Origin: a virus | Strand: one strand, 5' to 3' | Length of the DNA: 64,000 bases | IMG/VR virus record: IMGVR_UViG_3300013131_000024 | Location: 1 to 64,000 of that record | Part shown: piece after piece, positions 1 through 64,000 of the stretch | Position numbering within the stretch: the stretch's first letter is position 1 | Layout: every line of letters starts with the position of its first letter | Notes under the pieces: generated by a model | The model's input: only the letters and a program-made list of their open reading frames with translations | Databases searched by the model: none | What the model was told of the DNA's origin: nothing | Made by a program: the position numbers and the translations under genes

Positions 1-57
1 ATTATAAATATTAATGCCAGTCCCGGAGCGGGACTATTTGATTAAGGAGAAAATATC

Positions 58-525
58 ATGGCAAACGTATATGGTGTAGCACAAACTTATAGCAACGCTG
101 GTGCAGCGATCGCAGCTTCTCAGCTAGGTGCAAATGCAGGACATAGAGATGTAGCAAGAAATGGTTTAACTAAGGCCCTAGCGGCTTTTGATGTTGACTT
201 TGCAGTAAATGCAACAGATTTCAGTGCAACTGAGCTAGGCGCAGGCGGTGCAGTCAAAGAAGTTCTTAATGTTATTGCAACAATGGGAACTATTGTTGGT
301 TATTCAGCTTTACGTGCTGACGGTGGCGCAAATGCTGGTCAGGTAATGACAGTATTGATCGAAGGCGATTTTGGTACACTACCTTATGACGGTACAAACA
401 ACGAAACTTTGGCAGCTCACTTAGAAGACCTAATTCAAGCTAAAACAGCAGCCGGTACAGGTCCGGTTAACCTAAATGCTGCTACGGTGACAGTAGTTAC
501 TGGTTTCCCACTAGCAGCAGTCTAA
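58..525 (+). CDS. Ala/Gly-rich hypothetical virion protein
   Basis: 155 aa ORF, AGGAGA RBS, late-promoter-like TATAAATA at 3-10, followed by a terminator. Confidence 0.6.
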   Translation: MANVYGVAQTYSNAGAAIAASQLGANAGHRDVARNGLTKALAAFDVDFAVNATDFSATELGAGGAVKEVLNVIATMGTIVGYSALRADGGANAGQVMTVLIEGDFGTLPYDGTNNETLAAHLEDLIQAKTAAGTGPVNLNAATVTVVTGFPLAAV

Positions 526-548
526 GGTTTTTCCTAGGGATGGGAAGT

Positions 549-575
549 GGGGCGGATTTATTCCGCCCTTTTTTA
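549..575 (+). terminator. Intrinsic terminator
   Basis: GGGGCGGA-tttat-TCCGCCCT followed by a T-run. Confidence 0.75.
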
Positions 576-598
576 TTGGCCATAAATATTAGCATATT

Positions 599-1003
599 AT
601 GGCAAGATATAAAATCATAACTTTGGTTGACATAACTAGAACCAACACCAATCGAGGAGAAACTGATAAAATCAAAATAGGACAACAGGCAAATTTTAAC
701 AGTCTGGTGCAGGCCATAGGCATGCGTTCTAATGTACAATGGGCTAGTGATCCGGAAAAAAATTCAGGTGCATTGCCATTCCCATTAGAAGGTAAAGCTG
801 TGCATTGGATTTGGGAGTTTGAAGCTGAGCGCGAAGAAGTTTTCCTCCAAAATAACGATCCAGTAGCTTTATTGAAGATCGACTTAAACGGTGTCCCTAT
901 AGTGGACAAATTAGAAAATTCTGCGGACATTACCCCAGCGGCTTTTCAGTGTTTAGGTGAAAAAGCAAACACTTGGGTTTCACAAATTTCGTCAAACATA
1001 TAA
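599..1003 (+). CDS. Hypothetical phage protein
   Basis: 134 aa ORF after ATAAATA motif. Confidence 0.6.
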   Translation: MARYKIITLVDITRTNTNRGETDKIKIGQQANFNSLVQAIGMRSNVQWASDPEKNSGALPFPLEGKAVHWIWEFEAEREEVFLQNNDPVALLKIDLNGVPIVDKLENSADITPAAFQCLGEKANTWVSQISSNI

Positions 1004-1090
1004 ATAAATTTACAAAAGGCATTCATTTAGGCAATTCTTATTAGGCACATGTCCGCAGGGGACCTTGACTTAACACAGGAGAAGCCAAAT

Positions 1091-1411
1091 ATGGCCACGG
1101 TAGTAGAGCGAGTAGGTGTTCTTGAAATAAAAGTACAACACATAGACGAAAAAATAGATGAACTCAAAGTGGATGTAAAGGAACTGCACGATTGTCTAGA
1201 TCGCACGGGCGATTCATTAGCTAAAACTCTTGCCGATATGCGAGACGAGTCCACTATGCAACATAACGAGCTAGCTGGTAAAATATCAGAATTAGAAAAA
1301 CAAAAACAAAGATTGATGAGTTATGGTATAATAGGACTAGCGTTCATCGCAGGATTAGGATGGACTGGACAACTTAATATTCAAACTATATTCAAGTTTT
1401 TTGGCATATAA
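1091..1411 (+). CDS. Coiled-coil protein with C-terminal TM helix (holin/hemolysin-like, uncertain)
   Basis: AGGAGA RBS before ATG 1091; heptad repeats, then YGIIGLAFIAGLGW. Confidence 0.5.
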   Translation: MATVVERVGVLEIKVQHIDEKIDELKVDVKELHDCLDRTGDSLAKTLADMRDESTMQHNELAGKISELEKQKQRLMSYGIIGLAFIAGLGWTGQLNIQTIFKFFGI

Positions 1412-1428
1412 AATATACACACTTAAAT

Positions 1429-1452
1429 AAAGGACCCTAGGGTCCTTTTTTA
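1429..1452 (+). terminator. Intrinsic terminator
   Basis: AAAGGACC-ctag-GGTCCTTTTTT. Confidence 0.65.
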
Positions 1453-1878
1453 ATGACAAATGTATCGAAAAAATTAGAGCAAATAGTTAAAAAAGAACTT
1501 GCTCAGACTATAATTCCTGTTAAAACTGATAAAGGTATTTTAGTTGGGCAGGTGTTAATTACTAGCGAAGGATCGTTAAAAAATTTGTACAAAAATGAAA
1601 AGATGATTTACAGCAACATCCATCTTAATTGCATAGCTGTACGCATGGCTAATATTTTAGCATTTGCCCCACATAGTGCCTATGCTGATAAGCTATATAA
1701 AGCAGATCAAGAATACGGAAAATGGTTTGTAGATAATCAGATCCTTCGCGCACAATATCAAAAATACTTACAAAACAAAGATTATGAAAAAGCCGATCTT
1801 ATTTGGGCCAAATACCAAGAAAGCAGGGATAAAACTCTTTACTTTAAAACGCAGGCAGAAACTTTGGCAGCTGTCTGA
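1453..1878 (+). CDS. Hypothetical protein
   Basis: 141 aa ORF. Confidence 0.55.
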   Translation: MTNVSKKLEQIVKKELAQTIIPVKTDKGILVGQVLITSEGSLKNLYKNEKMIYSNIHLNCIAVRMANILAFAPHSAYADKLYKADQEYGKWFVDNQILRAQYQKYLQNKDYEKADLIWAKYQESRDKTLYFKTQAETLAAV

Positions 1879-1910
1879 ATAAATATAATATCTATTGTGG
1901 ACCCTAATTT

Positions 1911-2888
1911 ATGAATACTCAAGACCTTTTTAAAGTAGATAGATCAGCACAGAGAATCAACGAATCTATAGAAAAAACTTTTGGACAACGGTTAGATCTA
2001 GCCTCTTTTGATCTACCAAAATTACAAGACGCTAGGAACAAGCTGAGAACACAGCTTAGCCAAGTTCGTAATCAGAGCGGATTCAATGAAAACATTGAAA
2101 ATGAAGCTATCACCAAAGCACAGTGGATGTTGGATGCTATCAATGCAGAAATTGCAGAACGAGAAGAATTTATAGTAGACAACGATCAAGTGTTTGTAGA
2201 TGAAGAACAGGATACACAAGAGCTTGACGAAAAAACACCATCGGGCGATAAAGCAGAACGTATGGTAAAGCATATCAAGAAAGGATATGCCAAAGATGGT
2301 AAATTAACAGATAAAGAAAAATCGATAGCTTATGCAACAGCATGGAAGCATCATAATAAACAAAAAGAGTCAATCGAATCAGGAGAAACTATGACTAACC
2401 TTAAAGAAGGCGAAGTACAACAGGCCAGTGCTATCGTTACTGCAAAAACAATGGTCGACAGAGTCAGTCGTTGGATTGAAGAACTTTCCGGCATGGAGAA
2501 CGATACTTTGCTTCAGTTAGGCGACAGTATCAGAGATGAAATGGGGCAAGATCAAGCAAAAAACTTTATCACTGCGGTCGCGCCAGCAATTCAACAGGCA
2601 CTAGAAAATCTAAAGACAACTAGAGAAACGTTAGCAACAGGAGTTAGACAACTAACAGGTGAAGAACAGGGTGCAGAAATGTTAGGCGGCGAACCAGAAG
2701 GTGGAGAAGATATGATGCCAGCAGGCGCCGACGAAATGAATATGCCGGCCGAAGAGCCAGAAATATCTGGAGGTGAAGACGAATTCGCAGCAGCCGAACC
2801 AGCAGCAGGCGGACTCGGTGATGCCGGACGCGAACAAAGAGAAAGCATCCAATATCAAAATAAACTTCTTAAAGTATTGGCAGGATAA
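1911..2888 (+). CDS. Acidic putative internal head/core protein
   Basis: 325 aa, Glu-rich, AYATAWK module, ATAAATA late motif upstream. Confidence 0.5.
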   Translation: MNTQDLFKVDRSAQRINESIEKTFGQRLDLASFDLPKLQDARNKLRTQLSQVRNQSGFNENIENEAITKAQWMLDAINAEIAEREEFIVDNDQVFVDEEQDTQELDEKTPSGDKAERMVKHIKKGYAKDGKLTDKEKSIAYATAWKHHNKQKESIESGETMTNLKEGEVQQASAIVTAKTMVDRVSRWIEELSGMENDTLLQLGDSIRDEMGQDQAKNFITAVAPAIQQALENLKTTRETLATGVRQLTGEEQGAEMLGGEPEGGEDMMPAGADEMNMPAEEPEISGGEDEFAAAEPAAGGLGDAGREQRESIQYQNKLLKVLAG

Positions 2889-3196
2889 TGAAACTTTCTG
2901 ATCTCAGAGAAAATGATCGTCAGATCGCTGAACTACTGCCAGCATTGGGTGCAGTAGGTGGTGCTATTGGTGGTGCTGCAAAAGCGGTCGGTGGCGCGAT
3001 GGCCAAAGGAGCATCTGCTGTAGGTAGTGCATTAAAGACAACTGCTTCCGGACTTGCAGGAGGACAAATGGATCCAGCACAGGCAGCTATGGCGGCTAAA
3101 GAACGTCAAGATCAGAAAAAACAAATACAAGATGCTATTAAAAATAAACAGGCAGAATTAGCAGAACTGCAAAAACAATTAACACAATTAGGATGA
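2888..3196 (+). CDS. Ala/Gly-rich putative internal virion protein
   Basis: 102 aa, translationally coupled to upstream gene. Confidence 0.5.
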   Translation: MKLSDLRENDRQIAELLPALGAVGGAIGGAAKAVGGAMAKGASAVGSALKTTASGLAGGQMDPAQAAMAAKERQDQKKQIQDAIKNKQAELAELQKQLTQLG

Positions 3197-3567
3197 GATT
3201 TTTCGAATTTTCAGACACCGGTATTGATAAATTTATTATCATACTTAAAAACTTTATTGGTAGATCTTCATCTAAAAAAGAACCAGCTAGGTTAAATTGG
3301 GCTTCACTAAGTAAAATTGCCACTGATGCAGGGTTTGAAATGGGTGCAGATTATGAGACGTTCAAATCTATGTACGATAGTAATCCTGTTCTTCAGCAAC
3401 TTGTGAAAAATTTTAATGCCGACGGTATAGAACTAGCAGTCCCTGGAACAGCGCAGGCCGGCGACAAAGATGCTCAATCCCCCGTTAAAAAAGGTCAAAC
3501 AAGCCAAGATGCTGTTGATAAAATAGCAGCCTCCTCCGCTCCACAACAGCTTAACAAAACAATTTAA
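3193..3567 (+). CDS. Hypothetical protein with MRFFEF N-terminus
   Basis: 124 aa, ATGA overlap. Confidence 0.55.
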   Translation: MRFFEFSDTGIDKFIIILKNFIGRSSSKKEPARLNWASLSKIATDAGFEMGADYETFKSMYDSNPVLQQLVKNFNADGIELAVPGTAQAGDKDAQSPVKKGQTSQDAVDKIAASSAPQQLNKTI

Positions 3568-3574
3568 ATCTTTT

Positions 3575-4219
3575 ATGATAGACAGCAGAAATTTTTCTAT
3601 TAATGTCTTTCATTCGTGTCAACAAATCGACATCAGCATTTCTGGTCCTAAATTAGAAAGATTAGAACATTTGAAACAAGCTCTCACATATGTTGATATA
3701 ACTGGTTCTATTTTAGAGTTTGGAGTATTTCAAGGTAAAACTTTGAGATTAATCGCTAACTTTTTTAAAAATGAACCTGTTTGGGGATTTGATAGTTTTG
3801 AGGGATTACCAGAAGACTGGACAAAAAATGAACAAGGACCAATAGAATATAGTAAAGGGCATTTTTCTGTTAGTGCAATGCCCAAGGTACCGGACAACGT
3901 TAATCTAGTTAAGGGTTGGTTTAATGAAACATTGCCGGAGTGGTTAAAAAATAACACAGAAAACATAAAATTTTTACATTTAGACGCAGATCTCTATTCT
4001 AGCACTAAAGACGTTTTAACCTTACTAAATTCTAGAATAGTTCCTGGAACGGTCATAGTTTTTGATGAGATGTATCCTTGGCGAAATATTAATCAATATC
4101 AAAATTGGGCAGAAGGAGAATACAGAGCTCTTAAGGAATGGTTAGAAATTCACAACAGAGAATTCGTTCCATTATTGAGAAACAGGTATAATCAATGTTC
4201 AATGAAAGTCTATCGCTAG
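3575..4219 (+). CDS. TylF/MycF-like class I SAM-dependent methyltransferase
   Basis: LEFGVFQG, GFDSFEGLP, GWF.ETL, LHLDADLYSS, VFDE motifs. Confidence 0.85.
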   Translation: MIDSRNFSINVFHSCQQIDISISGPKLERLEHLKQALTYVDITGSILEFGVFQGKTLRLIANFFKNEPVWGFDSFEGLPEDWTKNEQGPIEYSKGHFSVSAMPKVPDNVNLVKGWFNETLPEWLKNNTENIKFLHLDADLYSSTKDVLTLLNSRIVPGTVIVFDEMYPWRNINQYQNWAEGEYRALKEWLEIHNREFVPLLRNRYNQCSMKVYR

Positions 4220-4261
4220 CCAAGGTTGACTTTATTAGAGTTCTCAAGTAATATATACAAT

Positions 4262-4963
4262 ATGACAATTGAACATACTCCTCCTCCTTTTGTAGAAAAA
4301 TTTCAATATAAAAACTGCACCCAAGTAAACGATCCGGTTACTAGAAAACGAGTCTACCTAACTCCGGATGGGGAAAGTCTACCCAGCGTTACAACCATCC
4401 TTGGCGCCACTAAGGATATGACACATCTTAACGAATGGAAAAAGCGCATAGGCGAGGAAAAAGCTAAACAAATTACCACAGAAGCCGCCGGAGTTGGAAC
4501 AGCCATGCACAGCAATCTCGAAAGATTTATTGCAGGAATGCAACGACAGCCTGGCAATAATCCTGTTCATGTGCAGGCTAATGCTATGGCGGACGTGATT
4601 ATTTCTAATGGTCTGTCTAAAATCAATGAAGTATGGGCCATGGAGCAGAGCCTTTACTTTCCCGGACTTTATTCGGGTACTACAGACTTAGTGGCAGTGT
4701 ACGAGGACAATCCCTGCATCGCAGATTATAAACAGACCAACAAGCCCAAGAAAGAAGAGTGGGTGGAAGATTATAAACTACAACTGATAGCCTATATACT
4801 AGCACATAATGAAGTCTACGGCACAGACATCCGAGAAGGCCATGTGTTTATGTGCAGCCGCAACTGTGAATATCAGCAGTTTGATCTATGGCCCACAGAT
4901 TTTAACAAATATCAAGATCTTTGGCTTAATAAGGTTGAAGAATACTACAAGCTCAACGGATAA
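4262..4963 (+). CDS. PD-(D/E)XK exonuclease
   Basis: PSVTTIL, GT.MH, YSGTTDL..IADYKQ, QL.AY motifs. Confidence 0.85.
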   Translation: MTIEHTPPPFVEKFQYKNCTQVNDPVTRKRVYLTPDGESLPSVTTILGATKDMTHLNEWKKRIGEEKAKQITTEAAGVGTAMHSNLERFIAGMQRQPGNNPVHVQANAMADVIISNGLSKINEVWAMEQSLYFPGLYSGTTDLVAVYEDNPCIADYKQTNKPKKEEWVEDYKLQLIAYILAHNEVYGTDIREGHVFMCSRNCEYQQFDLWPTDFNKYQDLWLNKVEEYYKLNG

Positions 4964-4987
4964 ATACCATATAGAGAGGGTATTTCA

Positions 4988-6589
4988 ATGGCCGTTGTAC
5001 AAATTTCAAAGATACAGGTCCGAAGAGGACAAAAAAACTCAAACAGCGGAGTTCCGCAACTTAGTTCAGCTGAATTTGCTTGGGCAGTCGATTCTCAAGA
5101 GCTATTCATAGGAAACGGCAGCGTAGCTGAAGGTGCTCCTTATGTAGGAAATACTAGAATACTGACAGAGCATGATAATATCCTTGAACTGATTGCAGGT
5201 TATAAATTTGCTAACGACGATACAGCCATTACCCTTAGTGTATCTAGAAGTCTACAAAGTAAATTAGACGAGTATGTATCTGTGACAGACTTCGGTGCCG
5301 TCGGCGATGGTTCTACAGACTGTGTGGAAGCTTTCGAAACTGCATTCACTGAATTGTTTAGAAACAGCGATCAGAATTACAGAAAAGTCTTGGTAATACC
5401 CAACGGCGAATATTTACTAACCAATGACATCGCCATACCTGCTAATGCAAAAATAAAAGGGGAAACCCAACACGGTACGGTATTAAATCTAGGAGGTAAC
5501 ACGATTAGATTTATTACTTCAACAGGATTAGAAGTAAATGATTTTGACAGCACAAATCGACCACAGAATATAGAAATTTCAAATCTCACCATTGAAAGAA
5601 CATCTGGACAGATTTCGTTATCTGGTGTAGCTAATTCAATATTTGAAAAGGTTCGTTTTATAGGTGTTTATACTCTAGGCGGAAGTGTTCCATCAATGGC
5701 GACTCAACCGGCCGCTGTCTATTGGGAAAATAATCTTGTAGGGACTAGCGTACAGAATATCCTTTTTAAAGATTGTGATTTTGAAGGTAATAGCGTAGGT
5801 CTAAAGTGTAGACAGACAGCAGTATTTGATACCAGTATAAAATTAGATGCATGTAAATTTTTAGTCAGCGATACTGCCATTTACATAGAAGGAGTCACTG
5901 GACAAGGAAATAAATGGTCAATTTATGATTGCGAATTTGAAGAAATCGCCAATCAAGCATTTAGATCTACATCAGGAACACAGACTATCGTACAACGCTG
6001 TCAGTTTAAAAATGTAGGCAATAATACTGCCACAGCGGCCAATCCGGACGATGTAATGATTTATTTTGGTGAAAAAATAGGAAACATCGTCAGCCAATGT
6101 GTAAGTAATAGACAACAAGCTGCTGGCATAGTATCAACTAGTGGTGTAGCAGCATTTACCGAAGTATATAATGCAGCTGGCGCTAACTTTATTGATAAGA
6201 TATATTCAGTAATCTATTTGTCTGACAGTTTTAGACCATTGGCAGTATTCTCTGCGATTAATAAATTTACTACTATTACCTATTGTCTTAAACTAGGCGA
6301 GCACACAAGATACGGAACTTTAACTATTGTAATCGGTGATGATTTATCAACAGGGGCTAATGGCTCTGAAGTAAGTATCACTGACAATTTTGTATATTCA
6401 CCTAATTTTCTAATCAGCGAGGGGGCAAGCATTATGACAGGTTTTGAATTTTCAATTTCTAAAACAAGTAATACCACAGCGGATGATTCAACTGCTGCTG
6501 TAGTTGATACTTTGGTCTTGACCTACAAAAATCCTCTATCAACTGGTCTGATAGGGTCCATATCGTTCGATGTGGCCTATGGTGTTTGA
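4988..6589 (+). CDS. Tail/baseplate protein with pectate-lyase-like beta-helix
   Basis: IQVRRG N-terminus; SVTDFGAVGDG..D; IPNGEY; beta-helix repeats. Confidence 0.7.
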   Translation: MAVVQISKIQVRRGQKNSNSGVPQLSSAEFAWAVDSQELFIGNGSVAEGAPYVGNTRILTEHDNILELIAGYKFANDDTAITLSVSRSLQSKLDEYVSVTDFGAVGDGSTDCVEAFETAFTELFRNSDQNYRKVLVIPNGEYLLTNDIAIPANAKIKGETQHGTVLNLGGNTIRFITSTGLEVNDFDSTNRPQNIEISNLTIERTSGQISLSGVANSIFEKVRFIGVYTLGGSVPSMATQPAAVYWENNLVGTSVQNILFKDCDFEGNSVGLKCRQTAVFDTSIKLDACKFLVSDTAIYIEGVTGQGNKWSIYDCEFEEIANQAFRSTSGTQTIVQRCQFKNVGNNTATAANPDDVMIYFGEKIGNIVSQCVSNRQQAAGIVSTSGVAAFTEVYNAAGANFIDKIYSVIYLSDSFRPLAVFSAINKFTTITYCLKLGEHTRYGTLTIVIGDDLSTGANGSEVSITDNFVYSPNFLISEGASIMTGFEFSISKTSNTTADDSTAAVVDTLVLTYKNPLSTGLIGSISFDVAYGV

Positions 6590-7004
6590 TCTCCACGGTG
6601 CCGATAGATTAGCTGCTTGGAAACAATTTAGAGATAATTTAGAAAAAAGTAAGAACCCGTTTCAAGAAGTGGTAGATCTCTGGAGCCGCGCTCCATTTGT
6701 AAGCAACTATCTAGATCCAAATAAACCAAACGAATGGCCAGATCCGTGGCATTTGATTCTTGATCTCCGCCTCGATGATCTTGCAATCGCTCTAGGAATG
6801 CTTTACACTATAACATTAACACAGCGGTTTATGAAGACCAATTGTGAGATACATATGTCTATGCTTCCTAATAAAAATGAACCAATCTTTGCTCTAGCAG
6901 TGAATAATAAATACGTTCTTAATCTAGAATACAAAAAAGTAGTAGACATAACCGAATTACAAAAATACAAAACAAACATTATTTGGACGATACCTAGGTT
7001 ATAA
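6579..7004 (+). CDS. Hypothetical phage protein
   Basis: ORF with WPDPW motif, coupled to upstream gene. Confidence 0.6.
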   Translation: MVFDLHGADRLAAWKQFRDNLEKSKNPFQEVVDLWSRAPFVSNYLDPNKPNEWPDPWHLILDLRLDDLAIALGMLYTITLTQRFMKTNCEIHMSMLPNKNEPIFALAVNNKYVLNLEYKKVVDITELQKYKTNIIWTIPRL

Positions 7005-7045
7005 TAAATATCAAACCTAGAAAATATTTACAGAGACAAACGAAA

Positions 7046-9379
7046 ATGAGCATCACGGTAATCAAGAGAGACGGAAAGAAAGAACCACTTACTATCGAAA
7101 AGTGGCAGGCACAAGTGGCAAAAGTTTGTAAAGGAATCGCAGACGTTAGCCAATCAATGATAGAAATCAAGGCTCAACCACATTTTTACGACGGAATAAC
7201 CACGGAAGAAATCGATGGAATAACTCTACGAGCCATCGTTGATCTCATCGACATCGAACACAATCCTGATGTAGGGCACACGAATTATCAATATGTGGCC
7301 GGTAAGCAACGACTCTCTATGCTACGCAAAGATGTCTATGGCCAATATGAACCTCCACATCTCTATGACATAGTAAAGAAGAATGTATCAGTGGGATTAT
7401 ATAGCCCAGAGTTATTAGAGTGGTATACCGAGGACGATTGGAACAAAATGAATGATATTATCGATCATTCAAAAGATGAAGAATATGGTTATGCTGCTAT
7501 TGAACAGCTAATCGAAAAATATCTTGTAAGAAATCGTAGTACCAAAGAGATCTATGAAACACCACAAGTTAGATACATGGTTGCAGCAGCAACGGTGTTT
7601 CACAAAGAAGAGCCTAATTCGGCTCGAATGAAATATATTAAGGAATATTACAATGCGGCTTCTGACGGTCTATTTACTCTCGCTACTCCTGTTCTTGCTG
7701 GGCTTGGCACTCCCACTAAGCAGTTCAGTAGTTGTGTGCTCATTCGCAGTGATGATGACCTTGACTCCATTTTTGCTTCTGGCGAAATGATGGCCAAGTA
7801 TGCCAGCAAGAGAGCAGGTATTGGTTTGGAGATTGGACGATTACGTCCTTTGGGTAGTCCTATCAGGGGCGGCGAAATCATGCACACTGGCATGATTCCT
7901 TTTTTGAAAAAGTGGTTCGGAGACTTAAGGAGTTGTTCACAAGGTGGTATTCGCAATGCAAGTGCTACTGTGTTTTATCCTATTTGGCATCATCAGTTTG
8001 ACGATCTTATTGTCCTTAAGAATAATCAAGGAACTGAAGAGACTCGCGTCAGACATATGGACTACGGAGTTGTACTATCGGCGTTCTTTTGGCGTAGGTT
8101 TAAAAATAAAGAAAACATCACGTTCTTTGATCCTAACGAAGTACCTGATTTGTACGAAGCCTTTTACAAAAACACAACTGAGTTTGAAGAACTTTATGTT
8201 AGATACGAAAAACGTAAAGACCTTAGAAAAAAAGTAATGTCTGCTGAAGAAGCATTCAAATCAGGCATACTCAAGGAGCGTACAGATACAGGTCGCATCT
8301 ATTTGGTGTTTATTGATAATGTTATGAATCAAGGACCGTTTGATCCTGAATATCATACTATCTATCAAAGTAATCTGTGCTGCGAGATCTTATTGCCAAC
8401 CCGTCCATTTAAGAGATTAGACGACGTGGAAGGACGCATAGCGTTATGCACACTGGGATCCATCAACTGGGGTGCGTTCCGTAACCCAGAAGACATGCGT
8501 AGAGCCTGTCGCATATTACAAAGAAGCCTATGTAATATCCTAGACTATCAGGATTTCTTAAGTATTCAAAGTAAGTTGAGCAACGACGAAATCCAACCTC
8601 TAGGGATAGGCGTTACAAATTTAGCCTATTGGCATGCGAAAAGGGGAATCAAGTATGGCGACAAAGACGCATTGGCAGAAGTTAAACTTTGGATGGAGCA
8701 TCAAGCCTTTTACCTTACAGAAGCAACTGTTGAGCTTGCCAAAGAAAGAGGAAAATGCAAAGAATCAGATAGAACAAGATACGGACAAGGAATCTTCCCT
8801 TGGGAAAGAAGAGCTGACGGAGTTAACGAACTTACCGACTTCTCTCCAGAACTCGATTGGGAGTCGCTCCGTCAAGAAATGAAAACACACGGAGTAAGAA
8901 ATGCTACATTAATGGCTATTGCTCCAGTAGAGTCTAGTAGTGTTGTTATTAATAGCACAAACGGTATTGAAATGCCTATGAGTTTGATATCAACCAAGGA
9001 AAGTAAAGCAGGATCGTTTACACAGGTCGTTCCCGAGTATAACAGATTGAAAAACAAATACCAACTAATGTGGGATCAAAAAGACTGCGACGGATACCTC
9101 AAAACTGCGTCTGTATTAGCAGCATATGTAGATCAGAGTATTAGCACTAACACTTTCTACAATCCAGCACACTTTCCAGATAGAAAAGTACCAACGACGT
9201 TGATTGCTAAAAATCTTATGCAAGCACATGTATGGGGTTTGAAAACATTCTATTATAGCTTGATTAATAAGGCAGGATCTAAAATAGAGGAAAGAACTCC
9301 CGAAGTACATTATAATGGTTTTCATAATGAACGAGAACTTATAGAAGAAATAGAAGATTGCGAAGCTTGTAAGTTATGA
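7046..9379 (+). CDS. nrdA: Ribonucleotide reductase class Ia alpha subunit
   Basis: ATP cone (VIKRDG), QFSSCV, SNLCCEI, GLKTFYY, C-terminal CEAC. Confidence 0.97.
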   Translation: MSITVIKRDGKKEPLTIEKWQAQVAKVCKGIADVSQSMIEIKAQPHFYDGITTEEIDGITLRAIVDLIDIEHNPDVGHTNYQYVAGKQRLSMLRKDVYGQYEPPHLYDIVKKNVSVGLYSPELLEWYTEDDWNKMNDIIDHSKDEEYGYAAIEQLIEKYLVRNRSTKEIYETPQVRYMVAAATVFHKEEPNSARMKYIKEYYNAASDGLFTLATPVLAGLGTPTKQFSSCVLIRSDDDLDSIFASGEMMAKYASKRAGIGLEIGRLRPLGSPIRGGEIMHTGMIPFLKKWFGDLRSCSQGGIRNASATVFYPIWHHQFDDLIVLKNNQGTEETRVRHMDYGVVLSAFFWRRFKNKENITFFDPNEVPDLYEAFYKNTTEFEELYVRYEKRKDLRKKVMSAEEAFKSGILKERTDTGRIYLVFIDNVMNQGPFDPEYHTIYQSNLCCEILLPTRPFKRLDDVEGRIALCTLGSINWGAFRNPEDMRRACRILQRSLCNILDYQDFLSIQSKLSNDEIQPLGIGVTNLAYWHAKRGIKYGDKDALAEVKLWMEHQAFYLTEATVELAKERGKCKESDRTRYGQGIFPWERRADGVNELTDFSPELDWESLRQEMKTHGVRNATLMAIAPVESSSVVINSTNGIEMPMSLISTKESKAGSFTQVVPEYNRLKNKYQLMWDQKDCDGYLKTASVLAAYVDQSISTNTFYNPAHFPDRKVPTTLIAKNLMQAHVWGLKTFYYSLINKAGSKIEERTPEVHYNGFHNERELIEEIEDCEACKL

Positions 9380-10107
9380 GTAAAAAGTTAGCTGGTCGTA
9401 GATTAAGGATCGGATTCTTCGGTGATAGTTTTTGTAAGAGCAATCTTTCCGGAACATACATTAATAAATTGGAAAATTATCTGCAGGCAGATGTAGTAAA
9501 TCTAGGCACTGGTGGATCTTCAATTGAAGATGCTATTTTATTACAGTTTAATCCGATGAAGGAATCACCGCCTGACATTTGTGTGTTCTTATGGACGTCA
9601 GCTCATAGATTATATCATCCTAAAATTAGAAACATAACTATTCATAGCGCATATCAAAATGCGACTCATACTGATAACCCTGTTTGGTCGGCCGCGTACG
9701 AATATTACAAACACATTAGTGATATACAGGCGACGAATTTTAGATATGTATCTGTATTATTTTATTTTGAATCAAAAATTTTGGCAAGTTTGCCAAAGAA
9801 CACTAAAATAATACATTTATGGTCGTTTGGTGAATCGGCGGAATGGTCTCACGATGCATATGCGCCGAATAAATTAACATATGCACACAGATTTTCAACA
9901 GGAGTTGAAATACGTCCTTCTTTAGTATCGCTGGCATGTTTTGATAGGCATATTGATAAAATTACTAATGATACCTGCCCTAATCATTTAAACAATCAGG
10001 AAAAAAATGAAATACTATTTCAATGGATATTAGATGCAATACAAAATTATCAAAATGGAAGATTAATAGATGAGTCAACAACAATACAACTTAAAAGAAA
10101 AGACTGA
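9376..10107 (+). CDS. SGNH-hydrolase-like protein between nrdA and nrdB
   Basis: FFGDSF, NLG.GGSS, WT..HR, NHL motifs. Confidence 0.6.
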   Translation: MSKKLAGRRLRIGFFGDSFCKSNLSGTYINKLENYLQADVVNLGTGGSSIEDAILLQFNPMKESPPDICVFLWTSAHRLYHPKIRNITIHSAYQNATHTDNPVWSAAYEYYKHISDIQATNFRYVSVLFYFESKILASLPKNTKIIHLWSFGESAEWSHDAYAPNKLTYAHRFSTGVEIRPSLVSLACFDRHIDKITNDTCPNHLNNQEKNEILFQWILDAIQNYQNGRLIDESTTIQLKRKD

Positions 10108-11179
10108 TTACTTACAACGAAAGATGTTTCTAGATCCTTCGGGACCAGTAACGATCCAACGTTTCGAAGAAGTAAAATATAATAAAATCGCAGACTTTGA
10201 AAAAACCGCCAGAGGATTTTTCTGGGTCCCAGAAGAAATTAGTTTAACAAAGGATGCACAAGACTTTAAGGAGGCTAGCGATGCAGTCAAACATATCTTC
10301 ACTAGCAACTTGCTTAGGCAAACTGCTCTTGACAGTCTGCAAGGCCGCGGCCCAAGTCAAATCTTTACTCCGGTCATAAGCCTACCAGAACTAGAAGCAT
10401 TAGTCTTTAATTGGACATTCTTTGAAACTAATATACATAGTCGTTCATACAGCCATATCATCCGTAATATCTATAATGTGCCTAAGGAAGTCTTTAACAC
10501 TATCCACGACACCGCAGAGATAGTGAATATGGCATCAAGTGTTGGCAAATATTATGACGACCTACACAAATTAAATTGCATAAAAGAGACAGATGATGAT
10601 CCAAATAATTGTCCAGAAGAAAGCCACATCAAAGCAATTTACCTAGCATTACACGCAAGTTATGCCTTAGAAGCATTTCGCTTTATGGTATCATTTGCCA
10701 CAAGTTTGGCCATGGTAGAAAACAAGATCTTTATTGGCAACGGCAACATCATTAGCCTAATCCTACAAGACGAACTACTGCACAAAGGTTGGACTGCTTG
10801 GCTGATCAATCAGGTAGTTAAAGAAGATCCGCGTTTTGCCAAGGCAGCACAAGAATGCCAGGATGAAGTTTTACAAATTTATAAAGATGTAATCCAAGAA
10901 GAAAAATCCTGGGCAGATTATCTATTCCAAAAAGGTCCAGTGATCGGACTCAACGCTAATATTTTAAAAGATTTTGTTGATTATACTGCTGTTGGTGCGC
11001 TAAAAGATATCGGAATCAAATATTGGGGTCATGCTCCAAAATCAACTCCGATTCCGTGGTTTAATAAGCACAGTGATACCAGCAAGAAACAAACAGCTCT
11101 ACAAGAAAATGAAAGTACCAATTATGTAATTGGTATCATGAGCGAAAATTTAGATTACAATGCCTTACCGGCTATATAA
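10070..11179 (+). CDS. nrdB: Ribonucleotide reductase class Ia beta subunit
   Basis: FWVPEEI, DSLQGR, ETNIHSRSY, EAFRF, DELLH. Confidence 0.96.
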   Translation: MSQQQYNLKEKTDYLQRKMFLDPSGPVTIQRFEEVKYNKIADFEKTARGFFWVPEEISLTKDAQDFKEASDAVKHIFTSNLLRQTALDSLQGRGPSQIFTPVISLPELEALVFNWTFFETNIHSRSYSHIIRNIYNVPKEVFNTIHDTAEIVNMASSVGKYYDDLHKLNCIKETDDDPNNCPEESHIKAIYLALHASYALEAFRFMVSFATSLAMVENKIFIGNGNIISLILQDELLHKGWTAWLINQVVKEDPRFAKAAQECQDEVLQIYKDVIQEEKSWADYLFQKGPVIGLNANILKDFVDYTAVGALKDIGIKYWGHAPKSTPIPWFNKHSDTSKKQTALQENESTNYVIGIMSENLDYNALPAI

Positions 11180-11184
11180 TGTAT

Positions 11185-11352
11185 ATGTATAAAGCACAAT
11201 TTAAACGTCATTCCCCTTATGAATCGTGGACTACGATCGGAAACTACGGTAGCGAGCAGGCTGCTATAAGTGCAGCCTTACAGTATAAAAATAAGGGAAT
11301 GCTGTTGGTAAGAGTGACAGACAGCAAGGGTGCTGTAATATATTCGAGTTAG
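11185..11352 (+). CDS. Small hypothetical protein (55 aa, below ORF-track cutoff)
   Basis: MYKAQFKRHSPYESWTTIGNYGSEQAAISAALQYKNKGMLLVRVTDSKGAVIYSS; fills the nrdB-glutaredoxin gap. Confidence 0.6.
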   Translation: MYKAQFKRHSPYESWTTIGNYGSEQAAISAALQYKNKGMLLVRVTDSKGAVIYSS

Positions 11353-11363
11353 GAAGATTGAGT

Positions 11364-11621
11364 ATGAAAGCAATTGTTTGGAGTAAGTATCGTTGTCCTT
11401 ATTGTGATCAGGCAAAGGCCTTGTTAACACAAAAAGGAATAGTGTTTGAAGAAAAGAAAATCGGTGATGGGTATACAAAAGAAGATTTGTTAGAAGCTGT
11501 TCCGAATGCAAAAACTGTGCCACAGGTTTTTTTGGATGACAAACTTGTTGGCGGATTCACTGAACTAAGAAAATTATTTGATCAGTGGGAGAATCAATCG
11601 TACGGAGACGGAAGAGTATAA
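11364..11621 (+). CDS. Glutaredoxin
   Basis: CPYC, TVPQVF, VGGF. Confidence 0.93.
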   Translation: MKAIVWSKYRCPYCDQAKALLTQKGIVFEEKKIGDGYTKEDLLEAVPNAKTVPQVFLDDKLVGGFTELRKLFDQWENQSYGDGRV

Positions 11622-11911
11622 TGTTAATTAATAAAAAGTTTTCAAGTGGCGATATTGTATCAATAAAACTTACCAGCGGAGAAGAATTGATAGCAAAATT
11701 ATCCGAAGATCAGGATACATTGTACACTATCAACAAACCAATGGTTTTAAGTATGTCTGCACAAGGACTTGGTATGATGCCCTATATGATCACTGTTAAT
11801 CCAGATCAAGCCATAACACTATTAAAATCTGCAGTGGCTGCGATGTCATCTACAGAAAAACAGTTTGCTGATGCGTATGTACAACAAACCACAGGAATAA
11901 AATTAGTTTAA
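11621..11911 (+). CDS. Conserved phage protein, Sm-like fold (inferred)
   Basis: IVSIKLTSGEELIAK pattern. Confidence 0.55.
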   Translation: MLINKKFSSGDIVSIKLTSGEELIAKLSEDQDTLYTINKPMVLSMSAQGLGMMPYMITVNPDQAITLLKSAVAAMSSTEKQFADAYVQQTTGIKLV

Positions 11912-11920
11912 GGAATCTAG

Positions 11921-12352
11921 ATGGCCAACGACAGTTCACTTTTACCTACCACAGCAGCACCGCCCGGTTCGGCTCCAACAGCAGGTGATAACACAGGTAG
12001 TGCTTTTGATTACAGCGATCATCTAGATCGTATAGTAACGGCTCTAGAACAACTGTCGTTGAGTATGGCATTCGTTGCAGATAAGATCGATAACATATCA
12101 GATAAGATCGATAACATATCGGTTCAATCTACAACCATATCTCAACAACAAACAACTATTGCCGCCAAACAAACAGCAATAGAAACTTATCAGAAAAAAT
12201 TAAAAGAGCTGGGCGAAGGCGATGGTGTGCATATATTAGGTCCTTATGAATGGTTGTCTATGTATGCTATCTATAAACTTCTTGTAGATCAAGGAGTCAC
12301 AGATTTCGCATCTATTAAAGCTCAAATAGATGCATTACCTAAAAACTTTTAA
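11921..12352 (+). CDS. Hypothetical coiled-coil protein
   Basis: 143 aa; 21-bp tandem duplication at 12078-12119. Confidence 0.55.
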   Translation: MANDSSLLPTTAAPPGSAPTAGDNTGSAFDYSDHLDRIVTALEQLSLSMAFVADKIDNISDKIDNISVQSTTISQQQTTIAAKQTAIETYQKKLKELGEGDGVHILGPYEWLSMYAIYKLLVDQGVTDFASIKAQIDALPKNF

Positions 12353-12355
12353 TCT

Positions 12356-13327
12356 ATGTCTAATGGTGTAAGTCGTAATGCAGGACAAGATTCAGCGGGA
12401 GGCGCTCTCATACAAGGGTCGGGGGATGTATTCACTAACGACAAACCGACTGTAAGAGTCGGAGATGCAGTGGCAGGCCACGGAAGAGGAGCACATCGAG
12501 GACCAGTCATGGCAGATGGTTCTAAAACTGTGTTTACAAATAATATCAGCACAGTTCGCCAAGGAGATCCTGCTAGTTGCGGACATCCTGCCACAGGCAG
12601 CGGAGATGTGTATGCAGGAGATGAAGTTGACACTGATACACCATCAAATAGAGATATGAATGCTGGAGACGATCACGATCCCGATTCTCCTGGATCAGGA
12701 TCTACGTATGTAAAAAGCAAAAAAAGTATTGATCAAAGCGAATTAGTTCCGTTAGACGAAAAAAATGCAGATAAGTCTCCGGGTAAAGCTAATATAGCTC
12801 TCAGCAAGAATTGCGCAGATATAGCCAGCCTATCACCTTTCCCGTCCGGAGGAGCTATCGATAATATTTCATTATCACCTAACTACACAGTAGGTAAACT
12901 TACTAGAAAACCTCATGTAACTTTTGATAATGCTCTTAGAGGGGACGAATCCGGTTTAAGTCTAGAAGAAATAGTTTGCAATTTAAAACTGTTGGCTGTG
13001 AATTGTCTAGAACCTATAAAATCTAGATTTCCTAACTCTTTTATTACAAATACCTGGAGACCACCGAGCGGTAATCCTCGTAGCCAGCATCCAAAAGGGC
13101 AGGCAGCTGATATCCAATTTCGTAATACTAGCAAAGCAGATTATTATGTCATCGCTCAATGGATCAGAGACAATGTAAGCTATGACCAACTATTGTTAGA
13201 ATATAAAACTACTGGATCGGGATTACCATGGATTCACATTAGTTTTGATAAATCAAATCAAAGAAGCCAAGTCTTGACTTTATTAAATAATTCAACCTAT
13301 TCACAAGGATTAACACAACTAGCATGA
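12356..13327 (+). CDS. PAAR spike-tip domain fused to peptidase M15
   Basis: GSGDVFTN, RVGD..AGH, RQGD.ASCGH; SQHPKGQAAD and WIHIS zinc motifs. Confidence 0.85.
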   Translation: MSNGVSRNAGQDSAGGALIQGSGDVFTNDKPTVRVGDAVAGHGRGAHRGPVMADGSKTVFTNNISTVRQGDPASCGHPATGSGDVYAGDEVDTDTPSNRDMNAGDDHDPDSPGSGSTYVKSKKSIDQSELVPLDEKNADKSPGKANIALSKNCADIASLSPFPSGGAIDNISLSPNYTVGKLTRKPHVTFDNALRGDESGLSLEEIVCNLKLLAVNCLEPIKSRFPNSFITNTWRPPSGNPRSQHPKGQAADIQFRNTSKADYYVIAQWIRDNVSYDQLLLEYKTTGSGLPWIHISFDKSNQRSQVLTLLNNSTYSQGLTQLA

Positions 13328-13734
13328 AAAAATTATTTTGGAATATCTTAGGATTTTCAAGTCTAGGAATGGCCTATATCGGAGTCATTACTCCTGGCAT
13401 TCCTTATTCACCGTTCGTGGTGTTTTCTGCATACTGTTTTTCAAAAGGTTCGGAACGTATGCATCGTTGGATTTACAATCATAAAATATTTGGTCCATTC
13501 TTAACTAATTGGAACGAAAAACGTGTATTTCCTCAAAAACTTCGCTATTTGATGTTGACAATGATGTCATTGAGTCTTATACTAATGTATACCGGTGGAG
13601 TTAAACTTATTGGCATAATTTCAACCGCGGTATTTATGGCGCTAGTGGCTATGTGGGCTTGGAGATATCCCAACACACCCGAAGAACACGATAGACGCAA
13701 AGATGCAGGTGAAAAGATAGGTTGGATTAAATAA
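13324..13734 (+). CDS. YbaN/DUF454-like membrane protein
   Basis: IGVITPGIP..PF...AYCF..GSER.HRW...H..FGP. Confidence 0.8.
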   Translation: MKKLFWNILGFSSLGMAYIGVITPGIPYSPFVVFSAYCFSKGSERMHRWIYNHKIFGPFLTNWNEKRVFPQKLRYLMLTMMSLSLILMYTGGVKLIGIISTAVFMALVAMWAWRYPNTPEEHDRRKDAGEKIGWIK

Positions 13735-13736
13735 AA

Positions 13737-14025
13737 GTTATTGCTGTATGAAGCAAAGAGAAAAGTGTTCTGGACGCGGGTTCGATTCCCGCCCGGTCCA
13801 CCAAAAGCACACTGATTGTCCCACAGAGGCCATTGCTAATATCTGTACAGTGTGTTTCTGACGGGCCGGACCTGGTTTCGACAGGGCAAAGAGTAACAGA
13901 GTGGACAGCAGGGTAGGCGATGACCCTAAATCAAGCAAATCTATAACTGCAAACGCAGCTAATGACGAGGTTTACGCTCTAGCAGCCTAAACTTCCGGGG
14001 CAACTATGCCTTGTAACCAAAAATA
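13737..14025 (+). ncRNA. ssrA: Circularly permuted two-piece tmRNA, tag (A)ANAANDEVYALAA*
   Basis: T-arm and acceptor 3' strand with CCA (13776-13803) precede the 5' strand GGGCCGG (13863); G3:U70 pair; resume context ATAACT-GCA; tag frame 13949-13990. Confidence 0.93.
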
Positions 14026-14029
14026 GTTG

Positions 14030-14056
14030 AGCGGCTTTCGGGCCGCTTTCTTTTTT
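14030..14056 (+). terminator. Intrinsic terminator after tmRNA
   Basis: AGCGGCT-ttcg-GGCCGCT followed by a T-rich run. Confidence 0.85.
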
Positions 14057-14059
14057 GTT

Positions 14060-14108
14060 ATTGATTTTTCCTATGATCATTATTAAAAAATATTTAGGAA
14101 AAACCTAT
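14060..14108 (+). promoter_or_regulatory. OxyR-like operator upstream of ahpC
   Basis: ATTG-N7-CTAT (14060-14074) and TTAG-N7-CTAT (14094-14108). Confidence 0.5.
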
Positions 14109-14171
14109 TGATTTCCTATTTTAATAGGATATATACTATTTGTTAGTTTTCAACACACACAAGGAGATAAA

Positions 14172-14717
14172 ATGAAAACAGTTGGTGATAAATTAGAAGC
14201 CTTTAGTCTGGTAGGCGTTAAACCAGGTCAACCACAAGATGCCTTTTTCGATATCACAGAAAAGTCGTATGAAGGCAAATGGAAAGTAATTGTTTACTAT
14301 CCAAAGGATTTTACTTTCGTATGTCCAACTGAAATTGTTGCCTATGATAAGTTAGCTAAAGATTTCGAAGATCGTGAGGCTGTATTACTTACAGGCAGTA
14401 CAGACAACGAATTCTGCAAGATCAGTTGGCAGAATGCACACAGCGATCTAAAAAACATCAAACATGTTCAGTTCGCTGACACACAGCGTGGCGAACTAAG
14501 TCTTATCGATCAGTTAGGTGTATTTTATGCTCCGGCAGGTGCTGCTCTACGTGCTACATTTATCGTTGATCCAAACAACCAGATTCAACACGTGACAGTC
14601 AACAATCTCAACGTTGGTCGCAGCCCAGAAGAAACTCTGCGTGTATTAGATGCACTACAAACCGGCGAACTTTGTGCCTGCAACCGCACAGTTGGTGGCG
14701 ATACCCTAAAGGTATAA
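14172..14717 (+). CDS. ahpC: Alkyl hydroperoxide reductase C (peroxiredoxin)
   Basis: YPKDFTFVCPTE, RATFIVDP, VGRS. Confidence 0.95.
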   Translation: MKTVGDKLEAFSLVGVKPGQPQDAFFDITEKSYEGKWKVIVYYPKDFTFVCPTEIVAYDKLAKDFEDREAVLLTGSTDNEFCKISWQNAHSDLKNIKHVQFADTQRGELSLIDQLGVFYAPAGAALRATFIVDPNNQIQHVTVNNLNVGRSPEETLRVLDALQTGELCACNRTVGGDTLKV

Positions 14718-14718
14718 T

Positions 14719-15144
14719 ATGCTAGAATGTTTGATCCTAGGTGATAGCCTTGCAGTTGGTGTTGGACAGATTCGCTCTGAATGTAAGACCTATGCTCGCA
14801 GTGGTATCAACAGTTATGATTACGTTAATAGACACGTGTTGTATACAGAATCTATTAATAAAGTAGCTAAGACTGTGATCATTAGCCTAGGATCAAACGA
14901 TTACAAGAGCATAAACACCTACGAAGAATTATTAACCCTAAGACAGTTTGTCAAAGCAGATAGAGTATATTGGATATTGCCTGCTATCAAAGATACAAAA
15001 AGAAACAACGTAAAAAAAGTAGCAGACAAATTCAATGACTTTGTTATCGATAGTCGTTCTCACGAACTCAGCCCTGATGGTGTTCACCCTACCTATAAGG
15101 GCTATAAATCGATAGCAAAACAAACACAAGGAGACACACAATGA
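14719..15144 (+). CDS. SGNH/GDSL hydrolase
   Basis: GDSL, LGSND, DGVHP. Confidence 0.85.
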   Translation: MLECLILGDSLAVGVGQIRSECKTYARSGINSYDYVNRHVLYTESINKVAKTVIISLGSNDYKSINTYEELLTLRQFVKADRVYWILPAIKDTKRNNVKKVADKFNDFVIDSRSHELSPDGVHPTYKGYKSIAKQTQGDTQ

Positions 15145-15650
15145 GTTGGGTAGAACAGATCAAAGAGGCACTCCCGGATTATGCCAAGGACGCACGATTA
15201 AATCTTGACGCGGTTATAAACCGTAGCACACTAGATGCAACAGAAGCTCAAGGTTGTGCTCTAGCAGCAGCGATGGCCACAGGCAATGGCAAGCTGGTAA
15301 CTTTTATTTCAAGCGGAATTGAAGATATCAAAGAACGTGACGCTGCGCTCACAGCCTCAGCTATCATGTCACAGAATAACGTTTGGTATCCATATGTAGA
15401 AATGGTAGGAGGTGCTCTCGAAGGTATTCCTCCACAGCTACGTATGAACGCTATTGCCACACATGGTGGTACTACCAAGGCTCGTTTTGAGGCATATAGT
15501 TTGGCGGCAAGTATCGTAGGCAAATGCCATTTCTGTGTGAAAGCACATTTTGACACATTGAAGGCAGAAGGTTACTCTGTAGATCAACTACGAGACATTG
15601 GACGTATTGCTGCCGTAATAAACAGTGTTGCCAAGGTATTAAATAGTTAA
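15141..15650 (+). CDS. ahpD: Alkylhydroperoxidase AhpD
   Basis: LPDYAKD.RLNL, M..NNVWY, CHFCVKAH. Confidence 0.92.
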   Translation: MSWVEQIKEALPDYAKDARLNLDAVINRSTLDATEAQGCALAAAMATGNGKLVTFISSGIEDIKERDAALTASAIMSQNNVWYPYVEMVGGALEGIPPQLRMNAIATHGGTTKARFEAYSLAASIVGKCHFCVKAHFDTLKAEGYSVDQLRDIGRIAAVINSVAKVLNS

Positions 15651-15692
15651 ATTTTGTAATCATTTAGCAATATTCGGATCGGTAAATACCTC

Positions 15693-16520
15693 ATGGAGCG
15701 TAAATACCGATCTATTTTTATCTCTGATGTACATCTCGGCACCAAGGATTGTAAAGCTGAGGCACTGAATAATTTTCTCAAACATAATAGCTGTGACACA
15801 TTATATCTAGTAGGAGATATAATTGATGCGTGGAAGATACAACAGAACAAGTGGCGTTGGAAACAAAGCCATACCAACGTTGTGCGTCGTGTATTAGGAC
15901 ATGCCAAGAGAGGAACTAGAGTGGTATATGTTATAGGTAATCATGATGAGTTTATCCGTCCGTTGTTGCCTTATGGTTTTCATTTTGGTAAAATTGAATT
16001 ACACAATCAAATAGAACACATAGGTGCAGATGGTAAACATTATCTCGTAGTACACGGTGATCTGTTTGACGGCATCACCAGACTAGCACCATGGCTAGCA
16101 TTTTTAGGAGACAAAGCCTATGACACCATTTTATCTCTCAATAGTAAGTGCAATTGGATCCTCCATCGAATGGGTATTGGTTATTTTAGTCTTAGCCGTT
16201 TCCTTAAGCACAAGGTAAAGAAAGCAGTAGATTTCATTTTCCAGTTTGAACGTAATCTTGCAACGTACTGCAAGAAAAGAGGATATGACGGCGTGATCTG
16301 CGGACACATTCATCACGCAGAAATAAAAATAGTAGATGGTGTGGTTTACATGAACGATGGAGATTGGGTAGAGTCAATGACTGCTTTAGTAGAACACTGG
16401 GACGGACATTGGGAAATCATTACATGGACACAGGAGAGAGATGATGTGGTTGATGATATTGATAGCGGTACACATAAACAATCCAAAAGACATTCCGGCA
16501 ACACTGACTATACCCTTTGA
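15693..16520 (+). CDS. LpxH/PlcP-family metallophosphoesterase (phospholipase C-like)
   Basis: SDVHLG, GDIID, GNHDE, HGD.FD, GHIHHA, NDGDWVES. Confidence 0.85.
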   Translation: MERKYRSIFISDVHLGTKDCKAEALNNFLKHNSCDTLYLVGDIIDAWKIQQNKWRWKQSHTNVVRRVLGHAKRGTRVVYVIGNHDEFIRPLLPYGFHFGKIELHNQIEHIGADGKHYLVVHGDLFDGITRLAPWLAFLGDKAYDTILSLNSKCNWILHRMGIGYFSLSRFLKHKVKKAVDFIFQFERNLATYCKKRGYDGVICGHIHHAEIKIVDGVVYMNDGDWVESMTALVEHWDGHWEIITWTQERDDVVDDIDSGTHKQSKRHSGNTDYTL

Positions 16521-16617
16521 CAATCAACAAAGCTGCGAACAAGCGGTTAAAGAAATGACTTATTGGATAAAGTTTGATAACTTCAAGGTACAAGGCAGAT
16601 GTATAAAACAATCTTAG
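16444..16617 (+). CDS. Small exported protein (57 aa, below ORF-track cutoff)
   Basis: AGGAGAG RBS; MWLMILIAVHINNPKDIP...SCEQAVK...GRCIKQS. Confidence 0.55.
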   Translation: MWLMILIAVHINNPKDIPATLTIPFDNQQSCEQAVKEMTYWIKFDNFKVQGRCIKQS

Positions 16618-17609
16618 TCATAACAGATAACCTCCGGGAGCAGATTAATGGTGTGGTTACGACCTTCAAGAATATTGAGAAACACGCTGTTTTGGACGGG
16701 TATTGCATTCTATACCTTGATCCCGGGCAGTTCTTACATTTTAGTTGCCCAGGCTACCCTGAAGTTAAACTTAGCCTTCCTTGGCAGATCGGCAAGAAGA
16801 TTGAGAAGATATCTCCGGATTATATACACATCGCCACGGAGGGTCCTATTGGTCTGTGTGCTAGACTTTATCTTGACCAACGCGGCTATCGTTACAATAC
16901 TAGTTACCACACTAAATTTCCTGAATTCTTGAAAGAAATTTATCATATTCCTAGAAGCTGGACCTATGCCTACGTTCGCTGGTTTCATAAACACAGCGGT
17001 CGTGTTTTAACCACAACAGATACAATGGTCAATGATTTAATACATCACGGATTTCGGGGTAATATTGTTTCTTGGACCAGAGGAGTTGATAGAGAAACAT
17101 TGTCTACAAAAATCAAATGGAGTCATAACAAATATCTACATTTAAATCTTTCGGTGTTGTATGTTGGTCGTGTTAGCAAAGAAAAAAATCTTGACGACTT
17201 GTGCTGTCTAGAAAATGAATTTGACATTACAATAGTTGGAGATGGTCCTTACAGAAACGAACTAGAGAAGAAATATTCTAAGGTTAAATTTTTAGGATAT
17301 CAATCAGGAAGCGATTTGGCAGATTGTTATGCACAAGCGGATGTATTTTGTTTTCCTAGTCGCACAGACACCTTTGGGATCGTTATTATAGAAAGTTTGA
17401 GTTTAGGCACCCCAGTGGCTGCTTATCCAGTTCCCGGTCCAATAGATATCTTAGAGCAGGGAACAAATGGACATATGAGTGAAAATTTAGCCTTGAGTAT
17501 CCGCATAGCTGCCAACTATAACAGAGATCGTGTAAGAGAATCTTCAGAAAAATGGACTTGGGAACATTGTTGGCAGATTTTCAAGCACAATTTAATTACT
17601 ATCTTTTAA
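16599..17609 (+). CDS. GT4 glycosyltransferase (Agt-like)
   Basis: QINGVVTT, HIATEGPIG, YHTKFPE, VGRVSKEKN, FPSRTDTFG. Confidence 0.88.
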   Translation: MYKTILVITDNLREQINGVVTTFKNIEKHAVLDGYCILYLDPGQFLHFSCPGYPEVKLSLPWQIGKKIEKISPDYIHIATEGPIGLCARLYLDQRGYRYNTSYHTKFPEFLKEIYHIPRSWTYAYVRWFHKHSGRVLTTTDTMVNDLIHHGFRGNIVSWTRGVDRETLSTKIKWSHNKYLHLNLSVLYVGRVSKEKNLDDLCCLENEFDITIVGDGPYRNELEKKYSKVKFLGYQSGSDLADCYAQADVFCFPSRTDTFGIVIIESLSLGTPVAAYPVPGPIDILEQGTNGHMSENLALSIRIAANYNRDRVRESSEKWTWEHCWQIFKHNLITIF

Positions 17610-17704
17610 TGATTATCAGTATGGTTTTCAGATAGTTTTTGTCATATAATAGTGATACATACTGTTGCAATACAAGTATGTTTTATTAGCAAAGGAGAAA
17701 CACT

Positions 17705-17776
17705 ATGTGGACCAAACCAGCAGCAGTTGACATGAGATTTGGGTTTGAAGTAACGCTTTATGTTATGAACCGTTAA
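17705..17776 (+). CDS. pqqA: PQQ precursor peptide MWTKPAAVDMRFGFEVTLYVMNR
   Basis: 23 aa with W.KP and GFEVTLY (ExxxY) signatures; AAGGAG RBS; own terminator. Confidence 0.92.
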   Translation: MWTKPAAVDMRFGFEVTLYVMNR

Positions 17777-17793
17777 TCAATCGGTAAAAACCA

Positions 17794-17822
17794 AAAAGGC
17801 CCGCTTCGGTGGGCTTTTTCTT
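17794..17822 (+). terminator. Intrinsic terminator after pqqA
   Basis: GGCCCGC-ttcg-GTGGGCT followed by a T-run. Confidence 0.85.
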
Positions 17823-17879
17823 GACAGCCTTGTGCAAATATGTTATAGTATTACATCAGTAACAGTTTTGGAGACTGCA

Positions 17880-18269
17880 ATGAGTATGCATTTAGAAGGT
17901 CCGTGGCTGTCAACCACAGGCAAGAAAAAAGGCAAGCGCAAGTTTCGCAATGCAGATGAAGCTAGAAAGGCCAGACAATTGGAAGAAGATTGGCAACAAC
18001 TGTTAAAGAAATGGGGTATCGAACAGCAAGAGAAACGTAGACAACGTGCGATGGCTGCACCTACTCTTTCCACTCCTGCACCATTTCATCGAGGTTCGGA
18101 TCAACCAAAGATTCCCAGCCTACCATTTACTGGCGCCCCTTGTACCAAACCAGATCAAAAAGTTTATACTGGAGATAAGATCAAAGGCATTGGAACCATG
18201 CACAAATCTAACGCTGTACCAATCTTTTCAGACGAACAGGCGGTGGATATTGCCAAAATGCGTCGATAA
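17880..18269 (+). CDS. Conserved T4-like hypothetical protein
   Basis: YTG...KGIGTMHKSNAVP motif; TTGACA promoter at 17821. Confidence 0.7.
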   Translation: MSMHLEGPWLSTTGKKKGKRKFRNADEARKARQLEEDWQQLLKKWGIEQQEKRRQRAMAAPTLSTPAPFHRGSDQPKIPSLPFTGAPCTKPDQKVYTGDKIKGIGTMHKSNAVPIFSDEQAVDIAKMRR

Positions 18270-18314
18270 TCACCAATTTTCATGCTATTGTATAGGAAAT
18301 GAGGTATATAAATT

Positions 18315-18545
18315 ACGTTTCGCAAAGAAACTAAGATAGTAGAACCAAAGTATGTCAAAAGCTGAAACGGTTCCGCGAGTCTTGGCCTATGAGAAACCCG
18401 TGAGATTCGGGCGGTCAAGGCTCCAAAGGCACATGAGTTATGAGATCATGCGTCCAATGGAGACAAACTACACGAACCCAGGGTTCTTTCAAGAGCCTCG
18501 TGAAGTTTACTCCCTTAATGTAATGTTGCAGTAGATCGCAGCACC
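18315..18545 (+). ncRNA. Unknown structured RNA or 5' leader upstream of the cell wall hydrolase
   Basis: Several stems, including 11-bp GAGTCTTGGCC/GGTCAAGGCTC; GC-richer than flanks. Confidence 0.5.
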
Positions 18546-18562
18546 AAATGAAAGGAGGACTT

Positions 18563-19138
18563 ATGGAAAATGCATTGAGATTATTGTCCTATACGCTAGG
18601 ACTTGTTTTGGTGGTTATGCTTGTTAATAATTTAACCACAAAAAAATTTGCAATTTTAAAAGAATCAGCAGCAGTTTATAGCAAAGATGTTGTGTCAATT
18701 AAAACTAGAGAACGCCAGTTGGATTGTTTGGCTATGAATATCTACAGAGAAGCTGGTCATGAAGATTTCGAAGGCAAAGTAGCAGTAGCCCAAGTGGTGA
18801 TGAACAGAGTTTCACATCCATCATTCCCAAAAGATATATGTGGTGTGGTTTATCAGAAATCTTTAGTAATGGATAAAGTTGTGTGCCAATTCTCATGGCA
18901 CTGCGAATCTGGAACCAAAGCTCGCCCAGTCAACCCGATAGCATATAGAGAAAGCTATGAAGTTGCTAAAAAGGTTTTATTGGAAAATTTTAGGCTAGAT
19001 GTCATGAGGCATGCACTGTATTTTCATGCTGTTCATGTAAATCCTCAATGGGGATTGGAAAGGATTGGCAAGATTGGTAATCATATTTTTTACACTGAAA
19101 ACAAACTGAAAGGCAAAACTTATGCTTCACTTCGATAA
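18563..19138 (+). CDS. SleB-like cell wall hydrolase (Hydrolase_2)
   Basis: CLA.NIY.EA..E..GK.AVA.V..NR, CQFSW, IGNHIFY. Confidence 0.9.
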   Translation: MENALRLLSYTLGLVLVVMLVNNLTTKKFAILKESAAVYSKDVVSIKTRERQLDCLAMNIYREAGHEDFEGKVAVAQVVMNRVSHPSFPKDICGVVYQKSLVMDKVVCQFSWHCESGTKARPVNPIAYRESYEVAKKVLLENFRLDVMRHALYFHAVHVNPQWGLERIGKIGNHIFYTENKLKGKTYASLR

Positions 19139-19430
19139 TCTAAACGAATTTAAAATCTTTATCAAAGAAAAAGTTAGTCATATTTCTTCCGAAACTTTCG
19201 GTTGGATGGCTGCAATAATTTTACATGCCAGCACTATACCTAGTATGTTGGCTGTGATGAGTGGATTGACAGATAGATTACCTGCTGTTGATTTGGTTCT
19301 TTTAGTTTGGGCAGGACTTACATTATTGTTTGTTAAAGCCGCTGTTCAGAAAGACATGCTCAATGTAGTTACAATTGGTTTGGGATTTATCATCCAATCT
19401 GTGATGCTGTCTTTGATCTTCTTCAAATAA
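19122..19430 (+). CDS. Three-TM membrane protein
   Basis: Three hydrophobic segments. Confidence 0.6.
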   Translation: MLHFDNLNEFKIFIKEKVSHISSETFGWMAAIILHASTIPSMLAVMSGLTDRLPAVDLVLLVWAGLTLLFVKAAVQKDMLNVVTIGLGFIIQSVMLSLIFFK

Positions 19431-19511
19431 ATTGGTAATCACCGTAGTTGACTTTGGTTGGCTACGGTGCTATACTAATAACTGTCGTAATTCACACACA
19501 GAAAGGCAAGT

Positions 19512-19997
19512 ATGAAAAAGGTAATTGCAGCAACACTGATGACAGCAGCCATCACTGGTTGTTCATCAATGAAAGAAATTGATGAACGCAAGACTTATGC
19601 ACAACCGGGTTGGTATCAAGACTGTGCTCAAGCAGGTACAGAAGGTTGGTTCTGGTGGTCAAAAGAATATGCATATGCCTGTGGTGCGGGTGAAAGCATT
19701 CATGCACAGGCCGCCGAAGAACAGATGTATGCTATCGCTATGAATAACTTCGCTAAACGTATTAATTCGGAAGTTAATAGCAACACCGAAATTATTTTTG
19801 ACAACGATAAGAAAAAGACTTATACTAAAATTTCTTATGTTGTGCGAGATACTACCATTCGAGAGCATATTAATCGAGAAGTTGGACATTTTACAATGAA
19901 TGGACGTCATTATACCTTCGTTAGATTAAAAATGCCAAAATCTGTTTTTGATCAATTGATCTCCGAAGCCAGAGAGCAGAAAGTCTCAAGTCGATGA
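19512..19997 (+). CDS. Lipoprotein (LPP20-like)
   Basis: Lipobox ITGC; P.WY motif. Confidence 0.65.
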   Translation: MKKVIAATLMTAAITGCSSMKEIDERKTYAQPGWYQDCAQAGTEGWFWWSKEYAYACGAGESIHAQAAEEQMYAIAMNNFAKRINSEVNSNTEIIFDNDKKKTYTKISYVVRDTTIREHINREVGHFTMNGRHYTFVRLKMPKSVFDQLISEAREQKVSSR

Positions 19998-20314
19998 ATT
20001 ACGCCGTCCTCGCAGGAGCGATTCTGCTTGTGGGTTGTAGCTCTAATCCCAAAGTTGTAGCTCAGAAACCTCAGTACTGCTATACCAGTCAAACTATCAT
20101 CACAGATAACGGTGAAAAAGTTAATAGTCGTACTGAAGTAGAATGTACAGACGACCAAGTTAAGAGACTAACCGTGTCTCGGATTGGTCTTGGTAAAAAC
20201 TGTGGTCATTTTAATGGATGGATGAAACGTGGCGGCCAAGATATTCAATACCGTGCGATCAGTTGTCAGCTGCCTGATGGTAGTTGGGAAATTTTGGATA
20301 CTCACGGTCAGTAG
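19994..20314 (+). CDS. Lipoprotein
   Basis: Lipobox LVGC. Confidence 0.65.
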   Translation: MNYAVLAGAILLVGCSSNPKVVAQKPQYCYTSQTIITDNGEKVNSRTEVECTDDQVKRLTVSRIGLGKNCGHFNGWMKRGGQDIQYRAISCQLPDGSWEILDTHGQ

Positions 20315-20669
20315 TCATACCTATGCTGGAGATTTACAAGAACCTAGATTCTTTGAATATAGGTCCGGCGAATTTGTAAATCGTTTAGTGGAATTATCGT
20401 TCGGTTGGTTCAAAACTCTAGACCATGAACAAAGAATGGCCTATGACCAGGCGATTACTCATGCTTTACTGTATGCAGAAAATGGTCAATCGGTGAAATG
20501 GTATAGAAATGGAGCCAGCGGACAGGCCGTGGTAAGTGCCACATGGCCTGGAGGCGGGGGATATTGTAGACGAATTTATATCCAGGCTATAGCTTATGGA
20601 GTGGAAAAAAATATGAAAGCCACTGCATGTTTTAACGATGTAGATAATAGATGGACTTGGTACAACTAA
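20229..20669 (+). CDS. 17-kDa surface-antigen-like protein
   Basis: W..G.SG, YCR, TAC...W pattern; start uncertain. Confidence 0.55.
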   Translation: MAAKIFNTVRSVVSCLMVVGKFWILTVSSHTYAGDLQEPRFFEYRSGEFVNRLVELSFGWFKTLDHEQRMAYDQAITHALLYAENGQSVKWYRNGASGQAVVSATWPGGGGYCRRIYIQAIAYGVEKNMKATACFNDVDNRWTWYN

Positions 20670-20679
20670 ATATTTACTC

Positions 20680-22260
20680 ATGAGATTTAATCATACAGAT
20701 AAATTTATTGCCTATTTGGCTTTACTCAGCGGATTGTCTATTTCCGCTGTCGCCATTTATTATAGTGTAGCAGGTCTGATGGCTATTTTCGCCGCCGCCG
20801 TAATACCTATAATGATTATGGGCATCGTATTAGAGGTTGGAAAACTTGCTGCCACAGTATGGTTAAAACAGAACTGGATACAAGCTCCTAGGTTTTTAAA
20901 AACCTATCTATTATTAGCCATCATTGCATTGATGCTGTTGACATCGATGGGTATTTTTGGATATCTGTCAAAGGCACATTTGGATCAAGCTGTGCCAACC
21001 GGAGATGTTGCGGCCAAGGTCAGTATATTAGATGAAAAAATAAAAACAGAAAGAGATAACATAGAAGCAGCGAGAAATGCACTTAAACAAATGGACTCGC
21101 AGGTCGACGCTAGACTTAATCGTAGCGATGACGAACGCGGTGCAGAACGTGCTGTTCAAATTCGCAGACAACAACAAGTAGAACGAGGACGTTTACAAAA
21201 AGAAATAGCCGATGCTCAGACTCGCATCGCAAAATTAAACGAAGAACGTGCGCCAATCGCATCTGAACTTAGAAAAGTTGAAGCCGAAGTAGGTCCGATC
21301 AAATATATCGCAGCACTTATCTATGGCGACAATCCCGATGCTGATTTGCTAGAACGTGCAGTTCGTTGGGTCATCATCGTTATAGTTTTAGTATTTGATC
21401 CGTTGGCTGTTATTTTATTACTAGCGAGCCAATACAGTTTCTCATGGTTTAGGCAACAAGAAGAAGATGATCATTCTAAAGAAAAATCAGAACATCAATT
21501 AGATTCGGAAGAAATGGCCAGCGACATCGTTGAACTTGAACAGGCTACATCAAAACAAGAATGGCCTGCGCCCACGTCTCTTTGGCCGTTTCCGTCTCCT
21601 ATAGGAAAAAAAGAAAACAGTATATTCGATATCATAAAACAAAATGAAAAGGTCCAAGAAGCACCGTATCAACCAGGGTATGAAGATGTCGCGGTTAAAG
21701 ACGATGCCGAAATGGATGAAAAGCCTAACGTAGAGAACAGTATCGAAGAGTCTAAATTCGATGAAAAAAAACCGTTAGACGAATGGAATGAAATGATAGC
21801 TGAGGCTGAAAAAGCCGTAGAAGAAGAAAAAGAAAAAGAAGATAAAGAAATATTAGATGAAGCTGAATACAATGAACAAACAGCTATGACCGCGTGGAAA
21901 GCGGACAATCCAGAAAGCAGTTTAAAAATACAACGTCAATTATTAGAAAAGGGAATCATTGAGAAACTTCCTTGGAAAGAGTATCTTAAACCCAAAGCAG
22001 ATTATGTCGATGATGCTGTACTCGAGGCTAAAAAATGGGCAGAAGAGAATCCTGCCACAGAAGAAGCTGTAGTAGCAGAACAATGGGTGAATGAAAAATT
22101 AGATGAGCGACCTGGTGATTATGTAAATACTCCTGAAATAGCCTGGATGGAGCACGACGACCAAGGAAATCAAATCAAAAAAACCAAAGACGGATATCAA
22201 CAAAATGCCGAACAGAACGAGAGCACTATTTGGCAACGGATTAAAGATTCTAAAAAATGA
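20680..22260 (+). CDS. Membrane-anchored coiled-coil protein
   Basis: N-terminal TMs, LEVGKL, GIFGYLSKAH, VFDPLA; acidic tail. Confidence 0.7.
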   Translation: MRFNHTDKFIAYLALLSGLSISAVAIYYSVAGLMAIFAAAVIPIMIMGIVLEVGKLAATVWLKQNWIQAPRFLKTYLLLAIIALMLLTSMGIFGYLSKAHLDQAVPTGDVAAKVSILDEKIKTERDNIEAARNALKQMDSQVDARLNRSDDERGAERAVQIRRQQQVERGRLQKEIADAQTRIAKLNEERAPIASELRKVEAEVGPIKYIAALIYGDNPDADLLERAVRWVIIVIVLVFDPLAVILLLASQYSFSWFRQQEEDDHSKEKSEHQLDSEEMASDIVELEQATSKQEWPAPTSLWPFPSPIGKKENSIFDIIKQNEKVQEAPYQPGYEDVAVKDDAEMDEKPNVENSIEESKFDEKKPLDEWNEMIAEAEKAVEEEKEKEDKEILDEAEYNEQTAMTAWKADNPESSLKIQRQLLEKGIIEKLPWKEYLKPKADYVDDAVLEAKKWAEENPATEEAVVAEQWVNEKLDERPGDYVNTPEIAWMEHDDQGNQIKKTKDGYQQNAEQNESTIWQRIKDSKK

Positions 22261-22661
22261 CTGATAGAATTTTAGTTATAACACCTCCCGATGATTCTCT
22301 CTTAGACAGTATTCGCATAACTCATGTGCAACTTAATTTAGATCAAGGAAGCGTAGTTTCTGCTGCCTTGTTAAAAGTTGAATCAGCTCACACAGTAGTT
22401 AATTATGTTTGGAAAATGGGAGATAGAGTAGACTGGCTTTTAGAAAAAGTAGCCAAAAGTCATTTGGTATTTTTCAATGCTGATACCGATTCAAACGGTG
22501 CTATAGAACTTATTTTAGGTTGGATTGCGGCCCAACCACAATCTTACTATTTTGGTACACTCAGAGATTTACATCATGCTAATGATCGTGTGATATATAC
22601 AGTAGATGATGTAGTAAATTTATTAGGAAAGATAGCTGACAGACATTATGAAATTAGATAA
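22257..22661 (+). CDS. Hypothetical protein
   Basis: 134 aa coupled ORF. Confidence 0.6.
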   Translation: MTDRILVITPPDDSLLDSIRITHVQLNLDQGSVVSAALLKVESAHTVVNYVWKMGDRVDWLLEKVAKSHLVFFNADTDSNGAIELILGWIAAQPQSYYFGTLRDLHHANDRVIYTVDDVVNLLGKIADRHYEIR

Positions 22662-22881
22662 ACACAAAGGTACCGGTGTTACTGTTAAGGAACACGAAAA
22701 TATCAATCAGGCTCTTCGTAGATTTAAAAAGAAAGTAGAAGATGCAGGAATATTCGAAACCCTACGAAAAAAAGAGTTTTATGAAAAACCAACTACAACT
22801 AAAAAAAGAAAAGCTGGTGCTGCTAGAGCTCGATGGCTCAAAAAGCAAAGAGATCAACAACTGCCGCCAAAACTATTTTAA
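22648..22881 (+). CDS. rpsU: Ribosomal protein bS21
   Basis: ALRRFKK.V...G, EFYEKPT..KK. Confidence 0.9.
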   Translation: MKLDKHKGTGVTVKEHENINQALRRFKKKVEDAGIFETLRKKEFYEKPTTTKKRKAGAARARWLKKQRDQQLPPKLF

Positions 22882-22893
22882 GAAAGGCATCAA

Positions 22894-23928
22894 ATGCGTA
22901 TCGAAGATGAGGTCAAATTAGACTTCCGTGATGTGCTCATCAGACCAAAGCGTTCTACTCTTTCAAGTCGCAAAGAAGTAGATCTACAAAGAACCTACAA
23001 GTTTAAACACAGCCACACAGAGTGGAAAGGTGTGCCTGTTATGGCTGCAAACATGGACGGTGTTGGTACACTGGCCATGGCTAAGAGTTTGTGGAATCAT
23101 CGTATGTTTACCTGTCTAACTAAGATCTACGATGAGGATGATCTTTTTAGTTTAGTTACAGAAATTAGCGTCAACTATTTTGCTGTCAGCACAGGTACCA
23201 GTGATCGAGATTTTCTTAAACTGAGACAGATAATGAATGCTTATCCAGAAATACATTTTATCTGCATTGACGTAGCTAATGGATACAGCGAACATTTTGG
23301 AGAATATGTTTCCAAGGTTAGACAAACATATCCTCATACAACTATCATTGCAGGTAATGTAGTGACAGCTGATATGACACAGGAGTTAATTTTACGTGGG
23401 GCAGATATTATCAAAGTGGGCATTGGGCCGGGCAGTGTATGCACCACCCGTATTCAGACCGGCGTGGGCTATCCGCAACTCAGTGCCATAATCGAGTGCG
23501 CCGATGCCGCTCATGGCCTAGGTGGGCATATTATCGCTGATGGCGGATGTGTTTGCCCTGGCGATGTTGCTAAGGCTTTCGGCGCTGGTGCAGACTTTGT
23601 GATGTTAGGGGGTATGCTAGCAGGACATGATGAGGGTGGCGGTACTGTTGTACAGGAAGAAGGCAAAGATCCCCAAGTAATGTTTTATGGAATGAGTTCA
23701 GATACTGCTATGAATAAACACCATGGCGGGATTGCAGAATATCGTAGTTCAGAAGGTCGGACAGTTCAGATACCATACAAGGGTGCTGTGCAGAACACAG
23801 TCCTAGATCTGTTAGGTGGTCTGCGTAGTACCTGTACCTATGTAGGTGCTCCTAGTTTAAAACAATTGAGTAAGTGTACAACATTTATTCGTGTTAACAG
23901 ACAGATTAATGATGTATTCATAAAATAA
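22894..23928 (+). CDS. guaC: GMP reductase
   Basis: [35 protein letters not shown]. Confidence 0.95.
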
Positions 23929-23932
23929 TGGT

Positions 23933-24601
23933 TTATTTTCGATATCGGCAATTTTCGCCGTGCCATCGTAAAAAGTTAGCAGGATCAACTAGCTTGGAAC
24001 AATGAGGACATTCTTTTTTAGTTCTGTTTTTTGCTATTTCAGATTGTAATTTTTTAGTTACATCAGAGTGCAATATTCCTTTGTTCCAAGTTAATTTTCC
24101 TTTTTTAGATTTAGATATTTTTTCCTTCCACTCTAAAGTAAAATCGTCTTTAGTTCTTCCAGTTGTTTTACCCTTTCGAGATTGAGACATTTTTTTCTTT
24201 TCTTCGTCAGTTCGAGGTATTCCTTTATTCCAGGTACTTCTTCCAACTTTAAATTGTCCAGATGTTCCTACTGTTGATAAAATTTGAGAATGTTGCTCTC
24301 TTGCTCTGGTATAAGTTTTTGAGTTAATTTTATAATCTGCTTTTAAAGAATTACACATTCTCCATAATGCGTGTACCATTTTATGATGAAAATTTCCTGA
24401 AGTCATTTTTGGTAAAAGTAAATGACAGATAAAATGTTCCCTTGCAGTGAGCCTCACTAAATTACTTGGGGAATTATCTCCTCCGCAACTTTTTGGTATA
24501 ATATGATGTTTTTCTGTATATGTGTTCGAAAGAATTTTTCTTGACTTTGCTCTGTCAATAATGCTAAAATAGTACTTAGAATATTTGTTTATTTTGAACA
24601 T
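23933..24601 (-). CDS. HNH homing endonuclease with NUMOD3-like repeats
   Basis: EKHHIIP..GG.N...NLV.LTAREH..CH; WNKG repeats; TATAAATA on the minus strand. Confidence 0.88.
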   Translation of the reverse strand: MFKINKYSKYYFSIIDRAKSRKILSNTYTEKHHIIPKSCGGDNSPSNLVRLTAREHFICHLLLPKMTSGNFHHKMVHALWRMCNSLKADYKINSKTYTRAREQHSQILSTVGTSGQFKVGRSTWNKGIPRTDEEKKKMSQSRKGKTTGRTKDDFTLEWKEKISKSKKGKLTWNKGILHSDVTKKLQSEIAKNRTKKECPHCSKLVDPANFLRWHGENCRYRK

Positions 24602-24630
24602 ATCATATTTATAAGAAAGAGATAAAAATC

Positions 24631-25212
24631 GTGCTATCTGATGTAATGATTGATTTAGAAACCTTAGATGTTCTCCCCTCCGCTACAATTTTAACTATAG
24701 GTGCTGTTAAGTTTGACCCATTCGGGGATGAAATTTCGGAACCAGCCATGGACAAATTCTACGTCAAAGTAGATATTGACAGTTGCGATAAGATAGGATG
24801 CACAGTTAGTTCTGCTACCCTTGAATGGTGGGGTAATCAAAGTAAAGCCGCACAAGAAGAAGCATTTGATCCTAACGGTAGGATAGATATCACAGATGCT
24901 ATGAATCAACTGTACAAGTTCTGTTGGGGTGCCAAGCGTGTGTGGAGCCATGGTGCCGGCTTTGACGTTATTATCTGCGAACATTTATTCCGTAAAATTG
25001 GCAAAGCGATTCCTTGGCAATTCTGGGAAGTGCGTGATACACGTACACTTTTTGATTTAGGAATTAATCCCAATCGTCCTCCGGTATTAAAACATCATGC
25101 TCTTGAAGACGCCTGGAACCAAGCAGTCGGAGTGCAAAATGTTTATAAAATGCTTAGAACTGCTTCTAGCATTAATGGTCAATTATTCAATCCTCTCGGA
25201 AACACGAGATAA
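24631..25212 (+). CDS. DEDDh 3'-5' exonuclease
   Basis: MIDLETL, FD, RDTRT, HHALEDA. Confidence 0.85.
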   Translation: MLSDVMIDLETLDVLPSATILTIGAVKFDPFGDEISEPAMDKFYVKVDIDSCDKIGCTVSSATLEWWGNQSKAAQEEAFDPNGRIDITDAMNQLYKFCWGAKRVWSHGAGFDVIICEHLFRKIGKAIPWQFWEVRDTRTLFDLGINPNRPPVLKHHALEDAWNQAVGVQNVYKMLRTASSINGQLFNPLGNTR

Positions 25213-25220
25213 ATAAAATC

Positions 25221-25292
25221 GTAAATTGTACTGTATAAGGCAATTTACAGGGCATAGAGCCCAAATAGATCTTACTTTATAAGGAGATATGT
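25221..25292 (+). promoter_or_regulatory. ROSE-like RNA thermometer, dnaK leader
   Basis: Three hairpins; the last (TCTTACTT-tat-AAGGAGA) occludes the SD. Confidence 0.6.
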
Positions 25293-27191
25293 ATGTCTAA
25301 GATCATCGGTATTGACCTCGGCACCACCAATTCATGCGTGGCTATCGTCGAGAACGGAACTTCCAAAGTAATTGAAAATTCGGAAGGTGCTCGTACTACA
25401 CCTAGTATCGTTGCCTATACAGAAAGTGAAGTTCTAGTTGGAGCCAGCGCCAAGCGTCAGGCTGTAACAAATCCCAAAAATACAATTTATGCATCTAAGC
25501 GTTTAATTGGTAGGAAGTTTGCTGAAAAAGAAGTGCAGAAAGATCTAGATCTTATGCCCTATGAAATTTTTGAAAGTTCTAACGGCGATGCTTGGATCAG
25601 AGCGCAGAATAAAGAATTAGCCCCTCCACAAATTTCAGCAGAAGTTCTTCGCAAAATGAAAAAGACCGCAGAAGACTATCTTGGAGTTGAAGTAACTAAA
25701 GCGGTTATCACGGTTCCTGCATATTTCAATGATAGCCAAAGACAGGCTACAAAAGATGCCGGACAAATTGCAGGCCTAGAAGTCTTGCGAATCATCAACG
25801 AACCAACTGCGGCAGCATTAGCTTACGGAGTTGATAAAACAGATAAAAAAGATCGTAAAGTCGCTGTTTACGATCTAGGCGGTGGTACATTTGATATCAG
25901 TATCATCGAGATAGCTAACGTTGATGACGACAAACAGATCGAAGTTCTTTCTACCAACGGTGATACGTTCCTAGGTGGTGAAGATTTTGACCAACGCATC
26001 ATGGATTATCTGGTCGACGAGTTTAAGAAAGAACAAGGTGTTGATCTTACCAAAGACATGCTGGCTCTTCAGCGTTTGAAAGATGCTGCTGAAAAAGCAA
26101 AAATTGAATTGTCTAATAGCACACAGACGGAAGTAAATCTTCCTTACATCACAGCCGACGCCAGCGGTCCAAAACATTTGGTAGTAAAAATTACCAAGGC
26201 AAAATTAGAAAGTTTAGTCGATGATTTGATTCAGCGTAGTTTGGAACCATGTCGTATCGCACTACGTGATGCAGGAGTATCTGCTTCTGATATCGATGAA
26301 GTTATTCTAGTCGGTGGTCAAACTCGTATGCCTAAGGTGCAAGAAGAAGTCGAAAAGCTTTTCGGTAAGGCACCACGTAAAGATGTAAATCCTGATGAAG
26401 CAGTGGCAGTAGGTGCTGCGGTACAAGGTGCTGTTCTAGGTGGTGATCGTACAGATGTTCTATTACTGGACGTTACTCCTTTGTCATTGGGTATTGAAAC
26501 ATTAGGTGGTGTAATGACAAAGATCATCCAGAAAAACACTACTATTCCGACGAAAGGTCAACAGAATTTTTCTACAGCCGAGGATAATCAACCGGCAGTA
26601 ACTATAAAAGTGTTCCAAGGTGAACGTGAATTAGTCCAACATAACAAACTGTTGGGAGAATTTAATCTAGAAGGAATAGCTCCTGCACGTCGGGGTCATC
26701 CTCAGATCGAAGTTACATTTGATATTGATGCTAATGGAATAATGCATATCTCGGCCAAAGATAAAGGCACCGGCAAAGAAAACAAGATCACTATCAAATC
26801 AGATAGCGGATTAAGCAAAGAACAAATCGAACAAATGATTAGAGATGCAGAAGCAAATGCAGAATCAGATAAAAAAGCACGTGAACTTATCGAAACTAAA
26901 AATTCTGCTGAGGCTCAGATACACGAAGTTCGTAAAGATCTCGAAGAATTTCGCACTGATTTAACTGAAGATGAAATCAAACAGATCGAGGATGTGATTA
27001 AATCTGTAGAAGAATCATTAAAAACAGATGACAAAGATCAAATCATCGAGAATCTGAATAAAGTTTATCCGGCAATGAAAACTTTGTTAGACAAAAAACA
27101 AGCAAAAACACAGACACAGCAGACACAAGATGCACCCTCACAGACAGACGACAATGTAGTCGATGCTACCTTTACGGAGAAAAAAGACTGA
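25293..27191 (+). CDS. dnaK: Chaperone DnaK
   Basis: [28 protein letters not shown]. Confidence 0.98.
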
Positions 27192-27240
27192 TAGGTACCT
27201 TGAGGGGCCTTTAACTATTCTTACTTTAAAAGGAGAAAAT

Positions 27241-29159
<1,919 letters not shown>

Positions 29160-29289
29160 ACAATGGGGGATTATCCCCCCATTGACTTAGATTGTAAAGC
29201 ACTGTATTATAAATATTAATGTAAAGTACTTTTAAGGCTTTACAAAAAGGCATAGGGCCTAATTGTTCTTACTTTATAAGGAGACTACT

Positions 29290-29736
29290 ATGAACAATGC
29301 ATTAGCTAGAATCGATGCTTTAAACAGAGCACTTATTGGTTTCGATACGATGTTTGATACTCTCGAACGTCGATTCGCAAACTCAGTTTCAAATAACTAC
29401 CCCCCACACAATATTATCAAAACTGGTGAAAATCAGTATGAAATTCAAATCGCTGTGACTGGATTTGAAAAATCAGAAATTGTAATTACCGTAGAAGACA
29501 ACATGTTAATAATCAAGGGAGAGAAAGTAGAACCGGCTTTACTAGAAGGACAAGAAGCTCCTGTTTATCTACATAGAGGCTTAGCGACTCGAGATTTCTG
29601 CAAAGAATTTCCGTTAGCTGAACATATCGAAGTAGCGGGCGCAGAAACACGTAATGGAATGCTAACCATTAAATTGGTAAGAAATGTTCCAGAGTCAGCA
29701 AAACCCAAAGTAATTGATATCGTTGATGTCAAGTAA
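29290..29736 (+). CDS. Small heat shock protein (IbpA/Hsp20)
   Basis: NYPPHNI, YLHRGLA.R.F, NGML.I; ROSE-like leader. Confidence 0.92.
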   Translation: MNNALARIDALNRALIGFDTMFDTLERRFANSVSNNYPPHNIIKTGENQYEIQIAVTGFEKSEIVITVEDNMLIIKGEKVEPALLEGQEAPVYLHRGLATRDFCKEFPLAEHIEVAGAETRNGMLTIKLVRNVPESAKPKVIDIVDVK

Positions 29737-29789
29737 TAATAAGGGGGCTCAGGCCCCTTTATTAAATAGTATGTTGATTAGGAGAAATT

Positions 29790-30089
29790 ATGTCTACAGA
29801 TATCTCAGTAGAAGAAAAAGTCAATGTTTCCTTACAACCTCCTAAGTTATGGAAGGTAGTATTTTTCAATGATGATCAAACACCAATGGAATTAGTTATA
29901 GATTTATTGACAAGAATTTTCAAACACAACGAGGCTAAAGCCAAAGATATTACATTAGAGATACATGAAACAGGCAGCGGAATAGCAGGAATTTATCCTT
30001 ATGAAATAGCCGAACAAAAAGGTATTGAAGCTACGGGCGTAGCCAGACAATACGGCTCTCCGCTTAAAATAGCAGTGGAACAAGAATGA
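29790..30089 (+). CDS. clpS: ClpS N-degron adaptor
   Basis: KVVF.NDD.TPME.V, IH..G.G..G.Y..EIAE.K. Confidence 0.9.
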   Translation: MSTDISVEEKVNVSLQPPKLWKVVFFNDDQTPMELVIDLLTRIFKHNEAKAKDITLEIHETGSGIAGIYPYEIAEQKGIEATGVARQYGSPLKIAVEQE

Positions 30090-30631
30090 GTCTAAGAGAC
30101 ATAACTAAAGATCTGCATCACAAAGCAGAAACGACACAATTTGCCAAGATGTTGTTGAGCGGCAAAATATCTAAAGAAGATTATGCAAACTATCTTTATC
30201 AATTGGTATTAGTGTATCCTATCATAGAAATGGGTAATCGTGTACAAGGTAATCTAGAAAAATTAAATGGATTAGAACGCAGTGCTAAAATCTATCAGGA
30301 TTTTATAGAAATCGCAGGTAAAGAACATAATTACAAATGGTTAGATCAAACTATAGCCTATCACAATTATCTATTAGAATTAATCAATGATGCGGCTAGA
30401 AAACATTTAATCAAAGCACATTTATATTGTCGTCATATGGGCGATCTTAATGGTGGGCAGATAATTAAAAAACAGGTAGCACATATAAGCAAAGGAAAGT
30501 TCTACGATTTTAAAAATCCAGACGAGCTTAAGGTTGCCATACGTTTAGAACTTACCGACGATTTAGGTAATGAAGCAAGAATAGCATTCGAATGGGCAAT
30601 AAAAATGATGAAAGAATTATATAGGGAATAA
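30086..30631 (+). CDS. Heme oxygenase
   Basis: [26 protein letters not shown]. Confidence 0.9.
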
Positions 30632-30632
30632 A

Positions 30633-31919
30633 ATGGATTATAAAATCGCAGACATAGACTTAGCAAAATGGGGTAGAAAAGAAATAGCAATAGCTGAAAC
30701 AGAAATGCCAGGATTAATGGCTATCCGTGAAGAATATAAAAATCAATTACCATTAAAGGGAGCTAGAATCGCAGGTAGTTTGCATATGACTATACAAACT
30801 GCGGTACTAATTGAAACTTTAATCGAATTAGGTGCCGATGTAAGGTGGTCGAGCTGTAATATTTTTTCTACACAAGACCATGCCGCAGCAGCTCTAGCTG
30901 TCAAAGGTATTCCTGTTTTTGCTTGGAAGGGTGAAACAGAGGAAGAATATTGGTGGTGTATAGAACAGACTTTATCTGGACCTAACGGCTGGAAACCAAA
31001 TATGTTATTAGATGATGGACATGACCTTACAGGCTATGTTCATGACAAATATCCAGAATTAATCAAAGATATAATCGGAGTAACAGAAGAAACTACTACT
31101 GGTATACACAAACTTCTTGAGAGAATCTCTCAAGGAACTTTGTATCTTAGAGCTATCAATGTCAATGACAGCGTAACTAAATCTAAGTTTGATAATCTTT
31201 ATGGTTGTAGAGAAAGTCTAGTAGATGCAATTAAACGGGCTACTGATGTTATGATAGCCGGAAAGATTGCAGTTGTTTGCGGATATGGTGATGTGGGTAA
31301 AGGTTCAGCACAGGCTTTAAAAGCACTGTCCGCCCAAGTATGGATTACTGAAATAGATCCAATTAATGCATTGCAAGCTGCCATGGAAGGTTATAAAGTT
31401 GTAAACATGGAATACGCAGCAGACAAAGCAGATATTTTTGTCACAGCCACAGGTAATATTGATGTCATTACATACGACCATATGTCAAATATGAAAAATA
31501 ATGCCATTGTCTGTAATATAGGACATTTCGATAGTGAAATCGATATTGCAAGTTTAAAGAATTGTCAGTGGGATGAAATCAAGCCGCAGGTCGATCATGT
31601 GATTTTTCCAAACGGAAATAAAATTATAGTATTAGCCAAAGGTAGACTGGTAAATCTTGGCTGTGCCACAGGTCACCCTAGTTATGTAATGAGTAATAGT
31701 TTTACTAATCAAGCATTGGCTCAAATAGATTTATTCAATCATTCTGAAAAATATGAGATTGGAAAATTATATCTATTACCTAAGAATTTAGATGAAAAAG
31801 TTGCTAGACTTCATCTAGATCAAATAGGAGCTCAGTTAACTAAACTCAGCGATAGACAAGCTGAATATATTAATGTTCATATAGACGGACCTTATAAACT
31901 AGATACCTATAGATATTAA
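30633..31919 (+). CDS. ahcY: S-adenosylhomocysteine hydrolase
   Basis: [32 protein letters not shown]. Confidence 0.97.
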
Positions 31920-32600
31920 ATGTCAATAGTTTGGTCTAAATTAATACAAATAGAAAATTTTTTCTCTGCCGCATTTGATAGCACAGGAGTAGAATCCTTT
32001 GAACCTGGTATGGACAGATTTAATCAGCCGGGTTGGGTTAATCGTGTTTGGACCAGCGGCAATTATCGCAGAGCCCATATCGATGTAGTCGATGCCCGAT
32101 CAACAAAGGGCCTCTGGATGATGCACTGCTGTGTCTTTCCACATATCCATAACCCGGCACCCATATTTGGATTCGATGTGATCGCAGGCAAAAACAAAAT
32201 CACAGGCTGTTTCATAGATTACAGTCCTACTGTCGATCGCGATCATCCTATGATAGACTATTTCTCTGAAGAAGTTAGCAGATACGAATGGATCAAGAAA
32301 CGTGAATTACCCGAGTGGGCACAGCGTATTTTTAGCTCTAGCATGGTGGCAGCGGGCAATGTCAATGATGAAAACGAATTATCTCAGATAGAAAGTCTAG
32401 CACATATTCTAGTAAATCATTACACAGAAACAGTAGGTGAAACTAACAACACTGTGACAGATGCTACATTTGAGCAGAATTACTATGCACAAAATCAGAA
32501 GCAAAACCCACATACACCCAAAGTAATGGCTAGTTTAGGTTTAAATGAAGAGGATATTAGGGTTTTCATCCAGGATTGCCTGTTCCCGGAAATGCGCTAA
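31920..32600 (+). CDS. Ferredoxin-dependent bilin reductase (PcyX/PcyA-like)
   Basis: RRAHIDVVD, MMHCC.FP...PIFGFD, LPEWA..IFS, Q..NPHT. Confidence 0.88.
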   Translation: MSIVWSKLIQIENFFSAAFDSTGVESFEPGMDRFNQPGWVNRVWTSGNYRRAHIDVVDARSTKGLWMMHCCVFPHIHNPAPIFGFDVIAGKNKITGCFIDYSPTVDRDHPMIDYFSEEVSRYEWIKKRELPEWAQRIFSSSMVAAGNVNDENELSQIESLAHILVNHYTETVGETNNTVTDATFEQNYYAQNQKQNPHTPKVMASLGLNEEDIRVFIQDCLFPEMR

Positions 32601-32610
32601 ATACTCTACT

Positions 32611-34059
32611 ATGAGATTTTTTGAATTTAAATTACCAGCCCTAGGGTCTGATTTTTCTGCCGAAATAGAAGCAGATTTGCAAACTATTGCTGCTGCACTA
32701 GATGAAAAACCTGAATTGGAAAAGCAGGTCAATCAAGAGTTAGAAAAATTACTGAAACAGGCCGACTCCATTCTAGCTAAGAATGCAGGCGCAGCACCAG
32801 TTCAAAAACAACCACAACAACCACCACTGGATCAAACCAAAGAAAATTTAGATGAGGATGCTGCAACTTACACTCTCATAGACGATCTAAATGCTACAAT
32901 CGATCAAATATGTGCAGCAGTAAAAAACTGTGATGCTATTGTTAAACCTTTCAAAGATAAAATTAAACAACTTAGGTCAATGGTTGAGAAAGAACTGGCA
33001 TCAGCTTTACAAAAAGGAAAAGAAACAAGAGATATAGAAATCCAACAATTTTTCAGCGGATTAGAAGATCAATTAAAACAATTAGCAGCAAAAGCTGCAC
33101 CAGATGCAAAAACACTTAAAGAAATAGTGATAAGATTTAAAAGCAGTTTTAGTGATACTATACTTAGAGATAGAAAAATAACTCAAGAGGATTTTGCAAC
33201 TTTTCTTAACGATGCTATCAACGGTAGAGTTATCGATATGGAAAATTTAGTTAAATCTCAACAAGGAAACATAGAATCCTATATCAAAGATCCAAAGCAT
33301 AAAGAAATATTCAACATCATAAAAGACGATATCTTTGGATATGTCCCTGGAGGCACTGGTGCAAATTTAGGGCCCGGAGAAGTAGCGTTGACCATGTTTG
33401 GTAATCCTATTAGAAAAGGCGACGTGGGTGATTTAGAAGTCAATGGTATAATGTATGAAGTAAAGGGTGGTAGGACTACAGGCAAAGAAAGCGGATATGG
33501 TGGTAGACTTAATGGCAAAGCCGTACTTAAGCCTACATCTGGAATGCGTATCATAACAAACTACTTTGCTCAAAAATTACCCAAAGTCGATCCTACTATG
33601 AAAGGAAAAACAGGAAAAACTGTTAGTAGATTTAACTGGAATAGCAAAGGAATCAGCAATCTAAATAATGTAGTAAGTGAAAGTATCAAGAGAAAGGATC
33701 TTATCAGAAAATTTAACCAAGGTCTAATGCTTGAACTTTGGAAAACTTTGATCACTAATAATGAAGAAATCAAGAATTTTGATAATCGTGTGATTGCTAT
33801 GGTTGATCCTCAAAGCGGTATTATCGACCCAGCTAACGCTATGCGAATTTCTACCGAACTGCTTTATGAAAGTTATGCTTTATCAGATGGTCAATTACTC
33901 AAGGGAAAAAGACAATTTAACATTATAGTATTAAATGCTGGAACACTCAACTATAGAATGATTAGAAAATCTCAGGATATTTCTAACGTTCAAATCGTAG
34001 GCGGAATTAGTTGGAATGATGCGAATCAAAGTTCTAGTCCTCAACTTTACATCCCATAA
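32611..34059 (+). CDS. Putative internal virion protein with PD-(D/E)XK-like motif
   Basis: MRFFEF start after CTAAATA; GPGEVAL...GDL.....YEVKG. Confidence 0.5.
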   Translation: MRFFEFKLPALGSDFSAEIEADLQTIAAALDEKPELEKQVNQELEKLLKQADSILAKNAGAAPVQKQPQQPPLDQTKENLDEDAATYTLIDDLNATIDQICAAVKNCDAIVKPFKDKIKQLRSMVEKELASALQKGKETRDIEIQQFFSGLEDQLKQLAAKAAPDAKTLKEIVIRFKSSFSDTILRDRKITQEDFATFLNDAINGRVIDMENLVKSQQGNIESYIKDPKHKEIFNIIKDDIFGYVPGGTGANLGPGEVALTMFGNPIRKGDVGDLEVNGIMYEVKGGRTTGKESGYGGRLNGKAVLKPTSGMRIITNYFAQKLPKVDPTMKGKTGKTVSRFNWNSKGISNLNNVVSESIKRKDLIRKFNQGLMLELWKTLITNNEEIKNFDNRVIAMVDPQSGIIDPANAMRISTELLYESYALSDGQLLKGKRQFNIIVLNAGTLNYRMIRKSQDISNVQIVGGISWNDANQSSSPQLYIP

Positions 34060-34121
34060 TACTACAATTTAATATTTCATAGTTTCGCTCTAAATACTAT
34101 ACCGACTACCGGGAGCGAATA

Positions 34122-34949
34122 ATGAAAAAAATAATAACTGGTCTCGTGTTGGGATTAGTTTCTCTGTCAGCTAGTGCTCAAACAACCTATGACTCTAAAT
34201 CATTGGTTGATACTAATAATAACAGCACTTCTACAAGCACTGTCAATAGTACCAGTACAAATACAAATAATAATGTAAACACTAGTACAGTTAATAGTGT
34301 CAGCACTAACACCAATATAAACCAAAACACTAGTACCAGTACCAGTGTGAATACCAATAACAATATCAATACTGGACATACAACAAGTGCCAACACAAAT
34401 ACAAATAATAATACTAATGTAAACACCAGTACCAGCACTGCTACAAGCACAAATCAAAATAATAATGTGAATCAAAATATTAATAGTGGAGACATGACCA
34501 ATAGAAATATTAATGAAAGTAATATTACACAAAAAGTAATTCAACCACCACCAACTGCTATTGCACCTGCAATGATGAGCGGAGGAAACAATGATCTCTG
34601 TACTACGGGAACCAGCGGTGCTGTACAGACGCAGATCCTGGGTATCAGTTCAGGAGGCACAGTTCGTGACATGAACTGCGAAAGATTAAAGAATGCTAAA
34701 ACATTGTATGATATGGGAATGAAGGTAGCTGCTGTGGCTACTATGTGTCAAGATCGTAGAGTATTTGATGCTATGTGGCATGCGGGTACACCTTGTCCTT
34801 ATGAGGGTGTAATTGGCGAACAGGCTCGTGTAGCATGGAATGCCAATCCAGATAAATGGCCAAAACCTGAGGAACCAAAGAGTGATGATTTCTATAAAAA
34901 GACTGGCTGGGGTGCTTTGCTTGGCATTCTGCTTTTTGCCATATTCTAA
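34122..34949 (+). CDS. Exported Asn/Thr/Ser-rich protein
   Basis: Signal peptide, low-complexity stalk, Cys-rich domain, C-terminal TM. Confidence 0.7.
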   Translation: MKKIITGLVLGLVSLSASAQTTYDSKSLVDTNNNSTSTSTVNSTSTNTNNNVNTSTVNSVSTNTNINQNTSTSTSVNTNNNINTGHTTSANTNTNNNTNVNTSTSTATSTNQNNNVNQNINSGDMTNRNINESNITQKVIQPPPTAIAPAMMSGGNNDLCTTGTSGAVQTQILGISSGGTVRDMNCERLKNAKTLYDMGMKVAAVATMCQDRRVFDAMWHAGTPCPYEGVIGEQARVAWNANPDKWPKPEEPKSDDFYKKTGWGALLGILLFAIF

Positions 34950-37182
34950 CGCCCAGCAGATAGATCCCACCACAGGTAATCTAATCTATACTGATGCTAA
35001 TCCGCCGCCTGGTGGTTATGCCGCTCAGGGTGCATCCTGGACTGGACCGTTTGTCGGTACCAATTCAAATGGTGGCGGATTTTCTGGTGGCAATGTACCA
35101 GGGTGGAATCCCTCTACTGGCACATGGATGTTTGGCTATAATCAAGGTACAGTTTCTTATTCTACTTCAATACCTGCTGCCTTTGCTAACGCAGGTTCTG
35201 GCGTTTTAGTCAATGGATATACCTACAGTTGGAATTACCTCAATCAAGACTTCAGTAGAGGTACATTATCTGCCAACATCAATATAAGAAGTAACACAGG
35301 CTCTGTACTACACAGTTATAATTACAACATGCCTCAGACAACTGGAGGTTGGACCAATGTCAGTGGTGTACAAAACTTTGGAGTCCAGTATAATCCTTTA
35401 TCGTTGGGTAATTTAAATTTTAGCTTGACCGGTAAAGATGATCGTTGGTGGGCAGGATATTACGGTCCGCAGATTAAAGACATAGATGTAAGATTAAAAT
35501 ACTCTGTTGACCCTTGTGTGTCTAACTCTTTATATGGTAGTCATTGTCCGGGTTTCAACGATATAGTTACATCAGGCAATTTGATGGGAAGTAATCCATC
35601 GATAAGCTGGGGACAGTCTTTCAATGAAATCATATCCATAAGCACAGCACTACAACATGGTGGCTTGGGAGTAAAAGTACATGGATTTAATTGGGGCTAC
35701 GATGTAAAAAGTAATGATCCGTATTGTGCTGCTTGGTTTATAGTATGTTTCGATAATAGAGATCCGTTAGCTAGAACAACTGTCAATATTACGAATAGTG
35801 CAGGTCAAAGCATTTATTCTGTTTCCAGAGATTACAATGATATTAATAGCTATCAAAGTAAATCATATTCATACAATTTACCCAACAGCACAAATAGTTT
35901 AAGTTTAGGAAATTTTTCATTACAAGGTCAAACTTGGGATAACGCAGGAATACAAAATGTCTATGTAAATGCTAGATATACTCCAGACCAGTGCGTAACA
36001 AATCCTTTGTTTAGCGTTAGCTGTACTGGTTATGCAGAAGCTTTCTTTCAACAACAATGTTCTGCTAATCCGTTATATAATCAAACCTGTCCCGGGTATG
36101 CACAGGCATACTATAATCAACAATGTAGTTTAAATACTTTATATGATAGTGGATGCCCGGGATATGCACAGGCATATTTTAATCAACAGTGTTCATTAGA
36201 TCCTTTATATAATCAAGCATGTCCAGGTTATGCTCAGGCATATTTTAACAATCAGTGTTCATTGAACGCATTGTATAATATACAATGTCCAGGTTATGCT
36301 CAGGCAAAAGTTTTAAAGGACATGCAGGATAAACAAACCGCATCAACGGAATCTACATCAAATTCAAGTTCTTCATATACTTCCAATTCTTCTCCATCGA
36401 CGCAAACGTCATCAACGGTTGCGTTAGCCGATCCAACTAGAACAGAAACTGTGATTACTACAGACGTCGGTGGTGTTGAATTGACTACCTCTGGTCAAGT
36501 TAGTATTCCAACCGGTGAAACAACCTCAACTAAAGAAGCTGTTAAAGAAGCAGCTAGGGCAGAAGAAAAGAAAGAAGAACAAAAAGCAGAAACTAACAAA
36601 GCAGAAGATAAAAAACGTGTAGATCCTCGGACACTGGCAGTGGCCATGGCCGCAGTTGCCGCAACAGAACGTACAGCATTAGCCACAGCCGAGCAAGCGA
36701 TAGTAATGAGTCAAGCTAGCATTGGGCCTAATGATGGTAATGGTATTACACTAGGATCTGGATTGACTTTACAAAATAATAGATCGCAATCATCATTTAA
36801 TGATAAAATTGATGAAAGGAAGGATGAAGGTAGGAATACAGCTTCTCAACGAACATCAGGGCCGACCGACAATATTAATTTGTTGGCAATGCCAATTCAA
36901 CCAGTTCCTGATACTAATCAAAAGGCAGGACCTAGCGTAAGACGTGGTGGCACAGTCGAGGGCATGGAAGGCGGTCCCGATCCTACAGCATTAGCTCGTG
37001 CACCAATGGATTTCAACCAATATTTGAATTCACAGTTGAAAGATGCTCAGTTCTATCAAAGTCGAGAAATTTACCGCGGACAGAGAACTGTTGATAACGC
37101 TAGAGCACAGCGTTTCCTAAATGGTGCTAGCGATGTACTGCACCAACGTATGGTGGAACAACAATATCAGATAGGACAATGA
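34885..37182 (+). CDS. Exported protein with C-x3-(P/L)LY-x3-CPGY repeats
   Basis: Signal peptide; five tandem 22-aa Cys repeats at about 35990-36305. Confidence 0.7.
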   Translation: MISIKRLAGVLCLAFCFLPYSNAQQIDPTTGNLIYTDANPPPGGYAAQGASWTGPFVGTNSNGGGFSGGNVPGWNPSTGTWMFGYNQGTVSYSTSIPAAFANAGSGVLVNGYTYSWNYLNQDFSRGTLSANINIRSNTGSVLHSYNYNMPQTTGGWTNVSGVQNFGVQYNPLSLGNLNFSLTGKDDRWWAGYYGPQIKDIDVRLKYSVDPCVSNSLYGSHCPGFNDIVTSGNLMGSNPSISWGQSFNEIISISTALQHGGLGVKVHGFNWGYDVKSNDPYCAAWFIVCFDNRDPLARTTVNITNSAGQSIYSVSRDYNDINSYQSKSYSYNLPNSTNSLSLGNFSLQGQTWDNAGIQNVYVNARYTPDQCVTNPLFSVSCTGYAEAFFQQQCSANPLYNQTCPGYAQAYYNQQCSLNTLYDSGCPGYAQAYFNQQCSLDPLYNQACPGYAQAYFNNQCSLNALYNIQCPGYAQAKVLKDMQDKQTASTESTSNSSSSYTSNSSPSTQTSSTVALADPTRTETVITTDVGGVELTTSGQVSIPTGETTSTKEAVKEAARAEEKKEEQKAETNKAEDKKRVDPRTLAVAMAAVAATERTALATAEQAIVMSQASIGPNDGNGITLGSGLTLQNNRSQSSFNDKIDERKDEGRNTASQRTSGPTDNINLLAMPIQPVPDTNQKAGPSVRRGGTVEGMEGGPDPTALARAPMDFNQYLNSQLKDAQFYQSREIYRGQRTVDNARAQRFLNGASDVLHQRMVEQQYQIGQ

Positions 37183-37183
37183 T

Positions 37184-37624
37184 ATGTCTAGCATAGATTT
37201 TTCCGCAGGTAAAGCTGCATCAGGAACCCTAAAAGAAGCACAGAATATAGGCAAAGAAGTTGCAGGGGTTATCACAGATCAACAAGCTGACATGGAAAAA
37301 ACTGTTCAGGAACAGCATCGTAAAAGAATGAAAGAAAAGGCTCAGATGGAACTACAGGCATTATCAGAAGATTTTAAAGCCTTTGACAAGTATGAAGCTG
37401 AAAGAAAACATCAGCAGGCAGTGAATCAATTGAAAGTTGAGGCTATCAAAAAATATGGAAAAAATGCCTGGACGGAAATAGAAGCTGTTAAAGTAAAGAT
37501 GAAAAAAGAATACGAACAAGAAATGAAATTTATAGACAGTGATCGACACAAGATGATGGATTTATTTTATTGGTGTTTAACAGTTTCTGCAGTTATAACT
37601 TATTTTTTTAAATTATACAAATGA
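37184..37624 (+). CDS. Coiled-coil protein with C-terminal TM
   Basis: 146 aa. Confidence 0.6.
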   Translation: MSSIDFSAGKAASGTLKEAQNIGKEVAGVITDQQADMEKTVQEQHRKRMKEKAQMELQALSEDFKAFDKYEAERKHQQAVNQLKVEAIKKYGKNAWTEIEAVKVKMKKEYEQEMKFIDSDRHKMMDLFYWCLTVSAVITYFFKLYK

Positions 37625-37857
37625 AAGCACAACCTACTATTTTTATACTTACAATAATAACTATACTAATTCTTCTATGGGCAGAACACAGCTTAAAAAT
37701 GTAAAGGACACAAAATGTTATTTGAATCATTTATGATTTTTTATTTGTTAGAAATATTAGTTTTAATATCAATGGCCATATGGTACTATAAAGAACCTAA
37801 ACTAATTGAAAAGAAAATTCACGATCCTTGGGGTTTTTTGGAAAGAAGGAAAATAAA

Positions 37858-38505
37858 ATGAGCGAAGAAGTAGATATTAATAAAAAAGTTGATGATTTAG
37901 AGGCTGCAAAAGAAAAGTATCTTAGCGAAAATACAGTGATTAGCATCGGTGGTTATGCTTTTACACCGGCTAAGTTGATGATCGCTGCCACCATAGTATC
38001 GTCAGTGCTAGGTGGATTATACGGTGCGTTCGAAATCTATAAAGACTATATGGACATGAAAGACAAGATCGCGAACTATGTCACACCAGACCTAACTGAG
38101 ATCTATAAGAAGATGGAAGTGTTGGACGCCAACACCAGTAAAATGGTTGAATACACTGACAACATCAAGACTGATCTAAAAAATGATGTACGTAGATTAG
38201 AATCAGTAGTTGAAAATGTCGAACGTAGTTCTAAGCAGACGGCACGTGACACTGATCAAACAGTCAAGGAGATAAAACGTGACACTGATCAAACAGTCAA
38301 GGAGATAAAACGTGATGTTGACAACACTCTTAAGGAAACTAGAAGATACAGTGATCAAACTGTTAAAGAAATCAATCAAGAGATAACTCGAAATAATCAA
38401 GAGATGGCTAGAAATCAAAAAGAAACTCAGATTGAGATACGTGCATTGAGAAAAGAGGTAGATGAAAAAATTAAGAAAGCATTGGACAATCCATTGTCCC
38501 AATAA
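37858..38505 (+). CDS. Membrane-anchored coiled-coil protein, paralog A
   Basis: ISIGGY.FTPAKLMIA...DNPL; 33-bp tandem repeat near 38244-38310. Confidence 0.7.
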   Translation: MSEEVDINKKVDDLEAAKEKYLSENTVISIGGYAFTPAKLMIAATIVSSVLGGLYGAFEIYKDYMDMKDKIANYVTPDLTEIYKKMEVLDANTSKMVEYTDNIKTDLKNDVRRLESVVENVERSSKQTARDTDQTVKEIKRDTDQTVKEIKRDVDNTLKETRRYSDQTVKEINQEITRNNQEMARNQKETQIEIRALRKEVDEKIKKALDNPLSQ

Positions 38506-38517
38506 GGAGAGGAGCAA

Positions 38518-39027
38518 GTGGCAGAAGAAAAAGATATAAACAAAGCAGTAGATGATTTAGCGGCGGCCAAAGAGAAATATCTCAGTGCTAATACTGTTAT
38601 CAGTATAGGCGGATATAGTTTTACTCCGGCGAAGTTAATGATAGCAGGAGGTATTATTTCATCAGTGCTAGGTGGGCTCTATGGTGCTTTTGAAGTATAT
38701 AAAGGCTATCAAGATATGAAAGAAAAAATAGCAAAATATGTAGCACCAGATCTGTCAGAATTTGACAAGCGTCTGACTGTAATAGAAAAAAATCAAGCTG
38801 AAACTTCTAATACTTTGAAAGACTCGGCTTCGAAGACAGCAGATTATACCCGTGATATCAAAAATGATTTGAAGGCTGATATTCGCAAAATTGAAAAAGT
38901 CGTAGATGATGTTGAGCGTAGCAATAAGCAGATGCAGAGAGATGTTGACAAAGACGTCAGGGAGCTGCGCAGGGAAATAGATAGAAAGATCAAAGAAGCT
39001 TTGGATAACCCATTAGCAAACAAATAA
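38518..39027 (+). CDS. Membrane-anchored coiled-coil protein, paralog B
   Basis: Tandem duplicate of the upstream gene. Confidence 0.7.
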   Translation: MAEEKDINKAVDDLAAAKEKYLSANTVISIGGYSFTPAKLMIAGGIISSVLGGLYGAFEVYKGYQDMKEKIAKYVAPDLSEFDKRLTVIEKNQAETSNTLKDSASKTADYTRDIKNDLKADIRKIEKVVDDVERSNKQMQRDVDKDVRELRREIDRKIKEALDNPLANK

Positions 39028-39050
39028 ATAACTGTTTGTAAGGAGCCACT

Positions 39051-39350
39051 ATGAAAGGCCAAGTAGTAGTGGCGTTCCTATTAAGCTTATCTAGCTCTAT
39101 AGCCAACGCCCAATTTGAAACAAGTAAACCTGTGATTTGCGATGATACAAAAAAAATTGTTAGATCATTAGTAGAAATTTACAATGAAAAACCTGTGTGG
39201 GGTGCTGTCAATCCTCAAGACTCTACCAGATTCAGTCTTTTTGTAAATAATAAGACAGGAGCATGGACATTGATACAAATGAATCCGCAAGTAGCATGTA
39301 TTCTAGGTGTGGGCGAAGAATCAAAAATGATTTTCGACAATGACGCCTAA
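39051..39350 (+). CDS. Small exported protein
   Basis: Signal peptide; KPVIC...N.KTG.WT...AC. Confidence 0.6.
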   Translation: MKGQVVVAFLLSLSSSIANAQFETSKPVICDDTKKIVRSLVEIYNEKPVWGAVNPQDSTRFSLFVNNKTGAWTLIQMNPQVACILGVGEESKMIFDNDA

Positions 39351-39545
39351 AGAGCAATTCCAGACATTACTTTATCCAAGTTGGTTTATTGATTCAATGG
39401 TAAATCAGTGGCTTGATTTTTGTGTATATTCTATGCTACAATTATATTTTATGCCTGCAACATTGATGGATCAAGGAACGGAAGCAGAGAAATGGATTTC
39501 TAGTTTTTCTACTAACGGGATGAAAAATTTTAATATTTGTAAACA

Positions 39546-40256
39546 ATGATTAAATTAACTATATTGCTGTTGACATTTTTCTTATCATTACCCTTATCAG
39601 CTAAAGATATCACAGCCACAGCGTGGTTAGTTGCCGATGCTGATGGAGAAATTCTCAACAGCGCAAACATTTACGAAGAAAGAAGCATTGCAAGTATAAC
39701 CAAATTAATGACAGTCATGGTAGTGCTTGATGCTAATCAAGATCTTGACCAGTATCTTAAACCTTATACCAGGAGAGAATTATTACAGCTATCCATAGTT
39801 CATAGTGATAATGCAGCTAGTGAAAAATTATGTCAAAACTATCCTGGGGGTAGAAGTAGTTGCATTTCTGCAATGAATCAAAAAGCAAAATTCCTCGGAA
39901 TGATCCATACTCAGTTTTCCGATCCAACAGGTTTAGGTATGACCAATCGCAGTACTGCTTATGATCTTGTAAAATTAGTACAGGCTGCACATCATTATCC
40001 CTTGATTGTAGATGCTAGTCAAATGAGTGCGGTAAAGATCAGGAAAAAGAAAAAGTATTTGGTTTATAGAAATACCAATCCTTTGGTTTCGACCAAGGAA
40101 TTTCTAGTAAGCAAAACAGGATATATTCGCGCCAGCGGAGGGTGTATAGTCATGATGTTAGACACCCATCTTGGACGCAGAATCGTTGTACTATTAAACT
40201 CAAAAAATACCAGGACTAGAATTCCAGAGGCATATAAGTTAGCTACTTTATACTAA
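39546..40256 (+). CDS. D-Ala-D-Ala carboxypeptidase-like (peptidase S11)
   Basis: SITK, SDN, KTG motifs. Confidence 0.9.
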   Translation: MIKLTILLLTFFLSLPLSAKDITATAWLVADADGEILNSANIYEERSIASITKLMTVMVVLDANQDLDQYLKPYTRRELLQLSIVHSDNAASEKLCQNYPGGRSSCISAMNQKAKFLGMIHTQFSDPTGLGMTNRSTAYDLVKLVQAAHHYPLIVDASQMSAVKIRKKKKYLVYRNTNPLVSTKEFLVSKTGYIRASGGCIVMMLDTHLGRRIVVLLNSKNTRTRIPEAYKLATLY

Positions 40257-40258
40257 AC

Positions 40259-40402
40259 TTATCTCCCCTGACCCCTGTATTTTTTATAATTTCTTCGTTT
40301 GGTTTTGTTCATAGAACTTGTTTTTGCCACCCCTCCCTGACTAGTTCTTTTATGAACAGACACATGTGTATTAATGGATGTACTACCCTTAGTTTTAGCC
40401 AT
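40259..40402 (-). CDS. 47-aa basic peptide ending KKYRGQGR
   Basis: MAKTKGSTSINTHVSVHKRTSQGGVAKTSSMNKTKRRNYKKYRGQGR; GGAG RBS and TTAAATA on the minus strand. Confidence 0.75.
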   Translation of the reverse strand: MAKTKGSTSINTHVSVHKRTSQGGVAKTSSMNKTKRRNYKKYRGQGR

Positions 40403-40487
40403 TATCTATCTCCAAAACACTATTTAATACATTGACAAATCTATATTTTTGTGTTATTATAGTAAAAAATCAACTTTCTCAGTTATT

Positions 40488-41330
40488 ATGAAAATCCAAA
40501 TAGTATCCGATCTCCATCTAGAGTTCGAAGATATTTTCATCAAGAATGAAAACTCCGCAGATATGCTGATTCTCAGCGGAGATATCCTCGTGACTGATGA
40601 TCTTTACAATCAACCTGTTAATCTCGCTTGGAGTGATGTTCAGGACACCGGATTTGGCCGTGCTAAACGCAGCATCCGTTATCGGGATTTTTTGAGCCGT
40701 GTCAGCTTTCAATTTCCTCATGTAATTTACGTCATGGGCAACCACGAACACTATCATGGCAAATTTGATAAGAGTGCTGAGATCATCAAACAAACTTTAG
40801 GATACCTTAACATCAATAATGTCTATCTCTTAGACAATGATACCAAAGATATCGACGGTGTGCGGTTTGTTGGTGGTACTATGTGGACTGACTGCAACAA
40901 AGGTGATCCTATGACACAGTATCACCTCGAGCAATGTATGAATGATTTCCGTATCATACGCATTGCCAACGAAGGATTTCGTAAGTTTCTTCCGGCCCGT
41001 ACTATCACAGAACATGTCAAGACCAAACAATATCTTGAAACTGTGATTCACGGCACACCGGATGACATGCCTGTAGTTGTCTGTACTCATCACGCACCTA
41101 GTGCTATGAGCATACATGAAATGTACAAACATGATCATCTAATGAACGGTGGCTACTACAGCGATCTCAGTGAGTTCATACTAGATCGTCCTAAGGTCAA
41201 ACTATGGACACACGGTCATATGCATCAGTGTTCTGATTACAATATAGGTGATTGTCGTGTGGTTTGTAATCCTCGCGGATATAATGACGAAAATCGTGCT
41301 TTCAATAGTCAATTTATAGTCGAAATATGA
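40488..41330 (+). CDS. Calcineurin-like metallophosphoesterase
   Basis: SDLHLE, GD, GNHEHY, THHAP, HGHMH, NPRGY. Confidence 0.9.
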   Translation: MKIQIVSDLHLEFEDIFIKNENSADMLILSGDILVTDDLYNQPVNLAWSDVQDTGFGRAKRSIRYRDFLSRVSFQFPHVIYVMGNHEHYHGKFDKSAEIIKQTLGYLNINNVYLLDNDTKDIDGVRFVGGTMWTDCNKGDPMTQYHLEQCMNDFRIIRIANEGFRKFLPARTITEHVKTKQYLETVIHGTPDDMPVVVCTHHAPSAMSIHEMYKHDHLMNGGYYSDLSEFILDRPKVKLWTHGHMHQCSDYNIGDCRVVCNPRGYNDENRAFNSQFIVEI

Positions 41331-41788
41331 ACACTGTATTTTACAAAAAAGTAGGACGTAGATATCAACCAGTCAGCGAATATGATAGTGAGCTATGTGA
41401 TGCGTTTCCTCAAGGAGCGCATCTCGTAGTAACTAGACCGGGTAGTCGCAGTACGCATTACAGAATAGATCCTGCGCTGGCACCTATGATCGCCGCAGGA
41501 CGTTATGCACAAGATGCCATGGCTGATACTATTAGACGGACTACGGAACTACGTCCTGTCAATCATCAGTTATCAGAAGAAGAACAAATTAAATGGAAAC
41601 AGTTTATCAAAACTATGCCAGATGAATTTCGTTTTATGATGACGCATGGCTCTGCCATTGAGGCTGTGGATGCAGGTATCAAAGCTATGCAAGCAGAGGC
41701 AGATAAGATGTTAACCAATCCTGCTGTGCGTAAGGCTTATGATAACTTTATACTATTGTGTAAACTTGCCAAAGAAGAGGACGTATGA
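41327..41788 (+). CDS. Hypothetical protein
   Basis: 153 aa coupled ORF. Confidence 0.6.
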   Translation: MNTVFYKKVGRRYQPVSEYDSELCDAFPQGAHLVVTRPGSRSTHYRIDPALAPMIAAGRYAQDAMADTIRRTTELRPVNHQLSEEEQIKWKQFIKTMPDEFRFMMTHGSAIEAVDAGIKAMQAEADKMLTNPAVRKAYDNFILLCKLAKEEDV

Positions 41789-41965
41789 TACTTGAAATAA
41801 TAATGTGGGGATTCTTCTCCGCATGGGGTTGGTTTGGAGCCAGCTATGTCAAAGATCAAATTTGGAAACCAGAGACAGTAGAGCAAGAAAAACCACATCC
41901 TAAAAAATCAACCGATTGACTTTTTTTAAGTTTAGTGTTATAATATACAAAATGAAAGGATTTTT

Positions 41966-42592
41966 ATGATCACCCTAAAAGATTTTATGGAATCTGTGGA
42001 TTATCGTATCACCGAAGGCAGTGAATTTCAATGGACCTGTTTCGGTCCCACTGCCTACAGGTTGGATTCGTGGAACGGTGAACAAGACGGACACACTGTC
42101 AGCATCGTGTTCGATACTCTAACACAAGAAGTATATCAGGCAGAAGCGTTTGATTATTCTCGTGAACGTGCATATCGCATGACCAACCCAAAGTATAAAG
42201 ATCTATTCGACGAAGAATGTGAACATCGTGATGTTGTGGACATGGCTTGGGAACGTGATGACGGTACTTCGGTCAATTATGTAGAAATCGATGTGGTAGA
42301 TGACTTTGTTGAAAAAGTCAAAGCTATCGTCGCTGACGAGGACTACGATACTCGCGTACAAGTTCCCGTAGACTTCACAGACGAAGAACTTTTAAAATAT
42401 ATGAAAATGGCTCATGAGCGCGACATGACGTTTAATGAGTTCGTAGAAATGGCTCTGAGAGCTGCCATTAACGAAATCAAAATCCGAGAATACGAAGACA
42501 ACATGCGTGATGAGTATGATTTCTCAGAAGGGGAATCGGGATCTGTTGACAAAGCTGTTAAGAAATTAAAAAAGAAAAAAGGTAAACTATGA
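41966..42592 (+). CDS. Hypothetical protein
   Basis: 208 aa; sigma70-like promoter TTGACT...TATAAT upstream. Confidence 0.65.
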   Translation: MITLKDFMESVDYRITEGSEFQWTCFGPTAYRLDSWNGEQDGHTVSIVFDTLTQEVYQAEAFDYSRERAYRMTNPKYKDLFDEECEHRDVVDMAWERDDGTSVNYVEIDVVDDFVEKVKAIVADEDYDTRVQVPVDFTDEELLKYMKMAHERDMTFNEFVEMALRAAINEIKIREYEDNMRDEYDFSEGESGSVDKAVKKLKKKKGKL

Positions 42593-42915
42593 CAAACGCA
42601 CAAAAGTTTTTAGAAGATCTAAAGACTGGCGTACGGCACGTGGTAATCAATGACTGCTACGGCGGATTTGGATTGAGTCAACGAGCTCAGATCGAATACT
42701 GTCGCTTGGCCGGCATCGATGAAAAAGATTTCTACGATCGTGAAGTTGCTCGAGATGATCCTTACCTAATAAAAGTTGTTAAGGAATTGGGGATGGGAGC
42801 CAACGGTGCCCATGCAAATCTAAAAATCGTAGAGATCCCCGGCGATGTTGAATGGTTGATTCAAGAATATGATGGTGCAGAATGGGTAGCGGAAACGCAC
42901 AGGACCTGGACTTGA
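42589..42915 (+). CDS. Conserved phage protein
   Basis: VVIN.CYGGFGLS, RDDP.L, IVEIP..W.I.EYDG.E. Confidence 0.75.
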   Translation: MTNAQKFLEDLKTGVRHVVINDCYGGFGLSQRAQIEYCRLAGIDEKDFYDREVARDDPYLIKVVKELGMGANGAHANLKIVEIPGDVEWLIQEYDGAEWVAETHRTWT

Positions 42916-45082
42916 TAGAATTTGAAATTGACAGGGATAGATATCAAGAACAACGTGAAATAGTGCGTTGGTGTGAACAAAATTTTGGGTTAAGTAATTA
43001 TAATCCAACAGGCGACAGAAGTTGGCATTGGGACAGCATGTTTGGCAATACTTTTTTTTATTTTAAAAAAGAAAGGGATGCGATTTTGTTTTCGCTGAAA
43101 TGGTTATGATTAAAATCAGTTTTGATAAATTACAACTGAAAAATAAGAAAGAAATGATAAAATGGTGCGTCCAGCGATTTGGCCATAGCGAACCTGATCC
43201 AAAAGGATTGGTAGACTCTAAACGATGGACCTACGACGTCGTTGGTTCTCGAATGTTTTTCTTTTTTAATAATGATTATGATCATGTTCTTTTTGCTCTA
43301 AGATGGATGTAGATAATCGAACAATAATTAAGATATCTTTTGGCAAAGACAGATATCATGAACAAGAGGACATGATACGCTGGTGTCGAAAGAATCTCGG
43401 AACCGGCGGTTGGCAATGTTCTCTGGTCTTAGGTGATAATCGCTGGCGAGTCGATTCAATGTTTGGAAGTACCCAGTTCTGGTTTAAAGAAGAACGAGAT
43501 TATCTATTGTTTTGTCTGAGGTGGATGTGAGAGTACTTAAAAAATCAATATGGCCGCATCAGGTAAAACTTGAATCAAACAAATATCATCACGAGGATTA
43601 TTTCTTTGATCCTAGAAGTGTATGGATGGTTAGAACTAAGATGCGTAAAGTCCTGGGTTTTATGCCCCGAGAACATAGAGAATGGAATGAAGAACGAGGA
43701 TATCGCACAATGATGCATCTTGACTTCTATGATGAAAGTCAACGCACTATGTTTCTATTAAAATACGGTGATTTCATAGGCAAAGAAGATGACAACAGAT
43801 TATACTTATTACATGGTCATGCCCTGCGGCGGTATGGCCTATTATGATGAGCCCCGTTTCGGAATGAATTATTTTTGCGCACAGTGTGAGGCCGTGGTTG
43901 GTAGTGAGCATCAGCCGAAAAAATGCAAAAGAGAAGAGGCCAAATGGCAGTTAATGAAACTGCTAGGTGGCCGGGGTTGGGATTATTTTGCAGAACCAGA
44001 CGAGTTTTTTTGATGAAATTAGAACAAGAAATTGCCAACGAGTTAGCCAGTGGTATGCAGAGTGAAATGGATTTTCACATACTGTCAGACATGCTGGTAC
44101 AACTAGGATGGAAGAAAGTAGTTCTTACTAGATTTTTTAGCCGTAAACATTCTATTGACATTCTAATGTGGTGCGAAGAACATATCAAACATCCTTTTGA
44201 GCATAGAGGTACCACCTTTGTTTTTGAAAACAAAGGAGACGCTGTGAACTTTACATTAAAATGGACATAAAATATAAAATCGTAGGAGACAGAGTCGAAG
44301 AAGTTCGCGAAGTGACTGTTTATGAATTTAAAGTAGGCGATGTTGACGATCCGGAAATATACGCTGCCCAACCTATATGGGAATGGCAACAGAGTGAACG
44401 AGGACAATGGGTAATGAAAAATGCCTATGAAGTTCCTGTGTACTATCATCAGGCAGATTTTGCCGATATGGGGCATAAGTACGTTATAAGGGCAAAGTTT
44501 ATGGGACCAGCATTGACAGAATGGTTGTTAAAGTATGGCAAGTAAAGAATCTCCAAAATCATTTGCCAATATGGCCCATAAACAAGTAGGGGCAATTTTA
44601 TTGGAACACGAAAGATTGATGCAGATCCTTGAATCTTATCATGTGGTGAGATTGATCAAAGATGATGACTTTGCAGAAAAATTGACCTGGTGTATGGAGC
44701 ATTGCCAAAGTAAATTTCGAGACATAAAAGAATCTAGTTGTCGAGCTTGGTACTTTCAAAATGAACAAGACGCTACAATGTTTGCAATGCGCTGGGCATG
44801 AGATATAATCTTAAATATCAAATATGGGTTGATGAAATGACCGAACTACCCAATACCAAAATTTATTGGATAGATACTGCTAGGCGATATGCACTATCAG
44901 CGAGAATGCGGGTCGTTTCTGCAGATAATGAAAATCATTTTGTCACAGGACTCAGCGAAAAAGACATAGATCCAATACAACAATGGTGTGAAGAACACAA
45001 CTGCGGCCGCCGATTAAGTTTTGATACTTTTCAATTTAAAAATAAAAAAGAAATTACTATGTTTCTGCTGAGGTGGGGATGA
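42912..45082 (+). repeat. Tandem array of about 8 short related genes (WC...F.F..E.DA..F.L(K/R)W family)
   Basis: ORFs 42912-43109, 43106-43312, 43303-43530, 43512-43847, 44013-44270, 44261-44545, 44535-44801, 44798-45082 share the C-terminal motif to varying degrees. Confidence 0.7.
43789..44013 (+). CDS. Small Cys-containing protein
   Basis: PCGG, C..C, C. Confidence 0.55.
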   Translation: MTTDYTYYMVMPCGGMAYYDEPRFGMNYFCAQCEAVVGSEHQPKKCKREEAKWQLMKLLGGRGWDYFAEPDEFF

Positions 45083-45290
45083 TAGCCAAAATATTAATAT
45101 ATTGTTATATAATCTTTGTAGTTCCGCCACTAGCGATAATTATGGTAGGATTGGCCTATGGCGGTGTAGTAGAAATCTCTAAATCATTGACAAAACCTCA
45201 TTGACTTCTCAGGACATTGATGCTACAATAATATATCATCAACAGACCCAGCGATATGCAGAAAATTTCAAATCGATTGATCGCTCAAAA

Positions 45291-45761
45291 ATGAAACGAG
45301 AACTAGACGAGCTGCTGTGTGAACGCTATCCTAAGATTTTTAGAGATAGACACGCTCCCATGGCAGAAACTGCTATGTGTTGGGGATTTGAATGTGGAGA
45401 TGGTTGGTTTAACATCATCGATCAGCTCTGCTCAAATATCCAGCATCATATTGATTGGAAGCAAGAGCAGAAAGAAAAGTATGAACGTGGGGAGGGCTGC
45501 TCGCAGGTCATAGCCATGCAGGTCAAAGAAAAGTTTGGTACACTGCGTTTTTATACCAGTGGCGGTGACGATACTATCTATGGTATGATCCGTATGGCTG
45601 AAAGTATGAGTGCTGTTACCTGTGAAACCTGCGGTAGTCCTGGTCAGATACGTGGACGAGGCTGGATGTATACTGCCTGCGATGCACACGCCAAAGATGA
45701 AGATCTTATCGACGAAGATCAACGCCAACAAGAAATGAAACAGTCAGGGTTAGAAGAATGA
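45291..45761 (+). CDS. Conserved phage protein
   Basis: CGDGW, QVKEKFGTLRFY, CETCG.PG. Confidence 0.75.
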   Translation: MKRELDELLCERYPKIFRDRHAPMAETAMCWGFECGDGWFNIIDQLCSNIQHHIDWKQEQKEKYERGEGCSQVIAMQVKEKFGTLRFYTSGGDDTIYGMIRMAESMSAVTCETCGSPGQIRGRGWMYTACDAHAKDEDLIDEDQRQQEMKQSGLEE

Positions 45762-46729
45762 ACGAACGAATCCGAGAACTTGCTGAACAGGCTGAATGGC
45801 GTTTTGCTGACCGAGCAACAGGGGAATTTTCTGAATATGATAATCGATTGAAAAAGTTCGCCGAGTTGATTGTTAATGAATGTCTTGAAGTGATTGACAG
45901 CAGAAATAGGAAGCAGTTTCATCCAACTTCTATCTGCGGTGAACTATTGTACAATGTTGCAAAAGATGTGAAACAACATTTCGGAGTTGAAGAATGAACA
46001 AACGATTACTACGCTTATTCAATGAAGCAGGATTCCATCAGCCAGAAATGGAACGATTGGGAATTGAAGACAAGTTTGAAAAATTCACCGAGTTGATTGT
46101 CAGGGAATGTATGGCAATTAACAAAGTAGAAACAATAGCCTTGGATCTACCCGATTACAATTTAGGTGTGATAGAAGGCTACAGGAGAGCCAGAGAAAAT
46201 ATCAGTATACATTTTGGAGTTGAAGAATGAACGAACGATTCAAGCAAATAGCCCAAGAAGTGTTTTTCGACGAATCCACTACCGGTAAGCCTGGCCAAAA
46301 GATGTATATTTTTGGTGAACTCAAGATGCAAAAGTTCGCCGAGTTGATTGTTAATGAATGTCTTGAAATCGTAGAAGATGAAGACGATGGTAGTCAGGAT
46401 ACTTTAGCAGTCCGTTGGGCCATGCACAGAATCCGTAAACATTTCGGAGTTGAAGAATGAATGAACGATTAAAAAAACTAATGCGGGATCATGGCGTACA
46501 CAAATACATCAGCGAGGAATGCCAAAGTCGTATTGAGTTGGTCACTAAGTTAGTAGTAGAAGAGTGCGCTCAATTATGCATGAGTCAAGCTGATCGTAGG
46601 AACATTCGAGCTGCATTTGACCTACCCGTTGAAAGTAATGTGAAGTATCCTAGTCCTGAAGATCACGGCAGTATAACTTCACAGTACGAAAGAAAATATA
46701 ATATACCACAAGCAGGAGAAGTAAATTGA
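45758..46729 (+). repeat. Four tandem MNER...KFAELIV.EC...HFGVEE paralogs
   Basis: ORFs 45758-45997, 45994-46230, 46227-46460, 46457-46729 with conserved DNA junctions. Confidence 0.85.
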
Positions 46730-47130
46730 AAATCGGTTTTAGTCTAGGTCGTTGTGTTCGCGATATCGTCAATGGTGAAGTCAGCATAGATGACGTGGCT
46801 TTTATTATCACTGCTACCAGTATTCACGATCGCGAACATATTGATCGTGTTATAGATGTTTACATTACAGAACCCAATTATCTCTTAGGCTTAGATTATA
46901 ATAAGTGTCTAGAAACTGCACAGGACCTGTGGGATAGTAATCGTTTGTTGCAGCCACGCAAACAAGGCCTGCATAGACACATGCAACCTGAGAACGCTGT
47001 CTGGGTTGACATCTTTCCCACGGCACTGAGCAATAACGAATCAGTTAAGAAATCGTGGGATGCATATAGATTTATGCTACATATGGTAGAGAACGTGGAT
47101 AATGAAGCCACAGAAGTTTTTAAAACATAG
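46726..47130 (+). CDS. Hypothetical protein
   Basis: 134 aa. Confidence 0.6.
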   Translation: MKIGFSLGRCVRDIVNGEVSIDDVAFIITATSIHDREHIDRVIDVYITEPNYLLGLDYNKCLETAQDLWDSNRLLQPRKQGLHRHMQPENAVWVDIFPTALSNNESVKKSWDAYRFMLHMVENVDNEATEVFKT

Positions 47131-47138
47131 GAGGCAGT

Positions 47139-47327
47139 ATGGATATAAAAAATGGTTCGAGATGGGTGGGCACAGAAGGCAGGGTTTTCGTAGTAATTAA
47201 TAGAACAAACTTAGAAGGTAAAGATTGGATCTATTATAGATCAGAACAACCTGTAGATCATTTACCCGAAGAATTCAGCTGTTATGAAGAAAGTTTTCTT
47301 GGCAGATTTACACTTTTGCCAGAATGA
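47139..47327 (+). CDS. Hypothetical protein
   Basis: GGAGG RBS, 62 aa. Confidence 0.55.
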   Translation: MDIKNGSRWVGTEGRVFVVINRTNLEGKDWIYYRSEQPVDHLPEEFSCYEESFLGRFTLLPE

Positions 47328-47602
47328 TAAATCTAAGATTAGAAATCCTAAATCCCTGGAGCCGAGATAGATTTAAAAATCTAGGCTCTGTTTCTGGAAA
47401 AATCACTCAAAATAAAAGTTGGGAGTTAGAACATACATTCTGCGATAGTGTAATTTTTGACATAGAATTTAAATTTACAACCAAACAGGATCATGCTGGG
47501 TTAGAGTTAGTTTTTGGCATTTTAGGCTACGAAGTTCATTTTAGGATATGCGATAACAGGCATTGGGACTATGAAAACGATCGCTGGGCAGTGTATAATT
47601 AA
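47324..47602 (+). CDS. Hypothetical protein
   Basis: 92 aa. Confidence 0.55.
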   Translation: MINLRLEILNPWSRDRFKNLGSVSGKITQNKSWELEHTFCDSVIFDIEFKFTTKQDHAGLELVFGILGYEVHFRICDNRHWDYENDRWAVYN

Positions 47603-47655
47603 CATATACTATAATTTCAGAGATGATAAGTAATAGTGAATCCAAAGGAGCTGCT

Positions 47656-48225
47656 GTGTCCAAAAAGTTCGACGATTTTAATGCCGAAGATCGCATCGAC
47701 ATCAAATTACTGGAAAATTCCATACATTTTCTCACAGGTGAAATAGACCAAGAATCTGTGGATAAATGCATCAAATGGATAACCTACGAAAATTTAGATA
47801 CTCGATCAGAAAAAATTCTTACTCTTTACATCAATTCCACAGGCGGAGATTTGTATTCTGCTTTTGCCTTGATTGATGTAATGAAAAACAGTGAACATCC
47901 TGTTAGAACTATCGCTATAGGTGCTGTGATGAGTGCGGCATTTTTGATCGCAGCATCAGGTACCAAAGGACAGAGATTCGCTGCTCGCAATGTCAGTTAT
48001 ATGTGCCACCAATTTACGGAAAATGTTGATGCCAAATATCATGATATTAAGGCCGCGATGAAAGGTAATGAAATGTGTAATGATATGATGGTTGCTGTAT
48101 TGAAGGAAGCTACGGGGTTAGCACCTAGCATTATCAAGAAAAAACTACTGCCCGCCAGTGATGTGTATCTAACTGCTGATGAAGCTGTAGAATTAAAGAT
48201 CGCTGACAATATTTTAGAAAGATAA
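47656..48225 (+). CDS. ClpP-like protease subunit
   Basis: LYINS.GG, MSAA (catalytic Ser), MCHQ, D.YLTA.EA; GTG start with AAGGAG RBS. Confidence 0.88.
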   Translation: MSKKFDDFNAEDRIDIKLLENSIHFLTGEIDQESVDKCIKWITYENLDTRSEKILTLYINSTGGDLYSAFALIDVMKNSEHPVRTIAIGAVMSAAFLIAASGTKGQRFAARNVSYMCHQFTENVDAKYHDIKAAMKGNEMCNDMMVAVLKEATGLAPSIIKKKLLPASDVYLTADEAVELKIADNILER

Positions 48226-48227
48226 AC

Positions 48228-48473
48228 ATGAGCAAAGTAATAGCCATAGACGGCAAAGCTAAAAAGGATCAAGAGCGGAAAGAATCTATGTTAGAAGTAT
48301 TGAAAGTCATAGAACAGCAGATAGAAGAAGGCAATATCAAAGAGTTCGTGGCCTGCTCTATGAACGAAGATGGCAAAGCGCAGGTGCATGCTAGCTGCTT
48401 AGATCTCGTAGGCGGCGTGGGCATGTTTGAAGTTGGCAAGCACTTACTGATCGAAAGCGACAGAATGTTGTAA
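48228..48473 (+). CDS. Hypothetical protein
   Basis: 81 aa. Confidence 0.6.
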   Translation: MSKVIAIDGKAKKDQERKESMLEVLKVIEQQIEEGNIKEFVACSMNEDGKAQVHASCLDLVGGVGMFEVGKHLLIESDRML

Positions 48474-48502
48474 AAATGCCACATTATATGGGCATTTTTT
48501 CA

Positions 48503-48531
48503 TTGACAAATAAATAAACAGACAATACAAT
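48503..48531 (+). promoter_or_regulatory. Sigma70-type promoter
   Basis: TTGACA-17-TACAAT. Confidence 0.7.
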
Positions 48532-48600
48532 AGATACATGGTTAGTTGATGTTGTTGAAAAAGCAACAGCTCTTAATTTTTCCAAAAAGAAAAATAGGGG

Positions 48601-48629
48601 TTGACAACAGAACTAAATATTTGTATACT
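48601..48629 (+). promoter_or_regulatory. Sigma70-type promoter for the leader/tRNA operon
   Basis: TTGACA-17-TATACT. Confidence 0.8.
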
Positions 48630-48680
48630 TAGATCATGCGTTGGAAATAGCGCAGAAATTTTAAAGGAAAAACAAAGCAA

Positions 48681-48821
48681 ATGAAAACAGTAGGATCGTT
48701 ATCAAGACATTATTGTATAGCCAAACAGGTAGGCATGCCCACCTCTTGGTCTGCGATTAGTCTGTTCAATAATGATCGTACACCAGAGCTATGTCAGGGG
48801 TCCATGGAGACGATGAGTTAA
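48681..48821 (+). CDS. Candidate attenuator leader peptide containing all 20 amino acids
   Basis: MKTVGSLSRHYCIAKQVGMPTSWSAISLFNNDRTPELCQGSMETMS*; AAGGA upstream; overlaps the antiterminator arm. Confidence 0.75.
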   Translation: MKTVGSLSRHYCIAKQVGMPTSWSAISLFNNDRTPELCQGSMETMS

Positions 48822-48883
48822 CGTAAAAATAACTCAAACTTCAAAAGGACCCCAGGACTAAACACCCTGGGGTTTTTGTTTTT
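48797..48883 (+). promoter_or_regulatory. Attenuator with antiterminator/terminator pair
   Basis: GGGGTCC (48797-48803) pairs with GGACCCC (48847-48853), competing with the terminator CCCCAGG/CCTGGGG-TTTTTGTTTTT. Confidence 0.8.
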
Positions 48884-48895
48884 ATAAGGAGAACT

Positions 48896-49072
48896 ATGCA
48901 GTATAATGAAATTGAATTTGATAAGTTGAGTAAGAGAATCGTTGAACAGGCTTACGCTTCTGCTGGTCAGGTACTAGACGAAGAGCAGAAACGCAAACTT
49001 ATTCAAGATAAGTTTGACCGAGCCCGTGCCATGCACGAAGCTCAACAGAAGAGTCCAATCTACGAAGATTAA
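48896..49072 (+). CDS. 58-aa hypothetical protein, first gene after the attenuator
   Basis: AAGGAG RBS; MQYNEIEFDKLSKRIVEQAY...KSPIYED. Confidence 0.7.
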   Translation: MQYNEIEFDKLSKRIVEQAYASAGQVLDEEQKRKLIQDKFDRARAMHEAQQKSPIYED

Positions 49073-49079
49073 GACTCGA

Positions 49080-49301
49080 GTGTGGATGGGAAACGAGGTC
49101 CCAGCGACACACTGTAATAAAAACGTAAACGGGCGGCCTAGTGGATGGAATCCCTCTTGTGGGACTAAAAATACTAGCGTAATTAAGCATTCCCCATTCG
49201 CCCTGCGACGGCGTCTAAAATCATAGAGGAGAATGCTTAATTACACACTCTCCTACTCCATTTGACAAGGAGGACAGGTTGACATAGTCTACGGAGAGTG
49301 T
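49080..49301 (+). ncRNA. Unknown structured RNA(s)
   Basis: 14-bp perfect stem 49179-49192/49231-49244, 9-bp stem 49245-49253/49293-49301 and nested hairpins. Confidence 0.5.
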
Positions 49302-49307
49302 TATAAT
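49279..49307 (+). promoter_or_regulatory. Sigma70-type promoter just before tRNA-Tyr
   Basis: TTGACA-17-TATAAT. Confidence 0.65.
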
Positions 49308-49315
49308 ATGTCTTT

Positions 49316-49402
49316 GGAGGTGTGTGCCGAGCGGCGAAGGCAAGTGACTGTAAATCACCCACATCAGAAACACCGTAGGTTCGATTCCTACCGCCTCCAC
49401 CA
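49316..49402 (+). tRNA. tRNA-Tyr(GTA)
   Basis: Cloverleaf, loop CTGTAAA, CCA. Confidence 0.93.
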
Positions 49403-49408
49403 AAATTT

Positions 49409-49483
49409 GGTCCTATAGTTTATCGGTTAGAATAATGGCCTGTCACGCCGTAGGGACGAGTTCGATTCTCGTTGGGACCGCCA
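49409..49483 (+). tRNA. tRNA-Asp(GTC)
   Basis: Loop CTGTCAC, GCCA end. Confidence 0.95.
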
Positions 49484-49492
49484 AAGTTTTAT

Positions 49493-49570
49493 TCCGGGAT
49501 ACCGTTCTAGGTGAGGCGGGTCTGACTGTTAATCAGAAATAGATTGGTTCGAATCCAATTCCCGGAGCCA
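49493..49570 (+). tRNA. tRNA-Asn(GTT)
   Basis: Loop CTGTTAA, GCCA end. Confidence 0.92.
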
Positions 49571-49623
49571 TTTGAAAGGTAGAGTGATAAATAAATATGT
49601 AAAATATTTTAAGGCTCTACCAT

Positions 49624-50067
49624 ATGAATTATAAGGGAACAAAAGACAAGACTTATGTCTGTCAGCATTGTAAAACAGAGTTTGGTTTTAAAGGTTATAG
49701 TAGCAATCATAAATTTTGCAGTTTAGATTGTTCTTATGCTTATCAATCAGCTCGAAAAGAAAGTTTAAAAGAGCATCGATATCAAAAATGGTTATCCGGA
49801 AAAGATATTGGTGTTAAAAATCCTCGTAAATTAATTAGAGATTTTTTAATTATACGCGATGGATATAGATGTAGTTGTTGTGGAATTGATAGTTGGAATG
49901 GTAAAGAAATAACACTCTGGACAGATCATATCGACGGAGATGCTACTAATAATCACCCAACTAACTTTAGATTAATCTGTCCTAACTGCGATAGCCAATC
50001 AGATACGTTTGGCGGCAAAAATTACGGTAAAGGAAGAAAATCTAGAGGTTTACCACAATATGGTTAA
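49624..50067 (+). CDS. HNH endonuclease
   Basis: C..C, DHIDG...NN...N.RLICPNC. Confidence 0.88.
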   Translation: MNYKGTKDKTYVCQHCKTEFGFKGYSSNHKFCSLDCSYAYQSARKESLKEHRYQKWLSGKDIGVKNPRKLIRDFLIIRDGYRCSCCGIDSWNGKEITLWTDHIDGDATNNHPTNFRLICPNCDSQSDTFGGKNYGKGRKSRGLPQYG

Positions 50068-50078
50068 GTAAAATTAAT

Positions 50079-50153
50079 GCACCGTTCGTCTATCGGTTAG
50101 GACACCCGCCTTTCACGCAGGTAAGAGGAGTTCGATTCTCCTACGGTGTACCA
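50079..50153 (+). tRNA. tRNA-Glu(TTC)
   Basis: Loop CTTTCAC. Confidence 0.93.
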
Positions 50154-50160
50154 GTTTTAT

Positions 50161-50236
50161 GCGGCATTAGTACAGTTGGTAGTACATCTGCTTGCCAAGC
50201 AGAAGGTCACCAGTTCGAGCCTGGTATGCCGCTCCA
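50161..50236 (+). tRNA. tRNA-Gly(GCC)
   Basis: Loop TTGCCAA, TCCA end. Confidence 0.95.
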
Positions 50237-50244
50237 AAGTTTTT

Positions 50245-50343
50245 GCCTCTGTAGCTTAATGGTAAAGAAGGGAGCTTATACCTCCCCAAAGCACAGGCCA
50301 GATAAGCCTGAGTGTGCAGGTTCGAGTCCTGCCAGAGGCACCA
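50245..50343 (+). tRNA. tRNA-Ile(TAT) with long variable arm
   Basis: GGGAG-CTTATAC-CTCCC; about 29-nt variable region; 99 nt. Confidence 0.85.
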
Positions 50344-50349
50344 GTTAAT

Positions 50350-50426
50350 GGCTCCGTAGTTCAGTCCGGCAGAACGTTGGTCTCCAAAACCAAATGTCGG
50401 TGGTTCAAATCCATCCGGGGTCGCCA
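50350..50426 (+). tRNA. tRNA-Trp(CCA)
   Basis: Loop CTCCAAA. Confidence 0.95.
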
Positions 50427-50432
50427 AATGAT

Positions 50433-50509
50433 GTGAGGGTGCCAGAGAGGCCTAATGGCGCAGTCTGCAAAACTGTTGTTCGTCGGTTCGAATCCGACTC
50501 CTCACTCCA
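50433..50509 (+). tRNA. tRNA-Cys(GCA)
   Basis: Loop CTGCAAA, U73. Confidence 0.93.
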
Positions 50510-50513
50510 GAAT

Positions 50514-50594
50514 GCCCCTATGGCCAAATTGGTAAAGGCGGCTCTCTCAAAAGGAGTGTCATAACTATCGGTTCGAATCCGATTAGGGGCACCA
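50514..50594 (+). tRNA. tRNA-Leu(CAA)
   Basis: Loop CTCAAAA. Confidence 0.9.
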
Positions 50595-50602
50595 AAGATT
50601 AT

Positions 50603-50692
50603 GGAAGTGTGGCAGAGCCCGGCTTAATGCACCTGTCTTGAAAACAGACGATCCGAAAGGGTCCGTGAGTTCGAATCTCACCGCTTCCACCA
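50603..50692 (+). tRNA. tRNA-Ser(TGA)
   Basis: Loop CTTGAAA, long variable arm. Confidence 0.95.
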
Positions 50693-50696
50693 AATT

Positions 50697-50770
50697 GCCC
50701 GGATAGTTAAATGGTATAACGGTCGCTTGATAAGCGATTATTCCAAGTTCAATTCTTGGTCTGGGCACCA
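50697..50770 (+). tRNA. tRNA-Ile(GAT)
   Basis: Loop TTGATAA. Confidence 0.93.
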
Positions 50771-50904
50771 ACCTTAAGGAGAACGCAAAATGGGGCGGTC
50801 GCAGTTTTACTCTTGCTGGTAGTATTGATATATTATATTGACAAAAATTTAAAATAGGAGAATGTTATGGAAAGTGATAAATCTGACAAAGGTCCCAAAC
50901 CTTT

Positions 50905-50979
50905 GGGGGTGTGGTGAAATGGTATCACAGCAGACTTTTAATCTGCCAATTTCGGGTTCGAGTCCCGGCGCCCCTACCA
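50905..50979 (+). tRNA. tRNA-Lys(TTT)
   Basis: Loop CTTTTAA. Confidence 0.95.
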
Positions 50980-51045
50980 TATAAAAACACATTCTCTGCT
51001 GGGCATGAATCAGATTCTCTAGCGGGTATGAATGTGTTTCTATAT

Positions 51046-51120
51046 GGTAATGTAGCATAACGGTAGTGCAGCACCTTCATACGGTGCCCAGTGAAAGTTC
51101 GACTCTTTCCATTACCACCA
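51046..51120 (+). tRNA. tRNA-Met(CAT), elongator type
   Basis: Loop TTCATAC, paired 1:72. Confidence 0.88.
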
Positions 51121-51135
51121 GGATTAAATAAGTGT

Positions 51136-51381
51136 ATGAAAGAGCTACTGAAAAATCTGCCGCAGCTATTGGCTGCGATGCCAGAGCTAGTAAAGTACTT
51201 AAAATACATTCCAATCCTCATGATCCTCGCGGGCCTTGGCTACGGAGTAGTCTACTTCGTCCAGAATCGCAAGGATCCATATCAATGCGTTAACAATCAC
51301 GTCTTTGAACAGTTGAGATTAGACAGCGATGTCTATGTGTTCAAAGGCGGAACTTGTATCGATGCCAAAGATTTAAAATAA
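51136..51381 (+). CDS. Small membrane protein
   Basis: One TM helix; TTAAATA upstream. Confidence 0.6.
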   Translation: MKELLKNLPQLLAAMPELVKYLKYIPILMILAGLGYGVVYFVQNRKDPYQCVNNHVFEQLRLDSDVYVFKGGTCIDAKDLK

Positions 51382-51386
51382 ACTGT

Positions 51387-51460
51387 TGGGGTGTAGTGTA
51401 ATGGTAACACCACAGACTTTGACTCTGTAATTCTAGGTTCGAGCCCTAGCACCCCTGCCA
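51387..51460 (+). tRNA. tRNA-Gln(TTG)
   Basis: Loop CTTTGAC. Confidence 0.94.
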
Positions 51461-51461
51461 T

Positions 51462-51535
51462 GCTCTTATAGTTAAATGGCAGAACACATCCTTGGTAAGG
51501 ATGCGATACAAGTTCGATTCTTGTTAGGAGCACCA
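51462..51535 (+). tRNA. tRNA-Thr(GGT)
   Basis: Loop TTGGTAA. Confidence 0.94.
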
Positions 51536-51539
51536 TATT

Positions 51540-51614
51540 CGGCCTGTAGCTCAGTGGAAGAGTTCTGGTCTTCGAAACCAGCAGTCGGGAGTTCGAATCT
51601 CTCCAGGCCGGCCA
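51540..51614 (+). tRNA. tRNA-Arg(TCG)
   Basis: Loop CTTCGAA. Confidence 0.9.
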
Positions 51615-51629
51615 TTTAAGGAGAAAACT

Positions 51630-51836
51630 ATGAAACCAACTTTATTCAAGAATCGTTTCAATAACGAGCGTTTTATCTGCGACAACCCTCGCTTGACCGA
51701 AAACATCGACGGTGTTGAATATGTTGTGGTCCATCGTCCTAATGAGCATCGTGAATTTAAAATGCGTCGTGATGCACTAGAAAAAATTAATGCGCCTGTA
51801 GCTCAGTCGGACCAGAGCACTACGCTACGAACGTAG
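51630..51836 (+). CDS. Hypothetical protein whose 3' end overlaps tRNA-Arg
   Basis: AAGGAG RBS, 68 aa. Confidence 0.6.
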   Translation: MKPTLFKNRFNNERFICDNPRLTENIDGVEYVVVHRPNEHREFKMRRDALEKINAPVAQSDQSTTLRT

Positions 51837-51869
51837 GGGTCGGAGGTTCGAATCCTTCCAGGCGTGCCA
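51792..51869 (+). tRNA. tRNA-Arg(ACG)
   Basis: Loop CTACGAA. Confidence 0.95.
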
Positions 51870-51875
51870 AACAAT

Positions 51876-51951
51876 GGTGTCCTTAATGTAGTGGCCTGCA
51901 TACTAGTCTGTGAAACTGGAAGTACCGGATCGATACCGGTAGGACACCCCA
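51876..51951 (+). tRNA. tRNA-His(GTG)
   Basis: G-1:C73, loop CTGTGAA, atypical T-loop ATCGATA. Confidence 0.88.
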
Positions 51952-51960
51952 AAAGAACAA

Positions 51961-52899
51961 TTAAAGATTTAAACAAAATTCTATTCGAATTTCTTTGTTG
52001 ATATGAGATACAAACAATTCATGTATATTAGAGGGCGGATCAAGTATTGTTCCTAAAGGTAGCTCTAACGGTAAATTACTTGGCAATCTTTCGTAAGATT
52101 TACACCACGATTGAAATCTTTTACTTGCATATAATCGTTTTCTTGTATAATCTATATCTATGGTAATACCGCCATTAGATCCGAGACGTCCTGTACAATC
52201 AAACTCGTTAGGATTATCTTCATCGTAAAATGATCGAAGAACACTTTTACCTAGAATGGATTGATCTAACAGCACCAAGTATTGATAAACTGAATATTTT
52301 TCATAATCATAATTTGCCAAAAAATCTTCTTGATCAAATTCTAACCAATTGTCAAATTGCAAATATCTATCAGTGGGCGTTATGTCAAAACTGGTAAATG
52401 GATATTTGGTTAAAGCATAATTTTTATTATCTGTAATAGTAATTTTTTCTAAAAGATGAACTGAATCATTGATTAAATTTATCAAGGAAAACCATTGATT
52501 ATAATCTATGAATTCTGGAATTGTGAATTTAGAATTATATACATTTTCCACAGATTTATTTAGGTGCAGAGTATCTCTAGCGAATAAAGCATTGTAAACA
52601 AAGAATCTGTGTAATTCATTTAGAATATTTTGATCGTAATTAAATTCTGTGGGAATCGTAGTAGGAAATTTTAAACCAAATCTTTCTAATTCTGATAAGG
52701 CAAATTGTATAAACTTCCAAGATTGTATAATTTGAGATTCGTGTATATAATATTCTTCTAATGATGCAAAATCTTTTTTACATTCATAAGATTGTTTTTT
52801 GCTATTAAAAAAATTAAACCATTTAAAATGCACTTTGTGATCTGTGAATATTCGAATCGCAATGTGTTGATCATTAAGAAAATGTAATTTTAAAAACAT
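51961..52899 (-). CDS. AT-rich hypothetical protein inserted antisense in the tRNA array
   Basis: 312 aa; LNELH..F motif. Confidence 0.65.
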   Translation of the reverse strand: MFLKLHFLNDQHIAIRIFTDHKVHFKWFNFFNSKKQSYECKKDFASLEEYYIHESQIIQSWKFIQFALSELERFGLKFPTTIPTEFNYDQNILNELHRFFVYNALFARDTLHLNKSVENVYNSKFTIPEFIDYNQWFSLINLINDSVHLLEKITITDNKNYALTKYPFTSFDITPTDRYLQFDNWLEFDQEDFLANYDYEKYSVYQYLVLLDQSILGKSVLRSFYDEDNPNEFDCTGRLGSNGGITIDIDYTRKRLYASKRFQSWCKSYERLPSNLPLELPLGTILDPPSNIHELFVSHINKEIRIEFCLNL

Positions 52900-52922
52900 A
52901 AATTATTTAATATCATCGCTTC

Positions 52923-52998
52923 GCCAACTTAGCTGATGTGGTCATAGCGGCGGTCTGAAGAACCGTGGAAAGACGTTCGATTCGTCTAGTTGGCACCA
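52923..52998 (+). tRNA. tRNA-Phe(GAA)
   Basis: Loop CTGAAGA. Confidence 0.92.
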
Positions 52999-53001
52999 CA
53001 T

Positions 53002-53079
53002 GCGGATGTGATGGAATTTGGTATACATATCAGACTTAAAATCTGAGTTCTGAGGGTTCGAATCCCTCCATCCGCACCA
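53002..53079 (+). tRNA. tRNA-Leu(TAA) with short variable arm
   Basis: Loop CTTAAAA; variable region only GTTCT. Confidence 0.9.
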
Positions 53080-53084
53080 AACAT

Positions 53085-53156
53085 GCCTCTGCCGATGGAG
53101 CGGTGCCAGGTCTTCTAAACCAGGTTATGGGAGTTCGAATCTCTCCAGAGGCGCCA
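53085..53156 (+). tRNA. Atypical tRNA-Arg(TCT)
   Basis: Loop CTTCTAA; compressed D-arm; intact T-arm, acceptor stem and CCA. Confidence 0.7.
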
Positions 53157-53164
53157 TATATCAG

Positions 53165-53193
53165 TTGACAAAGCATAGAATAGACTATATAAT
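53165..53193 (+). promoter_or_regulatory. Sigma70-type promoter
   Basis: TTGACA-17-TATAAT. Confidence 0.75.
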
Positions 53194-53226
53194 ATACTTT
53201 GTTCATTAAAAATTTCTAGTTGTTAT

Positions 53227-53254
53227 GCCCCGGTGGTGGAATGGTAGACACGCT
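53227..53254 (+). pseudogene. Orphan 5' third of a tRNA-Leu
   Basis: GCCCCGGTGGTGGAATGGTAGACACGCT, stopping before the anticodon loop. Confidence 0.75.
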
Positions 53255-53282
53255 TTTCTGTGTGTTTAGCATAAATAAATGT

Positions 53283-53726
53283 ATGAAAAACATTTATGAA
53301 TACATTTCACTCCCGAGGGTTGAAAGACAGTCTCATCTCAAATTGGATGAGCCGTGTCTAGAAAGAGGAGCAGGTAGTTATTATTTCAAAGGGCTTTTAG
53401 CTCATTGTTTAGATACTACAGTTCCTACAGGACATAAGATACATTTATGTCATGCTTGTCATAACGGTGCTTGTGGTAATCCCAATCATATGTATTGGGG
53501 TACAGCACAAGAAAATCGTTTAGATCAAGTTGAAAATAACGGCAAAACAATTTGGGAGAGAACTGTCGAAAAACACGGCTTAGAAAAAGCGAAAGCTATG
53601 AACAAACGTGTTGGAAATAAAAATGGTTCTGGCAATAAGGGTAAACCTAAAAGCGAGGAACATAAAGCAAAAATTGCCGCAAACCGTAAAGGTGGGCGAC
53701 AAAAGAAACATGCGGACGTGATGTAA
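53283..53726 (+). CDS. HNH (His-Cys box-like) endonuclease with NUMOD3 tail
   Basis: CHACHN..C.NP.H.YWGT..EN; KSEEHKAKI. Confidence 0.85.
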   Translation: MKNIYEYISLPRVERQSHLKLDEPCLERGAGSYYFKGLLAHCLDTTVPTGHKIHLCHACHNGACGNPNHMYWGTAQENRLDQVENNGKTIWERTVEKHGLEKAKAMNKRVGNKNGSGNKGKPKSEEHKAKIAANRKGGRQKKHADVM

Positions 53727-53795
53727 CTGGTAGCCATGCGAGTCTTAGAAGCTCGTGCCTTGTGCGTGTGAGTTCGAGTCTCACCGTCCGCACCA
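53712..53795 (+). tRNA. tRNA-Leu(TAG)
   Basis: Loop CTTAGAA, variable arm present. Confidence 0.93.
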
Positions 53796-53800
53796 AGTTT

Positions 53801-53831
53801 GCCCTATGGACTTAACCGACCTGGGGCACCA
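53801..53831 (+). pseudogene. 31-nt tRNA acceptor-stem remnant with CCA
   Basis: GCCCTA.../TGGGGC-ACCA. Confidence 0.6.
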
Positions 53832-53996
53832 TTAAAAAATAGCATTAGCGGGTATCGCTTGTGGACGCACAGGCTCACGAAGATTAGGGCCATCTACTTC
53901 TTCTGAAAAAACCGTGGACAATGGCTTATGAGGAGAATCGAACTCCACTCAGAAATCCGTCCCATCCCGTAGGGTGTAATGTTATTCTTTAATGGT
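53828..53996 (+). ncRNA. Unknown ~170-nt structured RNA
   Basis: 20-nt closing stem ACCATTAAAAAATAGCATTA/TAATGTTATTCTTTAATGGT around a GC-richer multi-hairpin core. Confidence 0.6.
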
Positions 53997-54006
53997 AAAG
54001 TTTTTT

Positions 54007-54085
54007 CCGGGTGTAGCTTAGTCTGGCTTAAAGCGCCTGCTTTGGGAGCAGGAGATCGTGAGTTCGAATCCCACTTCCCGGACCA
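54007..54085 (+). tRNA. tRNA-Pro(TGG)
   Basis: Loop TTTGGGA. Confidence 0.94.
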
Positions 54086-54091
54086 GTAAAT

Positions 54092-54166
54092 GCATCGTTA
54101 GTTCAGCGGTAGAACGTCGTCCTTACAAGGCGAATGTCAGTGGTTCGACTCCATTACGATGCACCA
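54092..54166 (+). tRNA. tRNA-Val(TAC)
   Basis: Loop CTTACAA. Confidence 0.95.
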
Positions 54167-54171
54167 ATGCC

Positions 54172-54263
54172 GGAAGGATGGCTGAGAGGCTTAAGGCAGC
54201 AGGTTGCTAACCTGTCGATTCGGGTAACTGGGTCCGAGGGTTCGAATCCCTCTTCTTCCACCA
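54172..54263 (+). tRNA. tRNA-Ser(GCT)
   Basis: Loop TTGCTAA, long variable arm. Confidence 0.95.
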
Positions 54264-54282
54264 ATTTTAAAAAGGAAACTAA

Positions 54283-54462
54283 ATGTTAAGACCAACCGCA
54301 AATTACAAGATGTCCAAACCTACCAAAACTATGTTGGCATCGAGAAGATTTAATTCAGAAACACAAAGACATGACTGGAAAAGATCTATGATTCAGGCTG
54401 AATTAGCTGCTCTTATTCAACCTAAAAGAGAAAAAGGTCGTCGAGAGAACAAAGGTGAATAA
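54283..54462 (+). CDS. 59-aa basic protein (below ORF-track cutoff)
   Basis: AAGGA RBS; MLRPTANYKMSKPTKTMLAS...KRSMIQAEL. Confidence 0.65.
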   Translation: MLRPTANYKMSKPTKTMLASRRFNSETQRHDWKRSMIQAELAALIQPKREKGRRENKGE

Positions 54463-54463
54463 C

Positions 54464-54646
54464 ATGGAAGATTCTCAAAATATTAAAAGAACCGGAACTT
54501 GTGGTTGTGGGCGATCACCAACTGGTGATTGTATTGGTTGGCACAGTCTATCTGAAGATATGTATCAACATCAAAAACTGCTTTGGATAGAAGAAGAAAT
54601 GCGTAAAGATCAGGAAGCAGCACACTTAAAGGAGACTGGCAGATGA
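54464..54646 (+). CDS. CDGSH-like Fe-S/zinc-finger small protein
   Basis: CGCGRSPTGDCIGWH. Confidence 0.65.
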   Translation: MEDSQNIKRTGTCGCGRSPTGDCIGWHSLSEDMYQHQKLLWIEEEMRKDQEAAHLKETGR

Positions 54647-54840
54647 GAGATAAACTGATAGATGCATTGAGAGTTCATTTTGCAGGTAATTTGTTAAAAC
54701 ATAAAATGAATGTAGAAGTTATGTTAAATAATCCAATCGCAATCCATGATCATACTGATTGGATGACTGCTATCGAATCGGAGATTGCACAAATAGCAGA
54801 ATACGAAGATAAATTAGAAGTATTGAATAAACATTTTTAA
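54643..54840 (+). CDS. Conserved small phage protein
   Basis: KHKMNVEV.L.NP..I..H motif. Confidence 0.65.
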   Translation: MRDKLIDALRVHFAGNLLKHKMNVEVMLNNPIAIHDHTDWMTAIESEIAQIAEYEDKLEVLNKHF

Positions 54841-54843
54841 ATT

Positions 54844-54917
54844 GGGGGATTAGTTAAATGGGATAACATCGGCTTTGCAAGCCGAGATTGAGAGTTCGAT
54901 TCTCTCATCCTCCACCA
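54844..54917 (+). tRNA. tRNA-Ala(TGC)
   Basis: Loop TTTGCAA, G3:U70. Confidence 0.95.
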
Positions 54918-54921
54918 ATAT

Positions 54922-54995
54922 GCCCTTTTAGTATAATGGTAATACAGTGGATTTGTAATCCTCTGATGGCAGTTCGATTCTGTCAAGGGGCACCA
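54922..54995 (+). tRNA. tRNA-Thr(TGT)
   Basis: Loop TTTGTAA. Confidence 0.93.
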
Positions 54996-55046
54996 AGATT
55001 ACCAAAATGTCTTGACACAGACACAAAACAGTGTATAATAAGTTTT

Positions 55047-55320
55047 GTTGTGTAGCAATACACAACCGGTGAAGTGAAAGGTAGATGAGGATAGACGCCT
55101 AGTATGGTTTCATACCATACGAACTTATCTGGCAAAGACGACTTGAAAACGTCTCCGTGCTTGAGTGAGCTGATCCAAATATCTTTAACTAGACTGTCAA
55201 TTGCTGATCGGAAATATTCAGGTCTCTGTAGCCTGTCTATTGCACGTTGTCCAGACCGACGATATCGCACAATAGGTCTTGTCAATTGTCCGGTCTATTA
55301 CTTGACCTTTCATCGATCCG
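55047..55320 (+). ncRNA. Structured RNA with 7-nt-periodic YTG motifs
   Basis: Own promoter (TTGACA 55012); long-range GTGAAAGGT/ACCTTTCAT and GATAGAC/GTCTATT pairings. Confidence 0.6.
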
Positions 55321-55349
55321 TCATTATAATTGTAAAAAGAGAGACACAA

Positions 55350-55922
55350 ATGAATATCACACTACGCAAAGCAAATGCAGTACAAAACAGCATCAATGAT
55401 GCACTAAAAAACATTAAGGTTGATCTTAATGTTGAGATTAACGAGTTTCAAAATATCGAAGATGTTATTGGCAAAGCCAATAACACTTTGGTCGAAAATG
55501 ATGCACGTCGTCAAAAGTTGACTATGGCTTTGTACAATATCCGTGCTTTAGTAGGTACTGCAAATGCTGCGAGTGGAATTGACACTGCGCTGGCCAAGGC
55601 AGCGTTCATCGATAAACGTATTGGCCAATTAGAGCAATTGGCGAGCTCTACTGAGATGACTTCTTTAGAAATCATTAAAGGCAAGATTGAAAAGATCAAA
55701 AGTCTCAAGGACGAAGCTCGTAGCCGTATCTATGGCTATGGAGACACGGTAACAACTTCTGTTCTCAGCAAAGAACAGATCGCACAGGCCAAATCAGAAA
55801 TCCTTAATCTGAAAAAGCAAAAGCAAAAGCTCAACGATGAGATCCTTGAGCTGAATATCAAAACCGATATTCCATTATCAGATGATACTGTAGAATTACT
55901 ACAAACAGAAGGATTACTATGA
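55350..55922 (+). CDS. Helical coiled-coil protein, distantly DIP1984-family-like
   Basis: 190 aa from ATG 55350; ends LKKQKQKLNDEILELNIKTDI; family resemblance judged by eye. Confidence 0.6.
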   Translation: MNITLRKANAVQNSINDALKNIKVDLNVEINEFQNIEDVIGKANNTLVENDARRQKLTMALYNIRALVGTANAASGIDTALAKAAFIDKRIGQLEQLASSTEMTSLEIIKGKIEKIKSLKDEARSRIYGYGDTVTTSVLSKEQIAQAKSEILNLKKQKQKLNDEILELNIKTDIPLSDDTVELLQTEGLL

Positions 55923-55928
55923 TATTGC

Positions 55929-56002
55929 CGCGGGTTATAGAAAAGGCATCTTACCAGTCTCATAAGCTGGAGTTGGGGGTTCGAGTCCCTCACCCGCAAC
56001 CA
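55929..56002 (+). tRNA. tRNA-fMet(CAT)
   Basis: C1xA72 mismatch, loop CTCATAA. Confidence 0.88.
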
Positions 56003-56031
56003 GTTATAGATAAAGATACTTATTTGAATAA

Positions 56032-56520
56032 ATGAATATCGCAATAATAATCGATTGTTGGAAAGATACACCAACTACATTGCATCATATAATTCTCTCT
56101 AAAATATTTAGATCGACAAGATTCGTTTATTTAAATATTAAGAAATTTTTAAGTTCAGATTTAATAGATGTAATAATTATTTCTTCCTACGACGACAAAG
56201 ATACTACTCCTACTATTTTAAACATAGACAAGAAAAAATTCTTTTTTTTACACGAAGAACAATTAATAGAATTTTTAAAAAATAATTCAGTTAAAAATAT
56301 CTATATGTGTGGTTGTGCCTGGGATAGTTGTGTAAGAGATCGTCCTCTTGGTTATTTGAATGTCTATAAAATTATTAATTCATTGAACTTAGATATTAGT
56401 GTTTTAGTAAAATATAACTGTGTTAAAAACTTAGATGACACATATTTTGTAAAATCAAAAAATGATGACTGGGTAAAAACCAGTGTAAAAAATATTTTTA
56501 AATACTATCCAAAATGTTAA
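56032..56520 (+). CDS. Isochorismatase/cysteine-hydrolase-like protein
   Basis: IIIDCW...IYMCG.AWD.CV..RPLG. Confidence 0.55.
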   Translation: MNIAIIIDCWKDTPTTLHHIILSKIFRSTRFVYLNIKKFLSSDLIDVIIISSYDDKDTTPTILNIDKKKFFFLHEEQLIEFLKNNSVKNIYMCGCAWDSCVRDRPLGYLNVYKIINSLNLDISVLVKYNCVKNLDDTYFVKSKNDDWVKTSVKNIFKYYPKC

Positions 56521-56527
56521 AGAATAT

Positions 56528-56598
56528 GTGGGAGTAGCTCGGTTGGTAGAGCATTTGCCTTTCAAGCAAGATGTCGTGAGTTCAAGTCTCGCAACCAA
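56528..56598 (+). pseudogene. Degenerate copy of tRNA-Gly(TCC)
   Basis: Near-duplicate of 56695-56770 with anticodon changed to TTC and acceptor 3' strand lost. Confidence 0.7.
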
Positions 56599-56602
56599 TT
56601 AG

Positions 56603-56677
56603 CTCGCTGTAGTTCAATGGACAGAACGATTCTCTCCTAAAGAATAAATCCAGGTTCGATTCCCGGTGGCGAGGCCA
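56603..56677 (+). tRNA. tRNA-Arg(CCT)
   Basis: Loop CTCCTAA. Confidence 0.92.
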
Positions 56678-56694
56678 GTGTTAAATAGTTTTAT

Positions 56695-56770
56695 GCGGGT
56701 GTAGCTCAGTTGGTAGAGCACTTGCCTTCCAAGCAAGATGTCGAGAGTTCGAGACTCTTCGCCCGCTCCA
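56695..56770 (+). tRNA. tRNA-Gly(TCC)
   Basis: Loop CTTCCAA, TCCA end. Confidence 0.95.
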
Positions 56771-56775
56771 AATAT

Positions 56776-57351
56776 ATGCAAGTAATAGACTATAACGATA
56801 CATTCCGTAAGTTTGATTTCAGTTCTGTTATAACAGCGGCTGATAACGATGTTGCTATAGGAATCGTGAAAAATATCATCGCAGATGGCAATTATTTTAC
56901 CAACAGTCCAAAATATCAAACTAAAGAAAACATCTTCAAAAGAAAAGAAACTGTATGGTTGAAATACCGTATGAGTTTTTTGTTTTCAGTTTTTATGTAC
57001 CTAGGTCGTGAAGTAAAAGTTTCTAACATGATGGCCTGGTCATTCATGACTAATTTAGAGGGTGCCGAAGACCGTGAAAAATTATGGCACCATCATTGGC
57101 ATCCTTCCAGACCAGATGCTAAGATGATGAGTGGAGTTTTTTATCTGCATATCCCCGACGATGTCAAAGACAGAGATTATGCAGGCACAGAAATGGCACC
57201 AAACGGCATAGATGCAGATGGAAAGTTTTTTGTCCGCCCTGCAGACTATCAATGGCTTATATATCCCAGCGATCAATGGCATAGACCCGGCATCGTCCAA
57301 AGTAACCAATACAGATTCGTGTTGGCAGCAGACGTAGAATATTACGATTGA
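56776..57351 (+). CDS. 2OG-Fe(II) oxygenase-like protein
   Basis: WHHH, SGVFYL, GTE, IYPS..WH, R.VLA. Confidence 0.7.
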   Translation: MQVIDYNDTFRKFDFSSVITAADNDVAIGIVKNIIADGNYFTNSPKYQTKENIFKRKETVWLKYRMSFLFSVFMYLGREVKVSNMMAWSFMTNLEGAEDREKLWHHHWHPSRPDAKMMSGVFYLHIPDDVKDRDYAGTEMAPNGIDADGKFFVRPADYQWLIYPSDQWHRPGIVQSNQYRFVLAADVEYYD

Positions 57352-57397
57352 CAACAGCACTTTTTGGTGCTATAATACAACATCAAGGAGTGAAAAA

Positions 57398-57937
57398 ATG
57401 AACCCGTGGATCCAAAATGTATCTCTCAGCGATGTTAAGAAAGGAAATCATATCCATGCCGGCATTAACAGTATGCTGATTCAAATTGTAGATCCAGGTA
57501 TGGAGTTTCCTACACCTAGTTATCAGTTTCGAGAGATTCATCAATTCTTGTTTCTTGATGTTGAAGAAAAGGACGAAGTTTTGGAAGAAGAGATGCGTTG
57601 CAGTCAGACTCAGGCAGATCAGCTTGTCTCTCTGCTACACAGAGCATTCGAGAATCGTATGAACGTTGTTGTTCATTGTGTAGCAGGTGTTTGTCGTTCG
57701 GGTGCTGTCTGCGAAGTAGGTGTAATGATGGGCTTCCGTGATACCGAAGTATTTCGTTCGCCTAATCTGCTAGTCAAGCACAAGATGATGAAGTGCCTAG
57801 GTTGGACCTACGACGAGCAGGAGCCTCACACAATTAATGGGGCTCCTGTCGAAGAAGATTGGACCAACGACAACGAAAAGGTTTTTACCTTAGCAGCAGC
57901 TCGTCGTGAGCGCAGACAGCGTGAAGGAGATATCTAA
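57398..57937 (+). CDS. Cys-based phosphatase (CX5R)
   Basis: VHCVAGVCRSG. Confidence 0.85.
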   Translation: MNPWIQNVSLSDVKKGNHIHAGINSMLIQIVDPGMEFPTPSYQFREIHQFLFLDVEEKDEVLEEEMRCSQTQADQLVSLLHRAFENRMNVVVHCVAGVCRSGAVCEVGVMMGFRDTEVFRSPNLLVKHKMMKCLGWTYDEQEPHTINGAPVEEDWTNDNEKVFTLAAARRERRQREGDI

Positions 57938-58344
57938 TGGAGTATCTCGTCCAGGCCAGAAACAAGAGGACTAAAGAGTTTATCGAAGCGATATTGCCTT
58001 CAATGATCAAACAACTGAGATTACAAAATAGTCGAAAAGCTCTATTCGTAAAAATCAGCAAGAGTGACATCGAAAGCAATAATATGGGACAGACTGCTTA
58101 TATTCAAGCCGTAGATGGGATTGTAGTTATAATCAGTCCTCAATCCAGAGAAAAGATGGGATTGACTCTAGCACACGAAATGATACATGTTAAACAGATG
58201 GCCAAAGGTGTGTTAAAAACTTATAATGGAGTTTCGTACTGGAGAGGTAAGAGGGTAGGTAAAAAAGTTAAATATCTGGATCAACCTTGGGAAATAGAAG
58301 CTTTTAGTAAACAGGAATTAATTTTTCGTAGGGCTATAGAATAA
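57937..58344 (+). CDS. HEXXH metallopeptidase-like protein
   Basis: LAHEMIHVKQ...PWEIEA. Confidence 0.8.
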   Translation: MEYLVQARNKRTKEFIEAILPSMIKQLRLQNSRKALFVKISKSDIESNNMGQTAYIQAVDGIVVIISPQSREKMGLTLAHEMIHVKQMAKGVLKTYNGVSYWRGKRVGKKVKYLDQPWEIEAFSKQELIFRRAIE

Positions 58345-58356
58345 AAGGAGGGCATT

Positions 58357-58962
58357 ATGCCAAGTGTGTTTTTAGTTTCAGACACGCACTTTGGACACGC
58401 TGGCGTTTGCCGTTTTACACGGGACGATGGTATTACAAAGTTGCGTCCGTGGGATGACCCCGCGGAGATGGACGAAGCTATGGTCAAGGCTTGGAACGAA
58501 CGGGTCAAGCCCACAGACAAAGTTTACCATTTGGGCGATGTTGTGATCAACCGTAAGGCGTTGACGACATTGAGTCGTTTGAACGGTGACAAGGTATTGA
58601 TCCGTGGAAACCATGATATCTTTCGTGATACAGACTATGCCAAGTACTTCCGTGAGCTTCGTGCTTACCACGTTATGAACGGTATGATATTGAGCCATAT
58701 TCCAGTACACGAAGCATCGTTAGGACGTTTTGGTGTAAACATACACGGGCACTTACATTCAAATCGTGTAAAGAAAGCTCGTGGAGTAGATGCTAGAACG
58801 GGCGAGGTCTTGTACAGCGATGAGATTGATGTTAGATATCATTGCGTGTGCGTAGAGCAAACTCCAGATTTTGCGCCTATACTTTTTGAAGATGTTATTA
58901 AACGCATCGAAGAAGAAGGTGGAAAAATAGGGTTTAGGAACGGCAACGGACCTATAATGTGA
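58357..58962 (+). CDS. Metallophosphoesterase
   Basis: SDTHFGH, LGD, GNHD, HGHLH. Confidence 0.9.
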   Translation: MPSVFLVSDTHFGHAGVCRFTRDDGITKLRPWDDPAEMDEAMVKAWNERVKPTDKVYHLGDVVINRKALTTLSRLNGDKVLIRGNHDIFRDTDYAKYFRELRAYHVMNGMILSHIPVHEASLGRFGVNIHGHLHSNRVKKARGVDARTGEVLYSDEIDVRYHCVCVEQTPDFAPILFEDVIKRIEEEGGKIGFRNGNGPIM

Positions 58963-58979
58963 CATTATCTACGTACTTT

Positions 58980-59006
58980 TAGGGCTCTTCGGAGCCCTAT
59001 TTTTTT
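58980..59006 (+). terminator. Intrinsic terminator
   Basis: TAGGGCTC-ttcg-GAGCCCTA-TTTTTTT. Confidence 0.9.
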
Positions 59007-59069
59007 GGCTTTACTTCTTTAATACGACATAAATATATTGAGTTAGGAAATTTCCAGGAGTTGAGAATT

Positions 59070-60476
59070 ATGCCCTTACAGATTCGCAGAGGCACTGAAG
59101 CAGAAAGAGTAGCCATGACACAACCTCTAGCACAAGGGGAGCTGCTTTATGTTACAAATACACAAAGAATTTATGTTGGAAATGGATCCACTTTAGGGGG
59201 TATTCCTGTAACTGGATATACCGATGGTAATGCCAAGGACGCAGCAGCCACAATCTTCACTAGCGGATCTCACACTGGGATAAACTTTTCTTATAACACC
59301 GCAACTGACATTATAACTGCAACAGTAGATCTGTCAAATTATAATGGCACTATCAATGCTTCTGCTCTAAAAGGAACTATCGTCGCTGACGATTCTACCA
59401 TATTAGTCGATGCAGTTTCAGGAACAATTCCTGCAACAGTAATAAGTGGAACCGCCACTATTAACGTCATTGGGAATACCACAGGATATCATACTGGTGA
59501 TGTCAAAGGATCAGTATTTGCAGACGATTCTACCATATTAGTCGATGCTGTTGCCGGTTCATTTAATTTAGACGGAACTGTTAAAGGAAATATCGTTCCA
59601 GATGCAAATGAAGTTTATGATCTAGGATCAGTCACAAATCGTTTTAGAGACATTTATCTAAGCGGTACTTCTATTAAATTAGGAAATGCAACCATAACCG
59701 CCACCGGTGCTGCTGTTGATCTTCCGGTAGGATCTACTGTCGGTGGTATATCTATAGCTAGTTCTGGAGATGGAGTAATTTCAGGCAGTAATTACAATAT
59801 CAACATCATTCGAGATGACAGTACTGTAATAGTGAACTCTTCATCAGGAGTTATTACAGCAGATACATTATACGGAACTTTATTTGGAACACTCGAAGGA
59901 GATGTAAGCGGATCAATATTTTCAGATGACAGCACTATCATGCTAGACGGCATTGATAAAGTACTAACAGTCAATTCGATTAATACCACTGAGATAAATG
60001 CGGAGGCTTCTAGACTATTTGTTAAATCATCTAGTCCTCAACCCATAGATGCTGTTGCTATCACAGACGGATCTACTGCACCATATATAGGATTAAGTGT
60101 ATCTAGAGGAACTATATCCTCTCCCACAAATACTAATGCTAACGATATTCTAGGAGGATTTAAAATTGAAGGTTATAGAGCGGGCGTATATAAATTTGCA
60201 TCTGGTATGGCTTCTATATGGGCTAGTGATGCTGATTATTCATATACTTATCCTAGATCAACTTTTAATTTATTCACCGGCAACAACTCCAATATGTTAG
60301 CAATAGGTGCATCATTAGATGGTGCCGGAACTTGGACAGCTAACACGATAAAAACAGGCACGTACACTTCTGCTCCAGATACTAGACCTACTGGTTCAAA
60401 GGGCATGATTATTTTTAATGACACTACCGGAAAATTTCAAGGATTCGACGGTTCGAGTTGGGTTGATCTAAGTTAA
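59070..60476 (+). CDS. Tail-fibre-like protein
   Basis: LQIRRGT..GELLY N-terminus; GSVFADDST repeats; G..IFN.TT.KFQG.DG..W C-terminus. Confidence 0.75.
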   Translation: MPLQIRRGTEAERVAMTQPLAQGELLYVTNTQRIYVGNGSTLGGIPVTGYTDGNAKDAAATIFTSGSHTGINFSYNTATDIITATVDLSNYNGTINASALKGTIVADDSTILVDAVSGTIPATVISGTATINVIGNTTGYHTGDVKGSVFADDSTILVDAVAGSFNLDGTVKGNIVPDANEVYDLGSVTNRFRDIYLSGTSIKLGNATITATGAAVDLPVGSTVGGISIASSGDGVISGSNYNINIIRDDSTVIVNSSSGVITADTLYGTLFGTLEGDVSGSIFSDDSTIMLDGIDKVLTVNSINTTEINAEASRLFVKSSSPQPIDAVAITDGSTAPYIGLSVSRGTISSPTNTNANDILGGFKIEGYRAGVYKFASGMASIWASDADYSYTYPRSTFNLFTGNNSNMLAIGASLDGAGTWTANTIKTGTYTSAPDTRPTGSKGMIIFNDTTGKFQGFDGSSWVDLS

Positions 60477-60509
60477 TTAATAGTATACTTTTCTGGGTAT
60501 AAATATCCC

Positions 60510-61151
60510 ATGAAAGATTATTACATCTGCTCCGCAAAATATCTTATTCTAGATATATCATATCCATATGATGAAATGTTAGACGAAGCTAGAAGACTTA
60601 GCCATCGTTTCGTACCTCACAGATCAGCTTTATCTAAAGGTTGGGAATCTTTAACACTGCATGGCCTAGGTGAAGATAAAACCGGAAGTTTTGAAGATTA
60701 TGGATACAAGAACGGAGGAGATGCAGCTAAAGATATGTATTGGACTAAGGCAGCAGATGAATCTCCGATAACGAAAAATTTTTTATTGAATAATTTTCCA
60801 AGTAAAAGATTCGGTAGAATTCGTCTAATGAAACTTAAGGCAGGTGGGTTTATCGGACTTCACTCTGACAGTAGTAGACCTGTTATAGAAAATATAAATT
60901 TAGTACTAAACAATCCTCAACATTGTTTATGGATATGGGGGGATGGCACCGAAGTGTTTATGGATCCTGGCAAAGCCTACGCTATGAATGTTCATTATCA
61001 ACATAGTGTTTACAACAATAGCTATGAAGATAGATATCACATGATTGTAACAAGACACGATTCAACTGATAAATGGAAAGAGATAGTACTGAAAGCATCT
61101 AAAGAAACAGGAGAATTAGGCTATTTTGAAAAAATTGATTATCTACCTTAA
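60510..61151 (+). CDS. Asp/Asn beta-hydroxylase-like 2OG-Fe(II) oxygenase
   Basis: R.RLM.L..GG.I..HSD, HSV.N.S.EDRYH. Confidence 0.8.
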   Translation: MKDYYICSAKYLILDISYPYDEMLDEARRLSHRFVPHRSALSKGWESLTLHGLGEDKTGSFEDYGYKNGGDAAKDMYWTKAADESPITKNFLLNNFPSKRFGRIRLMKLKAGGFIGLHSDSSRPVIENINLVLNNPQHCLWIWGDGTEVFMDPGKAYAMNVHYQHSVYNNSYEDRYHMIVTRHDSTDKWKEIVLKASKETGELGYFEKIDYLP

Positions 61152-62549
61152 TATTATTGGCGATGTCCAGTCTTTGCTATGCCATTTTGGTTTATTAAGA
61201 ATGTTGATATCTGTTAAATTAAATTTACAGACTCGATCTTTATAAACTTGCGTAGATTTATCGCAAAATCCATCTGCAGCTCTAGCAGAGAATGAAAGAA
61301 AAATTTCCGGATTTTTTTCTTGTAATTTATAAATTAATCTGTTCTCGGCTGCTATTCTATACTTAAGACTTGAAGTATAAGAGAGTGGTGTATAATTAAA
61401 TACATCACTAACATTATAAAAAGTATTTGCAGTATTATCTACCCAATCAAGATTATATGTGCCTAAATAATTTATTAAAATAAAACCATACTGAAGATTT
61501 TTAATTCTGTTCCAAGTCATGTCCCAATCGTAGAATTTTGATTTAAATTTTTCCCATAATATATTAGATTGTATATAATATTCTTCAGGTATATGTATAG
61601 GACCCGATGGAAAATTTTTGTTGATAAAACTTTTATAAAATTCTCCGTAATTTTCTCCACTCCATTGGCTTATCATTAAGCTCATAAATTGTAGACATTG
61701 TGGGTTCACATCGGTAATTACGACTTTGGTTTTATTTGTTGTACCTAGAATATTTAAATTATTAATCCAATTAAAACCTGTGCCTGTAGTGATATATTGC
61801 TCAATAGGACCTTGACAATTTATATTATCTAATAGACTATCTGAATTGTGCGAAGGAACAAAATTAGATCCGAAAAATTGATAATAATATAAGTCAGCAA
61901 CTTCTTTTAAAAAAACATGATCGTGTTCATAATAAAGATATTTTTTATAGTTCCTTATATCGCCTAAATCTATTATTTTTTTTTCCTTTAACAATAATTT
62001 AGATATAAGATTCCACCCGTGCTTTTTACCCACATATGTTTTTTTATTTTTTCCTGTTTTAATCCAAAGAGGAACATAATCGTCGTGTACATTTTCTTCA
62101 CTTCTTATTGGCTCTATCTGATCATGATATTCATCTTGTTCATAGCCCATCTCTGGCATATCGATATCGGAATAGTCATATAAATTTAAAATATAGAACT
62201 GATGATGTAATTCGTAATAATATTCTTTTCTATCTAAAATGTGTCCTGCTAAACTAAAATCTGTAGAACAAAGTTTTTCAACAGACTCAAATAGTTTATC
62301 GTTCATTTTTAAACTTGTACCAGTCGAAATAAAAACAGCATACTTGTATTCTTCATATACTGCCATTTTAGCTAATAGATCTTCAGATTCTCCTATGAGA
62401 ATATCAAACCTTTCATGACATTTAAATATAAATTGATCTGTAAGATTAATTGATATCTCTTTAGCCCAGTTAGTTTGACAATTATTAGTATTATCAATAA
62501 TGCAAAATACTATGGGTTTTTTCTTGCTAACACTAAATTTTATTGCCAT
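61143..62549 (-). CDS. Hypothetical protein
   Basis: 468 aa; GHILD...YYELH.Q. Confidence 0.65.
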   Translation of the reverse strand: MAIKFSVSKKKPIVFCIIDNTNNCQTNWAKEISINLTDQFIFKCHERFDILIGESEDLLAKMAVYEEYKYAVFISTGTSLKMNDKLFESVEKLCSTDFSLAGHILDRKEYYYELHHQFYILNLYDYSDIDMPEMGYEQDEYHDQIEPIRSEENVHDDYVPLWIKTGKNKKTYVGKKHGWNLISKLLLKEKKIIDLGDIRNYKKYLYYEHDHVFLKEVADLYYYQFFGSNFVPSHNSDSLLDNINCQGPIEQYITTGTGFNWINNLNILGTTNKTKVVITDVNPQCLQFMSLMISQWSGENYGEFYKSFINKNFPSGPIHIPEEYYIQSNILWEKFKSKFYDWDMTWNRIKNLQYGFILINYLGTYNLDWVDNTANTFYNVSDVFNYTPLSYTSSLKYRIAAENRLIYKLQEKNPEIFLSFSARAADGFCDKSTQVYKDRVCKFNLTDINILNKPKWHSKDWTSPIILR

Positions 62550-63106
62550 TTTGGAAACCTACTAAGTTGTCGTAAAAATTTTTCTGCATCTAATTGCCAT
62601 ACAGTTTGTAATGTTTCTCTATAAAATACTTGTCCTATATTTTTTAGGACACCTTGTTTTTCTAGAGCAGGACCAAATATATTGTTAACTCGACGCTGTG
62701 TTCCTACATCACTTTCGTTAGATGTTATGTAAAGCTTAGACGTTGGTGGAGCCCATTCAATACATTTGGGTATTAGAAATTGAGAAGTAGGATTTTGATA
62801 TTCGGTTATAACTCTAATAGTTCTTAAGGCTCGTCCATACGAACCCTCTATTTCATCAGTTAATACACACGTTCTGGCTGCTATTCTATAACTTCCTTCT
62901 CCCATAACATCTTCGAAACTATGAGCAGCTACACTTCCGATTGGTTTAGATTTAAAATACAATATCCAGACCTGTTTTTCTTTTTCATTATTAAAGCAAT
63001 CAACTAATTTTTTCTGGCTACAATTATTCAAAAAACCTTTAGCTTTAGCTCTTTCATAGAAATAAGATAAATCTAGATCTTCAGACCAAGGAATTACGTA
63101 GAACAT
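62540..63106 (-). CDS. GNAT-like protein (tentative)
   Basis: 188 aa; beta-strand pattern with IGSVAAH. Confidence 0.45.
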   Translation of the reverse strand: MFYVIPWSEDLDLSYFYERAKAKGFLNNCSQKKLVDCFNNEKEKQVWILYFKSKPIGSVAAHSFEDVMGEGSYRIAARTCVLTDEIEGSYGRALRTIRVITEYQNPTSQFLIPKCIEWAPPTSKLYITSNESDVGTQRRVNNIFGPALEKQGVLKNIGQVFYRETLQTVWQLDAEKFLRQLSRFPKWQ

Positions 63107-63780
63107 AAAATCTTATCGATAAATTCAGACGAATAGTTATTCCTAAAACTATTCCAACAAAGTTTTTCAAGTATTTTAAAACTTTGAGGTTCCTCCCATT
63201 TTATATTTAAGATGTCAAGATGTTTTTTCATTTCATTTTGTCTTGTAGAATATATATGACTTTCAACGTCTTTTATACTGATGTTAGGTTCATCTTCGTG
63301 ATACGTGAAAAAATAATTTATACTTTTTAGTTTTCCTTGGACTATAAAATAGCTACTTGGATGCATACTGAATTTGTATAGTTTTAAAAATTTATGAGCT
63401 TTAATTATGTCAATCATCTGCTCTTGCCAATTTGGTAAAACGATATCATAATTTTCAGTAGCGCATCCTGCCTGCTCCCAAAAATCAACACCGTCTATTT
63501 GTAAATATATTTTTCTTTCAGTATAATCTATATCCAAAATAAAAGGAACATGCATAGGAAATGAACTGTGCATTATTTTTAGGAATTTAACTTCTCTTTC
63601 CCACTTTTCCTCCATCTTATCTGGATCAATAATCTCATTCATTCCTTTATGATAATTATTGTCGTTATAATACCATTGGACAAATGTTTTTTTGTCTTTG
63701 CTTATTAAGCTAGTGTAAATTAAATTATTTCGACAATTTCCCTTACCCGGAACATTGTTGTAATAGTATTCGTATTTCAT
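63094..63780 (-). CDS. Kinase-like fold protein (tentative)
   Basis: WEREVKFL..M...VP; degenerate catalytic motifs. Confidence 0.4.
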   Translation of the reverse strand: MKYEYYYNNVPGKGNCRNNLIYTSLISKDKKTFVQWYYNDNNYHKGMNEIIDPDKMEEKWEREVKFLKIMHSSFPMHVPFILDIDYTERKIYLQIDGVDFWEQAGCATENYDIVLPNWQEQMIDIIKAHKFLKLYKFSMHPSSYFIVQGKLKSINYFFTYHEDEPNISIKDVESHIYSTRQNEMKKHLDILNIKWEEPQSFKILEKLCWNSFRNNYSSEFIDKILCST

Positions 63781-63825
63781 AGATAGCATATTAATTTATC
63801 AATAAATATCTCGACCAAAATAAAA

Positions 63826-64000
63826 ATGTTAAAATGTATATTGTTCAATGTAGCCAGCGGAACTAATTTCGCAGGAAATGGTAGATCCGTTGGGGTTTAC
63901 AGAATCTCTCACCATCTTCGAGAAGAAGGTTGGGATGTAGAAGTTATAGATTTTGCTAACGAATGGAGTTTAGAAGATCTTAAATTACTTGCTAAATCAA
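63826..64000 (+). CDS. N-terminus of a probable B12-binding radical SAM protein (partial)
   Basis: RSVGVYRISHHLREEGWDVEVIDF; truncated by the window edge. Confidence 0.6.
   Translation, partial: MLKCILFNVASGTNFAGNGRSVGVYRISHHLREEGWDVEVIDFANEWSLEDLKLLAKS

Follow-up and report, generated by a model that had tools for sequence, protein, structure and literature searches.

The window, as the whole stretch of 64,000 nucleotides of viral DNA analysed here is called, carries a long tRNA array that is preceded on the same strand by a short open reading frame (ORF) and two overlapping hairpins. From the sequence alone, this region had been proposed to be a transcription attenuator that stands ahead of the tRNA genes and has a leader peptide in which all 20 amino acids occur. 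The features of the region are as follows.

48503..48531, + strand: P1, upstream promoter TTGACA-17-TACAAT (11/12 matches)
48551..48580, + strand: small hairpin and T-run between P1 and P2, a terminator-like site
48601..48629, + strand: P2, leader promoter TTGACA-17-TATACT (11/12 matches)
48637..48654, + strand: hairpin in the 5' untranslated region, confined to the window's subgroup
48664..48668, + strand: weak Shine-Dalgarno-like AAGGA, 12 nt 5' of the ATG
48681..48821, + strand: leader ORF, 46 codons plus TAA, amino-acid set complete by codon 36
48690..48781, + strand: structured 5' domain within the leader ORF (folding compared with codon-permuted controls)
48797..48853, + strand: antiterminator hairpin, 5' arm 48797-48803, 3' arm 48847-48853, -22.8 kcal/mol
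48806..48809, + strand: Shine-Dalgarno-like GGAG, 9 nt 5' of the stop codon, also paired within the hairpin
48850..48883, + strand: intrinsic terminator, stem 48850-48856/48866-48872, T-run from 48873
48896..49072, + strand: ORF of 58 amino acids, with AAGGAG at 48886-48891 as a good ribosome-binding site
49073..49278, + strand: conserved structured RNA with a GTGTG/CACAC helix, a ACGGGCGGCC motif, and a 14-bp stem
49279..49307, + strand: P3, perfect promoter 8 nt 5' of tRNA-Tyr
49316..56770, + strand: tRNA array, 29 tRNAs by ARAGORN and 2 more by Rfam

The elements of the original prediction are present in the window. P2 has the expected sigma70 sequence, the ATG ORF encodes a peptide identical to the one proposed, and it can be read directly off the sequence that the amino-acid set is complete by codon 36 and that the first 37 codons include 31 distinct ones. 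The proposed antiterminator pairings (GGGGTCC/GGACCCC, TGGAG/CTTCA, and TGAGTTA/TAACTCA) and the terminator (CCCCAGG/CCTGGGG plus T-run) also exist, and the claimed mutual exclusion of the two helices has its basis in the CCCC at 48850-48853, which is common to both. In addition, the internal promoters proposed at 49279, 53165, and 55012 each match 12/12 positions, as does a fourth at 57348. However, the leader does not lie directly ahead of the tRNAs, because the 58-aa ORF, a structured RNA of about 200 nt, and a perfect promoter stand in between.

The stop codon of the leader (48819-48821) and its last ten codons lie within the 5' half of the antiterminator hairpin, and the free transcript of the window is predicted to fold into this long and unusually stable hairpin (z = -4.75), not into the terminator. 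Codons 4-8 of the leader pair with its Asn-Asp-Arg codons in the structured 5' domain, which is a possible RNA-polymerase pause or synchronising hairpin. Downstream of the terminator, the 58-aa ORF can be transcribed only by read-through, as the 12 nt that follow the T-run are too short for a promoter, and a search of the ESM Atlas gave no match for its product. The structured RNA that follows (z -3.84) has no match in Rfam. The array itself begins with tRNA-Tyr at 49316 and covers all 20 amino acids, with homing-endonuclease and other ORFs interspersed among the tRNA genes.

The window DNA was found in lake-water metagenomes. The tmRNA of the window phage, like that of its relative L118, is of the two-piece betaproteobacterial type, and one family member lies on a contig that was binned with a Polynucleobacter genome; these are hints that the host of the family is betaproteobacterial, perhaps Polynucleobacter.

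A family of homologous elements

Relatives of the element were gathered in four ways, by two flanking genes, by the terminator motif, by an Asp-Arg-Thr-Pro-Glu codon motif (a search that is independent of the terminator), and by a nucleotide profile search. The profile search gave one homologous element per contig in 192 viral contigs, and these 192 loci reduce to 146 distinct elements, which encode 140 distinct peptides with lengths of 35-53 residues. The elements come from lake, freshwater, and wastewater metagenomes, on at least 190 viral contigs. An ATG ORF of 35-53 codons that ends inside the hairpin is present in all 146 elements, and in 110 of 111 relatives the leader ATG has a promoter with at least 10/12 matching positions no more than 130 nt away. 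An untranslated leader is missing in many relatives, where the ATG follows the -10 box after only 9-10 nt, and in the alignment P1 of the window resembles the promoter that directly drives this near-leaderless form. The ribosome-binding site of the leader is weak in the window and absent in many relatives, which counts against the attenuator model proposed below.

The leader ORF is almost never called by gene callers, the protein database contains four unnamed relatives of the peptide, and no family match was found in Pfam or PHROGs. Nothing in Rfam, T-box included, scored above E = 0.5 significance in 48590-49320, and none reached the gathering score. A DNA search with 48480-49320 among 50,697 cultured-phage records gave no match. 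A separate search for cultured relatives based on DnaK returned chaperone-like matches everywhere.

As a coding sequence, the leader behaves unusually. Its pN/pS is 0.76, compared with 0.33 for the adjacent gene of the 58-aa ORF, and at synonymous sites it has diverged half as much as this small gene in the same pairs of phages (0.20 compared with 0.40). The peptide was expected to drift among homologues, and this was borne out in part: amino-acid constraint is weak, as the pN/pS indicates, but a core, IAKQ.G.MP..W...NDRTPE, is conserved. The body of the ORF is more structured than codon-permuted versions of itself (z below 0 in 50/50 elements, mean z -2.6), and this RNA structure may explain the conserved peptide core, which a pure codon sampler would not need. 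Codons that are rare elsewhere in the window phage, such as GAG, GCG, GGG, and CCC, are used in the leader, and its codon-adaptation-like score falls in the lowest 3%; its 34 distinct codons are in the top ~1% relative to background. No runs of regulatory codons were found in the leaders of the family. AlphaFold, run on the leader with 54 homologues, gave a pLDDT of 61 and a pTM of 0.12, with no secondary structure and no confident fold.

These features bear on the simplest explanation of the locus, namely, that it is an ordinary gene for a small protein, followed by its own terminator, and that its amino-acid completeness is a by-product of common ancestry. The presence of the ORF in every homologue, its conserved core, and its position between a promoter and a terminator would fit such a gene. 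However, the relaxed pN/pS relative to that of the neighbouring gene, the lack of a family match and of a fold, the rare codons, and the stop codon that always lies inside a hairpin competing with the terminator all argue against it, as do the completeness data described below, and we consider this explanation highly improbable.

Amino-acid completeness of the leader

In the window alone, completeness is not significant, since the rate expected by chance is 1.7-2.3% and 3 of the 57 short ORFs of similar length in the window also contain all 20 amino acids. The lower of these rates was obtained for 46-residue windows from the long ORFs of the window phage (1.7%) and the higher for composition-matched random peptides (2.3%), so that coverage of this kind is rare in random ORFs of the same length, as the original prediction supposed. 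It is conservation in homologues, and not the single sequence, that makes completeness significant.

Among the 140 distinct peptides, 123 contain all 20 amino acids, 15 contain 19, and 2 contain 18, that is, 17 leaders lack one or two; even two peptides of only 35 residues hold the full set. Completeness is therefore kept among the homologues, as anticipated, and far above the level of column shuffles, in which 15.8 +/- 3.4 peptides (~18%) were complete compared with 77 of the 87 observed. The same is true of representatives less than 40% identical to one another, of which 15/19 are complete compared with 2.5 +/- 1.4 after shuffling, and 0 of 2000 shuffles reached as high a number. This argues against common ancestry as the source of completeness.

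The way in which rare residues are retained is also informative. Most rare amino acids occur exactly once per leader, and in the alignment of 87 peptides they show fewer zeros than their mean copy number implies. Cys, at a mean of 1.23 copies, is found in 17 different columns of this alignment and His in 11, and yet neither is absent from any of the 87 aligned peptides, although Cys is missing from a few in the full set of 140. Across the family, Cys, His, Tyr, and Phe shift position and are hardly ever lost, and an internal Met is present in 138/140 peptides. In 63 independent sister pairs, 145 column changes of single-copy residues were counted. The partner still had the residue at another position in 139 of them and had lost it in 6, compared with about 62 of 145 in which retention elsewhere would be expected from the family composition; shifts in the alignment may account for some of these moves, but the low number of losses is independent of the alignment. 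That rare residues move instead of vanishing is a further difficulty for a protein gene. Coverage of the two codon boxes in Ser, Leu, and Arg and of the two Ile classes is likewise above that of random synonymous choice.

Taken together, these comparisons indicate that amino-acid completeness is under selection. Because completeness is defined on amino acids, and thus goes beyond RNA structure alone, the leader frame is very probably translated.

This conclusion is relevant to a further explanation, in which the product of the locus is the terminated leader transcript of about 250 nt or its peptide, acting in trans, with or without attenuation in cis. The leader is highly structured (z -4.75, and z -2.6 for the ORF domain), its synonymous sites are unusually conserved, and its promoter is strong and dedicated. 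There is also a precedent in Sinorhizobium, where the rnTrpL RNA and the peTrpL peptide are reported to act in trans (PMC6614838, PMC7968998). However, a trans-acting RNA requires neither a reading frame, a fixed stop position, nor a complete amino-acid set, the peptide has no predicted fold, and the overlap of hairpin and terminator with its two-way covariation, described in the next section, would be left unexplained. A trans-acting product as the main function is thus quite improbable, although a leader RNA or peptide of this kind may well act alongside attenuation.

The proposed switch and its cargo

In all 146 elements, the 3' arm of the antiterminator overlaps the 5' arm of the terminator by 4-9 nt, and the terminator has a GC-rich stem of 7-9 bp, a T-run, and compensatory changes. 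Both helices score above shuffled and slid controls. In these analyses, helices were defined for each sequence and pairs were counted on an alignment of the 3' domain, since RNAalifold on a plain MAFFT alignment recovered the terminator only. Conservation and covariation of both helices had been anticipated, and in this alignment of 135 sequences the shared nucleotide covaries with both of its partners, forming GC (78), AU (42), or GU (5) pairs in the antiterminator and CG (86), UG (28), or UA (19) pairs in the terminator. More divergent members have whole arms replaced and keep the overlap, for example, GGGTTCC/GGAACCC with CCCTGGA/TCCAGGG. The hairpin is the stronger of the two in 146/146 elements, with a mean stability of -24.2 compared with -14.8 kcal/mol for the terminator, and the default in the absence of a ribosome is therefore expected to be read-through.

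Stop codons in two or three frames are found within the hairpin interior in 135/146 elements, the stop codon of the leader mostly lies 21-25 nt past the start of the antiterminator 5' arm, and a GGAG or GAGG is located 8-11 nt 5' of the stop codon in 124/146, where it possibly holds the terminating ribosome in place. In 86% of the complete leaders the amino-acid set is completed before the 5' arm, usually by the Glu of Thr-Pro-Glu, 9-11 nt 5' of the arm. A footprint model, i.e., equilibrium folding in which the nucleotides under the ribosome are kept unpaired, predicts for the window that the antiterminator forms with A-site codons 1-36 and the terminator from codon 37-38 on, so that the flip point of the model coincides with completion of the amino-acid set. 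Over the family, the completing codon falls before or at the switch in only ~60% of cases, and this value varies with the assumed footprint. The model thus lends support in the window and less so across the family. A search for a pairing that competes with the antiterminator, such as a 1:2-type hairpin, found none, although the ORF body is significantly structured.

This two-state logic might suggest that the element is more of a gauge of general translation capacity or of transcription-translation coupling, responding to ribosome supply or host shut-off, than a sensor of each amino acid. Indeed, two states can report only whether the ribosome keeps up with the polymerase, and the default of read-through without a ribosome would suit such a gauge. 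However, a gauge of pace requires no set composition, and yet completeness appears to be under selection, and in one lineage the composition tracks the downstream tRNA set, as described below; we give this explanation a slim chance. Overall, the small protein gene, the trans-acting product, and the gauge of pace each leave either the selected completeness or the two-way covariation unexplained.

The cargo of the family consists of the small ORF, the structured RNA, and the tRNA array, and not of biosynthesis genes. Homologous leaders were expected upstream of tRNA arrays, and this is the case throughout: in 66/66 testable loci, defined by a downstream flank of 1.5 kb or more, a same-strand array lies downstream, at a median of 460 nt between terminator and first tRNA. 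The leader of the window had been credited with codons for 27 of 30 downstream tRNAs. Such broad coverage stands with a small correction in number, as 26-27 of the 29 tRNAs found by ARAGORN have a leader codon, Leu-CAA and Arg-CCT being without one and Arg-TCG as well under strict wobble. Random 46-codon gene windows cover 20.7 +/- 2.6 of the 29, and 1.1% of them reach 26.

A natural experiment is provided by two relatives, L023 and L118, whose leaders lack Glu and Tyr and have Asp only inside the hairpin. In both, the genes for tRNA-Asp, tRNA-Glu, and tRNA-Tyr lie upstream of the leader, and the 20 tRNAs downstream of the L023 leader are for precisely the 17 remaining amino acids that this leader contains. 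Taken as one event, this match of three out of twenty has a chance of ~1 in 1140, and we regard it as the best single piece of evidence that the leader is matched to the array. In another relative, L148, the leader has no Leu and a tRNA-Leu gene lies upstream. However, the leaders of L078 and L103 are without Leu although Leu tRNAs are encoded downstream, and matching at the level of isoacceptors was not seen, as TTR codons are not avoided where tRNA-Leu(UAA) is upstream (14/18, compared with 88/100 otherwise). Leader and tRNAs are therefore matched imperfectly, and at most at the level of the amino acid.

The promoter P3 is the main complication in the window. From its sequence and position, P3 is expected to bypass the attenuator for the tRNA array, so that strict gating by the switch would be limited to the 58-aa ORF and the adjoining structured RNA, with an added contribution to transcription of the tRNAs. 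This leads to an explanation in which the switch is the same but mainly serves to control the 58-aa protein together with the structured RNA of 49073-49278, and the tRNA array is driven by its own promoters. The 12/12 promoter 8 nt before tRNA-Tyr and the further ones at 53165 and 55012, the conservation of the promoterless 58-aa ORF in 84/111 relatives, and the structured and conserved spacer RNA are in line with this. Nevertheless, a strong promoter comparable to P3 lies between the terminator and the first tRNA in 46/111 relatives, the window included, and is absent from the other 65, the small ORF is missing from about a quarter of the relatives, and the amino acids of the leader follow the downstream tRNA set in L023 and L118. 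An output centred on the small protein and RNA is therefore unlikely.

Proposed mechanism and comparison with known systems

We consider it probable, at roughly 70%, that the element acts as a transcription attenuator mediated by the ribosome, with a leader in which every amino acid is sampled once or a few times; within this model, translation, coupling kinetics, termination, and the physiological trigger are inferred parts. Host RNA polymerase would start at 48601-48629 and at P1, and a ribosome would translate the 46-codon ORF close behind it. If decoding is fast, the ribosome would cover the 5' half of the hairpin (48797-48821) as the 3' arm emerges, the CCCC at 48850-48853 would then be free, the terminator would form, and transcription would stop at the T-run. 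If the ribosome is delayed within about the first 36 codons, or never loaded, the more stable hairpin would sequester the CCCC, no terminator would form, and the polymerase would continue through the 58-aa ORF and the structured RNA to the tRNA genes. Negative feedback is the outcome to be expected, in that tRNA output would rise if any aminoacyl-tRNA is limiting and fall if all are ample. The default logic is thus most likely inverted, with a ribosome that keeps pace leading to termination and delay or lack of translation leading to read-through.

A qualification of the model is that a larger supply of tRNA would not relieve amino-acid starvation, so that tRNA shortage has to be the useful signal. 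A broader reading, which is possible but distinctly tentative, is that large freshwater phages carry in this element a general sensor of aminoacyl-tRNA supply, by which a shortage of any single tRNA, whether it arises because the host pool decays, through codon mismatch, or through anticodon nucleases of the host, would call up a complete replacement tRNA set together with a small protein and an RNA. A host anticodon nuclease as the trigger, which the original prediction had considered, is speculation. This bears on why phages carry large tRNA arrays and how these are regulated: if the broader reading is true, the arrays would be a demand-driven, counter-defence organ. The design would be compact, with the whole decoding apparatus gauged by 35-53 codons, and the element could serve as a compact reporter of translational stress. 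No account of a leader with all amino acids, or of tRNA genes controlled by attenuation, was found in a search of the literature, and the element would be both the first attenuator to control tRNA genes and the first with a leader that reads all 20 amino acids and not one or a few.

The proposed element exhibits considerable similarities to the trpL, hisL, leuL, thrL, pheL, and ilv leaders, but there are also significant differences. As in these, a short translated leader is combined with an intrinsic terminator and a competing antiterminator, and in both the trp/his-type leaders and the element as proposed here the position of the ribosome decides, stalling leading to read-through. However, in trp/his-type leaders one to three regulatory amino acids occur in runs and the genes under control are biosynthetic, whereas here each of the 20 occurs about once and the cargo is tRNA genes. 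Furthermore, under the 1:2 / 2:3 / 3:4 logic of the trp/his type a lack of translation gives termination; only two competing helices are evident here, and a lack of translation should therefore give read-through. Because it has neither runs of regulatory codons nor biosynthetic cargo, the element is not counted as a member of the trp/his/leu class.

In attenuation of the pyrBI / pyrE type, a ribosome close to the polymerase blocks the terminator hairpin, which results in read-through. The element is similar in that the outcome would be set by how close ribosome and polymerase are at a terminator that follows a short ORF, but here a close ribosome should block the antiterminator and thereby lead to termination. 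The likeness to T-box riboswitches is that genes related to translation are tuned to the state of tRNA through a choice between terminator and antiterminator; T-boxes, however, bind one uncharged tRNA directly and without translation, whereas the element contains a conserved ORF.

Finally, the trn operon of Anabaena sp. PCC 7120 is a long tRNA array that is induced by translational stress (PMC8421152; PMC10272220), and it resembles the present case in being an accessory, near-complete array, which is switched on when translation is impaired. Its control differs, as it involves the repressor TrcR and direct repeats overlapping the promoter, with no leader, attenuator, or terminator mentioned for trn (PMC8421152; PMC10272220); the repeats are arranged in tandem, overlap with the -10 box and with the start site, and are bound by the repressor (PMC8421152). 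Overall, the Anabaena trn operon is the nearest published case of a regulated accessory tRNA array.

Elements between the terminator and the tRNA promoter

Two elements occupy the interval between the intrinsic terminator that follows the leader (48850-48883) and the promoter of the tRNA array (49279-49307):
48896-49072, ORF for a helical-looking protein of 58 aa
49073-49278, conserved structured RNA, between this ORF and the tRNA promoter

The 58-aa ORF is kept in 84 of 111 relatives and shows a pN/pS of 0.33; no family match was found for its product. It can only be transcribed by read-through of the terminator. The structured RNA (fold z = -3.84) combines a GTGTG/CACAC helix, which encloses a hairpin, GGGAAACGAGGTCCC, with a ACGGGCGGCC motif and a perfect stem of 14 bp, and a comparison with Rfam gave no match to it. 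Where a relative has no small ORF, this RNA lies directly 3' of the terminator.

Further genes are found within the tRNA array (49316-56770). Two tRNA-like genes, at 50245-50340 (96 nt) and 56528-56600, were detected by Rfam and had been missed by ARAGORN, and the array also contains a Cys-rich ORF:
49624-50067, Cys-rich ORF of 147 aa, which, judged by eye, resembles an HNH-type homing endonuclease

The region upstream and leader forms in relatives

A further promoter precedes that of the leader (48601-48629):
48503-48580, second promoter (P1) with a small hairpin and a T-run, 5' of the leader promoter

Many relatives have the leader in a near-leaderless form, with the ATG 9-10 nt beyond the -10 box, and P1 is similar to the promoter from which this form is transcribed; because of this resemblance the 5' untranslated region of the leader in the window looks like an insertion.

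Several individual loci show features of their own. The family member L211 (5722-5925), which has a complete leader of 48 aa, is present on a contig of 6.2 kb that was binned into a Polynucleobacter metagenome-assembled genome. L023 contains an ORF of 34 codons (4543-4648), rich in Tyr, Ser, Met and Asp and followed by a T-run, which lies 5' of a tRNA-Ser/Glu/Tyr/Asp/Met block that itself precedes the main leader; this ORF may be a second, block-specific leader. L137 and L145, divergent family members with wholly different sequences in the helix arms of the switch, each carry a tRNA with the amber-reading anticodon CUA upstream of the leader (ARAGORN).

The tmRNA and the protein-quality-control repertoire

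The window also encodes a tmRNA:
13693-14081, two-piece (permuted) tmRNA of betaproteobacterial type, with the tag ANAANDEVYALAA

The type of this tmRNA hints at the host of the phage. In addition, genes for proteins resembling DnaK, GroEL and ClpP, and for a ribonucleotide reductase, are present at 25293-29159, 47623-48225 and 7046-9379. Overall, these genes, the tmRNA and the complete set of tRNAs constitute a large repertoire for translation and protein quality control.

Follow-up and report, generated by a model that had tools for sequence, protein, structure and literature searches.

An RNA of about 280 nucleotides that displays short motifs at 7-nucleotide intervals is encoded next to the gene for a 190-amino-acid helical protein, and this pair recurs in many phages. 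These features suggest that an independently promoted noncoding RNA and its neighbouring protein form a two-gene module of jumbo phages in which a protein oligomer reads the heptads, an interpretation that we regard as evenly poised between right and wrong. The pair was recognized in the window, which is the whole 64,000-nucleotide stretch of viral DNA that was analysed. The features discussed are collected in Table 1.

The window comes from a viral contig of 110 kb, of which it forms the first 64 kb. Because CheckV estimates the completeness of this contig at 31%, the whole phage genome is roughly 350 kb. Nearly the entire stretch is contained in three lake-water metagenome runs, two of which are possible sources of it; runs containing a small share of it were left out of the habitat reading. 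Other genes in the window encode ribonucleotide reductase, DnaK, GroEL, and SAH hydrolase. The DnaK is full-length (Hsp70, E 1e-255) and is encoded together with the GroEL-type chaperonin at 25293-29159. The region from 50 to 57 kb is a tRNA island (26 tRNA calls by ARAGORN and 28 by Rfam). Within it, the RNA and the 190-aa gene sit between a tRNA-Thr (54922-54995) and a tRNA-Met (55929-56002), and the promoter is followed by about 300 nucleotides with no plausible ORF and then by the 190-codon ORF.

Table 1. Positions of the RNA, its helices and heptad clusters, and adjoining features in the window
Feature	Position	Strand	Remarks
Sigma-70-type promoter of the RNA	55012-55039	+	-35 TTGACA (55012-55017), N16, -10 TATAAT (55034-55039); score 12/12
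5' single strand RUUUUG	55042-55046	+	Conserved in window clade and distant subfamilies
P1 hairpin, GNRA tetraloop (GCAA, 55055-55058)	55047-55054 with 55059-55066	+	5/9 pairs compensatory
P2, 5' strand CGG	55067-55069 with 55318-55320	+	Invariant; covariation neither for nor against
P3	55074-55082 with 55305-55313	+	2 pairs with double changes, 3 with single-sided changes; 99.8% of cells paired
AGAUGAGGAUAGAC block	55083-55096	+	Invariant columns
P4	55086-55096 with 55293-55304	+	U-A to A-U covariation at 55092/55297
P5 variable hairpin	about 55100-55121	+	5/5 scored pairs compensatory
P6 hairpin	55132-55158	+	Conserved YUGAAMA loop; 5/7 pairs compensatory
P7 long hairpin	55159-55223	+	P7a, 55159-55167 with 55215-55223; P7b, 55170-55173 with 55208-55211
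Heptad cluster A (2 heptads)	55194-55207	+	3' side of P7b loop; UG at 55195 and 55202 invariant
Heptad cluster B (4 heptads)	55226-55253	+	Single-stranded junction segment; UG at 55227, 55234, 55241 and 55248 invariant
P8 variable hairpin inside heptad array	55253-55279	+	Stems of relatives differ in sequence
Heptad cluster C (2 heptads)	55279-55292	+	Abuts 3' strand of P4; UG at 55280 and 55287 invariant
3' strands of P4, P3, and P2	55293-55320	+	Most conserved stretch of the RNA
Second promoter-like site, TTGACC-N17-TATAAT	55302-55330	+	Within 3' end of the RNA, faces the ORF; score 11/12
190-aa helical protein gene	55350-55922	+	Adjoins the RNA; AlphaFold2 model, pLDDT 85.9
tRNA-Met(CAU)	55928-56002	+	Directly 3' of the 190-aa gene

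Several further observations concern the tRNA island. If C55928 is taken as base 1, the tRNA-Met has a C1:A72 mismatch, which is an initiator-like feature, and a tRNA-Met likewise lies 3' of the homologous gene at a distant locus (L344). Two tRNAs that are absent from the ARAGORN list are called by Rfam, one of 96 nt at 50245-50340 (59.3 bits) and another at 56528-56600 (44.8 bits). A sub-threshold match to YrlA (Y RNA-like) occurs at 50288-50409 (27.8 bits, E 0.013), and Ro60 and Y RNA-like genes have been reported in phages of the CcrColossus type (PMC12135203). A 162-aa ORF between tRNAs (56032-56520) has a weak, partial match to an isochorismatase domain that falls below the cut-off (E 0.0015).

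The RNA extends from about 55046 to 55322 on the plus strand. The promoter that the earlier note placed ahead of it is kept in nearly all relatives, with both hexamers conserved in most of 51, and transcription probably starts near 55046. Three relatives (L066, L128, and L136) have no such promoter, and their RNAs directly follow a tRNA.

The fold of the RNA is conserved. As a single sequence, the window RNA folds modestly better than its shuffles (z -2.35). A noncoding stretch upstream of the gene is conserved in nearly all of 80 IMG/VR loci that were fetched for relatives of the protein. The alignment of the 51 unique sequences among them contains the conserved promoter and invariant blocks with variable hairpins between the blocks, and analysis of 50 trimmed sequences by using RNAalifold yields 57 pairs in eight helices, with compensatory changes in 24 of the pairs. 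In the same alignment, 98.1% of cells are paired, compared with 88.2% in shuffles and 29-40% in slid controls. The 24 pairs with double changes compare with 3-12 when partners are slid by one to three columns, and the covariation score was matched by none of 500 shuffles. The many invariant G-U pairs indicate that the RNA is encoded on the plus strand.

A closing stack of P2, P3, and P4 joins the two ends of the RNA, and hairpins P1 and P5 to P8 complete the scaffold. The earlier note had described a GCAA-capped hairpin and long-range pairing between the ends. The hairpin is P1, which covaries and whose loop is always GNRA among relatives (GCAA, GAAA, GUAA, or GGAA); the long-range pairings are P3 and P4, both of which have compensatory changes. 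A GGTCT/AGACC stem that had been drawn around the four central heptads is not conserved, and instead GGT lies in P7 and AGACC pairs with 55275-55279 to form P8. In P7a, 5/9 pairs are compensatory and 100% are paired; for example, CCGAU/AUCGG is replaced by CCAAU/AUUGG in one relative (L072). The AGAUGAG core of the AGAUGAGGAUAGAC block recurs in distant clades and in cultured phages. Candidate 11-nt GNRA receptors (CCUAA/UAUGG) and a C/D-box-like K-turn in AGAUGAG/CUUGA are not supported, as each occurs in some clades as fragments that are misplaced or inexact.

Because heptamer repeats can be iterons and a promoter-like site overlaps the 3' end, the repeats might act as DNA, as protein sites or an origin, with the RNA structure being incidental. 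This is scarcely credible, given the strong, strand-specific covariation with G-U pairs, the dedicated and conserved promoter ahead of the element, and the presence of the region in metatranscriptome libraries. Metatranscriptome contigs from four freshwater studies cover the RNA, which, as contigs only, are weak evidence of its presence. Their summed depth is far greater over the RNA than over the ORF, a difference that cannot serve as evidence of abundance or of the RNA's ends, since contigs cannot rank genes and the conserved core pools many strains.

The heptads are arranged in three clusters, whose order is two, four, and two across 70 unique RNAs; cluster A begins 32 nt ahead of cluster B in nearly all of these. 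Phased 7-nt heptamers had been proposed from the window, in which a run of at least four phased UG dinucleotides is mildly unusual (equalled in 18 of 2,000 dinucleotide shuffles). The periodicity is significant because it is conserved among relatives, and not from the window sequence alone: all eight UG dinucleotides are invariant in the 51 aligned sequences and in the 70 unique RNAs. The pooled consensus is Y(U 70%, C 21%)-U-G-Y(U 76%, C 19%)-N-N-A(57%), and G is scarce elsewhere. A 7-nt period cannot come from coding.

The layout of the heptads varies, but the number of slots does not. In eight diverged RNAs that lack P8, the four heptads of cluster B and the two of cluster C run on in one register as a row of six. 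CcrColossus, Gurke, and L200 have a layout of 2+6, and distant subfamilies have a hairpin after slot 3, which gives a layout of 2+3+3. The rule is that two slots are in the loop of the P7 hairpin and six are between P7 and P4, the six being split 4+2, 3+3, or 6+0 by an optional hairpin. The eight slots are kept while the sequence, the hairpins, and the preferred first base (UUG, GUG, UUGC) change. Mimicry of NUG start codons or of a YUG anticodon of tRNA-Gln is a remote idea that was set aside: the preference at position 1 is U>>C>G>A, and Y rather than R follows the G.

The bare repeat is not specific to the module, since the protein is present in 2 of 118 of the matches listed in an unbiased scan of IMG/VR for five TTG triplets at 7-nt spacing. 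Some small IMG/VR contigs of 4-9 kb (L213, L216, L230, L234, L236, L266, L271, L276, L279, and L285) each contain more than one 5xTTG-N4 array (two or three, spaced at about 0.8-1.2 kb) and no relative of the 190-aa protein. These arrays are an unrelated periodic repeat.

The heptads could conceivably participate in tertiary or quaternary contacts of the RNA with itself, as in the self-assembling ROOL and GOLLD RNAs, with the protein being an accessory. The conserved GNRA tetraloop of P1 suggests tertiary docking, and the phage tRNA-island context resembles that of ROOL and GOLLD. This reading is very unlikely, because no complementary or covarying partner of the heptads was found, and because only UG and the flanking Y are fixed while other positions drift, which is typical of read-out by protein and not of base pairing. 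In the window, the P1 loop is complementary to UAUUGC of cluster B, which raised the possibility of a pseudoknot; this was rejected because the heptad is invariant and does not follow the changes of the loop to GAAA and GUAA. The phage RNA is also distinct from ROOL and GOLLD in its size (about 280 nt versus 580-800 nt), in its periodic single-stranded heptads, and in its obligatorily linked protein gene, although all three are phage-borne, highly structured, and often adjoin tRNA genes. Moreover, no Rfam 15 family matches 54996-55349 at E<=1 by cmscan, and none matches the homologous regions of Kabachok, Gurke, CcrColossus, and L200; the families covered include tmRNA, RNase P RNA, 6S, YrlA/Y RNA, ROOL, GOLLD, and T-box. 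No tmRNA is called by ARAGORN.

The gene next to the RNA encodes an almost all-helical protein, as the earlier note had stated. AlphaFold2, applied with 20 relatives, predicts six helices and a small two-stranded sheet that joins the N- and C-terminal ends, and many basic residues are conserved. The family is large and is found only in phages: 1794 relatives are present in a 90%-clustered collection, a profile search of 1.84 billion representatives retrieves 1463 clusters at 50% clustering (E<=0.001), and relatives are encoded on 383 IMG/VR stretches, on contigs of up to 374 kb. Among prokaryotes, sampled at one genome per species, the search for close relatives gave a single partial match, in a metagenome-assembled genome. 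Pfam, NCBIfam, and PHROG have no family for this protein. The name DUF465/YdcH, which JGI applies to some relatives, was rejected, as there is no Pfam match to it and the match to HP1242 is weak and coiled-coil-like (E 0.05).

A resemblance to the DIP1984 family, which had been proposed by eye, holds at most at the level of the fold and not at that of the family models. The best solved structure by Foldseek is 3KDQ (E 0.03, prob 1.0), a Corynebacterium diphtheriae protein that we take to be DIP1984. VIA-align also ranks 3KDQ first (Z 11.0, rmsd 6.3, 142/152 residues), 2 Z above the next structure, with the proviso that for helical proteins a Z below about 13 may reflect a common arrangement. 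DIP1984 proteins correspond to Pfam DUF6847. The family models NF038048 and PF20935 do not match the window protein (E<=1 and E<=0.1, respectively), and of 47 relatives a single one matches them (E 0.0026 and 0.0024), with the family cut-offs not reached. Profile-profile comparison with four true DIP1984 members by using hhalign aligns only the C-terminal 45 columns, at a probability of 2.6%. In the ESM Atlas, the protein matches a mostly viral cluster at 0.91, and PF20935 is assigned to 19% of the members. BFVD contains the same fold in CcrColossus, Vibrio phage Vp_R1, and Erwinia phage pEa_SNUABM_47, with weaker matches in two giant viruses; Catovirus is among the structural relatives listed there. 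The match to 3KDQ thus covers nearly the whole chain and is accompanied by a similar C-terminal sequence motif, whereas the phage protein is about 40 aa longer. The phage family is at most a distant relative of DIP1984, for which no publication on function was found.

The RNA and the gene are genetically linked, as established by searches from both sides. When a pattern of the RNA's 3' strand was used to retrieve IMG/VR contigs and an nhmmer profile to select true RNAs, a homologue of the 190-aa protein was found downstream, on the same strand, in 35/35 loci with enough flanking sequence, with protein identities down to 50%. The window's own contig has one copy of the RNA. When 53 unique and diverse loci of the protein were searched for an array, defined as at least seven phased UG within 140 nt, an array adjoined the gene on the same strand in 49 of 50 testable loci, being upstream in 41 and downstream in eight; four of the 53 loci had no array, and in three of these the flanks were too short. 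Reverse-strand and coding controls have a mean of about 2.4 phased UG. Some clades and cultured phages have the reverse order, with the RNA and the gene still adjacent. The flanks of homologous genes, which the earlier note had named in advance as the place where its proposal could fail, thus carry the RNA and the 7-nt periodicity, and this supports a functional RNA-protein module.

The linkage extends to cultured phages. Homologues of the protein are present in Brevundimonas phages Kabachok, Domovoi, Papperlapapp, Bambus, Marchewka, Gurke, and Kikimora, and in Caulobacter phages CcrColossus (gp272) and CcrPW. Six cultured loci were fetched, and all have an unannotated gap of 285-315 nt directly 3' of the gene. 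Each gap contains heptad arrays, an AACCG...GAGGA 5' block that resembles that of the window, and a long closing helix with covariation between the groups; applied to six sequences, RNAalifold finds compensatory changes in 22 of 53 pairs. The genes that neighbour the pair in Kabachok and CcrColossus have no homologue in the window's contig, and the RNA and the 190-aa gene are the sole pair common to that contig and these phages.

Some loci depart from this pattern and weigh against read-out of heptads by the protein. Pseudomonas phage PA5oct encodes a very distant homologue, EST35_0180 (24% identity to one family member); the flanking sequence, over about 480 nt, contains no heptad array, and such an array is likewise missing from all four of the published noncoding RNAs that RNA-seq has defined in this phage. 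L386, with its twin L391, has another noncoding stretch in place of an array, and bacterial DIP1984 genes (Planctomycetota loci) have no heptad array nearby. EST35_0180 has been detected by ESI-MS/MS in virion preparations. The stretch in L386 (1753-2110, also in L391) comprises about 350 nt of noncoding sequence downstream of the gene, with a tRNA-like T-arm and acceptor end (GGTTCGATTCC...CACC) that ARAGORN calls neither a tRNA nor a tmRNA.

The RNA is directly upstream of the gene in the window, as in the 41 loci noted, and ends about 25 nt before the ribosome-binding site; in the window, no intrinsic terminator separates the two. Perhaps, then, the RNA is a cis-acting leader or UTR whose heptads are bound cooperatively by the 190-aa protein, which would repress its own synthesis in the manner of T4 gp32 or RegA. 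Some ORF invariably lies within about 30 nt of the end of the RNA, which leaves room for a role in cis. As in the T4 gene 32 and RegA operators, repeated short single-stranded motifs lie beside the gene of a possible binder, and the site size of T4 gp32 is 7 nt. We nevertheless consider a leader quite unlikely. The site of an autoregulatory operator lies in the 5' UTR or ribosome-binding site of its own gene, whereas the phage RNA does not overlap the ribosome-binding site and is downstream in the eight loci noted and in every cultured phage of Caulobacter, Brevundimonas, or Vibrio that was examined. In Vibrio phage 2.275.O, the gene is followed by the RNA and then by an intrinsic terminator. 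In 18 loci of the window's clade, an ORF of 71-83 aa intervenes between the RNA and the gene (for example, L027:805-1035 and L021:1274-1504). Judging from MARI...GNRFDLVL..A.QRARE...ALREIE.G, this ORF presumably encodes an RNA polymerase omega (RpoZ)-like protein; the window's 110-kb contig has no copy of it. The gene may also be served by a second promoter within the 3' end of the RNA in the window, and in some relatives it has its own promoter. The -35 element of this promoter-like site coincides with invariant P3/P4 sequence, and the -10 element occurs only in a subset of relatives. Finally, the RNA is more conserved than protein-coding DNA and has a large, elaborate scaffold. The reading in the earlier note, an uncharacterised ribonucleoprotein or autoregulatory leader, is thus supported in part: the linkage favours a functional RNA-protein module, and a simple 5' leader is disfavoured by the downstream RNAs, the rpoZ-like ORF, and the promoter that the gene itself has in some relatives.

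A UG every 7 nt, a fixed set of slots, and a gene that is inseparable from the RNA in either order are most simply explained if a protein oligomer reads the heptads. The RNA is a multi-helix scaffold that displays eight single-stranded heptads, Y-U-G-Y-N-N-A, with two in the P7 loop and six along the strand leading back to P4. The helical protein, as an oligomer or as dimers, might read one UG per subunit at a 7-nt register; with the number and geometry of sites set by the folded scaffold, the product would be a ribonucleoprotein whose stoichiometry is defined. Because the six-slot strand (42 nt) starts and ends at the same junction, it could wrap around a ring or lie along a short filament, and the two-slot cluster at the far end of P7 could touch the same particle or a second one. 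The fold of the RNA, the periodic motif with its 2+6 rule, and the genetic linkage are observed, and from these we infer direct binding, the stoichiometry, and a role for the particle. In its most specific form, the proposal is a phage ribonucleoprotein with exactly eight YUGY heptads (2+6) and a DUF6847-like oligomer in fixed stoichiometry that acts in trans during infection; to this form we give slightly less than even weight. That the module is often located in phage tRNA islands is a hint of a connection with RNA or with translation. Possible roles in trans include tRNA function or translation, a decoy against host RNA-targeting defence, and a component of the virion or of its assembly.

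Another partner might read YUGY every 7 nt, such as a host RNA-binding protein or a phage protein, in which case the RNA would be a sponge or decoy, and the helical protein would have some functional link to it (a chaperone or regulator, for example) without reading the heptads. CsrB and RsmZ are known sponges with single-stranded, multi-copy motifs, and the heptads are likewise single-stranded, G-poor, and multi-copy. The RNA also has a strong promoter of its own and is located in tRNA islands, a common site of phage counter-defence genes. However, a sponge is unlikely, because even deeply diverged loci, in either gene order, almost universally have the RNA beside a single protein family, and a direct partnership is the simplest explanation for this. 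In addition, we know of no host protein that reads YUGY every 7 nt.

Read-out of evenly spaced motifs by an oligomer has precedents in bacteria. HutP is a hexamer that binds UAG-N4 repeats in the terminator/antiterminator RNA of the Bacillus hut operon. The phage RNA shares with it triplet-like, single-stranded motifs in separate clusters, a presumed oligomeric read-out, and the 7-nt period, which corresponds to triplets plus 4 nt. In contrast, the phage motif is YUG(Y) and not UAG, the neighbouring protein is all-helical and has no HutP domain, and the eight sites (2+6) are in a 280-nt scaffold rather than 2x3 in a short leader. The phage RNA also has its own promoter and no terminator switch. 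TRAP is an 11-mer ring that is wrapped by a trp leader with 11 (G/U)AG triplets. Its leader resembles the phage RNA in having evenly spaced short motifs with degenerate spacers, and the 42-nt junction strand could similarly wrap a ring. The two differ in period (7 versus 5), in the UG motif, in fold, in the phage stable-RNA context, and in the fixed 2+6 layout. The 9-11 (G/U)AG triplets with 2-3-nt spacers and MtrB that characterize TRAP leaders are not found for the phage RNA, and there is no MtrB-like protein.

A literature search found no paper on the heptad RNA or its module, and the RNA is annotated in none of the nine cultured genomes. Together with the lack of an Rfam family, this suggests that the RNA class and its partner protein are both new. 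To our knowledge, few structured phage RNAs have a protein dedicated to them; phi29 pRNA and Ro60-Y RNA are among these few.

The module is abundant in metagenomes, with more than 1400 protein clusters at 50% identity, and it spans phages from uncultured freshwater representatives to jumbo phages of Caulobacter, Brevundimonas, and Vibrio. Cultured carriers make it accessible to experiments, among them CcrColossus (gp272, with a 285-nt gap downstream), Kabachok, Gurke, and Vibrio phage 2.275.O. If the proposed reading is true, the pair would provide a first functional handle on the DUF6847/DIP1984 fold, and the RNA would be a new Rfam class and an example of periodic single-strand read-out alongside those of TRAP and HutP. 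It may also partly explain the role of tRNA islands in jumbo phages.
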